Positions 1 through 64,000 of a DNA stretch of 64,000 bases are shown piece after piece; within the stretch, counting starts at the first letter, position 1, and the number at the start of each line of letters is the position of its first letter. The notes beneath the pieces were generated by a model, which did not search any database, was not told where the DNA came from, and was given only the letters and a program-made list of their open reading frames with translations. Source of the stretch: an uncultured Planctomycetia bacterium (GTDB taxonomy: Bacteria > Planctomycetota > MHYJ01 > WSZJ01 > CAZWCX01); NCBI GenBank assembly GCA_964632945.1, contig CAZWCX010000020.1:8596-72595 (forward strand), written 5' to 3'. The position numbers were made by a program, and so were the translations under genes.

Positions 1-263
1 CGACGGCCTCCTCGAATCCCCGCAGTTTCGCCCCGTAGCAGCCGCACATCTTGTGGATGACCAGCCAGGAACCGACCACGAGGGGCATGAGGTGAAGGTA
101 GGTCGCCACGAATTCGGGCGACTCCCGCTTGGTGAACTGATCGACCAGCCAACCGTACCGGAGTTGGACGGCGGCCAGATAGGCCACCGACAGGGCGACC
201 GCGTCGCTCAGCAGGAGCGTGAGCTTGTACGAATATTCGCGCGTCTGGACCATCCGCCCGCCT
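1..263 (-). CDS. Polyprenyl-phosphate glycosyl-phosphotransferase (bacterial sugar transferase family), N-terminal part. The gene runs off the left edge of the window.
   Basis: The minus-strand translation from ATG at 263..261 reads MVQTREYSYKLTLLLSDAVALSVAYLAAVQLRYGWLVDQFTKRESPEFVATYLHLMPLVVGSWLV..., the typical hydrophobic N-terminus of WbaP/WcaJ-type exopolysaccharide sugar transferases. GGAGAAGG sits just upstream of the ATG. It is absent from the ORF track because it has no in-window stop. Confidence 0.5.
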
Positions 264-334
264 TCTCCCGGGGAGCGACCCGAAGGAACAAGCCCGCCAC
301 CATACCTGCGCGGCCGCAACGCGTCAACGATCGC

Positions 335-562
335 GTGGACGGAACCGGCCGCTGGCCCGGATATTCATGAAGCCGCGTCTGCGGCATCGGGCAGAATCCG
401 CCCGCGGGCTCCGCTGGCGGCGTCAGCAGCCGGGACCGCGGGGCGACCGGCGGGTGACACGGTGTCGCACGTCGGGCGAGGCAGTCCTGCTCTGGACGGC
501 CTTCATGGTCGGCCGGAGCCGGATGGTTCGCGAACCGCGAAGCGGTTCGTCATGGATCCGGG
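335..562. repeat. Copy A of a ~230-bp conserved intergenic element. It is about 86% identical to 10168-10394 and lies between the HK stop (563) and the sugar-transferase start (263).
   Basis: Direct comparison with 10168-10394 shows long identical runs: tcatgaagccgcg, atccgcccgcgggct, gaccgcggggcgaccggcg, ggcgaggcagtcctgct, ggtcggccggagccggatggttcgcgaaccgcgaag. It contains the palindromes ggttcgcgaacc and gacac-n-gtgtc. Confidence 0.75.
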
Positions 563-2403
563 CTACGCGGGGGACTCCGGGACGGAGAACGGCCGCCAGG
601 GCGCGGCTCCGGGCTCGAGTTCGATGCGATAGACGGTCCCCTCCTCCGGCACGTCGCGGGCGTCGATCCGGCAACCGAGGAGGTGGCAGAGTGCGCGGGA
701 CAGGGTGAGCTCGAGCCCGGGGCCGAGCCCGGGGGCGCCGTCGGTGCTGGGGGTGTGGAAGAGATCGAACATCGAGCCCGGCGCGTCGCGCGGGATGTGC
801 GCGCCCGGGTGGATGACTTCGATCGTCGCGGGACGCCCGCCGTCCCCGCCCGCGCCGACGCGGACCAGGATCCGGCCCGGCCGCGAGCCCTTGAGCGCGT
901 GGTCGATGACGTGGAGGAGGACCTGCCGCAATTTCACGGGGTCCGTTTCCAGCGGCGACAGCCCATCCGGAATCTCCGCGGCCAGTTCCACGCCCCGCGA
1001 CCGGGCCGGGAGTTCCAGCAGGTCGAGAACGTCGCGCACCAGCGCCCCGACCGAGACCGATCGGGTCGAGACGTCGACCCGGCCGGCTTCGATGCGCGAC
1101 AAGTCGAGGATCTTGTCGATCATCGCCAGCAGGCGGCTGCCGTTGTCGCGGATCTTCTCGGTGTAGGTGAGATCCTGGTCGCCGAGACGGCCCTCCTTGT
1201 TCTTGCGCAGGACGTTGGCGAAGCCGATTACCGAATTGAGGGGAGTGCGCAATTCGTGACTCACGTTGGCCAGGAACCGGCTCTTGGCCCGATTGGCCTC
1301 CTCGGCCGCGGTCTTGGCCTTCAGCAGCTCATCCGCCGCCTTGCGGTCGGTGATGTCATGTCCGACCGCGTAGAAGACCTGGTCTTCCGGGGACGGACCC
1401 GCGCTCCACAGAAACCAGCGCCAACCGCCGTCCTTGGTGCGAAGCCGCGCCTGGAAGGAGATCACCGACTCGCCCGCGCCCAGCCGGCGCACCAGATCTT
1501 CCGCGGCCGCGCGCTCCTCCTCATGGGTCAGGTGCAGGAATGAGATCGACTGCAACTCGGCGCGCGTGAATCCCGTAACCTTCTCCCAGGCCGGATTGAC
1601 CCGCCGGAACTGGCCGTCCAGTCCGCCGATGAAAAAGAGGTCGACGGCGAGCATGAAGAACTGGTCCAGCTCGGCGACCGCGCGCTTGCGCCGCGTGGTC
1701 TCGATGGCGAGTCGTTCGCGCAGGCCGACGGGACCGCGGAGATAGGCCTCGGCGTAGTGCTGGATGAAACCGGCGAGCCGCGGCTCCTCCTCGAGCAACG
1801 GCGTGAGGGTCGCGCGCACGTTGGGCTCCGACTCGGCGGACACCTGCGGGTGCATTTCGGACCATTGATGGCAGGCACGGAGGTGTTGCAGCAGGCAGGC
1901 CCAGGCCTCATACTTCCGGGAGCCGAGGACCCGCGCCAATTCGGTGCGGGCGCGTTCCGCGCCCGCCGGCTGCAGGTAGAGCAATTCCGTCAGCCAAAGC
2001 AGGTCCGCTTCCATCTCGCCGCCGGGGGCCGGCCAATCGGCCATCGACCCTGGGCTGATCGAGAGCCGCTCCACCGCCGCCTCGGCGTCCGCTTCCCCCG
2101 TGGGCCCGGGCTCGCGCAGCAAGGTGAAGATCTCCCGGCCCGGCACCCCGAGCGCGCGCAGGGCGCAAAGGTGGTGAACCAGGGCGTAGGACACGGGACA
2201 GGCACGCGACAGGCGGGTGCAGACCAGTTCCCGCAACCGGGGCGGGATCGGGGAATCCCAGTACCCGGCGCGCTCCTGCCGCCAGAGGACCGCCGCCATC
2301 TCCGCGGAGGTGCCGGGAGCGGTGAGCAGGGCCGGGACGTACCCAAGCCGGTCCTGGATTTCCTGTCGCAGGGTCTCCGGGAGGGCCCGGGAGCCCGCGA
2401 GCA
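563..2403 (-). CDS. PAS-domain sensor histidine kinase
   Basis: H-box motif ANVSHELRTPLNSVIGF, then a HATPase region (GLGLTLSRALCHLLGCRID), with a PAS-like region upstream. The start was taken at the ATG that encodes MLAGSRALPETLRQ (cat at 2401-2403). The upstream 284 aa of the track ORF 563..3256 are R/G/P low-complexity sequence overlapping the next gene, and I treated them as spurious. Confidence 0.7.
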
Positions 2404-2412
2404 TCCCGTGGC

Positions 2413-4323
2413 TCACGACCGTCGCTCCTCTCTGGCCCGGAGATCCAGATCGCGCAGGGCCTGCTCGAGATCGCGCTCGACCTTCTCCCAGCTCTGGTAC
2501 GCGGGGATACTCTCGGCCTCGACTCTCCCCAGGTCCGCGCGCACTTCCTCCCGGTCGCTGACCAGGACCACGGGAAGCCGCCGCAGACGGGTCTCGCGCC
2601 GGATCGCGTCGACGAACGGAAGACCCTCCCGCACCGGCGCGGCCAGACCGACGATGACCAGGTCGGGCGTGACCAGCCGCATACGCTCCATCGCCTCCGC
2701 GCAGGAATCGACGGCCAACAGTCGCGCCCCGGCCTCTTCCAGGTATTCCGCCATCAGCCGGCGGTCGTCCTCGTCCTCCTCGATCAGCAGGGCGAGAGGG
2801 GCGGGGGATCCGAACGAACGCTGCAGCAGGGCGCGCACGTCGCGGCGCGTGACCGGCTCGTCCAGGAAGTCGACCGCGCCGAGCACGATGCCCCGATTTT
2901 CCCTCGCCACGACGCTGACCACGACGACCGGAAGGTCGCGCGACTCCGGATCCGCGCGCAGCGCCCGCAGCACGTCCCAGGCACAGATGCGCGGCATCAT
3001 CAGGTCCAGGAGGATGAGATCCGGGCGTTGTTCCCGCGCCAGCCGCAGACCCTGCTCCCCGGAAGTGGCATGAATGGTTTCGAATCCGGCCCCTTGGACC
3101 CAGCGGGTGAGCAGGAGTCGGGAGTGGGACTCGTCGTCGATGACCAGGATCCGCGGGGACCGGAATCCGGCGGGGACCGGACGGGTCCCCGCGGGGTGGG
3201 AGCGGGACTCCGAACCGGGCCGTTCCGCGCCCGCCGGGGCGACCCGGATCGGCCACCCGAGGTGGACGCTGAAGGTGGAGCCCTTTCCCGGTTCACTCGC
3301 CGCGTCGATTCGAAACCCCATGCGATCGCAAAGCGAACGGGAGATCGCCAGTCCCAGCCCGGCCCCCTCCGCCGCCCGCGGACGCCCCGGATCGTTTTGA
3401 AACGGTTCGAACAGCGCCGCGACCTGGGCGCGCGCCATCCCCACGCCGGTATCGGCCACGTCGATCCGCACGGGACGCCGCGTCGACGGATCGACCTCGA
3501 CTCGCACGACCACCGATCCACGCGGGGTGAACTTGATCGCGTTGCCGATGAGATTGACCAGCACCTGCTTGAGTCGGTCGGCATCGGTTTGAATCGGCAG
3601 CGCCTCCGAGGGGAGCTCCGCAACCAGGCGGACCTCGCGTTCGCCGACCTGCGACTCCATCTGCGCCATCGTCTCCTTCACCAGCGTCTGAAGGGAGACG
3701 GGCGCGATCCTGAGTTCGAGATGGCCGGACTCGATCTTGGAGAGGTCGAGGATCTGGTTCACCAGGTTAAGCAGGTGAAGGGCATTTTCGTGGACACGAC
3801 CGACATAGGTCGCGTCCTGTTCGCCCAGGATGGGCGCGCCTTTCTTGAGCAGCAGGCGGGAGAAGCCGATGATCGAGCTCAGGGGGGTGCGCAGTTCGTG
3901 GCTCAGATTCGCGACGAACGAACTCCGGGCGTTGTCGACGTCGGCGGCCCGTTCGGCCGACATCTTGAGGGACTCCGTCTGGCGCTTGAGCACTTCATTC
4001 AGACGGCGGAGGGAAGTCTCACGCTCAAGCGCTTCGCGCAGGCGAAGGTCGAAGGCCGAAATGGCGGCGGCGAGGAAATCCGCCGCGCGCGCGGCGAGGG
4101 AAGTCCCGGCATCGCCGCGCTCCGCCAACGCCTCGGCCAACCCGGCGCGGTGTACCGCCAGGAGATCGCCCAACCCGAGGCCGTGCTGCAGCGCTTCCGG
4201 CCCCAGCGCGGCCGCCTCCTCCGCACCATGAGCCCTCTCCGCCGCAGCGAGGCTGCGGCGCAGCGCATGGGCATAGCGCTCGGAGAAGGAAAGGGGCGCA
4301 GAGTCGATGGCGCTTCTCCTCAT
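2413..4323 (-). CDS. Hybrid sensor histidine kinase with two C-terminal receiver domains
   Basis: HisKA motif FVANLSHELRTPLSSIIGF, a HATPase region (DTGVGMARAQVAALFEPF...GLGLAISRSL), then two REC domains (RILVIDDESHSRLL...DLILLDLMMP and a second APLALLIEEDEDDRRL...DLVIVGL). The start is the ATG encoding MRRSAIDS (4321-4323). The track's start at 4392 is a TTG and would overlap the upstream REC gene. Confidence 0.7.
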   Translation of the reverse strand: MRRSAIDSAPLSFSERYAHALRRSLAAAERAHGAEEAAALGPEALQHGLGLGDLLAVHRAGLAEALAERGDAGTSLAARAADFLAAAISAFDLRLREALERETSLRRLNEVLKRQTESLKMSAERAADVDNARSSFVANLSHELRTPLSSIIGFSRLLLKKGAPILGEQDATYVGRVHENALHLLNLVNQILDLSKIESGHLELRIAPVSLQTLVKETMAQMESQVGEREVRLVAELPSEALPIQTDADRLKQVLVNLIGNAIKFTPRGSVVVRVEVDPSTRRPVRIDVADTGVGMARAQVAALFEPFQNDPGRPRAAEGAGLGLAISRSLCDRMGFRIDAASEPGKGSTFSVHLGWPIRVAPAGAERPGSESRSHPAGTRPVPAGFRSPRILVIDDESHSRLLLTRWVQGAGFETIHATSGEQGLRLAREQRPDLILLDLMMPRICAWDVLRALRADPESRDLPVVVVSVVARENRGIVLGAVDFLDEPVTRRDVRALLQRSFGSPAPLALLIEEDEDDRRLMAEYLEEAGARLLAVDSCAEAMERMRLVTPDLVIVGLAAPVREGLPFVDAIRRETRLRRLPVVLVSDREEVRADLGRVEAESIPAYQSWEKVERDLEQALRDLDLRAREERRS

Positions 4324-4363
4324 GCGGATCCCGGAGCCGCCGCAGGCACCGTCCCGTTCACGG

Positions 4364-4771
4364 CTACCGGAGTCGCCGCGTGATCGCGCCAAGCAGCGCC
4401 ATTTCGTCCAGGATCGGCTTGGTCAGATAGTCGTCGAAGCCGGCTTGCAGAAACTTCTCCCGGTCCCCCGCCATCGCATGCGCGGTCAACGCGATGACCG
4501 GCAGCGACTTGAGACGATCGTGCGCCCGAATGTGCGAAAGCACTTCGACTCCATCCATGGTCGGAAGCGAGATGTCCAGGAGCACCAGGTCGGGCATGGC
4601 TCGCTGGAGCCCCTCGAGCGCCTCCTGGCCGTTTTCATACTCCCGAACATCGAATTGGTCATCCAGGATGGCGCGCAACAGCAAGCGATTGTCCGCATTA
4701 TCCTCCACCACCGCAATCGCTTTCTTCACTTCAACCTCCGACCAGGGAGAACCGGAATCTGCCTCGGTCAA
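4364..4771 (-). CDS. Single-domain response regulator (CheY-like receiver)
   Basis: AIAVVEDNADNRLLLRAIL...DLVLLDISLPTMDG...ALTAHAMAGDREKFLQAGFDDYLTKP. The phospho-acceptor Asp and the conserved Lys are in the expected context. Confidence 0.8.
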   Translation of the reverse strand: MTEADSGSPWSEVEVKKAIAVVEDNADNRLLLRAILDDQFDVREYENGQEALEGLQRAMPDLVLLDISLPTMDGVEVLSHIRAHDRLKSLPVIALTAHAMAGDREKFLQAGFDDYLTKPILDEMALLGAITRRLR

Positions 4772-5121
4772 CGGGCCGCCTCGAGCCAGGACTTGACCCG
4801 CGCGTACTCCGCCTCCAATTCGTCCAGCCGGGCGTTCACGTCGCCGAGCCGATTCGCCTCCCCCATTTCCTCCAACCGCTCACAGAGCGCCATCATCGCC
4901 ATGGCCCCCAGCTGTCCGCTGCTGGATTTCAGCGCGTGCATCGGCATCCGAACGGCGGCTCCGTCCCCCGTTGCCCCCCCCGCGCGGGCGCGCGCGATCC
5001 GTTCGGGCGTCTGGCGAACAAACAGGTCGATCAACTGCTGAAGGAGTTTTTCTCCCCCCAGACGCCGAAGCCGTTCGATGGCGGAATCGTCGGTGGCGGA
5101 ACGAGGCGAGACGTCGTACAT
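4768..5121 (-). CDS. Hpt (histidine phosphotransfer) domain protein
   Basis: Hpt signature HALKSSSGQLGAMAM within an all-alpha 117-aa protein. The start is the ATG at 5119-5121, preceded by a GAGGT-like SD. Its stop overlaps the start of the downstream REC gene. Confidence 0.7.
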   Translation of the reverse strand: MYDVSPRSATDDSAIERLRRLGGEKLLQQLIDLFVRQTPERIARARAGGATGDGAAVRMPMHALKSSSGQLGAMAMMALCERLEEMGEANRLGDVNARLDELEAEYARVKSWLEAAR

Positions 5122-5319
5122 GATCGTACCTCACAGCCAGACCCGGGGCGACTTCGCTCTCCCGGGGAGCCTGAACCCGGACCTCGAACTTGCCCGCGCC
5201 GGATTGCGCGGGAGGAGGCTCCCGCCCCCACGGACCGGGCTGAATCCGTTCCATCGGTCACCGTAGCCGACGCCCACGCCGATGTCAAGGCGGCGGCCGG
5301 GCGCGACCCGCCGTGCGCA

Positions 5320-5709
5320 TCAGGACGGCAGGACACACGGCTGGATCTGCCCCCCTTCGATCTGACCGATGACCTCCAGCAGCTCTTCGAGCGAGAACGG
5401 CTTTTCCAGATAGGCCAGGCAACCGTTCATCCGGGCCCGCGATTTGGTCTCCGGGTCCTTCCGTCCCGAGATTACCACGATCGGAATGTCGGAGGTGTCC
5501 CAGTGGCTGGTAATCCACTTCGCGAACTCATGCCCATCGATTCCGGGCATCATGATGTCCAGAAGGACGAGATCGAACCGGGCCATCTGGACGTACACCA
5601 TGGCTTCCCCGGCGGTCGCCGCGGTGGTCACATGGTGTCCGCGCCGCCCCAACAGCCCCCGCAGGAGCGTAAGGGTGTCCTTCTCGTCGTCGATCACCAG
5701 GATACGCAT
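5320..5709 (-). CDS. Single-domain response regulator (receiver)
   Basis: MRILVIDDEKDTLTLL...DLVLLDIMMPGIDG...KPFSLEEL. Its start overlaps the stop of the upstream REC gene at 5709. Confidence 0.8.
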   Translation of the reverse strand: MRILVIDDEKDTLTLLRGLLGRRGHHVTTAATAGEAMVYVQMARFDLVLLDIMMPGIDGHEFAKWITSHWDTSDIPIVVISGRKDPETKSRARMNGCLAYLEKPFSLEELLEVIGQIEGGQIQPCVLPS

Positions 5710-6116
5710 CAGGCTTCTCCTTGCGGCTGCCAGCGCAGCGCCTCTTCCACGCCTTCGACCAGGGTCCGTTCGTGGGCCGGCTTGTACAGGTAACGACAGA
5801 CCGTCTCCAGCCCGTCCAACCCGCTGCCGACCGGAAACGAACTCGCGCCCGTGATCATGACCACCGGAATGCGGGCGGTGGCGGCGCGCTGGGAGAGCTC
5901 GCGGGCGATTTCGATGCCGTTCCGGCCGGGGAGCAGGATGTCCATCAGAATCACGTCGGGTTTGAGGGTCTCCACGCGTTGCAGCGCCTGCTCCCCGCTC
6001 TCGGCGATGTTTACCGCGTAGCCGACGCTCTTCAGGATATGAGAATGCACCATGGCCGTAGCCAGGTCATCTTCCACCACCAGCACCCTTCGGATCCGCG
6101 TCGCGGCCGTGGTCAT
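5709..6116 (-). CDS. Single-domain response regulator (receiver)
   Basis: RVLVVEDDLATAMVHSHIL...DVILMDILLPGRNG...ITGASS...YLYKP. Confidence 0.8.
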   Translation of the reverse strand: MTTAATRIRRVLVVEDDLATAMVHSHILKSVGYAVNIAESGEQALQRVETLKPDVILMDILLPGRNGIEIARELSQRAATARIPVVMITGASSFPVGSGLDGLETVCRYLYKPAHERTLVEGVEEALRWQPQGEA

Positions 6117-6208
6117 CGAGGCTCACCTCAAAACAGGGACCGATGCAGGTCCAAAACCCCAAGGTCCGCCGGCGCGGAACCGAAGTCCCGGCGCCGCCGC
6201 GGAGATCG

Positions 6209-7081
6209 TCACTCGCGCACGCGCACGAGCAGCAGGGGGGACGGCACGGAGTGGAGCACCTTCTCCGTCGTCCCGCCGAAGAACAAGGCCCGGAAACCGC
6301 TGCGACCGTGCGTGGTCATGGCCACCAGATCCGCCCGCCATTCCGCGGCCGCCTTCTGGATCTCGACCGAGGGCTCACCCTGCCGCAGGACAGGCTCTCC
6401 GGCCCGCACGCCCCGCTCCTTCAGTGTGGCGGTCAACCGGTCCAGGTAGACCTTTCCCTCTTCCGTCAGTTTCTTCGCCGGACCGCCGAAGCGTGTGCGC
6501 AGGATCGTGTTCATCGGCACGACATGGAGGAGGCGCACCTCGGCATCACAGCGACGCAGGAATTCGCCGACTTCCTTCAGGATCACCTCTGCGGTCGGCG
6601 ACCCGTCGAGAGGGATCAGGATGCGTTCGAACTTCCCCGGCGGCAGCGACACGTCCGGCACCCCGCCCTCCTGGATGCGAACCAGGAACATGGGGGTCGA
6701 GAGGACGCGGAGACACTTGTGCGCCACGCTGCCGAATCCGTGCCCCGGACGGCCGCTGGCGCCGTGGGTCGCCATGGCCACCAGGTCGATCGCGGTGCCG
6801 CGCACGTAGGTTTCGATCGCCTCGTGCGCCGGTCCGGCCGCCATGTCCCAGCGCACCCGTCCGCCCCGCGATTCCAGAATTCGGCGGAGGGTCTCGAGAT
6901 ACTGCGCGGTCTCCTCTTCGCTGGACAACTTCAAGTCCACGCCTGCCCCCGCCGCGACCGATTCCGCCACTCGCAGCAGGTGGACCTCCGCCTCAAACAG
7001 GTGCGCCAACCGCTCCGCAAACGGCAAGGCATTTTCCGCATACCGGGAGCCGTCCAGCGGGACCAGGATTCTTCGATACAT
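6209..7081 (-). CDS. Universal stress protein with tandem UspA domains
   Basis: Two Usp-like halves: MYRRILVPLDGSRYAENAL...ATHGASGRPGHGFGSVA and ERILIPLDGSPTAEVIL...HGRSGFRALFFGGTTEKVL. It is the first gene of the minus-strand operon that continues into the phosphorelay genes. Confidence 0.75.
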   Translation of the reverse strand: MYRRILVPLDGSRYAENALPFAERLAHLFEAEVHLLRVAESVAAGAGVDLKLSSEEETAQYLETLRRILESRGGRVRWDMAAGPAHEAIETYVRGTAIDLVAMATHGASGRPGHGFGSVAHKCLRVLSTPMFLVRIQEGGVPDVSLPPGKFERILIPLDGSPTAEVILKEVGEFLRRCDAEVRLLHVVPMNTILRTRFGGPAKKLTEEGKVYLDRLTATLKERGVRAGEPVLRQGEPSVEIQKAAAEWRADLVAMTTHGRSGFRALFFGGTTEKVLHSVPSPLLLVRVRE

Positions 7082-7694
7082 GGACTCTCCTTCCCTCTGC
7101 CCCGGCTCGGAGGGGCAAAGTACTCCGGTTTCGGAACTGCTGCACTACTGCGACTCGCAAATTCTACGCCGGGAGAAACCTGTGATCGGCGGAGGTGACA
7201 GCGCCTCGCGCAGATGACCCAAGTGGTTTGGACCGGCGCAATCACGGTGACTCTCCAGACCGAGAATCGCACCGGCGAGCGGGTGGCCAGGACGACGGGC
7301 GTCTCGCTCGTGCGACATTGCCGCTCCGAGATCCCACCATTGTGACAGATTTGCTCGGGGCGATCTTGCCGGCCGGGGGCCGAAGGGACTTTGCGCCCGG
7401 GCGCCGCCGGCGTCGCCCTCCCATTCTCACGGGAGAGGATGCGGCGGCGCGGCTGGACCGCCGGGGGGTTCCCGCTAGAACGCCACGACCGTGCCGAAGT
7501 CGGCACGTGGGTTGCTGCCCTTCATCTTCTGTGCCGTGCGGCGGCGCGAGACGAGTTGGAACCAGGATCCTCCGACGCGGAGCGGGGACCCCTCGGCTTC
7601 GTTCGCGGATCGGCCGAACGGGGAAGAGGAGGCGATTCCCCGGACAGGGAGGGAACGGCGCCAAGGCGAGTGTGGATCCTGCAGGAGGCATCCC

Positions 7695-8606
7695 ATGTTT
7701 GAACGAATCGTCATCCCGCTGAACGGCACGCCGCACGCCGAGGCGGTGATTCCCGAGGCGCTCAAGTACTTCCATTCCCCGAACCTGGAACTCGATCTGC
7801 TCACGGTGGTGGATCCGGAGTCCACGCGCCTCGCCACCGCGGCGCCGACCGTCACCTCGAGCGGGCATGCCGCCAAGGAGTACCTGGATCGGATGGCGCA
7901 CAATCTCGAGGAGCGGGGCATTCATGCCCGCGTGGACGTGCGGTTCGGCCCCACGCCCGCGAAGATCCTGGAGCATGCCACGCAGTCGCGCGCGAGTTTG
8001 ATTGCGATCGCGACGCGCGGCCGATCCGGGCTCGGCCGATTGGTGCGGGGCAGCACGGCAGAGTCGGTCCTGCGGAAGTCGCCGGTCCCGCTGTTGATGA
8101 TCCGCGGCGGGGGCAATCTTCCGGCGGCGGCCGAATCCGCGCGTCCGGGCGGTATACCCCGCATCCTGGTGCCGCTGGACGGCACCATGGAGGCGGAATC
8201 GATCCTCCCGTACGCCCGTTATCTTTGCCGGCGGGTCAAGGGCCGGATCGAACTGTTGCGCGTGATCGAGTTCATTCCCGTCCTGCATGGGGACGAGGGG
8301 GTGATGGAAGGTGCGTTCGACCACGCGACGTTGGGAGCGGGCGACTACCTGCGCGGGATGGGCGACCGGCTGCGGGAGGACGGGCTCGAAGTGGAGCAGA
8401 CGGTCGTCCGCGCGTCCCCGACCGAAGGGATCCTGGACCGGGCGAATTCCGGAACGATCCACCTGGTGGCGATGTCCACGCACGGACGTCGCGGCATCCG
8501 GCGCCTGCTCCTCGGCAGCATCGTGGAGTCCGTGCTCCGCCAGTTGCGGGTGCCTCTCTTCACGATGCGCCTGCGCGCGACGGTCCCGGCATCCGATCCG
8601 TCGTGA
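7695..8606 (+). CDS. Universal stress protein with tandem UspA domains
   Basis: MFERIVIPLNGTPHAE...ATRGRSGLGRLVRGSTAESVL and RILVPLDGTMEAESIL...THGRRGIRRLLLGSIVESVL. The start ATG at 7695 has AGGAGG 7 nt upstream. The track ORF begins at 7491 with an unsupported N-terminal extension. Confidence 0.75.
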   Translation: MFERIVIPLNGTPHAEAVIPEALKYFHSPNLELDLLTVVDPESTRLATAAPTVTSSGHAAKEYLDRMAHNLEERGIHARVDVRFGPTPAKILEHATQSRASLIAIATRGRSGLGRLVRGSTAESVLRKSPVPLLMIRGGGNLPAAAESARPGGIPRILVPLDGTMEAESILPYARYLCRRVKGRIELLRVIEFIPVLHGDEGVMEGAFDHATLGAGDYLRGMGDRLREDGLEVEQTVVRASPTEGILDRANSGTIHLVAMSTHGRRGIRRLLLGSIVESVLRQLRVPLFTMRLRATVPASDPS

Positions 8607-8677
8607 CGTCGGGCCGCTGGGGGTCCGATCCCGACCGGCCGGAGAAGCCCGGCGGGGCGGGGCGCGACCGCGGCCCC

Positions 8678-10066
8678 TCAGCCGCGGAACTGCTCCGGGT
8701 TGATCTCGTGTTTCTTCAGCAGGCGATAGAGGGTCCCGCGCGGAATCTTGGCCTCGCGCGCCGCCGCCGTCACCTCCCCCTCATAGGAGCGCAGCAGCGC
8801 GCTCAGGTATTCCTTCTCGAACGCGGCCACGCGCTGGGAGCGGAGCGCGAAGAAGCCGCTGCGATCGGCCGCCCCGGGTTCCCCGGCCTTGAGCACGACA
8901 TCCTCGGGCAGATCCTCGGGCGTGAGCATGGGGTGCCGTGTCAGGGCCATGGTCCGACCGATCACGTTTTGAAGTTCCCGCACATTCCCCGGCCAGGGGT
9001 AGCGACAGAGGATTTCGAGCATCTCCGGATCCACCTGCACCACCCCCTTCCCCATTTCGCGGGAGTAGCGCTCGACGAAGTGCTGCACCAGCAGGGGAAT
9101 GTCCTCCGGCCGTTCGCGCAACGGCGGGAGCGTGATTCGCGCGACGTGGATCCGGTAATACAAATCCTCCCGAAAGCGCTTTTCCCGCATCTCCTCGGCG
9201 AGGTCGCGATTGGTGGCGGCCAGGACGCGAACGTCGACGGTGATTTCCTCGTGCCCCCCGACGCGACGAAACCGCCGTTCCTGCAGGGTGCGCAGCAGCT
9301 TGGCCTGCATCGGCAACGGCAACTCGGCGATCTCGTCGAGGAACAACGTCCCATTATCCGCGAACTCGAGCAACCCCATGCTTCGGCTGGTTGCCCCGGT
9401 GAAGGCGCCGCGCTCATGACCGAAGAACTCGCTCTCCAGCAGATTCTCCGGAATCGCCGCGCAATCGGCGGGCACGAAACGCTGTCCGGAGCGCGCGCTC
9501 AGGGCATGGATTCGTCGCGCCACGAGTTCCTTTCCGGTCCCCGTCTCGCCGACGATCAACACGTCGACGTCGGTCTCGGCCACTTTCTGGATCGTGTCCA
9601 TGACGGTGAGGACGGAGGGGCTCCGGCCCACGATCTGCTCGCTCGGACCATTGCGGCCGATCTGGCGCTGGAGCAGTTCGTTCTCCTCGCGCAACCTCCG
9701 CCCGTCGAGAAGACGCCGGACGGTGGCCAGCAGATCGTCGGGAAGCAGGGGCTTGGTGACGTAGTCCGAGGCCCCGAGCTTGAGGCAGTCGACTGCCGTT
9801 TCGACCTTGGGGTAGGCGGTAATCACGACGACCGAAAGATCCGGGTGGAACTTCCGGGCCACTTTGAGCAATTCCACCCCGTCCATTTCCGGCATGCACA
9901 TGTCGGTCAGGAGCAGGTCGAAGCTCTCCGCTTCGAGGCGTTTGGCCGCCCGTCGGCTCTGCGTTTCGAGAACGACCTCGGCATTGGCGAGTTTCTCGAG
10001 CGTGGCAGCGCAGATCAGCAGCGTGTCTTCTGCGTCGTCCACGACCAGGATGCGGGACTTGGTCAT
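8678..10066 (-). CDS. Sigma-54-dependent transcriptional regulator (NtrC family: REC + AAA+ sigma-54 activator + Fis-type HTH)
   Basis: Receiver domain (RILVVDDAEDTLL...DLLLTDMCMPEMDG), Walker A GETGTGKE, sigma-54 contact motif GAFTGA (ERGAFTGATSR), arginine finger region, and a C-terminal HTH (AAREAKIPRGTLYRLLKK). The start ATG is at 10064-10066, preceded by GGAGG. Confidence 0.85.
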   Translation of the reverse strand: MTKSRILVVDDAEDTLLICAATLEKLANAEVVLETQSRRAAKRLEAESFDLLLTDMCMPEMDGVELLKVARKFHPDLSVVVITAYPKVETAVDCLKLGASDYVTKPLLPDDLLATVRRLLDGRRLREENELLQRQIGRNGPSEQIVGRSPSVLTVMDTIQKVAETDVDVLIVGETGTGKELVARRIHALSARSGQRFVPADCAAIPENLLESEFFGHERGAFTGATSRSMGLLEFADNGTLFLDEIAELPLPMQAKLLRTLQERRFRRVGGHEEITVDVRVLAATNRDLAEEMREKRFREDLYYRIHVARITLPPLRERPEDIPLLVQHFVERYSREMGKGVVQVDPEMLEILCRYPWPGNVRELQNVIGRTMALTRHPMLTPEDLPEDVVLKAGEPGAADRSGFFALRSQRVAAFEKEYLSALLRSYEGEVTAAAREAKIPRGTLYRLLKKHEINPEQFRG

Positions 10067-10167
10067 GGCGGCCCTCCTACCATCCCCCACCGGTTGCGTT
10101 TATTGTACCGGCGCTGGGACAGGCGAACAAGGGGCCTGACGGCCCGCCGAAAGGCGCGGTAACGCGA

Positions 10168-10394
10168 GTGGAACACCGCCCGCCAGCCCGGATTAGTCAT
10201 GAAGCCGCGTCGGCGGCTTCGGGAAGCATCCGCCCGCGGGCTCCTGGCTGCGTCCGCAGCCAGGACCGCGGGGCGACCGGCGTGCGACACACGGTGTCGC
10301 AGGCTGGGCGAGGCAGTCCTGCTCCGGACCGCCTTCCCGGTCGGCCGGAGCCGGATGGTTCGCGAACCGCGAAGGGGTTCGCGTATCATCCGCG
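10168..10394. repeat. Copy B of the ~230-bp conserved intergenic element. It lies between the lipoprotein stop (10395) and the sigma-54 regulator start (10066).
   Basis: About 86% identical to 335-562 in the same orientation and the same relative context. In this copy a perfect hairpin cctggctgc-gtcc-gcagccagg replaces a weaker hairpin at the same position in copy A. Confidence 0.75.
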
Positions 10395-10874
10395 CTAGGG
10401 GGTCTTGCGCAGGGGGCGGCCGCAGCACCACCCCTCGACGTTGTACGTCTTTCGGCAGGCGTTGCACTGCCAGCCGGACGGGGGCAGCTCGGCGAACTTG
10501 CGTCCGTCGGGCGCTTCGAAGACGGGGCCGACCGGTTCGTCCCGGCCCGCTGCGCGGGGCGGATCGGACGGGGGGGATCCCCGCCGCGAGCGCGCCTCCG
10601 CCGGCGTCGTCGCGGCCCCCGCGGGTTCGGGGGCGGCGGTCACGGTCGCGGCCGCGGGAGGCGCCTCGGGGGTCGGTCGCCGGTCGGGCGGCGCCGCCTC
10701 CGGCGCGGGGGTGGTGGCGGATCGGGGGGCGGGGGAAGTCGCACCCCGCGACGCCCGGTACGCCTCGTAGGCGGAGGAGGACCCGCCCGATCCCGTCAGG
10801 TACGAGGTCCTCCCGTCCGGCGCGGCGGAACAGCCGGCGAGAGCGACGGCCAGGACGAGCGGCAGCGCGCGCAT
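10395..10874 (-). CDS. Lipoprotein with a Cys-rich C-terminus
   Basis: MRALPLVLAVALAGCSA gives a lipobox LAGC. The protein is Ala/Pro/Thr-rich and ends with a C-terminal CNACRKTYNVEGWCCG cluster. The start was taken at the ATG encoding MRALPL. Confidence is modest because the protein is low-complexity. Confidence 0.45.
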   Translation of the reverse strand: MRALPLVLAVALAGCSAAPDGRTSYLTGSGGSSSAYEAYRASRGATSPAPRSATTPAPEAAPPDRRPTPEAPPAAATVTAAPEPAGAATTPAEARSRRGSPPSDPPRAAGRDEPVGPVFEAPDGRKFAELPPSGWQCNACRKTYNVEGWCCGRPLRKTP

Positions 10875-10940
10875 GAGGCGATTCCTCCGTGGCGGGGCCC
10901 GGGATGCCACCGCATAGAGTAGTGCAGGCCGGGATGCAAT

Positions 10941-13886
10941 TCAACGGTTCTCGGGGCGGGGCAGGAGACGACGGAGCCGCGGCTCCGGCTCGAGGAGCCG
11001 AAGCTCGACTCCGTGCTTGACCGCCTGCCGCAGGCACAGTCCGGCTTCGACGATTTGACCGCATCGTTCATGGGCGCGGGCAAGCGCAAGCCAGGCCTGC
11101 GGAGAGTCCGGATGCACGAGCGCAGCGGCGGCGGCGCGCGCCCGGGCGGGCCCGGGATCTTTCCCGGCAAGGGCCGCGACGGACTCTTCGATCAGTCTGT
11201 GCGCGACGGCCGGCGCGCAGGCGGCCACCCTCGTCCCGACCGGGCCGGCTTCCTCCACGGGGGCAAGAGGGAGCCCGTGTTCGCCCCGCTGCCAGGCCTC
11301 CCAGCGCTCGCCCAGCGCGGGCGGGGCGTACCGCCGGGCGGCTTCCGTGAAGGCCTCGACCGCCGGGCCCTCGCGTCCCGCCGCGATCATGACGAATCCG
11401 AGCGCCACCGCCGGCTCGGGCCGGGCTTGGTCCAGGCGGGCGGCGGCGGCGAGACAGCGCTCGGCCTCGTCCACACGACCCGCGCGCGCATGCAGAATTC
11501 CCGATGCGAACCAGGCTTCGCCATCGCGCGGCCGGGAGGCGATCGCCCGCCCGAGGAACGCTGCGGCTTCGTCGCTCCGACCGAGCCGGAGAGCCAGCCG
11601 GCCGCCGATGAGGGCGAGGAGGCCGTCCTCGCGACGTTCGCTCGACGCCCGGGCGACGGCCTCCGCGGCCTCGCCGGCTCGTCCCGCGTCCGCCAGCGCG
11701 TCCGCGAGCCGGATCCGTTCCGCCCCCGCTTCGGGGGAAGTGCCCTCGCGATCCACCGGGCGGACGAGCGCCGCGCAGGCGCGAGCCGTCAAATCAGGGT
11801 CCGTCCCCCGCCCGGCCGCGACCGCCTCCGCCAGGGTCGCCGGGTCTTCGGGCCCGGCCGCCCATGCGCGCGCGAGCGCGGCCTCGGCCTCCCGCACCCG
11901 CCCCGCCGCGCGGTGGGCCGACGCCAGGTGAGCCCAGAGACTCGCCTCGTCCGGAAGCCGTTCCGCCCAGGTCGCGAGCCGCGTTGTGGGGTCCTGCCCG
12001 TGCCAGCAGCGCAACCGGAACCCGGCCTCGCCCAGCATGCGAATGTCTCGGGCGGCCGGATGCAGTTGGAGTCGGAGCGCGACGTCCAGGGCTTCCGCCG
12101 CCTCCTCCGCCTTTCCCGCCGCCAACAGGACCTCGGCGCGGACCGAAAACGCCGCGGCGCCGCGGGGAGATCCAAGCAGGAGCCGCTCGCTGGTGTCCAG
12201 CGCCTCCCGAAGGTCGGGGACCCCGGCCAGAAGCAGGGCGCGGACGTACACGTACAACACCTCCGGTCGCGCCTCCTGCTCCGCGAGCAGCGCGCGCGCC
12301 GCGACGAGAGCGCCTTCCGCGTCGCCGGCGCGGAGCGACGCGCGAACCCGCGAGGCGAGGGCGAACCCGTGCGCCGGCCGGGCGGAGAGCCGCCGGGCCG
12401 CCTCCCGGCCCGCGGCCACCCGGTCTTCGCACTCGCGCGCATAGCCGCGCTCCAACAGGCGGTCCGCGTACGCCTGGATCCGATACAGCGTCCGATCGGT
12501 GTCCGGGTCGCGCGCCACGAGGATGTCCAGATCCTGCCCGGCGGTCCCCAAGTCGCCGAGAGCCTCCGCAACCACGGCGCGCGTCTGGCGGGCGTCCCAC
12601 AGGTCCGGAGCCTCGGCGACGATCCGGTCCAGCTCTTCACGCAATCGGGCTGCGCGAGCCGCCCAGGTGTCGATCGGTTCCGTCCCGCATGCGTTCCACT
12701 CGTGCAGCACCTCGCGGTAGCGTCCGTGCAGGGTGTCGAGTCGTCTCGCCTCCCGGTCGAGCTTCGCCGCATGCTCCACTTCCAGGACCGAGTAATAGAG
12801 CACCCCCGCACTCACGGTGAGCACCAGCGCGCCCACCGCCGCGGTGAGAGGCAGCTTCCGGCGCGCAACCCGCGCGACCCGTCCCAGGAAAGAGGGCGGG
12901 CGCGCGGCGATCGGCAGCCCTTCCAGGAAGCGAAGAGTGTCGTCCGCGAGGGCCTCCGCGGAGGGGTAGCGGCGCGCCGGGTCCTTCTCCAGGCACTTGA
13001 GGCACAGGGTCTCGACGTCGGCGCTCACATCCGCGTGGAGCCGGCGCGGCGCCTCCGGGAGGGTGTGCACGACGTCGTGCAGCACCCGCGGCGTCGGTCC
13101 GACGAACGGCGGCCGACCGGTCAGAAGCGTGTAGAGCACGGCCCCGAGGGAATACACGTCACTGCGCGCGTCCACCTGCTCGAGGCGACCCAGCGCCTGT
13201 TCCGGCGGCATGTAGGCTGGGGTGCCGAGCAAGGTTCCCTCCAGCGTGAGCAACGATTCGCGCGAGAGGTCCTTGGCGAGCCCGAAGTCGGTGATGAGGA
13301 CCCGGCCGTCCCCGGTCAGCAGCAGGTTCTGGGGCTTGAGGTCGCGGTGGACCACCCCTTCGGCGTGGGCGTAGGCGAGCGCGAGGGCGACTTCGTGAAT
13401 CAGTTCGAGGGCGCGGCGGGGGGTGGGCCGTCCGCGTCGCGCCAGGTCATCGACCGTCTCTCCGATGATATAGTCCATCGAGTAGTAGTGGAGATCCCCA
13501 TCCTGGCCCACGTCATGAATGGCCACGATTCCGGGATGATGCAGACGCGCCGCGGCCTGCGCCTCGCGGTGGAACCGCTGCACCCCCTCCGCGTCGGCAG
13601 GACCCCGGGCGCGCAGCACCTTGAGGGCGACGGTCCGGTTGAGGTCGCGCTGGCGGGCGAGATAGACCACTCCCATCGCGCCCGAGCCGAGCTCTCCCAG
13701 AATCTCATAGGCTCCGATCGATGGCGGAGCCGGCGCCGTGGAGGGGGACGGCGGAGGGACCGCCGGGGCCGCGGCAAGGGCGGTTTCGACCGGTCCCCCC
13801 GACGGCGTCCGGAGGACCGTGGGGTTGACACCCGCAGACGAGTCAGGCGACCCGGCGGGCGCCGGGGGTGTGGCGTCCTGCGGCAT
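10941..13886 (-). CDS. Ser/Thr protein kinase with a C-terminal TM/TPR-like helical repeat region
   Basis: Complete Hanks kinase motifs: GSGAMGVVY, VALKVL, HRDLKPQNLLL, DFGLAKD, GTPAYMPPE. These are followed by a hydrophobic segment and about 550 aa of alpha-helical Ala/Leu/Arg-rich repeats. The start ATG is at 13884-13886 (MPQDATPP), preceded by a GGAGAA SD. Confidence 0.8.
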   Translation of the reverse strand: MPQDATPPAPAGSPDSSAGVNPTVLRTPSGGPVETALAAAPAVPPPSPSTAPAPPSIGAYEILGELGSGAMGVVYLARQRDLNRTVALKVLRARGPADAEGVQRFHREAQAAARLHHPGIVAIHDVGQDGDLHYYSMDYIIGETVDDLARRGRPTPRRALELIHEVALALAYAHAEGVVHRDLKPQNLLLTGDGRVLITDFGLAKDLSRESLLTLEGTLLGTPAYMPPEQALGRLEQVDARSDVYSLGAVLYTLLTGRPPFVGPTPRVLHDVVHTLPEAPRRLHADVSADVETLCLKCLEKDPARRYPSAEALADDTLRFLEGLPIAARPPSFLGRVARVARRKLPLTAAVGALVLTVSAGVLYYSVLEVEHAAKLDREARRLDTLHGRYREVLHEWNACGTEPIDTWAARAARLREELDRIVAEAPDLWDARQTRAVVAEALGDLGTAGQDLDILVARDPDTDRTLYRIQAYADRLLERGYARECEDRVAAGREAARRLSARPAHGFALASRVRASLRAGDAEGALVAARALLAEQEARPEVLYVYVRALLLAGVPDLREALDTSERLLLGSPRGAAAFSVRAEVLLAAGKAEEAAEALDVALRLQLHPAARDIRMLGEAGFRLRCWHGQDPTTRLATWAERLPDEASLWAHLASAHRAAGRVREAEAALARAWAAGPEDPATLAEAVAAGRGTDPDLTARACAALVRPVDREGTSPEAGAERIRLADALADAGRAGEAAEAVARASSERREDGLLALIGGRLALRLGRSDEAAAFLGRAIASRPRDGEAWFASGILHARAGRVDEAERCLAAAARLDQARPEPAVALGFVMIAAGREGPAVEAFTEAARRYAPPALGERWEAWQRGEHGLPLAPVEEAGPVGTRVAACAPAVAHRLIEESVAALAGKDPGPARARAAAAALVHPDSPQAWLALARAHERCGQIVEAGLCLRQAVKHGVELRLLEPEPRLRRLLPRPENR

Positions 13887-14000
13887 CGCGACCGCGTTCT
13901 CCCATCGACGGGTGACGGCAACCGAGGCCCGACCCCCGACCCGCCTTCGGGAGACGGGGAGGGCTTTTCCCCGCATTCGAAGTGCGGCGGGGCCATCCCG

Positions 14001-14282
14001 TCACTCTTGATGCCCCTCGATCTGGATCGTCATCGTCCGGCGCGCCGTTTCCACGCCGTCCCATTCCTCGGTGATCTCGAGCGTCAAGTCGAACATGTCG
14101 ACATGGTAAATGCGCTGGTACTCCTCGGACTTTCCGTCCACGTCCACGGCCCCCTTCATCCGCAGCCAGTATTCGCCCGGCCGCTCCATGTTCTTGGAGG
14201 CCTCCTGGATGGCGAGCTGGATCAACGCCTCCTCGTTTCCCACGCGGATGCGAAACTCGCCGTGGTCCGGTTTCTCGAGCAT
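14001..14282 (-). CDS. Small (93 aa) dodecin-like / DUF1458-like protein
   Basis: MLEKPDHGEFRIRVGNEEALIQLAIQEASKNMERPGEYWLRMKGAVDVDGKSEEYQRIYHVDMFDLTLEI matches the beta-alpha-beta-beta pattern and spacing of dodecin-family proteins. GGAGG lies directly upstream of the ATG at 14280-14282. The rest of track ORF 14001..14909 is R/G-rich and I rejected it. Confidence 0.5.
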   Translation of the reverse strand: MLEKPDHGEFRIRVGNEEALIQLAIQEASKNMERPGEYWLRMKGAVDVDGKSEEYQRIYHVDMFDLTLEITEEWDGVETARRTMTIQIEGHQE

Positions 14283-14449
14283 CGAGAACCTCCGGGCGAG
14301 GAGGACATCGCGCCCTGCGCCTGCGTCGGCGGCCCACGCGCGGGCCGCCGCGTGTCCGTCGGGGGACCGACCCACGGCCCCGGGGAGGTCGGAGCGCCGG
14401 TCCGCGATCCGGACGTCGCGAGACGCAGCGATCCGCCCCCGTCCGCATG

Positions 14450-14740
14450 CTAGTTTGACCTTTCTTCCGTCCCAACGCAAGCCCGCTCCGGCCGCAGGAG
14501 CGATGACTCGACCCCCGGAAGCCGCAGGACCCCGTCGATCCGATACCGAATGCGCACGCCTGCGGGGAACCACTCGAGGTGTAGGTCGCTGGCGTCTCGC
14601 CGAATCGCGTCGAGCAGAACCGTATCGATGAAGGCGCCGCCCGGCCGGTCCAGGCCGGACGGGGCATCGGCTTCGGCCGTCAGATCGAGTACGCCGGTGG
14701 CGGCGCGGGCCGTGATCGGTGCGGGGGCATCCATGAGCAT
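14450..14740 (-). pseudogene. Remnant of a GspE/PilB-type (T2SS/T4P) secretion ATPase gene. Only about 50 aa of the N-terminal region of the ATPase domain remain.
   Basis: AFIDTVLLDAIRRDASDLHLEWFPAGVRIRYRIDGVL closely resembles the conserved PilB/GspE segment (…ILTDAIKRKASDIHIEP…RVRFRIDGVL). The frame then stops after ~20 more residues, and no Walker box follows in any minus frame. Confidence 0.5.
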
Positions 14741-15002
14741 CTTCCTGGTTGAAGACGCGCAGGAGGACGCAAGTGAACGCCCGCCGGCCCGCCGACGGCG
14801 TGATTCGGCGGTGGATCAAGGGCCGCAACGGGTTCCGACCGTCCCCGAGCACGCGACTCCGGCCGCGGCGGCCGGATCCGCCGGACAGAATCGTACGCCA
14901 GGCGCTCACCGGCGCTCATCGGCATCCGAGGAACCCACGGGGTCGAGGACGGCTGGGGCAGCACGCGAGGGAGGCCCCGGCCGGCGGGGACGGTCCTCCG
15001 GG

Positions 15003-16853
15003 TCATCGGCGCGGTCGTGGCGCCGAGGTCGGGTGCTCACCGGCGGGAGGGGTCGTCAGGGCTCCCACGAAGCACGCTCTCCCCCGCTTCTTTCTTCGCG
15101 AAATGGGCGCGACGGTGAATGCCTGCGCGGCGGAGAAGGCCGTCGCGTTTCCCAGCGTATCCCGCGCCCGAATCCTCCAGAACAAGTTCCCGGTGCCGAA
15201 CGACCTCACGGCCGCGCGCACGTGAGGCTCCTCCACCGTGAGCTGGAAGAGCACCGTGTCGAACAGGGCCGACGCCGAGACCTGCAGGTCGTAGTTCAGG
15301 ATCCCGTTCGGATCCGCCGCCGCCGACCAGACGAAGTCCACGAATTCGACCGCGCCGACGTTCACGCCGCCCACCGGAGACTGAGGTACCGGAGCCGCTC
15401 CGGCCGTGGTATCGATCGTGAAATCGGTTTCCGCCGAGTAGTCTCGAATCGCCTCCGCGCGCCCGGAAGGATACTCGCGGCTGAACAGGTCGACTCCCGC
15501 GGCCGCACTCCCGCCATCGCGATAGCGAACCTGCCAGAAGTACGTGCCGTCGGGAAGCGCGGGAATCGTCACCCGCGTGAGGTCGCCGCCGGTCACGCCG
15601 GAGTCGAACACCGTCACCGACCAGTCCGCGGGAGATCCCGCCGCCCGGACCCGCCATTGACTGGCCGTGTGGAGATCGAAGGCCGGAGGACCGGCGGCTC
15701 CATTCGGATCCGCGAAGGCGGAGGAGGACAGGGTCGGTGTCGAAGTCGCCATGAGCGCCCCGGGTGCGGGGCCAAGATTGACCGGCTGCGCGGGGTGGAA
15801 ATTGACCGCCCGGTCGAGGAGCGTTCCCGCGCCGCCGGATGCCCCCGGCGGACCGCCTGGATCGGGGCCCGGAGCGCCGCCGGCCCCTCCGGACGGCACC
15901 GGCGGCAGGATCCCGGTGACGGTGTCGCGAAGAATCTTGATCCGGCCCCCGCCTCCGCCCGCGCCGCCGCCCGAGGGATCGATGCTGGGTCCCGCCCCGG
16001 AGACGCCGCCGGCGCCCGCACCACCGTCCGCGCGCACGATCGCCGCCGCCCCGAATCGCAAGTCCGGCGCGCACAGCAGGATCCCCCCGCCCGAGCCTCC
16101 ACCCCCACCGCCCGCGCCGGTCCCGTCCGCAGGCGCAATCCCCGCATTGCCGCCCGCGCCGTTCATCGACAGCGTCCCGTTCACGAACAACGATTCCTGG
16201 GCGATCAGCAGCAGGCTCGCCCCACCCGCGCCCCCATCCCCGCCCGTCGCTCCGGGGAGGTCTCCGCCACCGCCGCCGCCTCCGGAACCGGGGTTGAGGT
16301 CCTGATCGGGGGGCGGAGCCGCGGGGGTGTTGGCCGCGGCGGCAAACACCGGCGGCGCCGGATTGTCGTGGGCGGGACCGCCGGGGCCCGTGGCGCCGGC
16401 GCCATGCCCCCCCGCTCCGCCATGCCCCCCACCACCGCCACCGTCCCGGCTATTGGCAGCGGCCCCCGTGCCTCCGCCCGCTCCACTCCCGTTCGTCGAT
16501 GGCACCGTGGGAGGACCGCCGATCCCGCCGGCGCCCCCGGCGCCGTCTCCGCGAACCGCCCCGTCGATCACGATCACCCGCGCGCGAATGACCAGTCGAT
16601 TCCCCGTCGAGGGCGCGTCGCCCGTCACCGTCACCGTCACGCCGGTTGAAATCGTAAACGTGTCGATGTTGAAGTACTCCCCCTCCATCGCCTGATCCGC
16701 GGCAATCGTGAGGTTGCCGCCGCCCCCGTCCATCGCGGCATTGGGGCCCGACGGGGCCTGCGCCCGCGCCTCCTGCGGCGCCAACACCCCGAGACAAGCC
16801 CCAAGCCACCCGCACGCGGCGGCGGTGTACCACGCCCGGACCCCGATTCTCAT
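15003..16853 (-). CDS. Large secreted glycine-rich repeat protein with C-terminal Fn3-like domains
   Basis: Signal peptide MRIGVRAWYTAAACGWLGACLGVLAPQEARAQA. About 350 aa of G-rich repeats follow (GGAGG...IxIxA...GxGG, probably beta-helix-like), then two Fn3-like modules (DGTYFWQVRYRD...; ILNYDLQVSA...FWRIRARDTLGNATAFSAAQAFTV). The start ATG at 16851-16853 is preceded by AGGAGG and overlaps the stop of the upstream gene (16850-16852). Confidence 0.6.
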   Translation of the reverse strand: MRIGVRAWYTAAACGWLGACLGVLAPQEARAQAPSGPNAAMDGGGGNLTIAADQAMEGEYFNIDTFTISTGVTVTVTGDAPSTGNRLVIRARVIVIDGAVRGDGAGGAGGIGGPPTVPSTNGSGAGGGTGAAANSRDGGGGGGHGGAGGHGAGATGPGGPAHDNPAPPVFAAAANTPAAPPPDQDLNPGSGGGGGGGDLPGATGGDGGAGGASLLLIAQESLFVNGTLSMNGAGGNAGIAPADGTGAGGGGGGSGGGILLCAPDLRFGAAAIVRADGGAGAGGVSGAGPSIDPSGGGAGGGGGRIKILRDTVTGILPPVPSGGAGGAPGPDPGGPPGASGGAGTLLDRAVNFHPAQPVNLGPAPGALMATSTPTLSSSAFADPNGAAGPPAFDLHTASQWRVRAAGSPADWSVTVFDSGVTGGDLTRVTIPALPDGTYFWQVRYRDGGSAAAGVDLFSREYPSGRAEAIRDYSAETDFTIDTTAGAAPVPQSPVGGVNVGAVEFVDFVWSAAADPNGILNYDLQVSASALFDTVLFQLTVEEPHVRAAVRSFGTGNLFWRIRARDTLGNATAFSAAQAFTVAPISRRKKRGRACFVGALTTPPAGEHPTSAPRPRR

Positions 16854-17845
16854 CGCCGAACCCCTCCTGTCATCCATCCCGAATCTCCCGCCTCGAGGGC
16901 CAACGTTTGCCAGGCATTTCGAGCCGCCCCGCGGAGGTCTTCCCCCGCGGTTCGGCTCATCCACTGCAGCGAATCCAGAACCGCCGGGGTCACCGGTGGC
17001 CCGGGAAAGGCGCGACCGAGGCGCACCAGGGTCGTGAGGGCCTGGTCGGACGCCATGCCGCCGAGCCCGATCACCACGGCGAGGAGCGCCGGGGGCCCGA
17101 GCGCGCTGTCCGGGTGGAGCGCCGCCCCGGCCAGGCGCATCAGCACGCATTCCGCTTGCGGGTTCCCCACGCTCCTCAGCACCCGGCCCAGGGCTACCGC
17201 TTCCGCAAGGTCCCGGACCCCCTCCACCTCACCGGCCACCTGCGCCGCACACTCGGGGTGCACCCGGATCAGTCCGGCGATCGCCCCGATCACCCGAGGT
17301 TCCACGAACGGGGCGCCGGACGGCAAGGCCGCTTCCCGGCGACGCAAGCGACGAAACAGCATCGACACGAGGTCCTTCGGAGAGACGTGCGCGTCCCCAT
17401 CCGATCGCCGCTCCCCGGACCAGGGCGCGACCGCGCGGGGAACGCCCCCCCACCCGAACGCATCGGGCCCCTCCGCAAGCGGACTGGGATCCGATTCCAG
17501 CCCGCGTTGCCGCTGACGGTCTCTTCCCGGAGGGAGGGGCGTGACCGGCCGTGTCTCCCCGGCCGCCGTCGCCGATCCGCTCCCGACCGGCGCCGTGGCA
17601 ACGCCCCCCGCCGGCGTCGTTCGGCGGCGCCCCTCGCCCGGGCGCACCGAGCGGCGTCCGCCCGACCCGATCGACCGGCCGGGGCGCGCGCCGTCCTCCG
17701 GGGCCGCTTCCGGCGATCGCGTCCCCCCCCGACCGTCGCATGGCGCCCGGCGCTGCGCGTCGTCGTGCCGAAGTGTCACGATTGAAACGCCCGCGGAAAG
17801 AGCCAGGAAGACGGCCATCATCAGCTGCCGCATTCGCGCGTCCAT
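16850..17845 (-). CDS. Hypothetical membrane-anchored protein with a C-terminal helical (HEAT/ARM-like) domain
   Basis: The start ATG (17843-17845) encodes MDARMRQLMMAVFLALSAGVSIVTL, a TM or signal anchor. A Gly/Arg-rich linker and a ~170-aa alpha-helical C-terminus follow. The gene is translationally coupled to the Gly-rich protein gene. Confidence 0.5.
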   Translation of the reverse strand: MDARMRQLMMAVFLALSAGVSIVTLRHDDAQRRAPCDGRGGTRSPEAAPEDGARPGRSIGSGGRRSVRPGEGRRRTTPAGGVATAPVGSGSATAAGETRPVTPLPPGRDRQRQRGLESDPSPLAEGPDAFGWGGVPRAVAPWSGERRSDGDAHVSPKDLVSMLFRRLRRREAALPSGAPFVEPRVIGAIAGLIRVHPECAAQVAGEVEGVRDLAEAVALGRVLRSVGNPQAECVLMRLAGAALHPDSALGPPALLAVVIGLGGMASDQALTTLVRLGRAFPGPPVTPAVLDSLQWMSRTAGEDLRGAARNAWQTLALEAGDSGWMTGGVRR

Positions 17846-17853
17846 ACGACCTC

Positions 17854-18204
17854 CTATCGATGCTGCCAGCACCGACCGCCGCCCTTGACCATCCGACGGC
17901 ACGGGGCGCCGGTCGTCTTCGTCGGCGCGCCGCACGGATGGCTCATCCCGGAATCCGCCCCGGGGTCCGGCCTTGGCTCGGATCCGGGGCGGACCGCCGG
18001 GGCGTCGACCCGACCCGTCCGTTCCCATCGCTCGATCCGCGCCTCGAGTTGCTCGACGCGCAGCCACAACCGGTCGAACTCTTCGGCCGTGGGACGCCCG
18101 GCAGCAAGGGGGGCCGGATCCTCCTCTGCTCCCACGATCGCCCATCCGGCGAGCAGGACGAGCAGCGCCACGAGAACGGGTCCGTATCGACGGGGTGCGG
18201 GCAT
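17854..18204 (-). CDS. Small protein with N-terminal TM/signal, coiled coil and C-terminal Cys cluster
   Basis: MPAPRRYGPVLVALLVLLAGWAIVGA, then EEFDRLWLRVEQLEARIERWERTG (coiled coil), then the C-terminus CGAPTKTTGAPCRRMVKGGGRCWQH. The ATG at 18202-18204 is preceded by GGAGGAG. It is the first gene of the three-gene operon. Confidence 0.5.
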   Translation of the reverse strand: MPAPRRYGPVLVALLVLLAGWAIVGAEEDPAPLAAGRPTAEEFDRLWLRVEQLEARIERWERTGRVDAPAVRPGSEPRPDPGADSGMSHPCGAPTKTTGAPCRRMVKGGGRCWQHR

Positions 18205-18480
18205 GGGTGTCTCCTCCAATCGACAGACGAAGGGCGATTCCGAACCTCCCACCCCCGCGGCTTCCTGCCGCGGCGCACCGGCAGCGGGCGACGGCCGATT
18301 CCCCGGGAGCCCCCGGCGCGCCGGTGGGCGGAGACTACGACAACGGATGGACAGGATAGGTCCCGCAGGGCGGAAAATTTTTTCGGCCCCGGGATTTCGG
18401 GCTTGTGGGACCTCCCCTGTCACTCGGGTCCGCTACACTTCCTCCCGTCCGAATGCCGGTGCGAACGCGAAGGGACCGCC

Positions 18481-20889
18481 ATGGAAGATTCGCCGCTCTT
18501 CCTCGGGATCGACTTCGGGACTTCGAACTCGTCGGTCGCCCACGTCTACCATGATCCCCGCTACGCAGACCAAAAGGTCATTCCCGTACAGACGGTTCCC
18601 ATCCCCCTGGACGAGGCGGGGAACGTCGCCACCAACCGGATGCCGACGCTCCTTTCCACGCGGTTCGACGATCGGCGCGCCAAAGGATTTCTCGTCGGCT
18701 GGGAGTTCTTCCAGCGCTTCGGACGCCGCAAGAAGTCTCCCCTTCTCCGCCGCGGTCGCGACCTCTTCGAATCGGTGAAGTCCGACCTCGGCTCGTTCCG
18801 CATCTACCCGTACGCGGCCGCGCCGGAGTGCAACATGCCCGAGAAGGTGGCCGAGGCGGTGTTCGCGCGGTTGCTGCGGGAGGTCACGCCCCGACTTCCG
18901 GGAGCCAGCCCGGGCGCGGTCCGCACCGTCATCACGGTCCCCGCCTCGCTCAACGCCGAGGCGCGCCGCCAGACCCTCGAAGCCGCCGTGCGGGCCGGGC
19001 TCGTCGCCGACCGCGTCGAGCTGATCGATGAACCGATCGCCGCCCTGCTCGATCTCCTCAACGACCCGCGCTCCTGCGCCGTGCTCGCGCCGGGAAAGCC
19101 GACCCACGTCCTCGTGTTCGATTACGGCGGCGGAACCCTGGACCTCTGTCTGGTCCGGTGCGCATACGACTCATCCTGCTCGAGCGGACTTACCGCGGAA
19201 ACGCTGGCGATCTCCCGATATCGGCGCAACGGCGGGAATGATGTCGATCGGCAGGTGATGGCGCGCGTCGTCTGGCCTCAGGTCGAAGAGCAGCTGGGGA
19301 TCCTGCGGACCGGGTTGCGCGCGGACGTGCGCCAGGCGGTCGAGGACACCCTGACACCCACGGTCGCCCGGGGGCTCAAGGAAGGCATCTGCAAGCGGAT
19401 CGCCCGGGACGTCAGTGCAGGGAGACCTCTCTCCCGGCTGTCCGCAGACCTGAGCGAAATCGTGAAGTCCGACGGGACGTTCACCGACGAAGGCCTCCCG
19501 GCGCCGATCGAGGGAAAATTCAAGATCACCAAGGCCCAGTTCGACCAGGTGATGTCCCCGTTCCTGACCGCGCCCTCCCCGGATCCCGCGACGTGGGGCG
19601 ACGAACGCGTTCGTCACTCGCTGGTCCTGCCGATCCTCGAGACCCTCGACAAGGCGGGTCTCGGTCCGGGCGATCTCGACGTGCTCGTACTCCACGGCGG
19701 GAGCTGCCGGAACCCTCATGTCCAAGCGGGCCTGCTGGGGATCCTGGCCGAGGCGGACGGCCGATTTGCGCAAACCCGCATCGTGGAGACCCCCGACCTC
19801 GACACCTCCGTGGCCCGGGGCGCCGCCCTGGCCTGCTATTGGAAACACGCTCGAAAGGTCGAACTGATCCGGCCCGTGGTCGCGGAAGATGTGGGCATTC
19901 TGACGCTCGGGGAACAACCGGTCTGCCTGGTCGAGAGCGGCACGCCGCTGCCGTTTCCCGAACTGGGCATCCATGCGCACCCGGAAGACTTCTTCGTCCC
20001 GCAGGCCGGCCAGCGCGAGATGCTCGTCCCCTTCTATACGGGCCGCCATGAACAGCGGCGGTCGGGGTGCGTGCGCCTGCCGTTGCCCGACGGCGTGCGC
20101 AAGGGGGAGATCGTCCGGATCAAGCTGAGCATCGACCGCGACAAGGTCTTGCACTGGTGGTTCAGCCTCTCGGGCGGCGAGTTCCGCTCGGCCCCCTCCC
20201 TCGACGACCCCTGGACCCTCCGGGAGCCCGACGTGGCGGGTCAGGCGGTCCAGAGGCATCGGAAGGAGATGCGTGACCATCTGAGCCGGCACGGATCGGT
20301 TCCGCGCGGGATGGCGGTGCGGGAAGCGCTGCTTCTCTATCACGCGGGAGATCTGGCCGAGGCGGAACTGGCGATCTTCGATTGCGTTGCCGGCGGCTCC
20401 CACGATGCCGACACGGCCAATGCGCTGTCCCTGATCTACGGCCACACCGAGGATGCGGCGGCGGAGATGTACTTCGCCGAAATGGCGGCCCGGCTTGCGC
20501 CTCGGGATCCGATCATGCTGGGCAACTATGGCGTGGTGCTCGACGACAACGGCCGCGGGGACGAAGCGGTGGCCATGCTTCGCGCGGCGCTCTCGCTCGC
20601 GCCGGACCTCTCGTATCTTCACGAGCGCCTGGGGGACCGCCTGCGCGCGGGACGGGACGAGGAAGCGGCCGTGCGGGAGTATCGCGAAGCACTGCGGATC
20701 GTCGAGCGTCGGCTGTTGGAGCGACCGGAGCGTCCGCAGAATTGGAAGGAAGCCGCCCGATTGCACTACAAACTCGGCGAGTACGATCAGGCGCGGGACG
20801 CCGCCGGTCGCGCCTCGGACGCCGGGCTCAACGAACTGTACGGCGGAGACCATCGCATGCGGATCGCCGGACCGGACAGCGGATTCTGA
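18481..20889 (+). CDS. Atypical Hsp70-family ATPase (NBD + SBD-beta-like region) with a C-terminal TPR domain
   Basis: Hsp70 phosphate-1 motif LGIDFGTSNSSVAHV and the DxGGGTxD motif VLVFDYGGGTLDLCLV. A beta-sandwich-like region follows (IVRIKLSIDRDKVLHWWFSL), with TPR-like repeats at the C-terminus. The ATG is at 18481. The 310-aa N-terminal extension of track ORF 17551..20889 overlaps minus-strand genes and I rejected it. Confidence 0.75.
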   Translation: MEDSPLFLGIDFGTSNSSVAHVYHDPRYADQKVIPVQTVPIPLDEAGNVATNRMPTLLSTRFDDRRAKGFLVGWEFFQRFGRRKKSPLLRRGRDLFESVKSDLGSFRIYPYAAAPECNMPEKVAEAVFARLLREVTPRLPGASPGAVRTVITVPASLNAEARRQTLEAAVRAGLVADRVELIDEPIAALLDLLNDPRSCAVLAPGKPTHVLVFDYGGGTLDLCLVRCAYDSSCSSGLTAETLAISRYRRNGGNDVDRQVMARVVWPQVEEQLGILRTGLRADVRQAVEDTLTPTVARGLKEGICKRIARDVSAGRPLSRLSADLSEIVKSDGTFTDEGLPAPIEGKFKITKAQFDQVMSPFLTAPSPDPATWGDERVRHSLVLPILETLDKAGLGPGDLDVLVLHGGSCRNPHVQAGLLGILAEADGRFAQTRIVETPDLDTSVARGAALACYWKHARKVELIRPVVAEDVGILTLGEQPVCLVESGTPLPFPELGIHAHPEDFFVPQAGQREMLVPFYTGRHEQRRSGCVRLPLPDGVRKGEIVRIKLSIDRDKVLHWWFSLSGGEFRSAPSLDDPWTLREPDVAGQAVQRHRKEMRDHLSRHGSVPRGMAVREALLLYHAGDLAEAELAIFDCVAGGSHDADTANALSLIYGHTEDAAAEMYFAEMAARLAPRDPIMLGNYGVVLDDNGRGDEAVAMLRAALSLAPDLSYLHERLGDRLRAGRDEEAAVREYREALRIVERRLLERPERPQNWKEAARLHYKLGEYDQARDAAGRASDAGLNELYGGDHRMRIAGPDSGF

Positions 20890-20907
20890 CCCGGGAGGAA
20901 CAGGCCA

Positions 20908-21621
20908 ATGGCGAAATCAGCCCAATCGGGCCGGCGCATCGCCGGGCGCCGGGGAACTTCCGCGCGACGCGGATCCGCGTCCCGGCGCGCCCGCCGTCCG
21001 GCGCGTTCGCCGCGCGGGAAGACCGCACGGAAGGCCGCGGGCGGGGTCCGTCCCGCGAAGGTCACGCGCAAGCTCGCAAAGCCCTCGCGCCCGCCACGGT
21101 CGCCCGCCGCATCCCGCGCGCCGGCGAGTTCCGTCGACTCGCAGCGGATCCGGGAGATCCTGGTGCGCCTGGATCGAGCGCACGCCGATCTGGTCGCGAT
21201 CGGCGCCGAACTGCGCGCCGCCGCGCACGGGATCGGCGCCGCCGCCTGCGACACGTTGCGCGGGGAATGGCTGCGCAGCCTCCTGGAACGGGACCTCCTT
21301 CGGGACTTGCAGGTGGCGCGGCAGGGAGCGACGCCGGGGGAGAACCCGGCCGCCGCAGCCGGAGGGGATCGCCTCCTGCCGGAATCGATGTTGAATTGGC
21401 TGTGCGAGAAGCTCGACCTGTTTCCGTTGCTGACCGCCGGTGAAACGATCGAGGTCCCCGCGGCCTCCCTCGGCGATTTCGACTTCGACGGGTCCGTCCC
21501 CGCGGACGCCGGCGGCCTGATCGCCCTGCGGGTCGTCGTTCCCGGCCTGCGGCTCCGGGTGGGAAAGACCGTCGTCCTCCCGCCCCGCGTGGAGCGGATC
21601 GAACCGGTCGCGCCGACGTAG
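20908..21621 (+). CDS. Hypothetical protein with an Arg/Lys-rich N-terminal half and a mixed-composition ~120-aa C-terminal domain. It is a possible partner of the Hsp70-like gene.
   Basis: The ATG at 20908 has GGGAGGA 8 nt upstream and lies 19 nt after the Hsp70-like stop. The C-terminal half has mixed composition (ESMLNWLCEKLDLFPLLTAGETIEVP...), unlike the RRRR-type overlapping antisense ORFs. Confidence 0.45.
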   Translation: MAKSAQSGRRIAGRRGTSARRGSASRRARRPARSPRGKTARKAAGGVRPAKVTRKLAKPSRPPRSPAASRAPASSVDSQRIREILVRLDRAHADLVAIGAELRAAAHGIGAAACDTLRGEWLRSLLERDLLRDLQVARQGATPGENPAAAAGGDRLLPESMLNWLCEKLDLFPLLTAGETIEVPAASLGDFDFDGSVPADAGGLIALRVVVPGLRLRVGKTVVLPPRVERIEPVAPT

Positions 21622-21738
21622 CGTTCCGCGGTCTTCCCGGCCGCCGAGAAGCGGGATCGGGGCGCGCGGGCAAGGCCGCGGATCGGCAAGGTCCGCGCGG
21701 CCCGCCGACGCCGGCACGGCGTCCGGACCCCGGGCCGC

Positions 21739-23484
21739 CTACAACTCCACCCGGTTCCGCCCGCCGGCCTTGGCGGCGTACAGGGCACGATCGGCGCGCG
21801 AGAGGAGCCCCTGCAGGTCCCGGGTCGTCGCATCCAATTCGGACACGCCGACGCTGCACGTGACCCGGATCACGTCCCCCCCGCTCGAGGGCAAGGCGAT
21901 CTCGGCAATGCGGCGGCGGAGGTCATCGGCCAGGGCGCACGCCTTCTCCAGCGAGGTCTCGGGCAGCAGGAGAATGATCTCGTCCCCGCCGAAGCGCGCG
22001 CCGATGTCGCATGCCCGCAACCGCTGGCGAATCACCTGCGCGACTTCCACGAGGACGGCGTCTCCCCGATCATGCCCGTACCGATCGTTGATCTCCTTGA
22101 ACCGGTCCAGGTCGATCATGACGGTCGAAACCGTGGTGCCGTATCGCCGCGACCGCGCCAGTTCTTCGTCGGCCCGTTCGGTCAGAAACCGACGGTTGTA
22201 GAGACTCGTCAGCGGATCCACGGTCGAAAGCCGGCGCACCTCCCGCTCGGCCTGGATCCGCTCCGTAATGTCCTTCATGAAACAATAGTGGCCCTGGAAG
22301 GTTCCCTCGGCATCCCGATCCGCGACCATGACGAGCTGCTTGAAAAACTCCGAACCGTCCTTGCGCCGCCCGCGTGCATCGATCTCGACCCTCCCCGTCG
22401 AGATCATCTGGCCGTAGGCCTCCTGCATCCGTTCGAGGTCGTCCGGGTCAACCGTCTGCTGCCATGGACGTCCGATCAGTTCTTCCGGCCGGTACCCGGC
22501 AATGTTCGCATACGCAGGGTTGACCGTCACATAACTGCCGGCCGCATCCAGCCGGGAGATCCCTTCGAGGGCGTGACTGAGGATGGCATTGAAGGCCCGC
22601 AGCTCCCGCTCGGCTTTCTTCTGATCGGTCACGTCGCGAAAGATCCCGCGGGTCGCGACCAGGCGGTCATTCTCGAACTGGCCGTTGACGCTTCCCGACA
22701 ACTCCAGGCGCCGGCCATCCCGGGCGACCAGTACGGTTTCCACGTCGCTGAGACTTTCGCCCTGCACGACGCGCCGGAACATCGCCTCGCAGTGGGCGCG
22801 ATACTCGGGATCGACCAGATCGAAGATATTCAGATTGCCGATTTCGTGGTCCGCATAGCCGAGCAGTTCGCGCCACTTCCGATTGGCGAATCGGATCCGT
22901 CCATCCGGTCCCACGCTCTGGATCAGGTCGTTGGCGTTCTCCATGAAGTCCCGGAGGCGCCTCTCCTGTTCGTGGAACAGCTTCAGCGCCCGGAGCATCT
23001 CGGCGGAACGGAGTTCCGATTCCGCCAGCGCCCCGAGATCATTCAGGATCCGCTCATCCTCCTCGGTGAAACGTCGGGGGGTGCGATCCAGAATGCAGAG
23101 CGCGCCGAGGCGCATCCCGTCCGGTCCCGCCAGGGGGCGACCGGCATAGAACCGGATTCCGGGCGGCCCTTGCACCAGGGGGTTGTCCGAGAAGCGGGAG
23201 TCGGCACGCGCATCCGGCACGACGAGAATCCGATCGGAGAGAATCGCGTGACCGCAAAACGACACGTCACGGGGCGTCGAGTCGACCTCCAACCCCTGCC
23301 GCGACTTGAACCACTGGCGAGCCGCGTCGATGAGCGTGATCAGCGCGATCGGGACGCGAAACAGTTGTTGGGCGAGGCGGGTGACGCGGTCGAACCGCTC
23401 TTCCGGCCCGCTGTCGAGAATTCCCAGCGAATGCAGGACCGCGATTCGATCCGCCTCATTCGGCGGAGCGGCGGGCACCAACAT
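21739..23484 (-). CDS. GAF-PAS-PAS-GGDEF diguanylate cyclase family protein
   Basis: N-terminal GAF, two PAS-like segments, and a GGDEF domain (RFKEINDRYGHDRGDAVL...RFGGDEIILLLPET). The signature reads GGDEI rather than GGDEF. Confidence 0.8.
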   Translation of the reverse strand: MLVPAAPPNEADRIAVLHSLGILDSGPEERFDRVTRLAQQLFRVPIALITLIDAARQWFKSRQGLEVDSTPRDVSFCGHAILSDRILVVPDARADSRFSDNPLVQGPPGIRFYAGRPLAGPDGMRLGALCILDRTPRRFTEEDERILNDLGALAESELRSAEMLRALKLFHEQERRLRDFMENANDLIQSVGPDGRIRFANRKWRELLGYADHEIGNLNIFDLVDPEYRAHCEAMFRRVVQGESLSDVETVLVARDGRRLELSGSVNGQFENDRLVATRGIFRDVTDQKKAERELRAFNAILSHALEGISRLDAAGSYVTVNPAYANIAGYRPEELIGRPWQQTVDPDDLERMQEAYGQMISTGRVEIDARGRRKDGSEFFKQLVMVADRDAEGTFQGHYCFMKDITERIQAEREVRRLSTVDPLTSLYNRRFLTERADEELARSRRYGTTVSTVMIDLDRFKEINDRYGHDRGDAVLVEVAQVIRQRLRACDIGARFGGDEIILLLPETSLEKACALADDLRRRIAEIALPSSGGDVIRVTCSVGVSELDATTRDLQGLLSRADRALYAAKAGGRNRVEL

Positions 23485-23883
23485 GCGATTTCTCTGCTGA
23501 GTGGAAAGGAAAGGGGGCTGGAATCCATGATTCCCGCCTTGCGCCGTACCGGGAATCGTACCTCATTTTCGCATGGTCGTACCATAGGCGATTCTTCGGA
23601 GTCGCTCTCCCGTGCGCGCGGGACGGTCCCGGGGGGGGGCCGCGCCCCGGGCGAGCGACGGCAAGAGCGAGGCCCTTTCACCGCCCGCGTCGGGGCGGCG
23701 GGAAATCGCCTCGCGGCCCGGTCAGGCGAATCGATTCGGGGCGTTCGGGCGTGACGCCATCCTCCCGCGAAGGCTCGGGCGGGACTGCGCCGGACGCCCT
23801 TCCCTCCGCACGGCCCTCGGCTATAATGAGGTCGGGTGGGGAATGGATCGGTCGCGTATGCCATTCACGAGGAGCGGTGTCCA

Positions 23884-26610
23884 ATGACGCGCGTCCATCC
23901 GCAGTCACCCGCGTCCCAACCGGCCCATGTCGGGACCGAAGAGCCGCCGGCGTTCGTGGAAGCCGCGGACGTCGTGGTCCGGCGGATGCGCAGCGACGCC
24001 TCCCGCGGACTCTCCTCCGACGATGCCGGCGAGCGACGGCGCACCTTCGGGTGGAATGAACTGGAGGCGGCCGAATCGGTCCCCGCCTGGCGACTTCTGC
24101 TCGCCCAGTTCGAGAACGTCCTCATCCTCATCCTGCTGGTCGCCATCGTCCTTTCCCTTCTCCTGGGCGAGACGCTCGAGGCCGCGGCGATCGCGGCGAT
24201 CACCGTCTTTTCCGTCGTGCTGGGGTTCGTTCAGGAGTACCGCGCGGAGCGCGCCATCGAGGCGCTGCGCCGCCTGTCGGCGCCCCTCGCCACGGTGGTC
24301 CGCGACGGGGAGGCGGCGCAGATTCCCAGCCGCGAGGTGGTGCCGGGAGACATCCTCCTGCTCGCCGCCGGGGATGTCGTATCCGCCGACGCGCGCCTGA
24401 TCGAGGCCGTTCACCTGCAGGTCAACGAGGCTCCCTTGACCGGGGAGTCCGTCCCCGTCGACAAGGGCGTGGAGCCCCTCGCGGATGCGACGGCCGTCCT
24501 CGGCGATCGGACCAACCTCGTTTTTCGCTCCACCGCGGTGACTCACGGCCGCGGACGCGCGATCGTGGTGACGACGGCCGGCCACACCGAAATCGGCCGA
24601 ATCCGGACCCTCCTGGAGACGGTGCAGGCGACCAAGACCCCCCTCGAGCAGAACCTGGCCCGGATCGGACGCCGCCTCGTGCAGGCGGCCCTGGCCACGG
24701 TGGCGCTGGTCGTCCTGCTGGGCGGCGCGCGCGGACTGCCGTGGACGGAAATGATCGTCTTCGGCATCGCCCTCGCCGTGGCCGTCGTTCCGGAGGCACT
24801 GCCGGCGGTCGTCACCGTTTCGTTGGCGATCGGGTCCCAGCGGATGGCCCGGCGGAATGCCTTGATTCGCCGGTTGCCGACGGTGGAGACGCTGGGCAGC
24901 ACGACCGTCATCGGCACGGACAAGACGGGCACGTTGACGACCGGGGAAATGACGGTCCGGGAACTGTACGTCGCCGGGGAGCGAATCAGCGTGACCGGGG
25001 CCGGTTACGACCCGGCCGGGAAACTCCTCCAGGGTGACGTCCCCGCGGAAGCGCCGGGAGCGCTGCAGGAATTCCTCACGGCCGCCGCGCTTTGCACGGA
25101 CGCGGAGATGAAGCGCGGGGAGGACGGACGGTGGCTGGCGCAGGGGGATCCAACCGAGGCGGCGTTGGTGGTGGCCGCCGCCAAGGCGGGTCTGGCCAAG
25201 GCCGATCTCGAGGCCGCCCATCCGCGCGTGGAGGAAATCGCGTTCTGCCCCGAGCGGAAACGGATGACGACGCTGCACGCGCGGGACGGAACGCAGACCG
25301 CCTTCGGCAAGGGCGCCCCGGAGGAGATGCTGGCCTCCTGCCTGCGCGTACGGGACGCCGGCGGGGAGACCCCGCTCGACGATTCACGGCGGGCCACCAT
25401 CCTGGAGACGGCCCAGGACATGGCCGCGCGATCCCTCCGCGTCCTGGCGGTCGCCCGCAAGGACGGAACCTCCCTCGCGGACGCCGAAACGGGAATGCTG
25501 TTCCTGGGCCTGGCCGGCTTGAACGACGCTCCGCGCCCGGAGGCCGCGGAGGCCATCCGCACCTGCCACCTCGCCGGTATCCGCCCGGTGATGATCACGG
25601 GTGACCATCCACTGACGGCGAAGGCGATTGCAACCGAACTCGGACTCCTGCGGGAAGGCGAAATCGTCACCGGCGCGGAGCTTGCCGAATTGGACGAGGG
25701 CGCTCTCGATCGCCGGGTGGACCGGATCGACGTCTATGCGCGCGTCTCCCCCGCCGACAAGCTCCGGGTGGTCGAGGCCCTGCAGCGCCGGAACCACGTG
25801 GTAGCCATGACCGGAGACGGCGTGAACGACGCGCCCGCCCTCAAGCGGGCGGACATCGGGATCGCCATGGGCGTCGCCGGCACGGACGTGGCCAAGGAGG
25901 CGGCCTCGATGACGCTCACCGACGACAACTTCGCCACCATCGTCGCCGCCATCGAGGAAGGGCGCGCGATCCTGGACAACATCCGCAAGTACCTCATGTA
26001 TCTCCTGTCCTCCAACATCGGCGAGATCGCCCTGATGGTGGCGGCCCTTCTCCTGGGACTGCCGTTGCCCCTCAGCGCCGTGCAGATCCTGTACGTCAAT
26101 CTGGCCACCGATGGGCTGCCGGCGCTGGCGCTCGCCGTCGACCCGCATGCACCGGGATTGATGCGCCGGCCGCCGCGGCGCCCCGGCTCCCAGATTCTCT
26201 CCCCGCCGATCATCGTGCTGATGCTGATCGGCGGCGCCTGGTCCGCGATCGTCAATGTCTCCCTGTTCGCCTGGGCCCTCGCTTCGGGTCGCCCCCTCCC
26301 CGAAGCCATGTCGATGGCGTTCATTTCGCTCGTCCTCATCCAGTTCTTCAAGGCCTACGGCTTTCGGTCCGAGCGCGAATCGATCACGAATCGTCCCTTC
26401 GCCAACCGGTGGCTCAATCGGGCGATCGGTTGGGAAATCGTCCTGCTCGCGCTGATCCTCTACGTGCCGGCCCTGCAGGCCCCCTTCGGCACGGTTTCCT
26501 TGCCCCTCGCCGACTGGGTCGTCCTGCTGCCGGCCGCGCTGTCGATCATTCCAGCGCTGGAGGCGGGGAAGAGCATGGTCCGGCGAGGCTGGCTCGGGTC
26601 GGTGGATTGA
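23884..26610 (+). CDS. Cation-transporting P-type ATPase (P2-type, Ca2+/Mg2+-ATPase-like)
   Basis: Phosphorylation motif DKTGTLT, the TGES-equivalent PLTGES, the hinge GDGVNDAPALKRADIGIAMG, and 10 predicted TM segments. The start ATG at 23884 has GAGGAG upstream. Confidence 0.85.
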   Translation: MTRVHPQSPASQPAHVGTEEPPAFVEAADVVVRRMRSDASRGLSSDDAGERRRTFGWNELEAAESVPAWRLLLAQFENVLILILLVAIVLSLLLGETLEAAAIAAITVFSVVLGFVQEYRAERAIEALRRLSAPLATVVRDGEAAQIPSREVVPGDILLLAAGDVVSADARLIEAVHLQVNEAPLTGESVPVDKGVEPLADATAVLGDRTNLVFRSTAVTHGRGRAIVVTTAGHTEIGRIRTLLETVQATKTPLEQNLARIGRRLVQAALATVALVVLLGGARGLPWTEMIVFGIALAVAVVPEALPAVVTVSLAIGSQRMARRNALIRRLPTVETLGSTTVIGTDKTGTLTTGEMTVRELYVAGERISVTGAGYDPAGKLLQGDVPAEAPGALQEFLTAAALCTDAEMKRGEDGRWLAQGDPTEAALVVAAAKAGLAKADLEAAHPRVEEIAFCPERKRMTTLHARDGTQTAFGKGAPEEMLASCLRVRDAGGETPLDDSRRATILETAQDMAARSLRVLAVARKDGTSLADAETGMLFLGLAGLNDAPRPEAAEAIRTCHLAGIRPVMITGDHPLTAKAIATELGLLREGEIVTGAELAELDEGALDRRVDRIDVYARVSPADKLRVVEALQRRNHVVAMTGDGVNDAPALKRADIGIAMGVAGTDVAKEAASMTLTDDNFATIVAAIEEGRAILDNIRKYLMYLLSSNIGEIALMVAALLLGLPLPLSAVQILYVNLATDGLPALALAVDPHAPGLMRRPPRRPGSQILSPPIIVLMLIGGAWSAIVNVSLFAWALASGRPLPEAMSMAFISLVLIQFFKAYGFRSERESITNRPFANRWLNRAIGWEIVLLALILYVPALQAPFGTVSLPLADWVVLLPAALSIIPALEAGKSMVRRGWLGSVD

Positions 26611-26916
26611 CCCACCGGATCGGACATCGCGGCCCGCCATGGGGGACTCGCGCGGGCGGCGCTCGCCCCGGACCGCCGTCCGCCCCCGATGCGGAAGACC
26701 CGACCCGTACTGTTTTCCCCGGATGCCGGTACAACGGGCATGAGCACCCTGACCCGGACCCTTCCCCTGCTCGTGGCCTTCGCCGTCTTCTCCACCCCTG
26801 CGGCGGGAACGATTCCCGCGTGGACCGACGGACTCGGGGACCACGAACCGATCGCCCCACTCGCCGGGTGGTTCGTCGCGCGGCGGGGACGCGCATCCCG
26901 GGCAACGGGCGAGCGG

Positions 26917-27108
26917 TCAGAACCGGCCGGAGACCGCGATCGCGCCGACGAAGAGGATCTGGAAGAAGACGCCGGCGATCAGACCCGCGAGCAGGAGGGG
27001 AACGCGCCGATTCGGGTCGACACGCATGGCACGAAGGGCGGCGCGAAGGAGGGGGTAGAGCGACAGGACCAGCAGGACGAGGATCGATTCCGCAAGGAAG
27101 CCCGACAT
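26917..27108 (-). CDS. Small (63 aa) two-TM membrane protein, hypothetical
   Basis: MSGFLAESILVLLVLSLYPLLRAALRAMRVDPNRRVPLLLAGLIAGVFFQILFVGAIAVSGRF. GGAGGTG lies upstream of the ATG. It competes with the overlapping plus ORF 26689..27414, which is acidic and low-complexity. Confidence 0.3.
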   Translation of the reverse strand: MSGFLAESILVLLVLSLYPLLRAALRAMRVDPNRRVPLLLAGLIAGVFFQILFVGAIAVSGRF

Positions 27109-27275
27109 TCCGCACCTCCGACTCGCACGCGAAACCGCCCGGCAACGCCTTCCCTACCCGACCTCCATCCGGACCGCCCCCCCCGCGCCGCGGCATCGGG
27201 GCCGGCATCGAACCGACCGCGCGCAACCTCTTCCGACCGTCGCGGCGGCCGGGGCAGGTCGCACGCGTGCGGCGC

Positions 27276-28064
27276 TCACCGTCGACGGGGACGATGTCGT
27301 CCCAAATATTCCTGGGTCGGGGTGACCGCTTCCACGCCGACCGTCGCGCCGGCCCGAACCACGAACTCGCTCAGGCCCACTTCCCCCGCCGGGTTCCCCC
27401 AGTCGTACGTGTAGCCGAGCCGCGTCCAGGGGTATCCATTCTCCCCGTACGAAGATCCCCGCAGACGCTCGAACCACTCGAAGTGTCCGGGCCGCGCCGC
27501 CGGACCGACGGAAGCCCGGCGCACGTCCCATTCCGCCACGCGGTCGTCGATCTCGGGATCCGGCGCGGGCCGGAAGAGGTCCCCCGGCGCAACCCACAAT
27601 TCCACGAACCGTGACTTTCCCACCCCGGGCGGGAGGCCCAACAACTGCTCGACTCGCAGCGTCAGCGCCTCCCCGGACTCGGGCCGGGACCGGCAGAAAT
27701 GGCTCAGTTCCGGGACCAGCGTCACCCAGACTTCCCGGCCGAGTTCCATCTCGCGACCGATCTCGCGGTCATAGCCGTCCCAGGAAGTCCAGGTCACGGC
27801 CAGGACTCGACGGGCCCCGGCGCGGTCCCGCCACTGCAGCGCGGGATGGTCCGGGGTGACGGCGGTCAGCGTCCGACAGACCTCTTCCGGCTCCGCGACC
27901 TCGGCGTCCGCGATCGCGCGCCGATACGACGCCTGGAGATCCGGCAGCCCCGGCGTCCGATGGGCGGACGTGCACCCGAAGACGAGGGCAAGGACGAGCA
28001 CCCAGGCGCCGGCGGAGACATGGGCCCGGACGGCGGACGCGGAGAGTGGCCGGAAAACTTCCAC
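27276..28064 (-). CDS. Lipoprotein, hypothetical
   Basis: Signal/lipobox VLVLALVFGCTS. The mature domain is Trp/Tyr-rich (…GENGYPWTRLGYTYDWGNPAGEVGLSEF…). Confidence 0.5.
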   Translation of the reverse strand: MEVFRPLSASAVRAHVSAGAWVLVLALVFGCTSAHRTPGLPDLQASYRRAIADAEVAEPEEVCRTLTAVTPDHPALQWRDRAGARRVLAVTWTSWDGYDREIGREMELGREVWVTLVPELSHFCRSRPESGEALTLRVEQLLGLPPGVGKSRFVELWVAPGDLFRPAPDPEIDDRVAEWDVRRASVGPAARPGHFEWFERLRGSSYGENGYPWTRLGYTYDWGNPAGEVGLSEFVVRAGATVGVEAVTPTQEYLGRHRPRRR

Positions 28065-28122
28065 CGGGCGTCTCCACCGGGGTCCGGGAAGGCGCCGTCG
28101 GACTCCGACGGCGAAGGAGGAG

Positions 28123-28578
28123 TCAACGGGACGGGGTCGATTTGCGGCCCGCCGTCCGCCGGGTCGCGCGCGCCTTCGGGGCCGGCGCGGTCGGGGCGCC
28201 CCCCCGCTCCGCGCGCAGTCGGAGGGCGGCGATCAACCTCTTGAGCTCGAGCGCATTCACACCCGCCCAGTCGGTAAAGCGGATGCAGCCCACCCGGGAG
28301 GTGACCTTGCCGAGCTTGGGCGCGTACTTCGCCACGAGATCGGCCTCGGGGACATAGAGGCTGTAGAACCCCTTCCGGGCGGCGATGCCGGCGAGCGGCT
28401 TCCCCGCCCAATCGAAGGTGGCGATCCCCCAATTCACGCTCTCGCGCCAGTCCGGCAGATTGCGCCGGAGCAGGGCGAGGACGGTCCGCATCGTCGGCTC
28501 CATCGACGGGGCGATCTTCTGCAGGTACTCCTCGTGGCTCCGGGCGGTGATGTTCCCTCGGCTCTTCGGCTTGCCCAC
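28123..28578 (-). CDS. DUF1801 (YdhG-like) domain protein
   Basis: HEEYLQKIAPSMEPTMRTVLALLRRNLPDWRESVNWGIATFDWAGKPLAGIAARKGFYSLY matches the YdhG/DUF1801 pattern. Confidence 0.5.
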   Translation of the reverse strand: MGKPKSRGNITARSHEEYLQKIAPSMEPTMRTVLALLRRNLPDWRESVNWGIATFDWAGKPLAGIAARKGFYSLYVPEADLVAKYAPKLGKVTSRVGCIRFTDWAGVNALELKRLIAALRLRAERGGAPTAPAPKARATRRTAGRKSTPSR

Positions 28579-28592
28579 GACGGTCTTCTCCC

Positions 28593-29339
28593 CTACTGCT
28601 TCTTCCCCTGAGCGGCGACCGCCTTGGCCGCCGCCGCGATGGCGGCCGCATCGCCCAGATAGCGATGTCCGCGAGGCGTCAGGTCGTCGTTCAGCTCGTA
28701 CACGAGCGGAATTCCCGTGGGAATGTTGAGTTCGACGATGTCGGCATCGGAGACGCCGTCGAGGTACTTGACGAGGGCGCGCAGACTGTTGCCGTGGGCC
28801 GCCAGGATCACCCGCTGTCCCGAACGCACGGCGGGAGCGATCGTCTCATGCCAATACGGGAGGAAGCGCGCAACGGTATCCTTCAGGGACTCGGTGCGCG
28901 GGAGATCCTGCGCGGACAGCCCCGCGTAGCGGGGATCGTGCCCCGGATAGCGGGGATCCTCGGGCGTGAGCGCCGGCGGCGGGATGTCGTAGCTGCGCCG
29001 CCAGATCTTCACCTGATCCTCGCCGTGCTTCGCCGCGGTCTCGGCCTTGTTCAACCCCTGCAAGGCGCCATAGTGCCGTTCGTTGAGCCTCCAGGAATTG
29101 TGGATCGGAATCCACATGCGGTCCATTTCCTCGAGCGCGATCCACAGCGTCTGGATGGCGCGGGTGAGGACCGACGTATACGCGACGTCGAAGGCAAACC
29201 CCTCCTTTCGCAGCGTCTGCCCGGCCGCGCGCGCCTCGTCGACCCCCTTGGGGGAAAGCCTCACGTCGGTCCAGCCGGTAAAGCGGTTTTCCTTGTTCCA
29301 CTGGCTCTCGCCGTGACGCAGGAGGACGAGGGTCTTCAT
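28593..29339 (-). CDS. gpmA: 2,3-bisphosphoglycerate-dependent phosphoglycerate mutase
   Basis: [29 protein letters not shown] is the catalytic His motif (RHGE). The sequence is co-linear with GpmA through the C-terminal AKAVAAQGK. The start ATG is at 29337-29339. Confidence 0.85.
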
Positions 29340-29451
29340 CGGGCGACTCCGCGGAGAGGAGTGCAGGACCGGGCCCTCGAGGGCCCTGTCCGACACGGTA
29401 CACCGAGAATGGCCGGTTCGCAACGATCGGCTTCGGCAGGAGGACGGCAAG

Positions 29452-30468
29452 TCACTCCCCCGGTTCGCGGGCTTCGAGTCGAATCACCGCACTCCGGAAC
29501 AACCACCAGGCCACGGTCCACTCCAGCAGGCACGTGATCCCCGTGGAGAAGACCAACCCCCCGCCGATTCCCAGACCGCCATCGACCATCAGGATCGGGA
29601 GCAACGAGGCGCGAGTCAGACAACCGAGGAACGGCAGGCCGACGAGACCAAGCGCGAGCGCCAGAGCAATCGCGCCGCCGCTCGACCGGGTCCGACCCGC
29701 CGCCCAAAGTCCGGCGGCGGCGCCGAAGGCGAACTGGCCCAAAACTCCGAGCACGTGAATCGCGGCCATCGTCGCTTGCGGCGACCAGGCCCCTGCCGGA
29801 TTCCGGGACAGGCCGACCCACGTCGACGCAGCGTAGGCACCGGACTGGGAGGCCAGCAGGAGGAACCCGGGCAACAGGAGGAGCAGGAGCCAGAGGACGG
29901 GATCCAGACGCGTGCCGGCGATCCCTGCCAGCATCGGTCCTCTGGGGAACGGACTCACCAGCAACGAATCGAGCGTGCCCCGATCCTTTTCCTCCTGCAG
30001 TGCGAGGGCGGTCAGCACGGGGGTCAAGGCCTGGGTGATCAAGGCCAGAATCAGGACGTGGCTCGACAGCAGGCCGATCAGGAAGGTCCCACGCAACGAG
30101 CCGCCCAGTTCGACCGCAAGACCGCAGTAGTACACTACGCCCAGGGTGAGCGCGATTCCCAGGCTCCATCGATACCCGGCCGTACGACGATACGAGCGAG
30201 GGCGATAGAGCGGATTGTCCCCGAAGAGGCGCCCCCAGGGGCCGGCGATCACGGGTTTCCTCCGCGCGGACCAGGCGCGCTGCCCTCGGTTGCCGATCGG
30301 CGACTCCGCGAACCGGAGTCGGACGATCAGCCAAGACGCGTTCGCGGGGCCCCCCCCGCGCCTCGGGAGAGTAGCATCCCGACGCGGATCGAGCAACCGG
30401 GGCGTATTGGGGGCTGCCCCCGCGCCCGGTTCGCCGCCGACGGTGACTCGGGCCGGAGGGCTTCCCAT
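29452..30468 (-). CDS. Multi-pass membrane protein, ABC-2-type permease-like
   Basis: Only the C-terminal ~338 aa of track ORF 29452..33651 are credible (six hydrophobic segments: [12 protein letters not shown]..., [14 protein letters not shown]..., etc.). The remainder is antisense to the beta-lactamase and GH114 genes. The start is uncertain: ATG at 30466-30468, or a downstream GTG. Confidence 0.4.
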
Positions 30469-30600
30469 CCGAATGGACCGATCTTCCTTCCCCCGATCCC
30501 GATCCCCTGTCATCATGGGCCCGGTCGCGGAGGGAGCGGTTGAGCCGGCACCCCGCCTCACCGAGGCCGGATTCCCCGTTCGACGGAGGACCTTTCGCCG

Positions 30601-32748
30601 ATGAGCCGTCTTTCCCCCGCCCTCCTGACGCTCCTCTTGACCTTCCTCGCGACCGTGGCGGGGGCCGAACCCGTGGCCGCCGCCGGCCGTTGGGAGGGCG
30701 CCATCCGCACTCCCGGCGCCGAGCTGCGCGTGCTCGTCGATCTCGCGGCCGACTCCGGCGGCGGCTGGTCCGGGACCATCGACATCCCGCAGCAGGGGGC
30801 GAAGGGGCTCGCGCTCGCCGGCGTGAAGGTCGAGGGGGCGTCCGTCGCCTTCGCGATCGCCGGGATCCCGGGCGATCCGACCTTCCGCGGATCGCTCGTC
30901 GCGGATGGCGGCGTCATCGAGGGGAAGTTCACGCAAGGGGGAGCCGAATTTCCGTTCCGCCTGGAGCGACCGGTCGATCCGCGCCAGGACCTGGCCGGAA
31001 AGCTGGAGGAGTTCCGCGGCCTCGTTCGCCGCGCCCTCGCCGACTTCGGCGTCCCCGCGGTGTCGATCGCCCTGGTGAAGGACGACGTCGTCGTTCTGTG
31101 CGAGGGATTCGGGCTGCGCGACGTCGAGAAGAAGCAACCGGCCACCGCGGAGACCCTGTTCGCCATCGGGTCGTGCACCAAGGCCTTCACGGCCCTCTCC
31201 GTCGGGCTCTTGGTCGATGACGGTCGGCTGGACTGGGACGCCAAGGTCCGCGACGTCCTCCCCGGCTTCCGGCTCCACGACCGCGCGGCCGAGGAGCGCA
31301 TCACCGCCCGCGACCTGCTTTGCCACCGCTCCGGGCTGCCCCGGCACGACCTGGTCTGGTACAACGCCCCCGGGGATCGCGCCGAATTGGTCAAGAGCCT
31401 GCGCTGGCTGGAACCGAGCGCCGACCTGCGCGCGCGGTGGCAGTATCAAAACCTGATGTTCATGGCCGCCGGCCACCTGGCCGGAGAGCGCGCGGGGATG
31501 TCCTGGGAAGACCTGGTACGGACCCGCATCTTCCAGCCCCTCGGCATGACCCGCAGCAACTTCTCTGTGGAGGACTCGCAGAAGTCGGAGGACCATGCCC
31601 GGCCCTACGTGGAGCAGGAGAAGCAAACCGTCCCGGTTCCGTTCCGCAACATCTCGGCGGTCGGTCCGGCGGGATCGATCAACTCGTGCGCCCGGGACAT
31701 GGCGCAGTGGCTGAGACTCCAGCTCGGCGACGGCGAGGTCGACGGGAAACGGGTGGTTTCCTCCACGGTCCTGCGCGAGACCCACCAATCGCAGATGCTC
31801 ATCCCCCGGGCCCCCGGCGATCCGGAGATCTCCCATCACGCCTACGCGCTGGGCTGGATCACCTCGCTCTACCGCGGCCGTGAGATGGTCGAACACGGCG
31901 GCAACATCGACGGATTCACCGCCGACATCGCCCTGATCCCCTCCGCCCGGGTCGGGGTCGCGATTCTCAGCAACCACGGCCGCACGAGCCTGCCGTCCGG
32001 CCTCGCGTTCACCGCGCTCGACCTCGCCCTCGGGCTCGAGCCGATCGACTGGTGCGCCCGCATGCTCCAACGCAAGGCGGGGTCGGAGCAGGCCGGCACG
32101 CAGAGCCAGTCGCTCCTCGAACAGGAACGCAAGCCCGGCACGAAACCCGCGCACCCCCTCGAGGAGTACGCCGCCGAATACGAACATCCGGCCTACGGCG
32201 TCATGCGCGTGCGCGTGGAGGGGAACACCCTGGCCGCCGAGTTCCACGGCATCCCCCTCGCGCTCGAGCATTGGCACTTCGAGACTTTCCGCGCCGTCCC
32301 CCAGGAAGCCGCGCTCGCGCAGCAGACCTTGATGATGCAATTTCTCACGAACTTGCAGGGGAACGTGGACCGGCTCTCCGCCCCGCTCGAGCCCCTCGTG
32401 CCCGAAATCGTCTTCCGGCGCCGCCCGCCCGCGCGGCTCTCGGATCCCGCCTTCCTCCGCACGCTCCTGGGATCCTACCGGTCCGAACTCATTCCGACCC
32501 TGTCGGCCACGGTATCGCTCCGCGGGGAATCGACGCTCACCGTGACCCTCCCGGGCCAGCCGACCTACGAACTCCTTCCCGTCCGCGGGACCGAGTTCCG
32601 CATCCGCACGCTCGAGGGGTTCCATGTCCGCTTCGAGCTCGACGCCGCGGGCGCACCGATCCAGATCCTGTTCGTGCAGCCCAACGGGGTGTTCGCAGCC
32701 AAGCGCGTGCGGGAGGAGCAGGAGTCCGCGCCGGCCACGCCGCGATGA
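30601..32748 (+). CDS. Secreted serine hydrolase of the beta-lactamase / penicillin-binding family with extra N- and C-terminal domains
   Basis: Signal peptide MSRLSPALLTLLLTFLATVAGA. Active-site S-x-x-K in FAIGSCTKAFTA, a YxN-like element, and a ~300-aa C-terminal beta-rich extension. Confidence 0.75.
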   Translation: MSRLSPALLTLLLTFLATVAGAEPVAAAGRWEGAIRTPGAELRVLVDLAADSGGGWSGTIDIPQQGAKGLALAGVKVEGASVAFAIAGIPGDPTFRGSLVADGGVIEGKFTQGGAEFPFRLERPVDPRQDLAGKLEEFRGLVRRALADFGVPAVSIALVKDDVVVLCEGFGLRDVEKKQPATAETLFAIGSCTKAFTALSVGLLVDDGRLDWDAKVRDVLPGFRLHDRAAEERITARDLLCHRSGLPRHDLVWYNAPGDRAELVKSLRWLEPSADLRARWQYQNLMFMAAGHLAGERAGMSWEDLVRTRIFQPLGMTRSNFSVEDSQKSEDHARPYVEQEKQTVPVPFRNISAVGPAGSINSCARDMAQWLRLQLGDGEVDGKRVVSSTVLRETHQSQMLIPRAPGDPEISHHAYALGWITSLYRGREMVEHGGNIDGFTADIALIPSARVGVAILSNHGRTSLPSGLAFTALDLALGLEPIDWCARMLQRKAGSEQAGTQSQSLLEQERKPGTKPAHPLEEYAAEYEHPAYGVMRVRVEGNTLAAEFHGIPLALEHWHFETFRAVPQEAALAQQTLMMQFLTNLQGNVDRLSAPLEPLVPEIVFRRRPPARLSDPAFLRTLLGSYRSELIPTLSATVSLRGESTLTVTLPGQPTYELLPVRGTEFRIRTLEGFHVRFELDAAGAPIQILFVQPNGVFAAKRVREEQESAPATPR

Positions 32749-32808
32749 TCCGCGCCGAGCTTCACGCGGCGCCCGTGTGAGCCTGTTTCGACCACGAGGT
32801 GGCTTCCG

Positions 32809-33852
32809 ATGTCGAGGAGTCGAGTGCCTCGGAAAATCGCGACGTTCGCGCTGTGGGTCGCGATCGTGGGGGGGGGCTGGGCTTCGGCGGAAGACCAACC
32901 GACCGGCCACGCGAAGCAAGACCGGGTCGGGCGGCTCGCCGCGGCCCGCACCTGGATGTACCAGATCCAGGGGCTGGACGAGCCCGGCGCCGTCCCCGCG
33001 CTCGAGCGTTCGGAGTACCCGCTCCTCGTGCTCGAGCCCGGCCACAACCTCCGTGAGAGCCGCACCCCCACGACCGCCATGCTCCGCAAACTTCGAACCA
33101 CCCCCGCGGGAAGGACGCGCCTCCTCCTCGCCTACATCGATGTCGGGCAGGCGGAAGACTATCGCGATTACTGGAAGAGCGACTGGCGAGCCCCCGGCAA
33201 AGGGAAGCCCGGCGAGCCCGACTTTCTGCTCACGGTCGATCCCGACGGCTGGAGCGGCAACTACCCGGTCGCCTACTGGCGCAGGCCCTGGCAGGATCTC
33301 TGGCTGGGCGATGCCGGCATGGTCGCCACGCTCGCCCGCCTCGGCTTTGACGGGGTGTACCTCGACTGGGTCGAGGCCTATGACGACGAACACGTCCGGG
33401 AAGCCGCAGAACGGGAGCGGGTCGATGCCCCGACGGCGATGATCGACTTCATCCAGCGGATCCGCGAGGCCGGCCGAGCGGTAACGCCCGATTTCCTGGT
33501 CATCCCGCAGAATGCGCCGTATCTCCTCGACACCGATCCGGAGCGTTACGCATCCGTCATCGACGCCCTGGCCGTGGAAGACACCTGGTTCCACGGCGCG
33601 GGGGATGCCGAGTGGGACGATCCGGAGGCGGGAGACCTCCGCGAGCGCCACGAGGATGAATGGAGCACGCGGAGCCGGCTGCGGCAGCTTCGGAAGTACC
33701 TAGACCGGGGCCTGCCGGTCTTCTCCGTCGACTACTGCATCGCCGAGGAGAACGCCGCCCGCGTCTACCGGGAGGCGCGCGAGGCGGGGCTGCGGCCGCT
33801 CGTCACCCGAGTCTCCCTCTCCCGGATGACGGTCACGCCTCCCGATCGGTAG
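32809..33852 (+). CDS. Glycoside hydrolase family 114-like protein (endo-alpha-1,4-polygalactosaminidase-like), secreted
   Basis: Signal peptide, and the GH114 hallmark segment GFDGVYLDWVEAY within a TIM-barrel-like (beta/alpha) layout. A GAGGTGG SD lies upstream of the ATG at 32809. Confidence 0.6.
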   Translation: MSRSRVPRKIATFALWVAIVGGGWASAEDQPTGHAKQDRVGRLAAARTWMYQIQGLDEPGAVPALERSEYPLLVLEPGHNLRESRTPTTAMLRKLRTTPAGRTRLLLAYIDVGQAEDYRDYWKSDWRAPGKGKPGEPDFLLTVDPDGWSGNYPVAYWRRPWQDLWLGDAGMVATLARLGFDGVYLDWVEAYDDEHVREAAERERVDAPTAMIDFIQRIREAGRAVTPDFLVIPQNAPYLLDTDPERYASVIDALAVEDTWFHGAGDAEWDDPEAGDLRERHEDEWSTRSRLRQLRKYLDRGLPVFSVDYCIAEENAARVYREAREAGLRPLVTRVSLSRMTVTPPDR

Positions 33853-34320
33853 CGAGACCGCGGGAGAGCGCTCCTCCCGCCGCGGCCGGATCGGGCCGAT
33901 GGCCACCCAGACGCCGCGCTCTCGTGGGCCGGCGGGAGGACAGGGCGTTCGGGTTTACGACCTCGATCCGCTGGTCCCGGACAACTTGCGTGCCCGTGAC
34001 TCCTGCGCCGGGATCGCGGACGACCGGAATTCGATCCGCCCTTGACCATGGCAGGCTGCGGCCGATACGCTGCTCGGAGCAGGCTGCGTGAGGCGTGGCG
34101 CTCCCGCATGAACGCGGCATCCTCGCTCGGGAACTCGACCCGGTGCGCCTCACGGTCGACGCCCGAAGCGAAGTCAGAGCCCTGGCCTTTCCGGAGGAGG
34201 CTCTGGAGCGCACCCAGAGTCGGGCGCCGGCGGTGTACGAGCACCGGATGCGCGCAGGGGCGATCGGACGACCCAGGGGGCGTGCGTGGACGGATGCGCG
34301 ACCGCGCTCCAGGAGAAGGC

Positions 34321-35244
34321 ATGAACGACGGGAAGCCCGGAGAGGCCAAACCCCTCGTGCCACGCGAGGCCCCCGCCTGCCAGGTCTGCGGCGAACCGCT
34401 TCACGGACGCGCGGTGGTGGAGTGCTGCCAGTGCGGCACTCCGCACCACCTGTCGTGCTGGCGGTTCAACAAGCGCTGTTCCATCTATGGCTGCGGGAGC
34501 CGAAGTTGCCGCCAGCCCGCCCCCTCGCCCGCCCTGAAGTCGGTCGGCCCGTTCGAAGTGAAGGTGAACCCAAGGTACCGGTCCTTCACTCCCCTGGACG
34601 CGATCTCCTTCACCACCGTGGTCGGGATCGCCGGGCTGATGATGCTCCTGGGCCTGCCGGTGGACGGCGTGGTGGGCCCGACCGCGCTCTTGCTGATCCC
34701 GGTGCTGATCGCCCTGCTCGCGGGGATCGATGAACGTCTTTCGGTCGATCCGACCCGCGGGACGATCGACCGCTCCCTGCGGATCAGAGGGCGGACGGTA
34801 TGGTCGGTTCCGGACTGGCTCCGGTTTTCCCGGGTGGTGGAACTCCATGTTCACCGCTGGACCCTGGACGGCATACGGCCGACGCAGATGTGGCAGTTGC
34901 AGGCGCTCCTCGACGACGGGTCCCGCACGAAGATCCTGACCGACTCCCATCCGGGCGGGCAGGGGGAACCCGAACTTCCCCGCATCGCCGAACAACTGGC
35001 GGAGATGGTCGATTGCACGGTTCGGCGGTTCGACGGCGCGGAGCCGCCGGATCGCGCCGAACTCGACGAGGCGGTGACCGCCTGGCGCGATTCCCGGGCC
35101 CTCCCGGCCGCGCCGGAGGCCGCCGGGCCGGATGCTCCCGCCGGCAGCGGCACCCCCGTTCGCGAGATCGTCTCCCCGTCCGCGGACGGCGAGCCGACGA
35201 CCGCGCGAGAGGGCGATTCCGGGACCGACGCCGAACGGCGCTGA
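34321..35244 (+). CDS. Membrane protein with an N-terminal RING/PHD-like treble-clef zinc finger
   Basis: CQVCGEPLHGRAVVECCQCGTPHHLSCWRFNKRCSIYGCGS gives the spacing C-x2-C-x11-C-x2-C-x4-H-x2-C-x6-C-x4-C. Two TM segments follow (ISFTTVVGIAGLMMLLGLPV; LLLIPVLIALLAGI). The ATG at 34321 has GGAGAAGG upstream. Confidence 0.55.
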   Translation: MNDGKPGEAKPLVPREAPACQVCGEPLHGRAVVECCQCGTPHHLSCWRFNKRCSIYGCGSRSCRQPAPSPALKSVGPFEVKVNPRYRSFTPLDAISFTTVVGIAGLMMLLGLPVDGVVGPTALLLIPVLIALLAGIDERLSVDPTRGTIDRSLRIRGRTVWSVPDWLRFSRVVELHVHRWTLDGIRPTQMWQLQALLDDGSRTKILTDSHPGGQGEPELPRIAEQLAEMVDCTVRRFDGAEPPDRAELDEAVTAWRDSRALPAAPEAAGPDAPAGSGTPVREIVSPSADGEPTTAREGDSGTDAERR

Positions 35245-35302
35245 GGCCGGGCCGGCGCGGGAGGCCGGTCCTTCCCGTCGCCGACCGGGCGAGCGGCGCT
35301 TC

Positions 35303-38300
35303 CTACCCCTTTCCCTTCTTCACCGAGATGCCGGCCTCCTTGAGCCGGTAGTAGAACGTGCTGCGCGCGAGGCCGAGTCGCTGCGCGGCCTTTTCCACGC
35401 TTCCGCCGGCTTCGTCGAGCACGGCCTTGTACACGTCCGCCACGATCTGGTCGAAGGTCTTGTCGCGGATCGAGACCATTCCCTTCATGTCGATGGCCGC
35501 GCTCGAGCCGCCCCGCCGGCGGCCGCCGCCGTCCGCTCCGACCCCCGCTCCGGCGGGTCGATAGTTCGCGATCTCGGGGCTGATGTCCTCGAGCGTGATC
35601 GCCTCGCCGGCGAAGGCGAGTGCCCGCTTCACCTCATTTTCCAATTGCCGGATGTTCCCCGGCCACTCGAAGTCGACGATCCGCCGCATGGCGTCGCGCG
35701 CGACTTCCTTTTTCGGCGTGCCGCTCTCCGCGGCGTACTTCTCCAGGAAGTGCTCGATCAGCAGCGGCAGGTCGTCCCGGCGCTCCCGCAGCGGCGGCAG
35801 CCGCAGCGTGAAGACGTTCAGGCGGTAGTAGAGGTCCTCGCGGAACGTCCCCTCCTCCACCATCTTCTTCAGGTCCCGGTGGGTCGCGGCGATGATGCGG
35901 ACGTCCACCTTGATCGACTTCTTTCCGCCGACCGGACGGATCTCGCCCTCCTGGAGCACGCGCAGGAGCTTCTTCTGCATCTCCAGGCCCATCTCGCCGA
36001 TCTCGTCGAGGAAGAGGGTGCCGCCGTTGGCGAATGCGAACAACCCCTCCTTGTCTTTGTCCGCGCCGGTGAACGAGCCCTTGACGTGGCCGAAGAGCTC
36101 GCTTTCGAGCAGCGATTCCGGCAGCGCGCCGCAGTTTTCCGCGACGAACGGCTTGTCCTTGCGGGGGCCGTTGAAGTGGATCGCCTTGGCGACCAGTTCC
36201 TTTCCGGTGCCGCTTTCGCCGTGGATGATCACGGGGAAGTGGGTCTCGGTGATCTTGTCGAGGACCTTGAACAGTTCCTGCATCGCCTTGGAGCGGCCGA
36301 CGATGTTGCCGTAGGAGTACTTCGTGCGCAGCTGCTCCAGGCTGGTGGTGAGCGTGCGCTTGAGGAAGTCGGCCTCCTCCTTCTGGCGCGCGTACAGGCG
36401 CGAGTTTTCGATCGGGGCGGCGATCTTGTCGGCGAACTGGGCGAGCAGCTCCCGGTCCTCCTCGGTGAAGCGCTTGTTCCCGGCCAGATTATCCATGTAG
36501 ACGACGCCGATGGTCTCGCCTTCGAGGTGGATCGGCACCGACAGGATCGAGCGGATCTGCAGGTCCATGATCGAGTCCTGGCCGCGGAACTGGCTTTCGG
36601 CCAGCGCGTCGGTGACGACCGCGGGCTCGCCGGTGCGCGCGACCTGCTCGACGATGGTGCTCGAGAACTCGAACTGCGGAGAGCGGATCTCCTCGTCGTT
36701 GAAGTTGAGCGCAGTGACGGGTTTCAGCTTGCCGTCGACGCCGCGCAGCATGATGAAGCCGCGCTCGGCGCGAGTGACCTGGAGCATCATGCGCATGGTC
36801 AGTTCGAGGACCTTGTCGAGGTCGAGGCCGGCGTTGATGACCTTCATGAGCATGCCGAGGACGGTGATGCCGTCGCGGGAGACGACGAGCTGGTCGAGGT
36901 CGGCGTCCTGGGCGACCTTGCGCTGGACTTCGCGTTCGCTCTCGACGCCGGCCTCGAAGGTGAAGACGCAGTTGCGGCCGTTGCGTTTGGCGTTGTAGAC
37001 CGCCTCGTTCAGGCGTTCGCGTGTGGAAGTCAACGTCTGCGCGTCGGTCGGGCAGGTCAGGACGCCGACGCTGACGGTGACGTTGACGTCGCGGCCCGCG
37101 GCCTGGAAGGGCCAGGTGGCGATTTCGGTGCGCAGGCGGTTGGCCAGACGGACGGCCTCCACGCGTTCGGTCTCGGGCAGGACGACATCGAACTCGTCGC
37201 CTGCGCCGCGGCCGAGGACGTCGACGTTGCGGATCCCCTTGCGCAGGATGCCGCAGACCTCGCGCAGGATGTCGTTGCCCGCTTCGGCGCCGTGGAAGTC
37301 GTTGATCACCTGGAAGCGGTCCAGGTCGACGCGCAGGATCGAGACCAGGCGGCTGTAGCGCCGGCAGCGGTCGAGTTCGCGCTCGAGGATGCCGTCCACG
37401 TAGGCCGGAACGAAGGCGCCGCTCACGCGGTCGAAGACCATCTGCTGGTGCAGTCGCGCGTTGTCGAGGGCGACCGCGGCGTGGTCGGTCATGACCAGGA
37501 GGAGCGCGGCCTCGCGCTCGGCGAAGGCCTTTTCGGTGAACAGGCTGTCGAGGTAGAGCGCCCCGGCGATCGCCCCGCGCATGCGGATCGGGACGCAGAT
37601 GATCGAGCGCACGCGCAGTCCGGCGACGTCGCCGAGCGGAGCGAGGCGCTTGTCGGTCTGGGCGTTCGGCGTGAGCAGGATCTCGCCGGTCTCGATCACA
37701 CGTTCGGCGATCCCCTTGGAGATCTTGGTCGCCGGATCGTCGATGTCGCGACTGCCCAGGTTGCGCGAGACCTCGAACTGGAGGCGCCCGCCGGTGGCGC
37801 CGCCGGCGCCCCGCAGAATGAGGAAGCCGCGGTCGGCCCCGGTGATCTCGATCGCGGTGTCGATGATGTACTCGAGGACCTTGCGCGGATCCTGTTCCGC
37901 GCCGATCCGGCGGCCGACCTCGACCAGGCGCACGAGCTGCGAGAAGTCCTTCCCCACCGGCGAACCGGCGTGGTCGCGGACCAGGTTGGCGAACCAGCGG
38001 TCGGCCCCGGCGGAGGTGAAGTCGGCGGCGAGCGTGGTGGTCTCGTCCTTGCGCGACTGCACCTCGGTGTCGATTTTGGCCGCGAGTTCGACGGCCGCCT
38101 TGCGCCGGGGGTCGCGGGCGTACGCCTCGCGGTACTCTTCGGGCAGTTTGGCGGCGACCTGGGCAAAGACCTTGCGCACCTCCTCCGCGTGGAAGCCCGC
38201 CTTGAGCGGGTGGTTGCGCTTGCGCAGGACCTCGGCGAGCCCGGTGTGCGCCTGCCAGAGGAATTCCGGGTTTTTCACCGACTGGGCGAGTTCGCGCGCG

Positions 38301-41300
38301 CGATCGAGCGACTCGCGGGCGTCTTCCAGCGTCTCCGGGTCGCGGGATCGGCGGACCAGGACCATTCCCTGGACCAGGTAGGCGCGCGCGAGCAGGGCGC
38401 GCATGCCGATCTTGCTGGCGAGCTCCACCGCCTGCCGGGCGCTTTCCAGTGCAAGGTCGAATTCCTCGCGCGCGAGATGGACGAAGGCGCGCTCGGACAG
38501 GTGATACGCGCGCTCGTCGCGGGCCCGCGCCTCCGCGGGGACCTTGTCGGCGGCCTCCAGGTTGACGAGCGCGGCGTCCGCGTTCCCCATGCGGCGGTCG
38601 ACCGTCGCCATGCAGCCGAGGTAGCGCGCCTGGTGCGACCGCATGCCCCGGCTTTGCGAAATCGTCAGCGCGCGCTCGGCCACCGCGCGGGCGCTCGCGG
38701 AGTCCCCCATCGTCAGGTAGAGCCGGCACAGGTAGTGCGAGACGTCGAGGATGCCGTCCATGATCCCGCCTTCCTCGAAGATCTCGAGGCTGCGGGCGAG
38801 GCAGTCCTTGGACTCGCCGTAGTCCCCCTGGGAGTAGTGCAGGATACCCGTGGCGCCCAGACAGGAACCGAGCAGCCAGCGGTCGGAGACTTCCATGGCG
38901 ATCTGGGCCGCGCGCTTCAGGCACGGCATGGCCTGGTCGTATTCGGCGCGCAGGACCTGGATGAGGCCGACGCCCGCGAGGGCGTGGCCGACCCCGCCCT
39001 TGTCCCGGATCTCCTCGGCGATGCGCAGGGCCTTTTCATAATGGCGCATCCCCTCGTCGAGGTCCCCCTTGCCCATCGCGATGCCGGCGAAATTGGCGTG
39101 CGCGTTGGCCATGCGGCGCTTGTCGCCGATCTCGACGGCGGTGGACATCTGCCGCTCGACGAATCGGGCCGCCTCGTCGTATTCGCCGCGCGCGCGGTGG
39201 ATGACCCCCATGTTGCCGTAGGCGCGCGCCAGTTCGTCCTTGTTTCCCGCCTCTTCGGCGGTCTTGATCCCCTTCTGGAAGAAGCGGATCGCCTCCTCGT
39301 ACTGCGCCCACATCCGATAGAAGAGCCCGACGTTGCCGAGGGCGCGGCAGAGCAGGTTCTTGTCCCCGATCCCTTCGGCGATGCCGATCGAGACGTTCGC
39401 GTAGCGGAGCGCCTTGTCGTACTCGGTGCGGGCGTAGAAGATCTCCCCGAGCGTGCTGTAGACCACGCCGAGGCCGCGCCGGTCGCCGGCGTTGGTGAAG
39501 ATCTCCTTCGCGCGCGCGACGTGGTCGGAGAAGCGGTCGTTGTCCCCCTTGATCTGGTAGATGTGCGCCATGTGCGCGTGGACCTGGCCGCGCCGGGGGT
39601 CCCCCTCCGGGAGTCGCTGAACGGCGACCTCGAACTTGGCGAGCGCGTCGTCGAAGCGACCGACCACCCGGTAGATTTCGCCCGCGAGCGCCGCGACCTC
39701 GGCCACCTTTTCGCCCGGCAGTCCGTCGATGCCGAGCAGCCCGTTGAAGAGCGCCAGGGCCTGGTCGTTGGCGTAGAGGCGCATCAGTTCGCGGCCCGCC
39801 TCGAGGCCGTACTTGATCCCGCGCTCGGGCTCGCCCGCGCGCAGGAAGTGGCGCGCCAGTTCCTCGACGTGGCTGCGCGACGCGCTCGACTCGCGCTCGA
39901 GATACTCGCCCATGCGCCGGTGCAGGCGCCGGCGGGCGTCCTCCCCGAGCTGGCCGTACACCACCTTCTGAATGGTGGCGTGCGCCGGCCGATGCAGCCC
40001 CTTGGCCGAGCGAGCGGACCCGGAGCCGCCGTCCGTCTCCTCGCGTTGCACGAACCCCTTGCGCTCGAGCGCACGCAGGCACTCCCCGAGCGCAGGGCTC
40101 TTCACGTCCGCGACCGCCCCGATCAGGTCGGCGTCCGCCGGCCGCTCGATCGCCGCGAGCGCGTGCAGCACCGCCGCCTCGTCGCCCGTCAGCCCGGACA
40201 GACGCCGGTGCACCACCTCCTCGATCGTGCGCGGAATCTCGAGCTGACCCTTGTCGACCGCCCCCATCTCCCAGCGGCCGCGCTCATGCGCGACCACCCC
40301 CTTCTCCACCAGCGTCATCATGACTTCCTGGACGAAGAACGGGTTGCCGCCGGTCTCGGCCGTGATGCGATCGGCGAACGCGTCCAGCCCCTTCACCTCG
40401 CCGAACATCCCCCCCACCAGCTCCCGCACCCCGTCCACGCCGAAGCGCGCCAGTCGAATCATCTGCACCGGGCATTCGGCCTCCATCTCGCGCAGGACCG
40501 CCGCCAGCGGCCCCTCCTCCTCGAGACGGCTCGTGCCGATGAGATGCAGCCGGGGCAGCGACTCCAAACCCTCGTCGCCCGCCGCCAGGCGCGCGCGCTT
40601 GAGCTGCAGGTTCGCGGCCAGGTACCGCATCACCTCCAGCGTCCCCTGGTCGGCCAGGTGAAGATCGTTCAAGCACACGACGAGTGGACGATCGCGCGCG
40701 ACGTCGAGCAGAAACGACGCGAGATTGTCGATCAGGCGCAGGTGCTCCTCGCGCGGCTCCAACTTCGCGGACGGTTTCAACCGCTGCTCGGCCGCCAGTT
40801 CGGGCAGAAGCTTCACCAGCTCCGGACCGAACCGGGAGAGACGGTCCTTTCCCGGCCCCAGTCGGATCACCTGCTTCAGCACCTCCACGAACGGCCCGTA
40901 AGCGCGCGCCGTCCGCTCGTACCCGGTCCCCTCGGCGAACGCGATCCCCTGCAACTGGCAGTGGATGCGGAACTCGCGCAAGAGCCGCGATTTCCCGATC
41001 CCCGCCTCGCCCGCGATCAGCGTGAACGCCGGCAGGTTGATGTGCTTCTTCGCCGCCACGTCCTCGAGGCCGGTCTTGAGCAATGAGAATTCCTTCTCAC
41101 GCCCTACGAATTTCGCCGACAGCACATAGCCGCGTTTCGTCTCCCGCGTCTCGACCTCGAACTCGCGCCCGGCGATCCGGCTGATCGCCAGGATCACGTC
41201 CGCCGCGCGCTCGAACCGGTCCTTCGGGTCCTTGGCCATCAATCGCAGGATGATCTGCTCGAATCCCGCGCTGATGCGTGGATTCACTGCGCTCGGCGGC

Positions 41301-42043
41301 GGCGGCGCATCCTCGAGGTGCTTCTTGAGGATCAGCAGCGACGTGCCCGCGTCGAACGGGACCTGGCCGCTGGCGACGTGGTAGAGCGTGACGCCGAGCG
41401 AGTAGAGATCCGCGCGCGCATCCGCGCGGTCGCCCCGCGCCACTTCGGGAGCGATGTAGTGGACCGAGCCTTTGACCTTGTTGCGGCCACGATCCGCCGT
41501 AAAATTCCCCGCCAGGCCGAAGTCGAGCAGCTTGATCGTGTTGTAGGCGAATGGTGAGGCCAGGATGGTGAGGAGATCGTCCTTGCCGATGTCGTACGCG
41601 GCGCGCGCGGCCTCCTCGTTCGTGACCATGATGTTCGTGGGCTTGAGGTCGTGATGGACCAGGCCGCGCGAGTGAATGTACTCCAGCACCCGACAGATCT
41701 GGGTCACCAGCGCGTACAACTGATTCGGGGCGAGCCCCCGGGTCGCCTCGAAGAAATTGCAGCCGTTGACGAATTCCTGCGTGAAGAAGTACGTGTCCGA
41801 CGTCTCGACCACCCCCATGTCATAGACCTCGGCCAGGTGGGGATGGGTCAGGCGGGTCAGGTTCTCGAACTCCGCCTTCAGGTGGCGGGCGGAGTCCTCA
41901 TCGACCAGACCGGGACGGAGCCGCTTGAGCGCCATCAACCGTCCGTCCCGGACCTGGTCCTCGACGAGGTAGACGTTCGCCATCCCGCCATCGCCGAGGT
42001 GGCGCAAGACCCGGTAGCGGTGATGGAGGACTTCGGGGGCCAT
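35303..42043 (-). CDS. Giant (2246 aa) multidomain regulator: Ser/Thr kinase + STAND/AAA_16 NTPase + TPR array + GAF + GGDEF (AGDEF variant) + GAF + sigma-54 AAA+ activator + Fis-type HTH
   Basis: One uninterrupted frame. Kinase motifs: LGDGGMANVYL, ALKRL, HHDLKPTNIMV, DFGLAG, HYIAPE. P-loop LIAGEAGIGKSRLL with a STAND-like region. More than 15 TPR-like repeats. GAF (…RGFLILRG…). GGDEF domain (RVDLDRFQVINDFHGAEAGNDIL…GRGAGDEFDVVLPET). A second GAF. Sigma-54 module: GESGTGKE Walker A, GSFTGA (a variant of GAFTGA), and EDLYYRLNV. C-terminal HTH EKAAQRLGLARSTFYYRLK. The start ATG is at 42041-42043. Confidence 0.75.
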   Translation of the reverse strand: MAPEVLHHRYRVLRHLGDGGMANVYLVEDQVRDGRLMALKRLRPGLVDEDSARHLKAEFENLTRLTHPHLAEVYDMGVVETSDTYFFTQEFVNGCNFFEATRGLAPNQLYALVTQICRVLEYIHSRGLVHHDLKPTNIMVTNEEAARAAYDIGKDDLLTILASPFAYNTIKLLDFGLAGNFTADRGRNKVKGSVHYIAPEVARGDRADARADLYSLGVTLYHVASGQVPFDAGTSLLILKKHLEDAPPPPSAVNPRISAGFEQIILRLMAKDPKDRFERAADVILAISRIAGREFEVETRETKRGYVLSAKFVGREKEFSLLKTGLEDVAAKKHINLPAFTLIAGEAGIGKSRLLREFRIHCQLQGIAFAEGTGYERTARAYGPFVEVLKQVIRLGPGKDRLSRFGPELVKLLPELAAEQRLKPSAKLEPREEHLRLIDNLASFLLDVARDRPLVVCLNDLHLADQGTLEVMRYLAANLQLKRARLAAGDEGLESLPRLHLIGTSRLEEEGPLAAVLREMEAECPVQMIRLARFGVDGVRELVGGMFGEVKGLDAFADRITAETGGNPFFVQEVMMTLVEKGVVAHERGRWEMGAVDKGQLEIPRTIEEVVHRRLSGLTGDEAAVLHALAAIERPADADLIGAVADVKSPALGECLRALERKGFVQREETDGGSGSARSAKGLHRPAHATIQKVVYGQLGEDARRRLHRRMGEYLERESSASRSHVEELARHFLRAGEPERGIKYGLEAGRELMRLYANDQALALFNGLLGIDGLPGEKVAEVAALAGEIYRVVGRFDDALAKFEVAVQRLPEGDPRRGQVHAHMAHIYQIKGDNDRFSDHVARAKEIFTNAGDRRGLGVVYSTLGEIFYARTEYDKALRYANVSIGIAEGIGDKNLLCRALGNVGLFYRMWAQYEEAIRFFQKGIKTAEEAGNKDELARAYGNMGVIHRARGEYDEAARFVERQMSTAVEIGDKRRMANAHANFAGIAMGKGDLDEGMRHYEKALRIAEEIRDKGGVGHALAGVGLIQVLRAEYDQAMPCLKRAAQIAMEVSDRWLLGSCLGATGILHYSQGDYGESKDCLARSLEIFEEGGIMDGILDVSHYLCRLYLTMGDSASARAVAERALTISQSRGMRSHQARYLGCMATVDRRMGNADAALVNLEAADKVPAEARARDERAYHLSERAFVHLAREEFDLALESARQAVELASKIGMRALLARAYLVQGMVLVRRSRDPETLEDARESLDRARELAQSVKNPEFLWQAHTGLAEVLRKRNHPLKAGFHAEEVRKVFAQVAAKLPEEYREAYARDPRRKAAVELAAKIDTEVQSRKDETTTLAADFTSAGADRWFANLVRDHAGSPVGKDFSQLVRLVEVGRRIGAEQDPRKVLEYIIDTAIEITGADRGFLILRGAGGATGGRLQFEVSRNLGSRDIDDPATKISKGIAERVIETGEILLTPNAQTDKRLAPLGDVAGLRVRSIICVPIRMRGAIAGALYLDSLFTEKAFAEREAALLLVMTDHAAVALDNARLHQQMVFDRVSGAFVPAYVDGILERELDRCRRYSRLVSILRVDLDRFQVINDFHGAEAGNDILREVCGILRKGIRNVDVLGRGAGDEFDVVLPETERVEAVRLANRLRTEIATWPFQAAGRDVNVTVSVGVLTCPTDAQTLTSTRERLNEAVYNAKRNGRNCVFTFEAGVESEREVQRKVAQDADLDQLVVSRDGITVLGMLMKVINAGLDLDKVLELTMRMMLQVTRAERGFIMLRGVDGKLKPVTALNFNDEEIRSPQFEFSSTIVEQVARTGEPAVVTDALAESQFRGQDSIMDLQIRSILSVPIHLEGETIGVVYMDNLAGNKRFTEEDRELLAQFADKIAAPIENSRLYARQKEEADFLKRTLTTSLEQLRTKYSYGNIVGRSKAMQELFKVLDKITETHFPVIIHGESGTGKELVAKAIHFNGPRKDKPFVAENCGALPESLLESELFGHVKGSFTGADKDKEGLFAFANGGTLFLDEIGEMGLEMQKKLLRVLQEGEIRPVGGKKSIKVDVRIIAATHRDLKKMVEEGTFREDLYYRLNVFTLRLPPLRERRDDLPLLIEHFLEKYAAESGTPKKEVARDAMRRIVDFEWPGNIRQLENEVKRALAFAGEAITLEDISPEIANYRPAGAGVGADGGGRRRGGSSAAIDMKGMVSIRDKTFDQIVADVYKAVLDEAGGSVEKAAQRLGLARSTFYYRLKEAGISVKKGKG

Positions 42044-42442
42044 CCTTGTTCCTGGAATTTGGACTCGGGGACAGCCTGTACCCCAGGCGGGTGGATGGGT
42101 TCCGATTGCGTCGGGGGGGAGGAATCAGCGTCGGCAGAGACGTTACCAGATTCTGGATGCTGGTGTCAAAGAGGTTCCAAGAAGTTGCATCCACTTCCGG
42201 GCGATCGAAAGGCGGCAGGGAAGAGGCCGGACCCTGGGGTTCGCATCCGGGAGCACCCGCGACCCCGCAGCGGCGGAAAGTCCAGGGCGTCCCGGCCGAC
42301 GTGCCGGATCCGGGGACGCCCGGCGCGCGCAGGCCACCGAGCGGCCGGCTCGCGAACCGGGGGTCGGGGGAACATCTCCCTCGCTCCGCCCGGGGCGCCC
42401 CGGACGGGAACCTTCGTCCCCCGTCGCTTCAGGACACCCGCG

Positions 42443-43537
42443 TCACCGCTTCACCGCCGCGCAGATCTTCTGCAGCAGCGGGTTGTCGAAATCGCTCATC
42501 GCCGCCGCGCGGCCCGGCGACCCCGACTCGCCCAGGCGGGTGATGACCAGATCGAGACTGCGAATGACGTAGATCTTGCTGTCCTTCGCGCCGAGGGCGG
42601 CGACCGTGTCCGTCGGGGCGTCGGGGAACAGCATCCCCTTCCGGGTTCGATCCAGATAGGGGGTTCGGTGGCTTGCGCTCCCGTTCAGCCACCACAAGTA
42701 GCCGTACGCGCCGTTGTCGCTGCCGGAGGGCCTCGTGGCCATGTCGACGTACCGGGACGAGACGATCTGCTCCTTCCCCCAGCGCCCCCCCCGCAGGATC
42801 AGGAGGCCGAACCGGGCCATGTCCCGACAGGTCGTCTCCAGGCCGTGATGGGTCAATCGCTCCGAGTTCTCCGTGACGGACATCATCGCGCAGCGCGATT
42901 GCAGCATGCCGATCCGCCGGAACAGCACCTCCTGTGCGAACTCGTCGCGCGTCTTCTTCGTCGCCCGGTGGATCAGGGTGCCGACCAGTCCATACGCCGG
43001 ATTGCAATACGCCCAGCGGGTTCCCGGGTCGTAATCCAGGGGAAGGTCGAGCGCGAATCCGGTCTTGTCCTTCGCGCGCATGTGTTCGATCATGTCGGAG
43101 CGCACGGAAGAGTGAAGCCCCGAGGTCATCGTGAGCAGGTGGCGGACCGTAATCTTCTCTTTCTCCGTCCCCTTCCATTCGTGGAACCAGGTCGACGCGC
43201 TCTCGTCCAGGTCCGGAATGAACCCGCGTTCGTGGGCGATGCCGACCAGCACGCTGTCCACGCTCTTCTGCGCGGAGTACATGTCCCGAACCGTCTGCCG
43301 GCTCCAGCCGTTCCAGTACCGTTCCGCCACGATGCGGCCGCCGCGCACCACGACGAGGCCGTGCGAGTTCCGCTCGCCGGCGAACGCCAGTGCCTCTTCG
43401 AGAAGCCTCGGGTCCATGCCCGCCTCGACCGGCGGGATCGCTTCCCACTCTCGATCGGGAACGTACGGTCCTTCCGCGAGCGTGATCGCGGGGAGCAGCA
43501 AGAGGAGCAGGACGGCGGGGCAAGCGAGTCTCTTCAT
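42443..43537 (-). CDS. Secreted serine hydrolase, beta-lactamase family
   Basis: Signal peptide MKRLACPAVLLLLLLPAITLAEG. S-x-x-K motif YSAQKS, and YCNPAYGL and HSGLET-like elements. The start ATG is at 43535-43537. The track ORF starts 90 codons earlier in R-rich sequence. Confidence 0.7.
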   Translation of the reverse strand: MKRLACPAVLLLLLLPAITLAEGPYVPDREWEAIPPVEAGMDPRLLEEALAFAGERNSHGLVVVRGGRIVAERYWNGWSRQTVRDMYSAQKSVDSVLVGIAHERGFIPDLDESASTWFHEWKGTEKEKITVRHLLTMTSGLHSSVRSDMIEHMRAKDKTGFALDLPLDYDPGTRWAYCNPAYGLVGTLIHRATKKTRDEFAQEVLFRRIGMLQSRCAMMSVTENSERLTHHGLETTCRDMARFGLLILRGGRWGKEQIVSSRYVDMATRPSGSDNGAYGYLWWLNGSASHRTPYLDRTRKGMLFPDAPTDTVAALGAKDSKIYVIRSLDLVITRLGESGSPGRAAAMSDFDNPLLQKICAAVKR

Positions 43538-43683
43538 GCGGACAGAGTACCGCAGCACGCGCCCGGGGGGTTTCGGAAATCTGCATTGCACCTCGGATCC
43601 GACACGTTCGACCGCCGCCGATAAATCGACGCCGGAGGCGGGATTCGGCGGAACCCGCCCGCGAGTTCCGGGTTTCCAGGGGC

Positions 43684-44451
43684 ATGAGCACCTTCCACGC
43701 CGCCCTCTGGGTCCTCTGGCTCTCCGCCGCTCCCGTCGAGATGAAATGGCGGGTCGACGGAGAAGTCCGCCAGGCCCTGGTCTACGCCCCCGTGCAGGCG
43801 ACCGCATCGCCGCCGCCGCTCGTCTTCTCGTTCCACGGGCACGGCGGCACGATGAAGAGCGCGGCGGGAAAGTTCCGGTTCCACGAAGAGTGGCCGGAGG
43901 CCGTCGTCGTCTATCCGCAGGGACTGCCCACGCCGGGGATGACCGATCCGGAAGGGAAGAAGCCCGGATGGCAAAAGGTCCCCGGGGACTTGGGGGACCG
44001 GGACCTCGCGTTCTTCGACGTCATGCTCGCCGCGATGAAAGAGAAGTACGGGATCGACGCGCGCCGCGTCTACGCGACGGGGCACTCGAACGGAGGCGGG
44101 TTCACCTACCTCCTCTGGGCCGAGCGCGCCGAGGTGCTCGCCGCCCTGGCCCCCTCTTCGGGGGGACGCGCGCGGCTCGCCGAGGTCGCCCGCATACCTC
44201 TCCCGGTGTTTCACCTGGCGGGAACGGCGGATCGGGTCGTCCCGATCGAGTCGCAGGAACGAATGATGGCCGCCGCGCGCGCGCGCAATGGCTGCGAAGA
44301 GCAGGGCAGGCCCTGGCGCGGCTCGTGCACGCTCTACCCCTCGGCGGGTGGCACGCCGGTCGTCACGTACGTGCACGACGGCGGCCATGCCTACCCAGAT
44401 CGGGCGACGTCTCTGATCGTGAAGTTCTTCCAGGAGTATCCATCGTCCTGA
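43684..44451 (+). CDS. Alpha/beta-hydrolase esterase, PHB-depolymerase-like (Esterase_PHB/LpqC family)
   Basis: PLVFSFHGHGGT, and the nucleophile elbow ATGHSNGGGF. The family-typical layout continues through HLAGTADRVVP and YVHDGGHAYP. Confidence 0.7.
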   Translation: MSTFHAALWVLWLSAAPVEMKWRVDGEVRQALVYAPVQATASPPPLVFSFHGHGGTMKSAAGKFRFHEEWPEAVVVYPQGLPTPGMTDPEGKKPGWQKVPGDLGDRDLAFFDVMLAAMKEKYGIDARRVYATGHSNGGGFTYLLWAERAEVLAALAPSSGGRARLAEVARIPLPVFHLAGTADRVVPIESQERMMAAARARNGCEEQGRPWRGSCTLYPSAGGTPVVTYVHDGGHAYPDRATSLIVKFFQEYPSS

Positions 44452-44689
44452 TGGGGTCGATTCGCGCCGCCCAGCGCCGATCTCCCCACCCCGGTCCGTG
44501 AAGCCGCCGCTGCACCGGCACGGGAGCAACCCCGGCCCCGGAACCCTCCCCGCTTCGCCCGGAACCCCGAACGCGAACGGTGCGGACGACCCCGACCGGA
44601 CGCCTTGACGGAGTGGGACCCACACCCTACGATGCCGGAATCGGACCAGCCCGGTCCGCATGGCCAGGGGCGTTCGGGAGGAATCCACC

Positions 44690-45727
44690 ATGGGCGCGTC
44701 GAATCGTCTTGTGGCCGCGGCCCTGTTCCTGTGCGTGCCGGCGCTCGGGGCCGATACGGTGGAACTCTCCGACGGCTCCACGGTTGCCGGCCGCGTGTCC
44801 ATCCTTCGCGACGGCAGCGTCGAGGTCTGGACGGCGAAGGGACTCGAGGCCGTGACGCGGGAGCGGCTGCGTCGAATCCTTCCCGACGGGGCCGGCGAAG
44901 ACACCCCGGTCGAACCTCCGGTCTTCGAGTCCAGCGGGGAGGCACTGCCCGAGGCCTACTCCGACCCGAACGCGAAGCACGGCAAGGTCTACCTCGAGGA
45001 TCTCAAGGGGGCGGATGCGACGCTGCAGATCCGGGCCGTTCGGGCGATCGGGCAACTCAAGCATTCCGCCGCGCTGGAGCCGTTGCTCGACCTGCTGATG
45101 AAACCCGCGCCCCCCGGAGCCGTCCGCCACCTGCACTATGCGCTGCACCGACTCGACCGGGGCGCCGTCCTCCGCTCCCTGCGCCGACGCGTCTCCGAGA
45201 AGATGCCCTCCGAGCAGGCCCATGCCGCGCTCGACTGGTGCTTCCCGGTCAAGGACGCCCAGGCCGCGCGCTGCGCCATCGAACTCTACTACCACATGGA
45301 CCCCGGAGTCTCGACCCGGGCGCGCTCCTTCCTGGTCCTCCGCCGCAAGGTGGGCGTGCCCGCGCTCCTCGAAGTCGGCGCCCGTCTGCGCGGCGAGAAT
45401 CTCCGCATGGCCGCCCGCCTCCTCGGCGAGATCGGCGACCCCGCCGCCGTGCCCTGGTTGGCCTCCCTCTGCTCCGAAGTACCCGACGACAACCCCGACC
45501 GCGATGCCGCGATGGAGGCGATCGGGAAGATCGGGCTGCCGGGCGCTCCCGCCCTGGTAACCGCGCTCGCCGGGAACAATTCGAAGTGGGTCTGCGTGGC
45601 GCTGCAACGGATGTCCGGAAAGCCTTACACGCGCGAACGGTCCGACCAATGGAAGGCGTGGCTCAAGGACAACCGCCGCGCCGTCGAGGCGGCATCGCGA
45701 GCGCGATTCCCTGAAGACTACAAGTAG
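44690..45727 (+). CDS. Secreted HEAT-repeat (PBS-lyase-like) protein
   Basis: Signal peptide MGASNRLVAAALFLCVPALGADT. Repeated units of the …IRAVRAIGQL… / …RMAARLLGEIGDPAAVPWL… type. The ATG at 44690 has GGGAGGA upstream. Confidence 0.6.
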   Translation: MGASNRLVAAALFLCVPALGADTVELSDGSTVAGRVSILRDGSVEVWTAKGLEAVTRERLRRILPDGAGEDTPVEPPVFESSGEALPEAYSDPNAKHGKVYLEDLKGADATLQIRAVRAIGQLKHSAALEPLLDLLMKPAPPGAVRHLHYALHRLDRGAVLRSLRRRVSEKMPSEQAHAALDWCFPVKDAQAARCAIELYYHMDPGVSTRARSFLVLRRKVGVPALLEVGARLRGENLRMAARLLGEIGDPAAVPWLASLCSEVPDDNPDRDAAMEAIGKIGLPGAPALVTALAGNNSKWVCVALQRMSGKPYTRERSDQWKAWLKDNRRAVEAASRARFPEDYK

Positions 45728-45780
45728 GAGAAGCTCACCCGCTCCCGTCGGCCGGCTCATGTTCCTCCAGGAGATACGCC

Positions 45781-46446
45781 ATGTTCGGCAAAGCCGCGAT
45801 CCCGCACCGCATGTACTGGACTCTGCTCCTGGCGCTCCTCGCCGTCACCGGCCGCGCCGAGGAGAAACCCGTGGAGATGCCTCCGGACGAAAAGGTCGAG
45901 GCCGACGCGAAGCACCTGCGCACCGCAACGCTCGGCGGCGGTTGTTTCTGGTGCGTCGAGGCGGTGTATCAGAATCTCGCCGGGGTGAAGCGCGTCGTCT
46001 CCGGGTACGCGGGCGGAACGACGGAGAACCCCACCTACGAGGCCGTGTGCGCGGGGATCACCGGCCACGCGGAAGTGTGTCAGATCGTCTTCGATCCGGA
46101 GAAGGTGACCTACGGGGAGATCCTCGAGGTCTTCTTCAAGACCCACGATCCGACGACGCTGAACCGCCAGGGGAATGATCTGGGCACGCAATACCGCTCG
46201 ATCATCCTCTACCATGACGACACGCAGCGGGACGCGGCCGCAAAGAAGAAGAAGGACCTGGACGAGTCGAAGGCGTTCCAGAATCCCATCGTCACCGAGA
46301 TCGTCCCGTTCAAGGTCTTTTACGAGGCGGAAGAGAAGCACCAGGACTTTTTTGCCCGCAATCCGAATCAGGGGTATTGCCGCGCCGTGGTGCGCCCCAA
46401 GGTCGACAAGTTCAAGAAGGAATTCGAGGACAAGATCAAGAAGTGA
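45781..46446 (+). CDS. msrA: Peptide-methionine (S)-S-oxide reductase, secreted form
   Basis: Signal peptide, then the catalytic motif ATLGGGCFWCVEAVYQ. The MsrA fold continues through …YRSIILYHDDTQRDAA…. Confidence 0.85.
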   Translation: MFGKAAIPHRMYWTLLLALLAVTGRAEEKPVEMPPDEKVEADAKHLRTATLGGGCFWCVEAVYQNLAGVKRVVSGYAGGTTENPTYEAVCAGITGHAEVCQIVFDPEKVTYGEILEVFFKTHDPTTLNRQGNDLGTQYRSIILYHDDTQRDAAAKKKKDLDESKAFQNPIVTEIVPFKVFYEAEEKHQDFFARNPNQGYCRAVVRPKVDKFKKEFEDKIKK

Positions 46447-46567
46447 CGGCGAGTGCGCCCCTCCCCCGAGACGGCCGCCGCGCCGGCGATTGCTTGCAGG
46501 CCGTCGGCGCCCGTGACAGAGTAGCTTCGGTCCGATCGACCCCGGTCTGGCTGGAAGGAGACCCGCC

Positions 46568-47626
46568 GTGAAGGCAACCCCGCTCGCGACCCTGACCCTC
46601 CTCGCGGCCTTTTTGATTCCCGCGCGCGCCGAGGACCCGTACGTCCGCGCCTCGGCCCTCGCCGGGGGCGACACGGAACTCGAAGAGGCGGTCGTGCTCC
46701 TGTGGGGTCCGGGAACACCCGAATCGAAGGTCGACCGGGTGTTCGGACTGCAGCGGACCGGGCGGGACGCGCGGGGGACCCGGGTGGCGGGCATTCTCGC
46801 GGCCCTGGTCGATTCCGGGATCGCCGCGCTGGATGCGGAGCCGTCCGCGCACGAGGGCCGGAAGCGCTATCCGTCGCTGCGAATCGCCGCGATCCGCGCC
46901 ATCGGGGAGGTCGGGGACGGGTCATCGGTCGCGGCCGTCGTGCCGTGGCTCGCGGATCCGCGAATGGAAGTGCGATTTACGGCGGTCCAGGCGCTCGGCT
47001 TCCTGGGCGATCCCGCCGGAATCGAGCCGCTGCGGGCGCGGCTCGAGGATGCCGATCCGAAGGTTCAGGAGATGGCCGCGATTCATGTGAAGCGACTCGA
47101 AGGGTTCGCCGCGGCGCGCGCCGATCTCGCCTCGGCGGATCCGGCGGCGCGCGCGCGGGCGTGTCGAACGCTGGCCGACGCGAAGCAGACGGGCTCGGCG
47201 GCGGCGATTGCAAAACTCCTGGGAGACGCGGCGGAGGGGGTGCGCGCCGCGGCGGCGGCCGCCCTGGGGGACCTGGGCCATGCGGCGGGCGCGGAAGGAC
47301 TGGCCGGGCTGCTGGCCGACCCCTCGGCGACGGTCAAGCACAGCGCGGTCCTCGCGCTCGGAAAACTCGGTGCCCGCGAACAGGCCGGCGCCGCGCGACG
47401 CCTGCTCGCGGATCCCGACGCCGGCGTCCGGGCGGGCGCCGCCTACGCCTGCAGTCGGTTCAAGGACCAGGAGGCGATCCCCGCTCTGGCCGGTCTGCTG
47501 GACGACCGTGCCGTCGCACCGAACGCGGCGGCGGCGATGGGAACGATTCTCGACACGGGGTGGGGCCAGAATCCGTCGGGCGTGGAAGCGGCCCGCGCGT
47601 GGTGGCAGGAACACGGGAAGCGCTGA
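46568..47626 (+). CDS. Secreted HEAT-repeat (PBS-lyase-like) protein
   Basis: Signal peptide MKATPLATLTLLAAFLIPARA. Multiple units of the xxVRxxAxxALGxLGDPxA type (EVRFTAVQALGFLGDPAGIEPL, GVRAAAAAALGDLGHAAG, …). Confidence 0.6.
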   Translation: MKATPLATLTLLAAFLIPARAEDPYVRASALAGGDTELEEAVVLLWGPGTPESKVDRVFGLQRTGRDARGTRVAGILAALVDSGIAALDAEPSAHEGRKRYPSLRIAAIRAIGEVGDGSSVAAVVPWLADPRMEVRFTAVQALGFLGDPAGIEPLRARLEDADPKVQEMAAIHVKRLEGFAAARADLASADPAARARACRTLADAKQTGSAAAIAKLLGDAAEGVRAAAAAALGDLGHAAGAEGLAGLLADPSATVKHSAVLALGKLGAREQAGAARRLLADPDAGVRAGAAYACSRFKDQEAIPALAGLLDDRAVAPNAAAAMGTILDTGWGQNPSGVEAARAWWQEHGKR

Positions 47627-47636
47627 GGCCGACGGC

Positions 47637-48131
47637 ATGCATCCCCACGAAGACCTGATCCGCCGCTTCTACGCGGCCTTCCAACGCCGCGACGCGTCGG
47701 CCATGGCCGATTGCTACCATCCCGACGTTGAATTCTCCGACCCCGCCTTTCCCGGCCTGCGCGGAGCCCGCGCCGTCGGGATGTGGCGAATGCTCTGCGA
47801 GCGGGGCGCCGACCTGCGCATCGAGTTCGGCGACGTCGCCGCGGACGATCGCGCGGGACGAGCGCGCTGGGAGGCCTGGTACACGTTCTCCCTCACCGGC
47901 CGCCCCGTCCACAATGTCATTCGGGCCGAGTTCGAGTTTCGGGACGGACGGATCGTCCGGCACACGGACCGCTTCGACCTCCACAAGTGGATGTCGATGG
48001 CGCTCGGCTGGCGCGGCCGGGTGTTCGGCTGGCTGCCGCCGGTGCAGCGCGGGGCGCAACGCAAGTTCGCGCGGGTCCTCGACGCCTATCTCGCCGCGCC
48101 GGGCCCGGCGGGCGCCGGCGGTGCCTCGTGA
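47637..48131 (+). CDS. SnoaL-like / NTF2-like (ketosteroid-isomerase-like) protein
   Basis: HEDLIRRFYAAFQRRDASAMADCYHPDVEFSDPAFPGLRG… is the typical SnoaL_2 N-terminus. The ATG is at 47637. Confidence 0.55.
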   Translation: MHPHEDLIRRFYAAFQRRDASAMADCYHPDVEFSDPAFPGLRGARAVGMWRMLCERGADLRIEFGDVAADDRAGRARWEAWYTFSLTGRPVHNVIRAEFEFRDGRIVRHTDRFDLHKWMSMALGWRGRVFGWLPPVQRGAQRKFARVLDAYLAAPGPAGAGGAS

Positions 48132-48595
48132 CGGCGCCCGCAGGGCCGGGCTACCGAATCGCCGTCGCCCTCATCCTGCTCGACGCGGAGGACCGCTTCC
48201 TCGTGCTCGAGCGCGCCACGAACCCCCCGGGCTGGGCGCCGCCGGGGGGACGGTGCGAGCCGCCCGAGTCCCCCAATGCCACCGTGGTCCGGGAACTGCG
48301 CGAAGAAACCGGCCTCTCCTGTTCCCGGTTCATGGTCTTCAACACCTGGTACGGGGACATCGGCCCCCATCGGACCGTCGGCCTCGATTATGTCGGTCTG
48401 GCCGAGGAAGGCGAAGTCCGGCTCTCGTCCGAGCACCGGGCCTTTCGATGGCTCACCCTGGACGGCCTTGCGCGCGCGGGCCTGCCGATGGCGACGGGGT
48501 TCGAGCCGCGGTTCTTCGAACGCGCCGTGCGGGTGGCCCGGGACGTCCTGCGCCGGCTTCCCCCCGGCGAGCAGCCCCTCTTCACGGCGATCTGA
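48128..48595 (+). CDS. NUDIX hydrolase
   Basis: Nudix box GGRCEPPESPNATVVRELREETGL (GX5EX7REUXEEXGU). The GTG start at 48128 overlaps the upstream stop (GTGA). Confidence 0.65.
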   Translation: MTAPAGPGYRIAVALILLDAEDRFLVLERATNPPGWAPPGGRCEPPESPNATVVRELREETGLSCSRFMVFNTWYGDIGPHRTVGLDYVGLAEEGEVRLSSEHRAFRWLTLDGLARAGLPMATGFEPRFFERAVRVARDVLRRLPPGEQPLFTAI

Positions 48596-48611
48596 CCCGG
48601 GAACCGCGCGG

Positions 48612-50180
48612 TCAGGGTCCCGCGATTCCGGCCCCCGACTCCGCCAGCGCGCGCACTTCCACGCGCAGGTCGTCGATCGCCGGACGCAGCGAGGCGTCGA
48701 CGTGATCGAGGTGGCGGCGACGGTCCGCGACCTCCCAAAACGTCTCCTCCCGCGCCTCTTGAACCTCCTGGAATGCCGTTTCGACCGTCTCGCGCCGGAT
48801 CTTGGCAAGCTCGCGCACCAGGCGGCGGTCGACCTCCTTCTCCCCCGCTGCGCGCATCTTCGCGGCCAGGATGATGTGGGCCTTGACCACCCCGCCGAGT
48901 TCGGCCAGGGAGGTCTCGTCCCGGTCGAGGGAGATGAACAGGTTCAGGATCTCCGCGCGGTTCGGCACCTTCATCCGGTAGGCCTGGTCGACGATCTCCG
49001 CGAGGTCGTACGCCACCACGTTCAGCAGGTAGGGGATGCCCATCCGCGCCGCCTGGTGGCCGTAGTAGTCGAGATAGAAGGCGACGCGCGCCGCCCGCTC
49101 GGGCTGGAGCTCGAGCAGGGCCTGGGCGACGAGGCGGTACTGGTAGACGAAGCGGTAGAACGCCTGATTCCGGCGCGCCTGGAGGGCGACGCGGAGGAAG
49201 GTATTGAAGTAGAGAATCGTCATTTCGCGGGCCCCCGCGTCCCCCTGACGCGCCGACTCGACCGCGAAGTGCCGCGACAGGGAGGCCACGACCGCGACGG
49301 TCTCCGGCAACCGCTCCATGGCCAGGGGCAGGATCCGGAGCAGGTCGCCGAGGAGCGCCGCTTCGATCACCGCCCGATGGCGCTCGACGGCCGCCGCCAC
49401 CTCGGGTCCCATCCCGTGCATCCGGCCGGAATCGACTCGGAACCACTCGTCGGGAAGGTGGGGCTTGACCCGGATGTAGTGGTCGAACAGGGAGCGGAAG
49501 GTCCGCAGAACGTGGTCGACGGTCTCCCGGTCGTACCGGTCCACAGACCGCAAGGCGATGTCCCCGAGGAACTGCACGTGCTGCACCGCCCCGGCGCACG
49601 CTTCCTGGATGACTTCCGGATCCGAACCTCCGCGCGCCCGCTCCATGCCGTCCACCACTCGCTGTCCGAGCCGAAACACGATGTTGGCGGGCACCAGGAA
49701 GCGCAGGACGTAGTACGTGTACGGAATGATGATCAGGGCGCCGGCCGCACCGGAGAGCAGGCAGAGGAGCACGCGCGTGCGGGGATCGCCGGAAAACCCG
49801 GGCGACTCGATCACGAACTTGTTCCACAGCACGAACACGTTCGCCAGCACGAAGTACGAAAGGACGATGCGAGTCCCCCGGTCGGCGACGAAGAGATCGA
49901 TCAATTTGGGGGTATAGACGTTCGCGGTGAGCGGAATCGCAATGGCGCAGAGGGCGACCGTCGCCGACAGCCCGACTCCCAGCAACCGCGACACGTCGCG
50001 GAGGATTTCGCTCGTGCGCCCCAGGGAGGCTCCGGTGCCGGGTGTTCCCGATCCGATCCATTCGAACCCGAACAGGAGCAGGACCGTGGCCACGAGCGCT
50101 CCGACCCCGATCAGGCGCGGGCGCCCGGGGTGCGTGAAGGGGGAAGACGGCGCGGCGTGAAGTTCGGAGGGTTGATTCAT
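48612..50180 (-). CDS. DUF2254-family integral membrane protein
   Basis: Five or six N-terminal TM segments and a large soluble C-terminal region. The overall layout (TM bundle followed by …FRLGQRVVDG…HVQFLGDIALRS…) matches predicted-membrane-protein DUF2254. Confidence 0.5.
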   Translation of the reverse strand: MNQPSELHAAPSSPFTHPGRPRLIGVGALVATVLLLFGFEWIGSGTPGTGASLGRTSEILRDVSRLLGVGLSATVALCAIAIPLTANVYTPKLIDLFVADRGTRIVLSYFVLANVFVLWNKFVIESPGFSGDPRTRVLLCLLSGAAGALIIIPYTYYVLRFLVPANIVFRLGQRVVDGMERARGGSDPEVIQEACAGAVQHVQFLGDIALRSVDRYDRETVDHVLRTFRSLFDHYIRVKPHLPDEWFRVDSGRMHGMGPEVAAAVERHRAVIEAALLGDLLRILPLAMERLPETVAVVASLSRHFAVESARQGDAGAREMTILYFNTFLRVALQARRNQAFYRFVYQYRLVAQALLELQPERAARVAFYLDYYGHQAARMGIPYLLNVVAYDLAEIVDQAYRMKVPNRAEILNLFISLDRDETSLAELGGVVKAHIILAAKMRAAGEKEVDRRLVRELAKIRRETVETAFQEVQEAREETFWEVADRRRHLDHVDASLRPAIDDLRVEVRALAESGAGIAGP

Positions 50181-50369
50181 GTCGAACCGATGGTATCACC
50201 GGCTGCCGTCGACCGGCAAGATCCGGGCCACCCTCCCTCCGCCGGATCGACCGGGGGCCTCCGGCGCTCCGTCGCCAGCCCGCGATTGACGCGCCGCGCG
50301 TCGCCCGGATACGCTGACGCTCCGGTGTGCGCCCCGCGTCTTCCCACCTCCTCGGAGCGAGCCGCGATC

Positions 50370-51179
50370 ATGGCGGACATTCCTCGCCGCACGGTCCTTC
50401 TCGTGGAGGACGAGCCCGGCATCGCCGACGCCGCCGCGTACGCACTCGAGCGGGAAGGCTTCGAGATTGCGCGCGCGGCCACGCTCGGCGAGGCGCGCCG
50501 CCGGCTGGGCGGGGCGCCTGTCAGCTTCATCGTCCTGGATGTCGGCCTCCCCGACGGCAGCGGGTTCGACTTTTGCCGGGAAGTCCGCGCCCGCAGCGAC
50601 GTCCCGATCCTCTTCCTGACCGCGCGCTCCGAGGAGGTCGACCGCGTGGTGGGCCTGGAACTCGGCGCGGACGATTACCTGGCAAAGCCGTTCAGCCCCC
50701 GCGAGCTCGCGGCACGGGTCAAGGCGGTCTTGCGCCGGGTCCGACCGGCCGCGCGGGGAGACGACTCGGACGCGCATGCGGACGCGCGGAGGGGGGAACC
50801 CCCGCCGCCGGTTGAGGCGCCCGCCAACCCCGAGGGGGTCGATCCCGGGCCGCGCACGACGGCAACGTCGGCTCGTGCGCAGGACGCATCCCCCTTCTCC
50901 ATCGACGAGGAACGTTGCCGGATCACCTACTTCGGCACGCCGCTGGAACTGTCGCGGTTGGAGTATCGCCTGCTCCTGGTCTTCCTCCGGCGCCCGGGGC
51001 GAGTCTACTCCCGCTCTCAGTTGCTCGACCTGGCCTGGGACGAACCGGATGCCAGCCTGGAACGGACGGTCGACTCCCATGTGAAGATGCTGCGCGCCAA
51101 GCTGCGGCGGGCCCGCTCCGACCTCGATCCGATCCAGACGCATCGCGGTCTCGGCTATTCGATGAGGGAAACGTGGTGA
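50370..51179 (+). CDS. OmpR-family response regulator (CreB/PhoB-like) with a long Pro/Ala-rich linker
   Basis: Receiver TVLLVEDEPGIADAAAYAL…FIVLDVGLPDGSG…ILFLTARSEEVDRVVGLELGADDYLAKPF. Winged-helix output domain (LELSRLEYRLLLVF…VYSRSQLLDLAWD…VDSHVKMLRAKL). The ATG is at 50370. Confidence 0.8.
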   Translation: MADIPRRTVLLVEDEPGIADAAAYALEREGFEIARAATLGEARRRLGGAPVSFIVLDVGLPDGSGFDFCREVRARSDVPILFLTARSEEVDRVVGLELGADDYLAKPFSPRELAARVKAVLRRVRPAARGDDSDAHADARRGEPPPPVEAPANPEGVDPGPRTTATSARAQDASPFSIDEERCRITYFGTPLELSRLEYRLLLVFLRRPGRVYSRSQLLDLAWDEPDASLERTVDSHVKMLRAKLRRARSDLDPIQTHRGLGYSMRETW

Positions 51180-52627
51180 CCATCCGCACGCGCGTCGTCC
51201 TGGCCGTCTTCGTCCTCGTCTCGGCGGGATTCTACGTCTCCGTCGACTGGGTCCTGGACGAACTCCGCCCCCACTCCCTGGGGATCATGGAGGAATCCAT
51301 GGTGGATGCGGCGACGATCCTGGCCGCCTCGGCCGTGCCGCCGGGCGCATCGAGTACGCTGGATCTCGCGCCGCTGCGGCACGCCTTCGACGAGGCTCGC
51401 GCCCGGCGGTTTCAGGCGCGGATCTACAGCCACCTCAAGAACCGGATGGAACTCCGGGTCACCGTGGTGGACCTCGCGGGACGGGTCGTCTTCGACTCCG
51501 AGGACGGCGCGGAGGAGGGAAAGGACCACTCGCGCTGGAACGACGTCGTGCGCACCTTGCGGGGGGAGTACGGGGCGCGCACCTCACCGCTGGATGCGAC
51601 CGACCCGACCGGCACCGCGGTGCTGCACGTCGCCGCTCCGGTGCGCGCGGGGGGCGCGACCGCCGGCGTCCTCACGGTCGCCAAATCCGCGGAGAGCATC
51701 GGCACGCTGCTGCGCTCGGCCAAGCGCCGGGTCAGTTCGGCGGGACTGGGCGCCGCGGCGGCCGTGCTCGGACTCGCGTTCCTGCTCACCACCTGGATTA
51801 CCCGCCCGATCGAACGCCTCCGACGCCATGCGCAGGACGTCCGGGACGGGCGGCGCGTCCCGCTGCCCGACCTCGGCCGCAGCGAAATCGGCGCGCTCGG
51901 CGACGCCTTCGAGTCGATGCGCGAGGCCCTGGAGGGCCGCCAATACGTCGAGGAATACGTGCAGACCCTGACCCACGAGATGAAGGCGCCGCTCTCGGCC
52001 ATCCGCGGCGCCGCGGAACTCCTCGAGGACGACCTGCCCGCGGACCGTCGCGCCCGCTTCGCCGGCACGATCCGGCACGAGGCGGAACGGCTCGGCGCGC
52101 TCGTCGATCGGCTCCTGCGGCTGGCGTCCGTGGAGCGGCGCCGGACCCTGCGCGACGCGGAGGACCTGGACGCCGCGGTCCTCCTCGATGAGGCTCTGGC
52201 TGGGACCCGCGACGCCCTCGAGTCGAAGCGCCTCACCGTCGAGCGATCGATGCGCGAGGGACTCCGGGTACGCGGCGAGCGATTTCTCCTGGTGCATGCC
52301 CTCGAGAACCTGGTCCGGAACGCGGCGGAGTTTGCGCCCCCGGGCAGCACTCTTCAGGTCGCCGCCGGCGCGGAAGGTCCGGTCGTCGAGTGGTCCATCG
52401 AGGACTCCGGACCCGGCATTCCCGAATACGCCCTCGACAAGGTCTTCGACCGCTTCTACTCGCTCGCGCGCCCCGAGACGGGCCGCAAGAGCACGGGTCT
52501 CGGATTGACCATCACCCGAGAAGTCGCCAGCCTGCACGGAGGGACCGTGGCCCTCGGCAACCGGCCGGGAGGGGGAGCCCGCGCCGTGCTTCGCATCCCC
52601 CCCCACGGCGGAATCGAACCGACCTGA
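51176..52627 (+). CDS. Two-component sensor histidine kinase (CreC/PhoR-like; 2 TM, HAMP, HisKA, HATPase)
   Basis: TM1 VVLAVFVLVSAGFYV, TM2 AAAAVLGLAFLLTTWI. H-box TLTHEMKAPLSAIRGAAELL. N-box LVRNAAEF. G-boxes DSGPGIP, GLGLTI. The GTG start at 51176 overlaps the RR stop (GTGA). Confidence 0.75.
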   Translation: MTIRTRVVLAVFVLVSAGFYVSVDWVLDELRPHSLGIMEESMVDAATILAASAVPPGASSTLDLAPLRHAFDEARARRFQARIYSHLKNRMELRVTVVDLAGRVVFDSEDGAEEGKDHSRWNDVVRTLRGEYGARTSPLDATDPTGTAVLHVAAPVRAGGATAGVLTVAKSAESIGTLLRSAKRRVSSAGLGAAAAVLGLAFLLTTWITRPIERLRRHAQDVRDGRRVPLPDLGRSEIGALGDAFESMREALEGRQYVEEYVQTLTHEMKAPLSAIRGAAELLEDDLPADRRARFAGTIRHEAERLGALVDRLLRLASVERRRTLRDAEDLDAAVLLDEALAGTRDALESKRLTVERSMREGLRVRGERFLLVHALENLVRNAAEFAPPGSTLQVAAGAEGPVVEWSIEDSGPGIPEYALDKVFDRFYSLARPETGRKSTGLGLTITREVASLHGGTVALGNRPGGGARAVLRIPPHGGIEPT

Positions 52628-52744
52628 TCGTCCCGGATCCGTGCGACCCCGAGGTTCGTCGTCATGACCTCACGCGGCCCCCGCTCGACTTCGCGTGGCG
52701 GGCCGAGATCGGATCTCCGCAACCCCGTTTGCCCGGGAGGACGA

Positions 52745-54241
52745 ATGGAATCGAACGTCCGGCACGGTCTTCATCGATTTCGCCTCATCGGGCTCGCGTT
52801 CCTCGCTTTCGTGGCGACGGTCGCCGGCGTCGGCGCCCAGGCGGATCCGCCGAATCCGCAACTCCCCTCGTGGGTAGCGCAGGTGCAGAGGGACGGCGAT
52901 CCGGCGCTCATCCCGGCCACGCCGGAGTGGGCGACCCTGCCCCCGGAACTGCGGGAGCGGATCCTCGGCTCCATCGCCACCCGCATGAAGGCCGAACCCG
53001 CACTCCTCCAAGAGGATCTCCCCGGCCCGGATTGGCCCCGTCTGTTCCTGGCCGCGTATCGGGGCCAGACCGACATCGTCCGCCTGTTGCTCGATCTCGG
53101 GGCCAAGACGCAGGCCCTCATCGATGCCAACCGGGGCGAGGGTGGGTCGCTGAAAATGCCGACCTCGGTCCTGCACGCCGCGCTTGCCATGATGCGGCCC
53201 ATGACGGATGAGCCCCCCGGGTGCTCGCCGGAAACCGTCCGCCTGCTGCTGTCGCGAGGAGAAGACGCGAACGAGACTCTGGATCGAAGCCTCGTGCGTT
53301 TCACCGTCCCACTTCACGCGGCGGTATTCGCCGGCGAGGAGTTCGTCCAGATCCTGCTGGATCACGGAGCAGATGTCCATGCCCTCGACCCGGAGGGGAA
53401 CTCGGTGATGCACCTGGTGGAGAAGACAGGAATTGCCGTGCGCCTGGCCGTCGCCGGGGCGCGCCTCGACGTTCGAAACTCGGAGGGGCACACCCCGCTC
53501 GAATGGGCGGCTTTGCACACCGGGAGGATGGAGATCGCGGAATGGTTGGTCGCGCAGGGGTGGCCGATGACCGCGGAGATTGCCGCAGTCATGGGGCGGA
53601 CGGAATTCGTGATGCAGGCCGTCGCAACGGATCCCGAACTCCTCCACGAACCCGGCGCCTATCGGCGGACCTTGCTCCACCACGCCGCCGCTCGCGGACA
53701 TGCCGACCTGGGGCGGCGACTTCTGCGCGCGGGCGCCAAGGTGGACGTTGTCGACTTGATGCGCCGCACTCCGCAGGAGTACGCGTTGATGATGAACTGC
53801 GAAGACCTGGTCCGGGCCCTGCTAGACCAAGGAGCCGACGTCAACCAGGTGAGCAGCAGCGGAGAGCCCCTGTTCCACCAGGCCATCTTCGCCAGTGATT
53901 CCCTGACCCGACTGCTGCTCGAACGCGGTGCGGATCCGGGCCGGACCGGCGACACGGGGGAGACGCCCTTGCACCCGGCCGTCCGGAGCGGCAGAGCGGA
54001 GACGGTGACTTTCCTGATCGAGCGGGGCGTTCCGATCGATGCGCCGTCCAAAAACGGCGATACCCCGCTCCTGACGGCCCTTCGTCGCAGCTACCATCCC
54101 CGGAATCCCGCGGTGGTTCGCGTCCTGCTGGAAGCGGGGGCGGATCCCAATGTGCAGGCCCATGACGGTCTCACCCCGATGCATCTGGCATCCGATCTCC
54201 CCGCCGTCCAACTGCTCCTCCGGCGACACGGCGCCCGTTGA
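52745..54241 (+). CDS. Secreted ankyrin-repeat protein
   Basis: Signal peptide MESNVRHGLHRFRLIGLAFLAFVATVAGVGAQA. At least 8 ANK repeats (…TPLEWAALHTGRMEIAEWLVAQG…, …TLLHHAAARGHADLGRRLLRAGAKVD…, …TPLHPAVRSGRAETVTFLIERGVPID…). The ATG has GGGAGGA upstream. Confidence 0.75.
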   Translation: MESNVRHGLHRFRLIGLAFLAFVATVAGVGAQADPPNPQLPSWVAQVQRDGDPALIPATPEWATLPPELRERILGSIATRMKAEPALLQEDLPGPDWPRLFLAAYRGQTDIVRLLLDLGAKTQALIDANRGEGGSLKMPTSVLHAALAMMRPMTDEPPGCSPETVRLLLSRGEDANETLDRSLVRFTVPLHAAVFAGEEFVQILLDHGADVHALDPEGNSVMHLVEKTGIAVRLAVAGARLDVRNSEGHTPLEWAALHTGRMEIAEWLVAQGWPMTAEIAAVMGRTEFVMQAVATDPELLHEPGAYRRTLLHHAAARGHADLGRRLLRAGAKVDVVDLMRRTPQEYALMMNCEDLVRALLDQGADVNQVSSSGEPLFHQAIFASDSLTRLLLERGADPGRTGDTGETPLHPAVRSGRAETVTFLIERGVPIDAPSKNGDTPLLTALRRSYHPRNPAVVRVLLEAGADPNVQAHDGLTPMHLASDLPAVQLLLRRHGAR

Positions 54242-54343
54242 TTTCCTCAACCTCCACACGGATTCCTCACGGGCTCCATCGATTCTCCATGGCGGTGGGC
54301 TATTCTTTCCCGGGAACGACGGACTCAGGGAAAGGAGAAGACC

Positions 54344-55558
54344 ATGCGCCTGCTGCGTCTCTTCGCCATCGTGCTGATCTACCTGCTGGGCTGCGCCGGA
54401 TGGGGCGCGTTGGGGTTTCTGACCGAGTACCGCTCCCACGGCGCCAGCGAACGGCTCACCGGGCGTGTGGAGTCGCTCTGGGGAGAACCCCTCGTCCAGG
54501 AGGCGCCTTCGGTCACCATCCCGATGCCGGGAGAGGAGGAGCCCAGGGCGGTGGCCCCGGTCCGATGCGAGGCGAAGGTCGACCTCCGGGCGGACCACCG
54601 GCGCAAGGGGTTGGTGTGGTACCCGACGTACGTATGCCGGTTCGAGTCGGCCTGGACGATCGCCAACGAGGAGGTCGAACCGCGCCGCCTGGACGTGATG
54701 TTCCGCTTCCCCACTCCCGGGGGAACGTACGACGGTTTCGAGCTGCGCGTCGGTGGTGCGCGGATGCAGACTCCGGTCGACACGCGAACGGGAATCCGGT
54801 TGGGCTTGGACCTCGCCCCGGGGGAATCGCGGGAGTTCCGTATCGCCTACACGACGCGCGGATTGGGGGAGTGGCGCTTTCGCGCCGCGGGCCGGGCGGG
54901 ACGCGTGCGCGATCTCGACCTCGCAGTGCGCACGGACTTCGAGCGGATCGACTACCCCGAGGGCGCACTTTCCCCGATGGACGTCCGCGTGGATGCGGAC
55001 GGGGCCGCCATGACCTGGCGCGCCTCCGACCTGCTCACCACCCAGGACATCGGGGTGGTGGTCCCGGAAAAACTCAATCCGGGACCGCTGGCCTCGCGAA
55101 TCACCTTCTTCGCCCCGGTCTGCCTCCTGTTTTTCTTCGTCACGGTAGGGACGATCGGCATCGTGCGCGGCGTCGACATCCACCCGATGCACTACCTGTT
55201 CGTGACTGCGGGGTTCTTCACGTTCCATCTCCTCCTGGCCTACCTGGTCGATCATCTGGACGTGCATGCCTCGTTCGCCATCGCATCGGCGGCGTCCGTG
55301 CTGCTGGTGACGACCTACCTGCGGGCCGCGCTGGGGTCGAACTATCCCAGCGGGATCTCCACGGCCGCGCAGATGTTCTTCCTGGTCCTGTTCTCGTACA
55401 GTTTCTTTCTCGAAGGGACCACGGGCTTGACGGTGGCGATCGGGTCGGTGCTCACGCTCGCGGCGTTGATGCGGGTCACGGCCCGGGTCGACTGGTGCGG
55501 CGTGTTCTCCTGGCGCGGGTCGAACGCGAGTTCCCCGGGCCTGGTGGAACCCGCCTGA
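54344..55558 (+). CDS. CreD-like inner-membrane protein
   Basis: N-terminal TM, a ~230-aa periplasmic beta-rich region, and a C-terminal multi-TM block with the CreD-like segment GVDIHPMHYLFVTAGFFTFHLLLAYLV. Confidence 0.55.
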   Translation: MRLLRLFAIVLIYLLGCAGWGALGFLTEYRSHGASERLTGRVESLWGEPLVQEAPSVTIPMPGEEEPRAVAPVRCEAKVDLRADHRRKGLVWYPTYVCRFESAWTIANEEVEPRRLDVMFRFPTPGGTYDGFELRVGGARMQTPVDTRTGIRLGLDLAPGESREFRIAYTTRGLGEWRFRAAGRAGRVRDLDLAVRTDFERIDYPEGALSPMDVRVDADGAAMTWRASDLLTTQDIGVVVPEKLNPGPLASRITFFAPVCLLFFFVTVGTIGIVRGVDIHPMHYLFVTAGFFTFHLLLAYLVDHLDVHASFAIASAASVLLVTTYLRAALGSNYPSGISTAAQMFFLVLFSYSFFLEGTTGLTVAIGSVLTLAALMRVTARVDWCGVFSWRGSNASSPGLVEPA

Positions 55559-55653
55559 CGCGTTTTTGTTCCCGCGCGGGGGGAGTCTCCCGGTAGAATC
55601 TGCGCATCCGCCCGTCCGGCGTCCCGGGCGGGCGGACGTTGCGAGCGACCCCC

Positions 55654-57108
55654 ATGGAACGCGAACCGGCCCGCGTCCTCGTCCTCTACACCGGCGGCAC
55701 CATCGGAATGAGGGCGGGCCCCCGAGGATACGTTCCCGCCCCGGGCCACCTGGCCCGGTCTTTGGAGCGATTGCCCCCCTTCCACGATCCGACCCTGCCG
55801 GCCTTCACCACCCCCCCATCCCGGCACGGCCGGCGGGTCCATTACACGATCAAGGAGTACGACCCGCTCCTCGACTCATCCAACATGGGGCCCGAGGACT
55901 GGGCGCGCATCGCCCTGGATGTCGAGCGCCACTACGCGGATCACGACGCCTTCGTCGTCCTCCACGGCACCGACACCATGGCCTACACGGCCTCGGCGCT
56001 CTCGTTCATGCTCGAAAATCTCGCCAAGCCGGTGATTCTCACGGGGGCGCAGATCCCCCTCGACCAACCGCGCAGTGACGCGGTCGACAACCTCCTCGGC
56101 GCGCTGACGCTGGCGGGACACTACGAGATCCCCGAGGTCGGGCTGTTTTTCGGTCAGCACCTCCTGCGCGGCAACCGCACGCAGAAGATGGACGCGAGCG
56201 GCTTCCAGGCGTTCGCCTCCGGAAACCACCCGCCGCTGGCCACGGTGGGAACCGAGATCGAGGTGCATTGGGAACGGATCGCGCGACCGCCGGCGGGGCC
56301 GCTCCGGGTCCATACGCGGATGAGCCGAAACGTCGCCGCGTTGCGAATTTTCCCCGGGATCACCGCCCAGATCCTCTCCAACTTCCTCCAACCGCCGCTG
56401 GCAGGCCTGGTGCTCGAAACCTACGGGACCGGCAACGCACCGGACCGACGGCAGGACTTCCTCGACGCGCTGCGCGCGGCGACGCAGCGCGGGGTGGTGG
56501 TGGTGAACTGCACGCAATGTCACCGGGGGACGGTTACGCCCGCCTATGCGGCGGGAACCGCCCTGGTGGAAGCCGGGGTCGCCGTCGGCTCCGACATGAC
56601 CAGCGAGGCGGCGCTCACGAAGTTGGCCTTCCTCCTCGGCCAGGACCTCCCGCCCACCGAGGTGAAGCGCCTGGCCGCCGTCAATCTGCGCGGAGAACTG
56701 ACGGAGCCGCACGAGGACCGGTTCACGCACCGGGACCGCGACCTCGTGCGGATCCTGGCGAAGCACATCGGCGACACCCAGGCCCTGCTGGCGCAGGGCC
56801 CCCCGGGCGCCCTCCAGGGGACGCTGGTCCCGGTCCTGCTCTGCTCGGCCGCGGCGCAGGGAGAGGCGGAGTCGATCCAACAACTCGCCGCGGCCGGGGC
56901 GGACGTCAACCGCCCGGACTACGATGGCCGCACGCCCCTGCACCTGGCGGCCGCGGGAGGCCATCTCGAAGCGGCACGCCTGCTTCTGGCCCGCGGGGCG
57001 CACGTGAATGCCCGCGACCGCCGCGGCACCACGCCGCTCGCGGACGCGATCCGCAATCGTCATTCCACGGTCGCCGACTTGCTCCAGGAACACGGGGCGG
57101 TCTGGTAG
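55654..57108 (+). CDS. L-asparaginase (type I) fused to C-terminal ankyrin repeats
   Basis: Asparaginase N-terminal motif VLVLYTGGTIGM, the HGTDTMAYTASALSFML active-site region, and a C-terminal subdomain. Then three or four ANK repeats (GRTPLHLAAAGGHLEAARLLLARGAHVNARDRRGTTPLADA). The start is the ATG at 55654; the track ORF starts at a TTG at 55639. Confidence 0.8.
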   Translation: MEREPARVLVLYTGGTIGMRAGPRGYVPAPGHLARSLERLPPFHDPTLPAFTTPPSRHGRRVHYTIKEYDPLLDSSNMGPEDWARIALDVERHYADHDAFVVLHGTDTMAYTASALSFMLENLAKPVILTGAQIPLDQPRSDAVDNLLGALTLAGHYEIPEVGLFFGQHLLRGNRTQKMDASGFQAFASGNHPPLATVGTEIEVHWERIARPPAGPLRVHTRMSRNVAALRIFPGITAQILSNFLQPPLAGLVLETYGTGNAPDRRQDFLDALRAATQRGVVVVNCTQCHRGTVTPAYAAGTALVEAGVAVGSDMTSEAALTKLAFLLGQDLPPTEVKRLAAVNLRGELTEPHEDRFTHRDRDLVRILAKHIGDTQALLAQGPPGALQGTLVPVLLCSAAAQGEAESIQQLAAAGADVNRPDYDGRTPLHLAAAGGHLEAARLLLARGAHVNARDRRGTTPLADAIRNRHSTVADLLQEHGAVW

Positions 57109-57348
57109 CGCGCGGGCCCGATCCCGTCTGGAAGCCGCCGGGAATCCCCCTGCCCCGCCGTCCCCTTCGACACCCGCGATCGACCGGAGTACCCGATCCT
57201 GGCCTCGGCCGCGTTCGTCCAGGCCCTCGCGAAGCCGGCCCGCTCCGGCTGCGAACCGATCGGCCGGATCCAACGGAAGGGCAAGCAACGGGAGGTCGAG
57301 GTTTTCGGCGTGCGCGACGCGGAGTCTCCGTAGGAGGTCATCCGCGCC

Positions 57349-58020
57349 TCACGCCATGGCGAACAGGCACCCCGCGACCACCGCGGGCAACGCGAGGTTG
57401 TCGGTGGCGCGTGGTGCGATTCCCTCCACCACGGCCGCCGCCGCGGCCGTGAACAGCACCACGCCGGCCGGGACCGGGGCCTGGAACCAAGCCGCGGCCA
57501 CGCACACCGCAAGGCCGGAAAGCAGGGCGACCGCGAGCGATCCCTCCAGGGTCTTGCGCTTGCCGCCCAGCACCGGGTAGGAGAGACGGCCCCACTTCCG
57601 GCCCGCGAGCCCTCCCAGGCCGTCCCCCCACGCGAGGGCGAGCAGGGCGGCGGCGGCGGGCAGCGGACGGGTCAGAAGACCGACGGGGGTCCAGATCGCG
57701 TAGGAGAGGACGTAGAAGACGATCCCGGTCCATCGCTCCTCGCCGGCGGTGACGCTGGCGACGAACGCGTCCAGAGAGCGCGCTCGGGCCGCAATGGCCG
57801 GGAAGGCGAGAGAGCTTGCAACCGCGCCGACGACGATCGCCGTCGGGGCCGAGATCCCCTGCCAGAACGGCCAACCGAACACCCAGATGCTGGTGCCGAC
57901 GTGGAGGGCGTCGCGAACCGAATGCGGAGACCAGCCGCGACGATGGACCCAAACGCACCAGGACAGGCCCGCCGACAGCACCGCCAGCCAGACGATCGTC
58001 CCCACCAGGTCGTGCGCCAT
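57349..58020 (-). CDS. CTP-transferase-1 superfamily membrane protein (CdsA / dolichol-kinase / phytol-kinase-like)
   Basis: Six TM segments and the family C-terminal motif LAWGDGLGGLAGRKWGRLSYP. The start ATG is at 58018-58020 (MAHDLVGTIVWLAV…). Confidence 0.5.
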   Translation of the reverse strand: MAHDLVGTIVWLAVLSAGLSWCVWVHRRGWSPHSVRDALHVGTSIWVFGWPFWQGISAPTAIVVGAVASSLAFPAIAARARSLDAFVASVTAGEERWTGIVFYVLSYAIWTPVGLLTRPLPAAAALLALAWGDGLGGLAGRKWGRLSYPVLGGKRKTLEGSLAVALLSGLAVCVAAAWFQAPVPAGVVLFTAAAAAVVEGIAPRATDNLALPAVVAGCLFAMA

Positions 58021-58317
58021 GCCCACCCCGTGCCGCGAAGAGCGAGGATTGTACCGGCCTCCCGCCCGCCGGTCCAGCGGGAAACACTGCCCCGACGCGG
58101 CTCCGGCTCGATTTCTGGACGCGATCCGGAATCCTCGTCGCTCCCCGATGGATCGGGCTCCTCTTCCCGCCCGCCCGGCGCCAGCCGTCGCGCCCCGGAG
58201 GCCTCGGCTTCCCATCCGTTCGGCCGGATGCAGCCCCCCGAACCGCCCCCGGGTCCCCCCCCCCGCACCGGGCGGTTTCGATTGCGCCGCAGCGCCCGGC
58301 CCGCTACGCTCGGGGCG

Positions 58318-59112
58318 ATGGAACTCCTATCCCACGGCGCGATCACCGTCCTCCGCTCGACCCTCCTGGATCGGTTTCCCGGGATCGGTCATGCCTTCTC
58401 GACCCGTCTGGGCGGCGTGAGCGAGGGGACCCACGCGAGCCTCAACCTGACGGCCATGACCGGGGATGCGCGCGAGCGCGCCCTGGAGAATCGTCGCCGA
58501 CTCTGCGACGCGGTCGGCGCGGACTTCACCCGCCTGACCATCCCACGGCAGGTGCTTAGCCCCATCGTTCTCGATTTGCGCCCGCAGCACGTCGGAGGGG
58601 TGACTCCCGAAGATGCCGACGGCCTGGTCACGAACATTCCCGGGGTGCCGACCCTGACCCTCTCCGCCGACTGCGTCCTTGTCCTCCTCTACGACCCGGT
58701 GCGACACGCCATCGCCAACGTGCATTCCTCCCGGCAGGGCGCCTTCGGCCGGATTCTCCCCGCCGCAGTGGCGCGTCTGCGACGCTCCTTCGGCACGGCC
58801 TCCGAGGACCTCGTCGCCGCGATCGGACCCTCGATCGGACCCTGCTGCTACGAGGTCCGACCGGACATCGTCGACCCCTGGCGGCGGGAGCACGGCGACC
58901 GCTTCCTCGTCGTCCACGACGGACGCACGACCCTGGACCTCTGGTCCACCACGCGCGCGCAGCTCGAAGAGTCGGGGGTCCGCCGTGAGAACATCGACCT
59001 CGCGGGAATCTGCACCAGGTGCCGCCCGGACCTGCTCTACTCCTACCGGCGCGATGGGGACCGGAGCGGTCGCTTCGGGGCGCTGCTCTGGATTCGCGAG
59101 GGACGGGCCTGA
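58318..59112 (+). CDS. pgeF: YfiH/PgeF-family purine-nucleoside phosphorylase / peptidoglycan-editing factor (DUF152, laccase-domain protein)
   Basis: HGAITVLRS…GIGHAFSTRLGGVSEG…SLNL…; the Cys-His-His triad context …LTLSADCVLVLLYDP…; and …AIANVHSSRQGAFGRIL…GPSIGPCCYEV…. Confidence 0.75.
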   Translation: MELLSHGAITVLRSTLLDRFPGIGHAFSTRLGGVSEGTHASLNLTAMTGDARERALENRRRLCDAVGADFTRLTIPRQVLSPIVLDLRPQHVGGVTPEDADGLVTNIPGVPTLTLSADCVLVLLYDPVRHAIANVHSSRQGAFGRILPAAVARLRRSFGTASEDLVAAIGPSIGPCCYEVRPDIVDPWRREHGDRFLVVHDGRTTLDLWSTTRAQLEESGVRRENIDLAGICTRCRPDLLYSYRRDGDRSGRFGALLWIREGRA

Positions 59113-59122
59113 CCTGCGCTCC

Positions 59123-60112
59123 CTATTCCAGCCGGTTTCCATCCGCGTCGAACCGGTGGATGCGGGCGGGGTCGAGGGTGACGGCCGCCCGCTCCGGCAC
59201 GTTTCGCGCCGATGGCAGCAGCGCGCGCAATTCCAGGTCGCCGGAGCGCAGGGTGAGCAGCTGTTGGGATCCCAGGGACTCGCGGAGAACGACCTCCAGG
59301 GTCATCGGGCCGGTGTCCCCCACCTGCACGTCCTCCGGCCGGATTCCGATGCTCGCCGCGGCAATGCCGACGGCCGGTCCGGGGAGCAGGTTCATCCGCG
59401 GGGTACCCACGAACTCCGCGACGAAGACGGTGGCCGGCCGGGAATAGACTTCCTCGGGGGTGCCGCATTGCTCGAGCCGCCCCGCGCGCAGGACGGCGAC
59501 CCGATCCGAGAGGGTCATCGCTTCCACCTGGTCGTGGGTCACGTAGACGACCGTCCCGCGGACGCGTCGGAACAGGGCCTTGAGTTCCGCGCGCGCACGC
59601 TCACGCAAGAGGGCGTCGAGGTTCGACAGCGGCTCGTCGAGGAGGAAGACCGCAGGCTCGCGCACGATCGCCCGCGCCACGGCGACCCGCTGGCGCTCCC
59701 CTCCGGACAATTCGCCGGGACGGCGCGAGAGCAGGCCATCGATGCCGAGACTCCGTGCCGCGGCCTCGACCTTCTCCCGAACGACCTCGGCCGTCATCCC
59801 CCGCAGGCGGAGGGCGGCCGCCACGTTGTCGAACACGGTGAAGTGGGGATAGAGGGCGTACGACTGGAACACCATGGCCACGTCCCGGTCTCGCGGTTCG
59901 AGTCCGTCGACCGACCGGTCGCCGATACGGATCGACCCCGCATCGGGGCGTTCGAGTCCGGCGACCAGACGCAGCAGCGTGGACTTGCCGCACCCGGACG
60001 GACCCAGGACGGCCACGGTTTCCCCGTCACGGACGTCGAGCGAGACCTCGCGCACGGCGGCGAGTCCGCCGCCGAAGGATTTGCTCAATCCGCGCAGGCT
60101 CAGCGACGCCAT
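59123..60112 (-). CDS. Sugar ABC transporter ATP-binding protein (MalK/UgpC type)
   Basis: Walker A GPSGCGKST, signature LSGGERQRVAVARAI, Walker B VFLLDEPLSNLD, H-loop VTHDQ, and a C-terminal regulatory (TOBE-like) domain. Confidence 0.85.
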   Translation of the reverse strand: MASLSLRGLSKSFGGGLAAVREVSLDVRDGETVAVLGPSGCGKSTLLRLVAGLERPDAGSIRIGDRSVDGLEPRDRDVAMVFQSYALYPHFTVFDNVAAALRLRGMTAEVVREKVEAAARSLGIDGLLSRRPGELSGGERQRVAVARAIVREPAVFLLDEPLSNLDALLRERARAELKALFRRVRGTVVYVTHDQVEAMTLSDRVAVLRAGRLEQCGTPEEVYSRPATVFVAEFVGTPRMNLLPGPAVGIAAASIGIRPEDVQVGDTGPMTLEVVLRESLGSQQLLTLRSGDLELRALLPSARNVPERAAVTLDPARIHRFDADGNRLE

Positions 60113-60116
60113 CGGC

Positions 60117-60938
60117 TCATCCTTTCACTGCGCCGGCGGTGAGCCCGCCGACGATCCAGCGCTGGAACGCGAGAATCGCGACGACCACCGGCAGCGTCGT
60201 CAAGACCACGGCCGCGGAAATCTGCCCCCACGGCACCTCATAGGTCGTTGCGCCCGTCAGCATGGCGATGCCGACCGGGACGGTGCGGAGTTCGTCGCGG
60301 GAAAGGAACGTGAGCGCGATCACGAACTCGTTCCACGAGAAGATGAAGACGAGGATGGCGGCGGCCCCGAGCGCAGGGGCGGACAGCGGGAGCACGATGC
60401 GGGTCAGCATCCCGACCCGCGAGAACCCGTCGATGCGCGCGGCATCCTCGAGGTCGACGGGGAGGTCGCGGAACGCGGCTTCGAGCATCCACACGGCGAA
60501 GGGAAGGTGCAAGGCCGCATGGACGGCGGCCAACCCGGCCAGCGAGTCGAGCAGACCGAGGCCCCGGGCGAGGGAATAGAGGGGCGCCAGCAGCACCGCG
60601 GGCGGGAGGAGGGCGAAGCCGAGGATTCCGGCCCGCCAGTAGGCGGTCCCCGGCGGGCAGAGGCGCGCCAGCGAATACGCGGCCGGCGCGGCGGCGAAAA
60701 GCGTCAGCAGGGTCGCCAGGGCAGCCACCCCGACGCTGTTGAGCAGATAACGCGCGAAAGGGCGCTGCTCGAATACGCCGCGATAGCTCTGCACGCTCGG
60801 ACGTGCCGGCAGGAGGGTCGGGGGGATCGCGGTGACCTCGGACTCCGGCTTGAGCGAGGTCGACACGGACCACAGGAACGGCGCGGTGCTGAACAGGGCC
60901 ATGGCGCCGACGGCCCCCGCGAGCAGGAGGCGTTTCAC
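60117..60938 (-). CDS. Sugar ABC transporter permease (MalG/UgpE type)
   Basis: Six TM segments, and the EAA loop LEDAARIDGFSRVGMLTRIVLPLSAPAL. The GTG start at 60936-60938 overlaps the upstream stop. Confidence 0.7.
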   Translation of the reverse strand: MKRLLLAGAVGAMALFSTAPFLWSVSTSLKPESEVTAIPPTLLPARPSVQSYRGVFEQRPFARYLLNSVGVAALATLLTLFAAAPAAYSLARLCPPGTAYWRAGILGFALLPPAVLLAPLYSLARGLGLLDSLAGLAAVHAALHLPFAVWMLEAAFRDLPVDLEDAARIDGFSRVGMLTRIVLPLSAPALGAAAILVFIFSWNEFVIALTFLSRDELRTVPVGIAMLTGATTYEVPWGQISAAVVLTTLPVVVAILAFQRWIVGGLTAGAVKG

Positions 60939-61735
60939 GGTCGAGCCCTCCCGCGGATGAGCGCACCCGTCCCGGCCGACACCGCGAAGACCAGCAGGAC
61001 CGAGACGAGCGTGGCGGCGGCGGCATCGTCCGGCCGCAGGTAGCGGAAGACCTGGTCGTAGATATAGAGCGTCAGCGTGCGCGTGGAACCCGCCGGCCCA
61101 CCGCCGGTGAGGACCCAGACGAGGTCGAAGATCCCGAGTGCGTGGATGAGACGGAAGGTGACCGCGACGGCGAGGGACGGACGCAGGAGCGGGAGCGTGA
61201 TCCAGAAGAACCGGCGCACGGGTCCGGCGCCGTCCACCGCCAGCGCCTCGTGAAGTTCGGCCGGGATGCCCTGCAGACCGGCCAGGAGGACGATGACGAC
61301 GAAGGGTGTCGTTTTCCACAGGTCTGCGAACACGAGCGCGGCGAAGGCCGTTCCCGGTCGACCGAGCCAGGGCAGGCCGGCGTCGAGCGCCCCCAGCCGG
61401 ACGAGGACTTCGTTGGCGATACCGTACTGGTCGTTGAAGATCCATGCCCAGGCCATCGCCATGACCGCGGTCGGGAGAGTCCAGGGAAGCAGGACCGACG
61501 CCCTCGCCGCCGCGCTGCCCCGTCCCGGGGCCAGCCGGTGAAGCAGCACGGCGAAGCCGAGACCGAGAAGGAGTTCGAGGGGAACGGAGACGAAGGCGAA
61601 CGCCGCCGTCTGCAGCGCCACGCGGGCGAATTCGGGGTCGCTCAACACCCGCCCCACGCCGCCGATTCCGCGCGTGAACGTGACGACGAGGGGATAGCCG
61701 AGCCACCCGCCCAGCAGCAGGGCCGCCGGCAGCAT
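60935..61735 (-). CDS. Sugar ABC transporter permease (MalF/UgpA type)
   Basis: Six TM segments, and the EAA loop LHEALAVDGAGPVRRFFWITLPLLRP. The start ATG is at 61733-61735. The track ORF's 120-aa N-terminal extension is Gly/Arg/Pro-rich and I rejected it. Confidence 0.7.
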   Translation of the reverse strand: MLPAALLLGGWLGYPLVVTFTRGIGGVGRVLSDPEFARVALQTAAFAFVSVPLELLLGLGFAVLLHRLAPGRGSAAARASVLLPWTLPTAVMAMAWAWIFNDQYGIANEVLVRLGALDAGLPWLGRPGTAFAALVFADLWKTTPFVVIVLLAGLQGIPAELHEALAVDGAGPVRRFFWITLPLLRPSLAVAVTFRLIHALGIFDLVWVLTGGGPAGSTRTLTLYIYDQVFRYLRPDDAAAATLVSVLLVFAVSAGTGALIRGRARP

Positions 61736-61749
61736 CCACGCGGCGCGCC

Positions 61750-62994
61750 TCACCGGCCCAGGATCCGACGCACCTCGACCGCCGCAGCCCGGAGCGCCTC
61801 CTCGGGGGACTCCCGGCCCACCAGCGCCGCGCTCACGTGAACCTGGAGCGCGTCCGAGATTTCGGCATAGGCCGGATGCACCGGCCGCGGACGCGCCCGC
61901 AGGAGTACGGCGTAAAGCTGCGGGTAGTGCGGGCTGCCCGCGAGCACCTCCGGGTCGCGGAAGAGGGCCTTGCGCGTCGGGATCGCTCCCAGACGGAAGT
62001 GGAGGACTTTTTGCTGCTCGGGCCGGGCCACGAACCGGATGAACTCCCAGGCCGCCTCGGGGTTCTTCGACTGTTTCGAAACCCCAAAGCCCCACCCGCC
62101 GAGCACGGCGGCGGAGGCGTGTCCCGGTGCATGGACCATCGGCGCGATCCCGACCCTGCCCCGGATGGAGGATCCGTCCTCCTGGACCTTATTCCACACG
62201 TATGGCCAGTTGCGCAGGAAGACCGCGCGCCCTTCCTGGAACAACCGCCGGGTTTCCTCTTCCTTGTAGGTCGTCACTCCCTCGGGGACCAGGTCCTTGA
62301 CGAGGCCGACCATCCAGGACAGCGCGCGCACACCTTCGGGGCGGTCGAGAACGACCTCCCCGCGCTCGTCCAGGACATCGCCTCCGTGCCCCCACAACAC
62401 CTCCAGGAAACTGCACACGAGCCCTTCGTACTGCAGCCCCTGGAACACGAATCCCCACCGCTCCGGCGGCGAGTGCGCCGCGCGGGCGCGCGCGACCAGG
62501 TCATCGAAGGTCTCCGGCGGCGAACTCACCAGGTCGGTCCGAAAGTAAAGCATCCCCGCGTCGGAACGGATGGGGATGCGATAGAGCTTGCCGTCGTAAA
62601 TCGACCCCCGGACGTCGCCGGGCAACAGCTCCTCGAGTTCCGCCGGGCTCAATCGGCCGTCGAGCGGAAGGAGCCACCCCTGGGCGGCGAACTTGGGCAC
62701 CCAGATCACGTCCATCCACACCAGGTCGTACGGGGAGTCTCCGCCGAGGAAGGCCGTGGAATACTGGTTTTCGCGCGCGTCGGTCGCGGACGGCCCTTCG
62801 ATCCGTTCCACGTCGATGTGAGGGTGCGCGGCCTCGAAGCGCGCGATCACTTCCTCCCAGCCTCCTCCCGGCTCCGGTGCGTCGAGGAATCGGATGACGA
62901 TGCGCGAGGCGCCGGGCGCGGGTTCGTGCTTGCCGCACCCGCCCGCCGGGAGGGCGAGGGCGAGGAGCAGAAGGGCGATCGAATTCGGTTTCAT
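61750..62994 (-). CDS. ABC transporter extracellular solute-binding lipoprotein (family 1, sugar)
   Basis: MKPNSIALLLLALALPAGGCGK (lipobox), then an SBP_bac_1-like region (…DLVWMDVIWVPKFAAQGWLLPLD…). Confidence 0.75.
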   Translation of the reverse strand: MKPNSIALLLLALALPAGGCGKHEPAPGASRIVIRFLDAPEPGGGWEEVIARFEAAHPHIDVERIEGPSATDARENQYSTAFLGGDSPYDLVWMDVIWVPKFAAQGWLLPLDGRLSPAELEELLPGDVRGSIYDGKLYRIPIRSDAGMLYFRTDLVSSPPETFDDLVARARAAHSPPERWGFVFQGLQYEGLVCSFLEVLWGHGGDVLDERGEVVLDRPEGVRALSWMVGLVKDLVPEGVTTYKEEETRRLFQEGRAVFLRNWPYVWNKVQEDGSSIRGRVGIAPMVHAPGHASAAVLGGWGFGVSKQSKNPEAAWEFIRFVARPEQQKVLHFRLGAIPTRKALFRDPEVLAGSPHYPQLYAVLLRARPRPVHPAYAEISDALQVHVSAALVGRESPEEALRAAAVEVRRILGR

Positions 62995-63164
62995 CGGGGG
63001 GCTCCGCCAGGAGGAGGGGGGCGCAGTCCTTACCCGATACCGCATGCGGCGTCACCCGTCAACCCGCAATCCTCTGCCGCCTCCGCCCCCCCCCGGAGGT
63101 CGCCTTCCGTTGACCCGATTGGGGATTCGGGGTACCCTCGGATCGCGAGGAGGGCGATGACCCG

Positions 63165-64000
63165 ATGCGACTGATCAAGATCGCGATTGCCAATGTCAAT
63201 TCCACCGTGGGGGCGGTGCGAGCGAACACGGATCGCGTCCTGCGGTTGGCGCGCGCCGCCGCCGCCGAGGACGTCACGGTCGCCTGCTTCCCCGAGCAGA
63301 CGGTCGGCGGCTATCCGCCCGAGGACCTCGTCCAGTGGCGCGCCTACGTGGCGTCCCAGCGCACCGAGCTGGAGCGGTTTGCCCGCGATACCGCGCAAAT
63401 GCGCACGGTCTTCGTCGTCGGCCTGATCGTGGCGGTCGGCGGAGAGATCTTCAACGTCGCCGCGCTCGTGCACCGCGGTTCGATTCTCGGCTTCATTCCG
63501 AAGGAGAAGCTCCCGACCTACAACGTTTTCTATGAAGCGCGCACGCTCTCGCACGGCACGCCCGGCATGACCCTGGATGCCGGGGGCGTCCTGCTTGGGG
63601 ACCGGATCTTCTCCTTCGAGTTCGGCACCCTGGCCGCAGAGGTGTGCGAAGACGGTTGGTCTCCGGACGGCCCGATGCGCCGACGCTGCTACTCCGGTGC
63701 GGAACTGGTCGTAAATCTGTCCGCGTCCCCCTACCGCGTGGGAGTCGTGGCCACCCGTCGGGAGATGCTGGCCACCCGGTCGAGCGACAACCAGGCGACG
63801 CTGCTCTATGCGAACGCCGTGGGAGCGCAGGACGGGCTCATCTTCGACGGCGGGGGATACGTGTTCCAGAACGGCCGCATGATGCTCGATGCCCCGCGGT
63901 TTCGGGAGGGTCTGGCGACCTGCGTCGTCGACCTCGACCGGACGATCCGCCTGCGCCGCGAGAACACCACCTGGCGGGTCGATTGCGAAGCGTTCCGCAC
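63165..64000 (+). CDS. nadE: Glutamine-dependent NAD+ synthetase, N-terminal nitrilase-like (CN-hydrolase) domain. The gene runs off the right edge of the window.
   Basis: Hand translation from ATG 63165 gives MRLIKIAIANVNSTVGAVRANTDRVLRLARAAAAEDVTVACFPEQTVGGYPPEDL…AEVCEDGWSP…LVVNLSASPY…. This is co-linear with NadE/Nit-domain NAD synthetases, with catalytic E (CFPE), K and C (EVCED) in place. GAGGAGGG lies upstream. It is absent from the ORF track because there is no in-window stop. Confidence 0.7.
   Translation, partial: MRLIKIAIANVNSTVGAVRANTDRVLRLARAAAAEDVTVACFPEQTVGGYPPEDLVQWRAYVASQRTELERFARDTAQMRTVFVVGLIVAVGGEIFNVAALVHRGSILGFIPKEKLPTYNVFYEARTLSHGTPGMTLDAGGVLLGDRIFSFEFGTLAAEVCEDGWSPDGPMRRRCYSGAELVVNLSASPYRVGVVATRREMLATRSSDNQATLLYANAVGAQDGLIFDGGGYVFQNGRMMLDAPRFREGLATCVVDLDRTIRLRRENTTWRVDCEAFR

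Follow-up and report, generated by a model that had tools for sequence, protein, structure and literature searches.

CnuD, a component of the Type III CoCoNuT systems (CnuCD), combines Hsp70-like nucleotide-binding and substrate-binding domains (NBD and SBD) with HEAT-like repeats and acts together with HEPN RNases and homologues of McrB/McrC; the study that describes it reports degenerate Walker A-like motifs and suggests that it binds RNA (eLife 2024, PMC11090510). The conflict systems centred on GAP1-N2 GTPases include HSP70 and GrpE and sometimes TPR-containing proteins; these multi-gene systems are described as containing FNIII/DnaJ components and as occurring chiefly in actinobacteria and firmicutes (Kaur et al., 2020, PMC7159879). 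Lid-less DnaK-like domains, approximately 50% identical to DnaK, are fused to EACC1-protease defence modules (bioRxiv 2025, PMC12642450). Genes embedded in Hma systems are often defence systems, protection having been seen with 7 of 9 candidates tested; Hsp70, DnaK, GrpE and chaperones go unmentioned in the main text of that report (bioRxiv 10.1101/2024.01.29.577857).

The locus described here lies in a stretch of 64,000 nucleotides from an uncultured Planctomycetia bacterium (the window) and encodes an Hsp70-family protein with TPR repeats (Hsp70-TPR) and a small polybasic partner. It resembles CnuD in joining a defence-linked Hsp70 NBD/SBD to helical repeats in the lid region, but its ATPase motifs are invariant and a GrpE-like partner is present; no McrB-like GTPase, McrC (DUF2357) or McrBC-family gene was found in any neighbourhood listed. 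As in the GAP1-N2 systems, which are predicted conflict systems, an Hsp70 is encoded together with a GrpE or GrpE-like protein, whereas pairs of the window type lack the GTPase and have the TPR region fused to the Hsp70. The EACC1-protease modules likewise feature an Hsp70 without a canonical lid in an antiviral context; in contrast, the family studied here is only ~18–20% identical to DnaK, carries TPR repeats, has its own candidate exchange factor and lacks an effector. A homologous two-gene module is inserted between hmaA and hmaB, in the manner of the Hma-embedded candidates, although the window copy is embedded in no system. We found no paper that describes the pair, and its GrpE-like member is previously unrecognised. 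The explanation that we favour on balance is a self-contained, mobile Hsp70/GrpE-like machine that takes part in conflict with phages or mobile elements.

Layout and coding evidence of the gene pair

Both open reading frames (Table 1) are present in the ORF map and translations as described in an earlier note made from this DNA. GC contents at the first, second and third codon positions are 0.72, 0.47 and 0.84 for the Hsp70-TPR frame and 0.76, 0.60 and 0.85 for the partner frame, in a window of ~70% GC; the third-position excess in both matches that of real genes. Neither is a chance open frame, because homologues of both exist elsewhere. The Shine-Dalgarno sequence noted earlier between the two genes is confirmed, in a spacer that is one nucleotide shorter than the 19 nt first given; at homologous loci the two genes, as called, overlap or sit 10 nt apart. 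The divergent arrangement is also borne out by the ORF map, which places the start of the minus-strand gene at 18204. A consensus scan of the intervening region revealed no sigma-70-like promoter and no terminator-like site.

Table 1. Features of the Hsp70-TPR/partner locus (positions in the window).
Feature	Position	Strand	Residues or length	Evidence or remark
Divergent intergenic region	18205..18480	.	276 bp	Separates the Hsp70-TPR gene from a minus-strand gene with likely start 18204
Hsp70-TPR gene	18481..20889	+	802 aa plus stop	ORF map, Pfam, homologues
Nucleotide-binding domain (actin-fold ATPase)	18481..19860	+	aa 1–460	Complete catalytic set
Interdomain linker and beta-sandwich substrate-binding domain	19861..20220	+	aa 461–580	HMM alignment to DnaK/Hsc70
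Helical TPR array in place of the Hsp70 lid	20233..20841	+	aa 585–787	Pfam TPR; model
Conserved C-terminal tail ...GGDHRMRIAGPDSGF	20842..20886	+		Mean pairwise identity 0.48, above TPR array
Spacer	20890..20907	+	18 nt	Shine-Dalgarno GGAGG at 20894–20898, 9 nt before ATG
Partner gene, polybasic GrpE-like protein	20908..21621	+	237 aa plus stop	ORF map, homologues
Disordered Lys/Arg-rich N-terminal tail	20908..21129	+	aa 1–74	pLDDT ~50–58, without secondary structure
GrpE-like stalk and helical bundle	21130..21411	+	Long helix aa 75–127; short helices aa 130–168	AlphaFold2 model, Foldseek, hhalign
C-terminal beta domain	21412..21618	+	aa 169–237	pLDDT 84–96

An Hsp70 with TPR repeats in the place of the lid

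The Hsp70-TPR protein begins with MEDSPLFLGIDFGTSNS and also contains VFDYGGGTLD. The HMMER searches proposed in the earlier note matched both expected domains: HSP70 (PF00012) at 51 bits, above its cut-off of 20.6, and several Pfam TPR families (TPR_2/TPR_9/TPR_12) at roughly residues 616–781. The equivalog cut-offs of NCBIfam are missed by a wide margin, both for DnaK (55 vs. 648 bits) and for HscA (47 vs. 620–709 bits). The family profile matches DnaK, Hsc70 and BiP (E 1e-33 to 1e-24) and can be aligned to DnaK residues ~105–557, from the NBD through the beta substrate domain. The AlphaFold2 model (pLDDT 90.6, pTM 0.88) finds its best PDB matches in full-length DnaK in ATP-bound states (Foldseek; E 3e-26, 620–720 columns). 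These matches agree with the earlier description of a non-canonical Hsp70 with TPR repeats in the lid position.

Residue equivalences to DnaK were read from HMM alignments. Among 30 family members, G13 and T14 of the phosphate-1 motif are invariant and D11 is present in at least 90%; K100 (DnaK K70), E184 (DnaK E171), the phosphate-2 residues D214, G216, G218, T219 and D221, and G406, G407, N411 and P412 of the adenosine motif are all invariant. The interdomain linker is hydrophobic, and the model places the strands of the SBD at residues 471–563. The canonical alpha-helical lid (SBD-alpha) is absent and the region is occupied by TPR repeats, modelled as ten regular helices, or about five repeats; if any of these helices is equivalent to lid helix A, it is the first. 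This array is the least conserved domain of the protein (mean pairwise identity 0.34 vs. 0.44 for the NBD), and the tail that follows it retains a GGDxxxxIAGPDSG motif (GGDxxxxIAGPDSGF in its fuller form) in most orthologues. Judged from alignment and predicted structure, the protein is an Hsp70 with intact catalytic residues in which the lid has been exchanged for TPR repeats.

The locus shares with canonical DnaK/GrpE the actin-fold NBD and its catalytic residues, the hydrophobic linker and the beta-sandwich SBD, as well as an adjacent gene for a partner whose predicted elements are a long helix, a helical bundle and a beta domain; it differs in having TPR repeats and a conserved C-terminal tail instead of a lid, and in the absence of a linked J-protein. 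DnaK R167, a residue known to contact the J-domain, aligns with Glu180 of the Hsp70-TPR protein, and no DnaJ-family or J-domain protein is found among the neighbours in any locus listed; the Hsp70-TPR protein may use the host's own DnaJ.

The partner protein: probable remote GrpE homology and conservation

The earlier note described the partner as having an extremely Arg/Lys-rich N-terminal half and a compact C-terminal domain. The N-terminus is indeed basic, with 24 Lys and Arg and no Asp or Glu within the 70 residues preceding the conserved domain, but this tail spans ~74 residues, about a third of the protein; a small beta domain does lie at the C-terminus, but in the AlphaFold2 model it is preceded by a long helix and several short ones. 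Polybasic composition is found in all 22 partner orthologues (mean 36% Lys and Arg, 1.6% Asp and Glu), while the sequence of the tail itself drifts. The beta domain contains the family motif PGW(K/R)..G...P(R/K)V, of which the window copy is PGLRLRVGKTVVLPPRV, with Leu replacing the family Trp and a two-residue insertion; the Gly of this motif is the sole invariant column in the partner alignment (A3). The same domain aligns to the beta domain of E. coli GrpE, including its KGY...R motif.

When the partner model is compared with 350,542 PDB chains by Foldseek, only GrpEL1 (9blt_B; probability 0.96, E 0.018) and Thermus GrpE (3a6m_A; probability 0.80) exceed a probability of 0.1, each over 163–167 columns. 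The scores are weak (E 0.018–0.08, TM 0.25–0.40) because the orientation of the long helix differs. Direct sequence comparison is similarly faint: HMM matches between partner and GrpE are weak in both directions, Pfam GrpE (PF01025) does not match the window partner or 19 orthologues even at E <= 10, and a profile search of PDB sequences with the partner family retrieved no GrpE. In hhalign, the partner family aligns with 12 canonical GrpE sequences at P = 0.005, covering E. coli GrpE residues 100–197, with a score of 27 against 16.4 or less for reversed and column-shuffled controls. The significant link runs through an intermediate. An exhaustive profile search for the partner yielded 168 clusters, among them a long-form subfamily that matches the window partner family (E 2.3e-16) and the 12 GrpE sequences (probability 93%, E 2.7e-7, 116 columns) in profile–profile comparison; the merged partner family matches GrpE with E 7.7e-5 (reversed and shuffled controls <= 16.9). 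One long-form member reaches Pfam GrpE weakly (E 0.008; 16 bits, under the 25.8 cut-off), and the only long-form locus is a 3.3-kb contig in which the long-form gene follows an MBL-fold gene. From these profile and structural-model comparisons we consider it likely that the partner is a very divergent, remote homologue of GrpE, from which it differs in its polybasic rather than acidic N-terminus and in falling under the Pfam threshold. The homology and the gene pairing together predict, with somewhat less assurance, that it probably functions as a nucleotide-exchange factor; the earlier guess of a nucleotide-exchange-like cofactor thus gains support from the predicted fold and from the intermediate subfamily.

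The two genes are almost certainly a conserved two-gene unit. A partner homologue, detected with the partner HMM, lies directly downstream on the same strand at all 22 orthologous Hsp70-TPR loci, which come from metagenome-assembled genomes (MAGs) of Verrucomicrobiota, Planctomycetota, Acidobacteriota, Kiritimatiellia and Bdellovibrionaceae; a further homologue accompanies an AAA-fused Hsp70 variant. The two proteins diverge in step (correlation of their pairwise identities, r = 0.74; none of 5000 Mantel permutations as high), as would befit the dedicated partner envisaged earlier. The partner evolves faster, with a mean identity of 27% against 42% for Hsp70-TPR. In distant paralogous clades this Hsp70 scaffold is fused to NERD or HEPN nuclease domains. 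Neither protein of the pair itself carries a recognisable nuclease or toxin effector.

The faster drift of the partner, its universally retained polybasic tail and the lack of any other effector in the pair could mean that the small protein is the effector, a nucleic-acid-binding or toxic polybasic protein on a co-opted GrpE scaffold that Hsp70-TPR restrains and frees on infection, following the logic of toxin–antitoxin–chaperone or abortive-infection systems. We consider this highly unlikely: conservation falls on the GrpE-like module of helices and beta domain rather than on the tail, and the long-form subfamily has no basic tail at all. To our knowledge, GrpE folds are known only as exchange factors of Hsp70.

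Genomic neighbourhoods and possible roles

The earlier note had raised the hypothesis that the pair is a chaperone dedicated to folding or secreting the Gly-rich and secreted proteins encoded divergently from it (14001–18204, minus strand). Only the divergent layout and the shared intergenic region, in this one genome, speak for the proposal, and we now regard it as extremely improbable. In an all-against-all comparison of the 22 loci, the flanking ORFs of the window have no homologue near the 21 other copies, and no neighbour of the window pair recurs at any other locus; Hsp70-TPR and the basic protein, whose co-occurrence the note had suggested examining, are found together at all 22 loci, but outside the window Gly-rich genes do not accompany them. 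At the other loci the upstream genes encode methyltransferases, helicases, sulfatases and similar proteins, and the upstream ORFs of the window match no family and have a weaker coding signal (GC3 0.73–0.78). The Hsp70-TPR gene occurs consistently in unrelated neighbourhoods, which the note had named as evidence against its own proposal, and most of these are anti-phage defence islands.

At two related loci the pair lies within an Hma operon. In the first (L086; HmaA 1651, HmaB 1548 and HmaC 1122 bits), the order is hmaA-[pair]-hmaB-hmaC, co-oriented, with stop/start overlaps at both outer junctions; in the second (L103), the order is identical with short intergenic gaps. Elsewhere the pair is found near Shango SngABC (L001), BREX BrxA/BrxC/PglX (L084), DISARM DrmD and DrmMI (L011), DrmD and a type IIG enzyme (L015), HKD-SNF2 and type IIG restriction-modification (L013), a type III restriction enzyme (L017), Hhe/PDC-S37 (L012), AbiEii (L102), E1-like/BubE and an integrase (L101) and a conjugative element (L105). 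At least eight distinct defence system types adjoin the pair, although kinship among several loci makes these contexts partly dependent on one another. The window copy is an orphan among signalling genes, and at one further locus (L087) the neighbours are likewise signalling or housekeeping genes. Neither protein matches any model of PADLOC-DB 2.0, including its candidate PDC models, at E <= 0.01. Integrases, transposases and conjugation genes occur at several loci, and the operon is horizontally mobile; unlike canonical DnaK/GrpE, it is rare and patchy in distribution, found solely in MAGs and metagenomic contigs, and resides in defence islands.

Since the pair lies beside or inside anti-phage systems, and between hmaA and hmaB at two related loci, a role in conflict is the most likely one; taken by itself, we hold a conflict or defence role in even balance. 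Alternatively, the pair could be an ordinary, specialised proteostasis paralogue, comparable to the orphan Hsp70 HscC, that brings its own exchange factor and travels on mobile DNA to confer stress tolerance. It would then play no part in immunity, and the nearby defence genes would only reflect what mobile islands collect. The intact Hsp70 chemistry and substrate domain, the non-defence neighbours at two loci, the mobility genes at several others, and the lack of both an effector and a PADLOC match are consistent with this reading. It is nevertheless somewhat unlikely, given the tight or overlapping junctions of the Hma insertions, the variety of adjacent defence types, the nuclease domains in paralogous clades and the sporadic, MAG-only occurrence of the pair.

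Methylase-based systems dominate the neighbours, and SNF2-type helicases lie within 10 kb of the pair at 8 of 22 loci. SNF2/methylase families are found at 6 of 16 orthologous loci compared with 4 of 51 among Hsp70-like loci that served as the control background (Fisher p = 0.009; self-hits excluded). Together with the co-oriented, overlapping insertion into the Hma operon, this enrichment is what one would expect if the pair were an accessory that assembles, activates or recycles SNF2-helicase/methyltransferase defence complexes (Hma, DISARM, BREX, type IIG/III restriction-modification), with the basic tail positioning it on DNA. We think this unlikely: more than half of the loci, the window included, have no SNF2-type helicase nearby, genes embedded in Hma have usually proved to be independent systems, and a free-standing module fits better with neighbouring systems of such unrelated types.

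According to the favoured explanation, conflict mediated by a mobile Hsp70/GrpE-like machine, Hsp70-TPR and its partner would form a self-contained Hsp70 cycle. The partner would dimerise via its long helix and dock its beta domain on the NBD, releasing ADP and resetting the Hsp70; a protein client would be chosen jointly by the TPR array and the substrate domain, and the polybasic tails would anchor the complex to a polyanion, DNA or RNA being the most likely. In this way ATP would drive the capture or remodelling of a protein that belongs to the invader or is related to defence, and the pair could either work autonomously or supplement helicase/methylase defences.

The stronger version, which makes the pair an immune system in its own right against phages or plasmids, is possible but doubtful. 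Here the Hsp70 with its TPR cap would trap a particular protein of the invader, while the polybasic GrpE-like dimer would reset the ATPase and would either tether the machine to nucleic acid or bind acidic DNA-mimic anti-restriction proteins; protection would result from sequestering or unfolding the trapped protein at the expense of ATP. If this is true, the pair would represent a new mechanistic kind of immune system, built on a chaperone engine rather than on a nuclease, NADase or pore, and it could shield the methylation-based defences beside it, such as Hma, DISARM, BREX and restriction-modification.

Conservation of the gene pair

The gene for the Hsp70-family protein with TPR repeats (Hsp70-TPR) and the gene that follows it (the partner) appear in the ORF map as a two-gene unit of about 3.1 kb (table of coordinates). 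At about 70% GC, the window contains long chance ORFs on every strand (78 open frames in 14 kb). Both genes nevertheless show the third-position excess typical of genuine genes (codon GC1/2/3 of 0.72/0.47/0.84 for Hsp70-TPR and 0.76/0.60/0.85 for the partner) and both have homologues outside the window; the two ORFs described in the earlier note are therefore real. The N-terminus of Hsp70-TPR, MEDSPLFLGIDFGT, is aligned with the start of all homologues. The good Shine-Dalgarno sequence claimed for the partner was confirmed as a GGAGG 9 nt ahead of its ATG, but the intergenic spacer is 18 nt rather than 19 nt. A consensus scan found no promoter or terminator near the pair, and a search for tRNA genes found none.

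Coordinates of features in the window and in loci recovered by homologue searches
Sequence	Position	Strand	Feature
Window	18481-20889	+	Hsp70-TPR ORF, 802 aa
Window	20908-21621	+	Partner ORF, 237 aa
Window	10941-13976	-	Ser/Thr kinase with long TPR region, 1011 aa
Window	14001-18204	-	Gly-rich operon ORFs
Window	34000-35244	+	Protein with prokaryotic RING finger (Prok-RING_1)
Window	35303-42124	-	2272-aa chain: Ser/Thr kinase, AAA_16 ATPase, MalT-type TPR, GGDEF, two GAF, sigma-54 activator domain, HTH_8
Window	55597-57108	+	Asparaginase fused to C-terminal ankyrin repeats
L003	15741-16082		Extra, partial copy of partner beta domain
L016	4758-5741		Hsp70-TPR residues 1-289 in frame with partner C-terminal part
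L105	1278-5178		Locus of the Hsp70-TPR-AAA variant (P0078)
L106	995-3246		Long-form locus
L057	5156-5917		Divergent GrpE-like ORF
L058	2785-3510		Divergent GrpE-like ORF
L060	4932-5693		Divergent GrpE-like ORF
L062	11619-12380		Divergent GrpE-like ORF
L082	3282-4097		Divergent GrpE-like ORF

As a single-sequence query, the partner has no match in Pfam, NCBIfam, PADLOC or PHROGs, and a word-indexed homologue search with it returned only the query itself. Its conservation was recovered only via ORFs lying 3' of homologous Hsp70 genes, two of which are 40-44% identical to partner residues ~75-237. An HMM detects a partner homologue directly downstream, on the same strand, in 22/22 loci with an Hsp70-TPR orthologue (the window's copy included); these derive from MAGs of Verrucomicrobiota, Planctomycetota/Phycisphaerae, Acidobacteriota/Vicinamibacteria, Kiritimatiellia and Bdellovibrionaceae, and from unbinned metagenome contigs. 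The two genes are 10 nt apart or overlap in loci with called genes, and their pairwise identities correlate (r = 0.74; Mantel permutations as high, 0/5000). Hsp70-TPR and the downstream basic ORF, suggested earlier by position as a possible cofactor, thus form a two-gene unit that is conserved.

The partner family is rare: among 1.84 billion representatives, an exhaustive profile search recovered only 168 clusters, nearly all of 150-250 aa. The about 170 clusters at 50% identity are listed only as "hypothetical protein", without a Pfam domain. Every partner in the 22 loci carries a disordered Lys/Arg-rich N-terminal tail (median about 32 aa, 36% K+R, 1.6% D+E), conserved in composition and drifting in sequence. 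Two apparent Hsp70-partner fusions were rejected: by frame check, that in L010 is an out-of-frame ORF typical of high-GC DNA, and that in L016, from a Verrucomicrobia subdivision 3 MAG, is what a deletion has left of the operon. The partial partner copy in L003 lies 2.4 kb downstream of an intact pair and is surrounded by CHAT-protease and TPR genes.

A predicted ATPase and a probable, divergent GrpE homologue

Hsp70-TPR matches Pfam HSP70 (51 bits; cut-off 20.6) and, at roughly aa 616-781, several TPR families. With the NCBIfam models for DnaK and HscA it reaches about 50 bits, where the cut-offs are >600, so the protein belongs to the Hsp70 family but is not a canonical DnaK or HscA, as the earlier note held. 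A profile of 30 homologues aligns with DnaK, Hsc70 and BiP over the nucleotide-binding domain, the linker and the beta substrate domain (DnaK 105-557, for example), and the top PDB matches to the AlphaFold2 model (pLDDT 90.6, pTM 0.88) are structures of full-length DnaK with ATP bound (4b9q, E 3e-26, about 18% identity). In the model the strands of the beta sandwich continue to about aa 563 and are followed by ten regular helices (aa 585-787) whose sequence is that of TPR repeats, in agreement with the proposal that TPR repeats replace the lid.

Residues of the ATPase site are conserved across the 30 sequences: phosphate-1 G13 and T14 are invariant and D11 is present in >=90%; K100 (DnaK K70), E184 (DnaK E171), phosphate-2 D214/G216/G218/T219/D221 and adenosine-motif G406/G407/N411/P412 are invariant. 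Because these catalytic and nucleotide-binding motifs are maintained, we conclude that Hsp70-TPR is predicted to be an active ATPase. The C-terminal tail after the TPR, GGDHRMRIAGPDSGF, has a higher mean identity (0.48) than the nucleotide-binding domain (0.44) or the TPR (0.34). The position aligned to DnaK R167, a J-domain contact, is Glu, and no J-protein gene lies near the pair in any locus. Electrostatic pairing of an acidic TPR with the basic partner tail was considered and rejected, the net charge of the TPR (about -5 in the family, -8 in the window's copy) not being striking.

By eye, the C-terminal partner motif PGW(K/R)..G...P(R/K)V resembles GrpE KGY..G...RPA.V. The AF2 model of the partner, confident at residues 75-237 and disordered ahead of 75, comprises one helix of 53 residues, further short helices and a small beta domain. 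Searched against 350,542 PDB chains, it matched human GrpEL1 with mortalin (9blt_B; probability 0.96, E 0.018, 167 columns) and Thermus GrpE (3a6m_A; probability 0.80), with E-values that are not significant taken alone and all other matches at probabilities <=0.1. Alignment of the partner family by hhalign to a 12-sequence GrpE alignment built from annotated grpE genes covered E. coli GrpE 100-197 (P = 0.005), with a score of 27 vs <=16.4 for 42 reversed or column-shuffled controls.

The exhaustive profile search also revealed a subfamily of 290-375 aa, the long form, with an extra N-terminal helical domain and no basic tail. Its C-terminal 170 aa align with GrpE (probability 93%, E 2.7e-7, 116 columns; E. 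coli GrpE 72-190), and it aligns with the window's partner family at E 2.3e-16; the merged partner and long-form family matches GrpE at E 7.7e-5 (control scores <=16.9). A small GrpE HMM detects the long form (E 2e-4), the merged-family HMM detects Streptomyces GrpE (E 0.007), and Pfam GrpE weakly matches one long-form member. The Pfam model does not detect the window's partner family, and the partner profile retrieves no GrpE from PDB sequences, giving noise only (E >= 0.2). From the fold matches and the profile bridge we conclude that the partner is probably a GrpE homologue, too divergent for current family models; the "nucleotide-exchange-like" role suggested for it gains support, and the protein would act as an exchange factor.

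The N-terminal helical domain of the long form is ~170 aa (members P0262, P0276, P0282, P0283, P0289, P0294, P0297 and P0257). In L106, the sole long-form locus recovered, the start of the gene and the stop of a preceding metallo-beta-lactamase-fold gene (379 aa) overlap; this 3.3-kb contig ends right after the long-form gene and is too short to tell whether there is an Hsp70 downstream.

Related Hsp70 architectures were also found. The Hsp70-TPR-AAA variant (P0078, P0079, P0094; about 1095 aa), in which a classical AAA+ domain is fused C-terminally after the TPR, retains the polybasic GrpE-like partner and adjoins the conjugation genes TrbC and VirB3. Distant paralogues of about 25% identity (P0101, P0103, P0104, P0106, P0108) carry an N-terminal NERD nuclease or HEPN_Swt1 (Swt1-like HEPN RNase) domain on the Hsp70 module, some with TPR. 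No GrpE-like partner was detected beside the distant Hsp70-like loci examined. The small GrpE HMM (E 1e-8 to 7e-6) detected divergent GrpE-like ORFs in five loci (L057, L058, L060, L062, L082) of Burkholderiales, Eremiobacterota, Xenobia and Propionibacteriaceae MAGs, 1-2 kb downstream of non-canonical Hsp70-like genes in 4/5; since such ORFs follow other non-canonical Hsp70-like genes, private Hsp70/GrpE pairs may be a wider theme.

Genomic neighbourhoods of the pair

The pair had been proposed as a dedicated chaperone for the divergent Gly-rich operon. In an all-against-all comparison of the 22 loci, Hsp70-TPR and the partner are the only universal genes and none of the window neighbours recurs at any other copy, so this hypothesis is removed. 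The Gly-rich operon ORFs have a weaker coding signal (GC3 0.73-0.78 vs about 0.84 in neighbours), no Pfam or PHROG family match and no counterparts by homology around the pair elsewhere, and their exact boundaries are uncertain.

Genes around the window's pair are of signalling type only (Ser/Thr kinase-TPR, GGDEF, P-type ATPase, histidine kinases, Usp proteins, sigma-54 activator). The 1011-aa kinase lies 4.5 kb upstream of the pair, and the window overall is signalling-rich, with a hybrid histidine kinase, response regulators, two tandem-Usp proteins and a sigma-54 activator; the 2272-aa chain is unusual in joining kinase, cyclic-di-GMP and enhancer-binding modules.

Elsewhere, the recurring theme around the pair is defence genes, named by Pfam and PADLOC (table of neighbours); these contexts include several loci related to each other and come entirely from MAGs or metagenomic contigs. 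The L087 neighbours are mostly housekeeping genes.

Genes near the pair in other genomes
Locus	Neighbouring genes
L001	Shango SngA/B/C; DUF87 and DUF4007 genes
L084	BREX: BrxE, BrxA, BrxB, BrxC, PglX
L086	Hma: HmaA, HmaB, HmaC
L103	Hma: HmaA, HmaB
L011	DISARM: DrmD, DrmMI
L015	DrmD, type IIG enzyme
L013	HKD-SNF2, type IIG enzyme
L017	Type III restriction enzyme
L012	Hhe/PDC-S37
L102	AbiEii, DNA methylase, large helicase
L101	E1-like/BubE, integrase
L003	CHAT/TPR genes
L088	CHAT/TPR genes, SNF2-Mrr
L104	PIN, Fic, transposase
L105	Conjugation genes

In L086 the gene order is hmaA-[Hsp70-TPR]-[partner]-hmaB-hmaC, the first junction overlapping by 4 nt and the last by 10 nt; in L103, whose HmaA and HmaB share 75% and 59% identity with their L086 counterparts, the order is the same but intergenic gaps of 76 and 173 nt take the place of the overlaps. 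Defence systems are frequent among genes embedded in Hma, 7/9 tested candidates being protective, and the main text of that study mentions no Hsp70, DnaK, GrpE or chaperones (bioRxiv 10.1101/2024.01.29.577857). PADLOC 2.0 models match neither window protein. SNF2/methylase defence-type homologues occur in 6/16 orthologous loci vs 4/51 other-Hsp70-like loci (Fisher p = 0.009), a rough control with self-hits left out, whose comparison set is loci around other Hsp70-like genes. IMG/VR contains no orthologue of the pair; its viral contigs hold only distant Hsp70s (21-28% identity), so the pair is not phage-borne in that collection. The pair is a credible candidate defence module.

Proposed mechanism and significance

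The pair is likened in working mode to DnaK-GrpE, an Hsp70 with its exchange factor, although it falls below every curated threshold for DnaK, HscA and canonical GrpE. By analogy, the partner would dimerise via its long helix, and its beta domain would open the nucleotide cleft, releasing ADP and resetting the Hsp70. Composition and context suggest that clients are chosen by the TPR, the most variable domain, together with the beta-sandwich substrate domain, and that the polybasic tails attach to a polyanion, for example DNA or RNA. Hsp70-TPR may use its conserved C-terminal tail in cis, at either the substrate cleft or the TPR groove. The variant with a fused AAA domain suggests remodelling of proteins, not binding of RNA. 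The output of the pair most likely lies in phage or mobile-element conflict, where it could be autonomous or accessory to helicase/methylase systems.

CnuD of CoCoNuT systems combines Hsp70 NBD/SBD with helical repeats and has degenerate ATPase motifs (PMC11090510), whereas those of Hsp70-TPR are intact; with no McrBC genes present either, membership of the pair in this group was rejected. CnuD, the HSP70 and GrpE themes of GTPase-centred conflict systems (PMC7159879) and lid-less DnaK-like domains fused to EACC1-protease modules (PMC12642450) all resemble the pair but differ in domain make-up and partners. No description of the pair was found in the literature searched, within which it is an undescribed variant Hsp70/exchange-factor pair.

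The partner family gains a function-level annotation, as a predicted GrpE-type exchange factor paired with a TPR-capped, lid-less Hsp70. If the pair is only a mobile stress chaperone, the corrected annotation and the removal of the Gly-rich-operon hypothesis remain. Recurrence in defence islands of at least five bacterial lineages, with embedding in Hma at two related loci, makes it a concrete candidate for chaperone-based immunity. As a natural minimal Hsp70 system, with TPR replacing the lid and apparently without a J-protein, it could separate the contributions of lid, J-domain and exchange factor.

Follow-up and report, generated by a model that had tools for sequence, protein, structure and literature searches.

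A planctomycete protein that joins a Ser/Thr kinase and STAND-TPR module to a sigma-54 activator, with an embedded GGDEF domain as a predicted c-di-GMP sensor

One reading frame of an uncultured Planctomycetia bacterium appears to combine a Ser/Thr kinase, a STAND NTPase, a TPR array, two GAF domains on either side of a GGDEF domain, a sigma-54 activator domain and a helix-turn-helix (HTH). It raises two questions: whether these are parts of a single polypeptide, and, if so, whether the GGDEF domain makes c-di-GMP, senses it, or serves only as a structural element. The frame lies at 35303..42043 on the minus strand of the window (the whole stretch of DNA analysed, 64,000 nucleotides), starts with ATG and runs for 2246 aa without a stop in the ORF listing of the window. 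It is a genuine single coding sequence specifying a 2246-residue polypeptide. Third-position GC (GC3) is 0.92 overall and stays between 0.875 and 0.95 in every 200-codon block, the whole-gene dN/dS is 0.21, and an identical protein is present in the database (entry P0001). A 1984-aa ORF on the opposite strand (35132..41086, +) was rejected as a shadow ORF, having GC1 of 0.92 and GC3 of 0.70 in a 69% GC genome.

Two full-length orthologues, with 77% (P0002) and 50% identity (P0003; MBI3268797.1, from a Planctomycetota MAG), were recovered in independent assemblies and show the same end-to-end architecture, embedded GGDEF included, which rules out a frameshift artefact and agrees with the prediction of a single product. 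It could still be argued that a sequencing or assembly error had merged separate kinase-STAND-TPR and GAF-EBP (enhancer-binding protein) genes, given that each half is known to stand alone and that the two meet at a linker of low conservation. However, GC3 is uniform over the junction between the N- and C-terminal modules, three independent assemblies have uninterrupted ORFs of 2241–2329 aa with identical domain order, and more than 100 further clusters carry kinase and EBP in one protein. The idea of merged genes is effectively refuted, with next to no chance of being correct.

All eight domain types of the original prediction, their order and the motifs quoted for them were confirmed; every called domain scored above its Pfam gathering threshold and the motif positions could be located. 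All features of the protein given below are on the minus strand. The N-terminus is a Hanks-type Ser/Thr kinase (residues 10–278; 41210..42016; Pfam Pkinase, 139 bits), with the motifs GDGGMANV (17–24), MALK (with K40), HHDLKPTN (130–137), DFG (174–176) and APE (198–200). Alignment to PknB finds the feature set of an active kinase intact (G17/G19, K40, alpha-C E58, D132, N137, D174 and APE), and the catalytic residues are kept in 34–37 of 37 homologues. The catalytic loop is non-RD, as had been proposed: His replaces the Arg of HRD (giving HHD), an Arg also absent from 32 of 37 family members. Between this loop and DFG the PknB alignment breaks at a 24-residue insert (residues 142–165; 41549..41620), which it shares with P0002 and P0003 only.

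The STAND NTPase core follows at residues 311–482 (40598..41113; Pfam AAA_16, 81 bits), where the AlphaFold2 (AF2) model has a five-stranded P-loop fold. Its Walker A motif is the intact P-loop GEAGIGKS that had been predicted (345–352, with K351). In the Walker B-like LNDLHLAD (D460, D465) the first acidic position is Asn; this position varies across the family, and the next Asp is kept in 29 of 37 members. A winged helix of the NOD (residues 617–669; 40037..40195) was recognised by matches to TrmB, HTH_27 and MarR_2 and by its AF2 fold. The TPR sensor array (residues ~781–1270; 38234..39703; TPR_12 135 bits, TPR_MalT 73 bits) appears in the AF2 model as about 14 helix pairs from ~723 to 1290 with pLDDT >90, and matches LGN/Pins-like TPRs (PDB sequence search and Foldseek). 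Modelled together (pLDDT 88.7, pTM 0.70), these parts fall in the order P-loop core, helical domain, winged helix and ~14 TPRs, and the top PDB match in Foldseek is the STAND-TPR protein PH0952 (6mfv). By sequence, the NOD-TPR region matched only TPR proteins in the PDB, which offers no closely related structure for the NOD. With its P-loop NOD, helical and winged-helix domains and repeat sensor, the modelled protein fits the STAND NTPases of the MalT/PknK/AfsR type. A variable linker (residues 1271–1383; 37895..38233) then connects the N- to the C-terminal module; it is only 24% identical to that of P0003, which carries a Gly/Ala-rich insertion in this region.

The C-terminal module begins with GAF-A (residues 1384–1527; 37463..37894; GAF_2 54 bits, GAF 52 bits), from which a 28-residue helix leads into the GGDEF domain in the AF2 model. 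GAF-B (residues 1740–1876; 36416..36826; GAF 73 bits) lies within a NifA-type match to residues 1731–2243 and is connected to the AAA+ domain by a helix of ~48 residues (~1861–1908; model positions 492–539) in AF2. In neither GAF domain was a diagnostic motif found from which to predict a ligand. The sigma-54 AAA+ domain and lid (residues 1914–2163; 35555..36304) comprise Sigma54_activat (PF00158, 1914–2080, 251 bits) and AAA_lid_14 (2086–2163, 75 bits), and in Foldseek the fold superimposes on ZraR, FlrC, FleQ and NtrC1 with TM >=0.9, rmsd 1.3–1.8 Å and 44–52% identity. It carries the motifs GESGTGKE (1942–1949), GSFTGA in the L1 loop (1989–1994), FLDEIGE as Walker B (2011–2017), REDLYYRL and WPGNIRQLEN. 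The F and T of the GSFTGA loop are kept in 33–34 of 37 relatives, and GSFTGA is reported as an activation-compatible variant in D. vulgaris EBPs (PMC4641369). The chain ends in a Fis-type HTH (HTH_8, residues 2206–2236; 35336..35428; 30.4 bits against a cut-off of 22), with the motif itself located at 2219–2239. The complete EBP module that had been claimed is thus present (Walker A, GSFTGA, R-finger/sensor motifs, lid and Fis-type HTH), and the protein can be classed from its motifs and modelled fold as an EBP, having an AAA+ domain with Walker and R-finger motifs, a GAFTGA-type loop and a C-terminal HTH. A named identity was rejected: TIGR01817 (NifA) aligned over its full length at 424.2 bits, less than its equivalog cut-off of 528.85, and the NorR, NtrC, FhlA and other models also remained below theirs. 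Residues 1731–2243 (GAF-B, AAA+ and HTH_8) align to NifA, NorR and FhlA alike, but the planctomycete protein has about 1700 more residues at its N-terminus.

That this fusion is new, as first thought, was not borne out. Among the 120 best clusters in the database, 116 have the kinase-STAND-TPR-GAF-sigma54-HTH core, an architecture common in public metagenome proteins, and most of them derive from MAGs of Planctomycetota and Acidobacteriota; the version that also bears a GGDEF domain is found in at least 13 of these 120. Most members of this Pkinase-AAA_16-TPR-GAF-Sigma54_activat-HTH_8 family are ~1700–1800 aa long and lack GAF-A and GGDEF, both of which are present here. NCBI names such proteins (e.g., MBI3268797.1) 'sigma 54-interacting transcriptional regulator', and full-text literature searches turned up no paper describing an architecture of the kinase-STAND-EBP or GGDEF-in-EBP kind. 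Judged by these relatives, the gene is unusual rather than unprecedented, a member of a widespread family that has no experimentally characterised member. Proteins with kinase-STAND-TPR alone (P0049, P0111) or with other outputs (P0062, P0080) are known, as are GGDEF-GAF-EBP proteins free of kinase and STAND (P0121 and ~24 clusters, 650–1130 aa) and stand-alone GAF-GGDEF-GAF-EBP proteins of ~900 aa. Since both halves exist separately and the linker varies, the gene looks as though two modules that already existed, kinase-STAND-TPR and GAF-GGDEF-GAF-EBP, had been fused.

The GGDEF domain (residues 1547–1691; 36971..37405; Pfam GGDEF, 94–100 bits) could be aligned to GacA (6d9m) and PleD (1w25), and three departures from the canonical active site are apparent. 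The GG(D/E)EF signature is not preserved, reading AGDEF (1614–1618) in this protein, AADEF in P0002 and DADGL in P0003; Q1578 stands at the position of PleD K332, and N1590 at that of PleD D344. The DxLT...NRR stalk junction is also absent, the corresponding sequence being DRVSGAFVPAY, with DRVS for DxLT. By contrast with the active site, the allosteric I-site is intact, with R1605-N-V-D1608 followed by five residues (VLGRG) and AGDEF, and R1636 as the equivalent of R390. Both orthologues retain RNVD at its 5-residue spacing as well as the equivalent of R390.

Similar decay is seen across the family. Of 43 EBP-linked GGDEF domains, 25 (58%) have a degenerate active site, and an exact I-site is found in 17 of these 25 compared to 2 of the 18 canonical domains (Fisher p = 4e-4, a value that ignores phylogeny). 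Among the degenerate domains, R359, D362 and R390 are conserved in 80–84%, D327, K332 and N335 in 36–40%, and K442 in 44%; the I-site persists in clades where the signature has drifted to QEDVF, SEQVI or REHGF. Because the active site degenerates while the I-site is kept, the domain probably functions mainly in sensing c-di-GMP rather than in synthesising it. The 'c-di-GMP chemistry' of the original prediction is unsupported, given three active-site departures that are worse in the orthologues and the retention of the I-site, and was the weakest part of that interpretation.

A case can be made for an active dinucleotide cyclase controlled by GAF-A, so that one protein would produce a second messenger as well as activating sigma-54 transcription. 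The Mg- and phosphate-binding residues D1573, N1581, D1616/E1617, K1686 and R1690 are all present (Mg binding being assigned to D1573), the AGDEF enzyme VCA0965 of V. cholerae makes c-di-GMP (PMC3974145), and the dN/dS of the domain is 0.05, the lowest in the protein. The position of D344 is occupied by Asn in four canonical-GGDEF relatives (P0192, P0203, P0205, P0252) and by Hypr-type Ser in others (P0004, P0006, P0191, P0197), and GacA provides a precedent that a change at the base-selectivity site need not abolish function (PMC6456294). The active site of the present protein is only mildly altered, and may have residual or altered cyclase activity; moreover, the GGDEF domain of P0002 is 90% identical, and such conservation over the whole domain would be equally compatible with catalysis. 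Set against this are the Gln at K332, the missing DxLT/NRR junction that is typical of regulated cyclases, the AADEF of P0002, the DADGL of P0003 along with its loss of D327, N335, K442 and R446, and the frequent degeneration of EBP-linked GGDEFs that nevertheless keep their I-site. On balance, an active cyclase is considered rather unlikely. A dual role of this kind had been proposed at the outset, and with Asn at the selectivity position it would include a possibly altered nucleotide preference. As a side possibility, this Asn may represent a further nucleotide-specificity class beside Asp and the Hypr Ser.

The domain might instead be a nucleotide-blind structural or dimerisation spacer, leaving GAF and TPR ligands and phosphorylation as the only inputs. 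Active-site decay throughout the family would suit such a role, as would the long flanking helices of the AF2 model, expected for a dimeric signalling relay, and the form without GGDEF is far commoner, so that the core mechanism can work without this domain. But a mere spacer would hardly account for the conservation of R359, D362 and R390 even where the GGDEF motif has drifted freely, nor for a lower dN/dS than any other domain, and it is regarded as unlikely. The reading preferred here remains that of a c-di-GMP sensor, with which the low dN/dS also agrees.

The 399-nt leader upstream of the gene (42044–42442) holds no credible ORF, as was noted originally, none there having coding-like GC3, and it plausibly carries the promoter that had been placed in it. 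A candidate of sigma-70 type, of low confidence, lies at 42140..42169 (minus strand) and consists of TTGACA (42169–42164), an 18-nt spacer and TAACGT (42145–42140), with TGG before the -10; the TTGACA-N18-TAACGT block is shared with the upstream region of the 77% orthologue (locus L005) but not with that of L001. A consensus scan of 34900–42600 for sigma-70 promoters and terminators called no promoter and found no terminators at the gene ends. An Rfam scan of the leader and elsewhere gave nothing at gathering scores; a sub-threshold 'P36' match (42440–42485) was discarded, as it coincides with hairpins in the 3'-terminal part of the gene upstream. Twelve sigma-54 promoter matches (TGGCAC-N5-TTGCW, <=2 mismatches) occur in the window against 13.4 expected, and none adjoins the gene. 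The 64-kb window does not include rpoN; it does contain a second EBP gene of NtrC type (REC-AAA+-HTH, 8678–10099), which implies a sigma-54 system, and a gene for a canonical GAF-PAS-PAS-GGDEF cyclase with the junction DPLTSLYNRR (21739–23562). From these predicted genes, the organism appears to have the partners needed. When the locus was compared with its counterparts L001 and L005, nothing beyond domain-level matches pointed to a conserved gene order.

Defence proteins of the Avs and NLR-like kind typically pair a STAND-TPR sensor with an effector domain at the N-terminus, and on such general grounds the protein could be viewed as an Avs-like anti-phage STAND protein, with kinase and AAA+ effectors, and not as a transcription factor. 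PADLOC, however, returned only generic kinase and RtcR/PspF-type AAA+ matches, none of them to a STAND model of a defence system, the surroundings are not those of a defence island, and the C-terminus is a full sigma-54 activator with HTH, making a defence function highly improbable.

The interpretation that is somewhat favoured is of a multi-input sigma-54 activator with its GGDEF domain as a predicted c-di-GMP sensor, the individual steps being drawn from what is known of the domain families. The protein would be a very large, cytoplasmic 'one-component' regulator with sigma-54-dependent transcription as its output, in which the HTH would bind enhancer sites and the AAA+ ring would remodel the sigma-54 holoenzyme. 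GAF-B may restrain the AAA+ domain until signalled, as in NifA, NorR and FhlA, and c-di-GMP bound at the I-site (R1605, D1608, R1636) could, according to its cellular level, modulate the geometry of GAF-B and AAA+. A ligand or partner bound by the TPRs would put the STAND NTPase into the ATP-bound state in which it oligomerises, an activation model taken from MalT (PMC4381067). The resulting oligomer could gather AAA+ protomers into an active ring, and also kinase domains, which would then trans-phosphorylate either this protein or other substrates. That STAND oligomerisation templates the AAA+ hexamer is speculation, and the symmetries of the two oligomers may clash. More tentative, and doubtful at present, is the idea of a new class of sigma-54 activator, in which a STAND switched by TPR ligands nucleates both an AAA+ ring and a trans-phosphorylating kinase array, an assembly gated by c-di-GMP at the I-site of a degenerate GGDEF. 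If true, it would be without precedent both as an EBP that reads c-di-GMP by way of a GGDEF receptor and as a chain that couples two different oligomerising ATPases.

Ser/Thr phosphorylation, nucleotide switching by STAND, GAF/TPR ligand sensing and c-di-GMP signalling are usually studied separately. Should the proposed wiring be right, all four would be joined in one polypeptide and feed into one transcriptional output. Members of the family abound in Planctomycetota, Acidobacteriota and related uncultured lineages, and would offer a natural test of whether STAND-induced oligomerisation can drive the assembly of an AAA+ activator, as well as a set of relatives whose GGDEF active sites decay and whose I-site is retained.

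Among known systems, PknK of Mycobacterium tuberculosis acts on transcription in trans, through its phosphorylation of a distinct regulator. It has been classed as 'Kinase + MalT-like' by Krupa and Srinivasan 2005 (PMC1262709) and shares with the present protein an N-terminal Hanks kinase, an AAA_16-type NTPase and a MalT-like TPR region, but lacks the GAF, GGDEF and sigma-54 modules. A 1826-aa protein of Clostridium thermocellum (PMC1262709) likewise combines a Hanks kinase with a TPR array and a GGDEF domain in a single chain; there, however, the GGDEF is a C-terminal output and no GAF-EBP module is present, whereas in the planctomycete protein it is embedded. MalT (PMC4381067) and the archaeal PH0952 (6mfv) are similar in having a NOD of P-loop, helical and winged-helix parts, an arm and a repeat sensor, and MalT and other STAND activators also carry a DNA-binding effector in the same chain. 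The effector of MalT is a LuxR-type HTH that works with sigma-70, in contrast to the kinase and the sigma-54 AAA+ domain, a second oligomerising ATPase, found here. For the GGDEF domain, the best sequence match of solved structure is the Hypr GGDEF of GacA (6d9m, E = 4e-29), an active cGAMP synthase with intact GGDEF, K332 and DxLT (PMC6456294), where the present protein has AGDEF, Gln and Asn. Both replace the selectivity Asp (by Ser348 in GacA and N1590 here), and both have the Asp of GGDEF and not the Glu of GGEEF. PelD, PopA and SgmT are degenerate-GGDEF receptors that bind c-di-GMP via the I-site; compared by sequence, they and the planctomycete domain have in common a degenerate GG(D/E)EF, an RxxD five residues upstream and a second Arg, but they are not EBPs. 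VpsR and FlrA are EBPs that respond to c-di-GMP, as is FleQ (PMC3424551), and a similar control of EBP activity would be the outcome in the protein described here. FleQ-type EBPs take c-di-GMP on the AAA+ domain, whereas this protein would putatively take it at the GGDEF I-site, a possible new route of c-di-GMP control over sigma-54 transcription.

The ORF at 35303–42043 on the minus strand begins with ATG and encodes 2246 aa with no internal stops in its translation. The single stop-free reading frame of the original prediction, a fusion running from a Ser/Thr kinase to a sigma-54 activator, is thus borne out by the ORF listing of the window and by translation. Long spurious ORFs are frequent in GC-rich DNA, and the GC content of the window is about 69%. 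The GC values at the three codon positions of the minus-strand frame are 0.70/0.42/0.92, with GC3 between 0.875 and 0.95 in all 200-codon blocks, and those of an ATG-initiated antisense ORF of 1984 aa (35132–41086, plus strand) are the mirror image, 0.92/0.43/0.70. The codon-position GC of the two frames therefore identifies the minus strand as coding, and the antisense ORF was rejected as a shadow ORF (GC1 0.92, GC3 0.70). A Pfam profile search recovered all of the predicted domain types, each above its gathering score: Pkinase (residues 10–278), AAA_16 (311–482), a TrmB/MarR-like winged helix (617–669), TPR_12/TPR_MalT (from about residue 781), a first GAF domain, GAF-A (1384–1527), GGDEF (1547–1691), a second GAF domain, GAF-B (1740–1876), Sigma54_activat (1914–2080), AAA_lid_14 (2086–2163) and HTH_8 (2206–2236). 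Every signature motif quoted for them was found where expected.

An identical protein (P0001) is present in the public protein collection, and there are two full-length orthologues: P0002, of 2241 aa and 77% identity, from metagenome assembly GCA_900218215.1, and P0003 (MBI3268797.1), of 2329 aa and 50% identity, from a groundwater Planctomycetota MAG. Both align across 100% of the query and have the same Pfam content, which rules out an assembly or frameshift artefact as the source of the fusion; comparison of the sequences argues strongly against an error at 37900–38230. Between the query and P0002, the whole gene has a dN/dS (Nei–Gojobori) of 0.21 and no domain reaches 0.4, and the gene is therefore under purifying selection as a protein along its whole length.

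When aligned to Mycobacterium tuberculosis PknB, the kinase domain has K40, E58, D132, N137, D174 and APE all present, with a 24-residue insert (residues 142–165), otherwise found only in P0002 and P0003, separating the catalytic loop from DFG. Of 37 aligned relatives, 34–37 keep the catalytic residues and 32 lack the HRD arginine, which makes the kinase family non-RD. One relative, P0021 (2278 aa), carries a degenerate kinase, with HGALAPES for HxDxKPxN and HFA for DFG, and retains the STAND, enhancer-binding protein (EBP) and GGDEF modules, the last reading FGDEF with an intact I-site (the c-di-GMP-binding RxxD and second Arg); the kinase can therefore turn into a pseudokinase among relatives of the query. 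In the STAND domain, the Walker A Lys is invariant across the same alignment; the first Walker B position is Asn in the query and variable family-wide, and the Asp that follows is retained in 29/37. An AlphaFold2 model of residues 290–1290 (38-sequence alignment, pLDDT 88.7, pTM 0.70) has a P-loop core of five strands followed by helical and winged-helix domains, an arm and about 14 TPR-like helix pairs. Its top PDB match with Foldseek is 6mfv, a STAND protein with a TPR sensor that was solved by crystallography.

The C-terminal part is a complete sigma-54 activator with a NifA-like GAF directly upstream. The NifA model covers residues 1731–2243 end to end, but scores 424 bits, below its equivalog cut-off of 529. 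In an AlphaFold2 model of residues 1370–2246 (pLDDT 78.6), in which domain packing is unreliable (pTM 0.36), GAF-A is followed by a 28-residue helix and GGDEF and then, past a disordered stretch, by GAF-B; a helix of about 48 residues leads on to AAA+, and a second disordered stretch precedes the HTH. The AAA+ domain superimposes on the structures of ZraR, FlrC, FleQ and NtrC1 (TM ≥ 0.9, rmsd 1.3–1.8 Å, 44–52% identity), and its GSFTGA is a natural GAFTGA variant, among those expected to retain activation according to a study of D. vulgaris EBPs (PMC4641369).

The GGDEF domain is the most strongly constrained part of the protein (dN/dS 0.05 against P0002, compared with 0.09 for AAA+ and 0.21 for the kinase). 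By sequence its top solved relative is the Hypr GGDEF GacA (6d9m), with PleD next. In PleD numbering, D327, N335, the D/E pair of the motif, K442 and R446 are retained; the first Gly of the signature is replaced by Ala (AGDEF), K332 by Gln, and the base-selectivity residue D344 by Asn, where GacA has Ser (PMC6456294), and the sequence DRVSGAFVPAY occupies the junction where DxLTGLxNRR is expected. The I-site is intact, with R1605-x-x-D1608 exactly five residues ahead of the signature and R1636 equivalent to PleD R390 and GacA R393. The P0002 domain is 90% identical and reads AADEF, while in P0003 the signature is DADGL, and D327, N335, K442 and R446 are lost; RNVD and the second Arg are retained in all three alike, an indication of where selection acts. 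The signature is non-canonical in 25 of 43 EBP-linked GGDEF domains, and RxxD at the exact spacing occurs in 17 of these versus 2 of the 18 canonical ones (Fisher p = 4e-4, uncorrected for relatedness). Across the degenerate set of 25, R359, D362 and R390 are conserved at 80–84%, compared with 36–40% for D327, K332 and N335 and 44% for K442, and in several clades the signature drifts freely (QEDVF, SEQVI, REHGF, FGDEF, SCDEY) with the I-site held. PelD, PopA and SgmT, c-di-GMP receptors derived from GGDEF domains, likewise combine a kept I-site with a degenerate active site. The query may nevertheless have residual or altered cyclase activity, because it is among the least degenerate of the EBP-linked members and an AGDEF enzyme elsewhere is active (PMC3974145). 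Asn at the PleD D344/GacA S348 position (N1590 in the query, within 37271–37291) is found in 11/43 EBP-linked domains. Four members combine it with a canonical GGDEF signature (P0192, P0203, P0205 and P0252) and four others pair that signature with the Hypr-type Ser (P0004, P0006, P0191 and P0197); these may be sigma-54 activators fused to cyclases whose nucleotide specificity is non-canonical.

The original prediction implied that the fusion is singular, a view that does not survive a search with the full-length query. Among the best 120 clusters (90% identity), 116 have Pkinase, AAA_16, TPR, GAF and Sigma54_activat, usually with HTH_8, and 13 have GGDEF in addition. Most are of 1650–1900 aa; the MAGs and metagenomes of origin carry labels such as Planctomycetes, Acidobacteria, WOR-3 and Edwardsbacteria, and among the names given to the proteins are 'sigma 54-interacting transcriptional regulator', 'Nif-specific regulatory protein' and 'serine/threonine-protein kinase PknK'. 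The N-terminal unit also occurs with other outputs, SpoIIE/PP2C in P0062 and HisKA/HATPase in P0080, or alone as kinase-STAND-TPR (P0049, P0111). The C-terminal module is likewise found by itself: a 910 aa protein, P0121, consists of GAF-GGDEF-GAF-Sigma54-HTH, with 37% identity across the entire GAF-GGDEF-GAF of the query. In an exhaustive HMMER scan of residues 1540–2246 against 1.84 billion representatives, 29 of the top 150 clusters matched contiguously from GGDEF through AAA+, and only five of these 29 are long enough for a kinase-STAND unit. The linker between the two halves (residues 1271–1383) is the least conserved part, with 24% identity to P0003, which has a Gly/Ala-rich insertion there. 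The simplest history suggested by these comparisons is that the gene arose by fusing two pre-existing modules. Full-text literature searches found no published description of a kinase-STAND-EBP fusion, and the prokaryotic kinase architectures surveyed in 2005 include kinase plus MalT-like (PknK) and kinase plus TPR plus GGDEF forms but none with a sigma-54 module (PMC1262709). The query belongs to a large family that is already catalogued but unstudied, and within it to a rarer sub-type marked by the embedded GGDEF.

The upstream gap had been proposed to carry the promoter, and this finds modest support: a TTGACA-N18-TAACGT block preceded by TGG (42169–42140, minus strand) is conserved at the P0002 locus, although not at that of P0003, and is a candidate promoter. 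No Rfam family matched the 399-nt upstream region, and -24/-12 consensus matches across the window are at chance level only. GC-rich hairpins at 42400–42485 (minus strand), including the palindrome CCGGGGCGCCCCGG, directly follow the stop of the upstream, same-strand beta-lactamase-family gene; they give a sub-threshold Rfam 'P36' match (28.8 vs 36 bits) and may form a terminator without a T-tract between the two genes. The downstream gene is Prok-RING-like and convergent, and no flanking-gene conservation was found at orthologous loci.

Elsewhere in the window, a GAF-PAS-PAS-GGDEF protein (21739–23562, minus strand) has canonical cyclase features (DPLT..NRR, K, N, D, RxxD and a GGDEI signature), in contrast to the altered domain of the query, and is likely a c-di-GMP source in the same organism. 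An NtrC-type EBP gene, REC-Sigma54_activat-HTH_8 (8678–10099, minus strand), is convergent with a tandem universal-stress-protein gene (7479–8606, plus strand), just upstream of which is CGGCACGTGGGTTGCT (7501–7516, plus strand), one mismatch from the -24/-12 consensus; UspA genes are enriched for sigma-54 promoters in Planctomycetia (2025 survey; PMC12316311). A two-mismatch match, TGGCCCGGATCTTGCC (50215–50230, minus strand), statistically at chance level, lies 20 nt upstream of an ORF for a DUF2254 membrane protein (48612–50195). Ankyrin repeats are fused to the C-terminal end of an L-asparaginase that has both its N- and C-terminal domains (55597–57108, plus strand), as in the eukaryotic 60-kDa asparaginase/lysophospholipase; about 1.4 kb upstream lies the gene for an ankyrin-repeat protein of about 537 aa (52628–54241, plus strand), with a CreD-like gene (54242–55558) between them. 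Two further large fusions, a 1019-aa Pkinase-TPR protein (10941–14000, minus strand) and a 1114-aa protein with an HSP70-like fragment and TPRs (17545–20889, plus strand), fit a Planctomycetota-like genome with many multidomain kinases.

The query thus contains a complete sigma-54 activator, a NifA-like GAF, a GGDEF domain with a conserved I-site, an intact kinase and a STAND-TPR unit. Judging from the families concerned, the HTH would bind enhancers and the AAA+ ring would remodel sigma-54 holoenzyme, with GAF-B holding AAA+ repressed until signalled and c-di-GMP at the I-site altering the GAF-B/AAA+ arrangement. With the TPR sensor occupied, the STAND module would pass from a closed, ADP-bound state to an open, ATP-bound and multimerising one, a switch described for MalT (PMC4381067). 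AAA+ and kinase domains would then be locally more concentrated, which would favor ring assembly and trans-phosphorylation; since the kinase is of the non-RD type, its likely trigger would be proximity and not phosphorylation of the activation loop. The canonical GGDEF cyclase and NtrC-type EBP encoded in the same window would supply the partners that this model needs. The protein is a good candidate for biochemistry, especially on whether an EBP can sense c-di-GMP through the I-site of a GGDEF domain and on the possible coupling of STAND and AAA+ oligomerisation.
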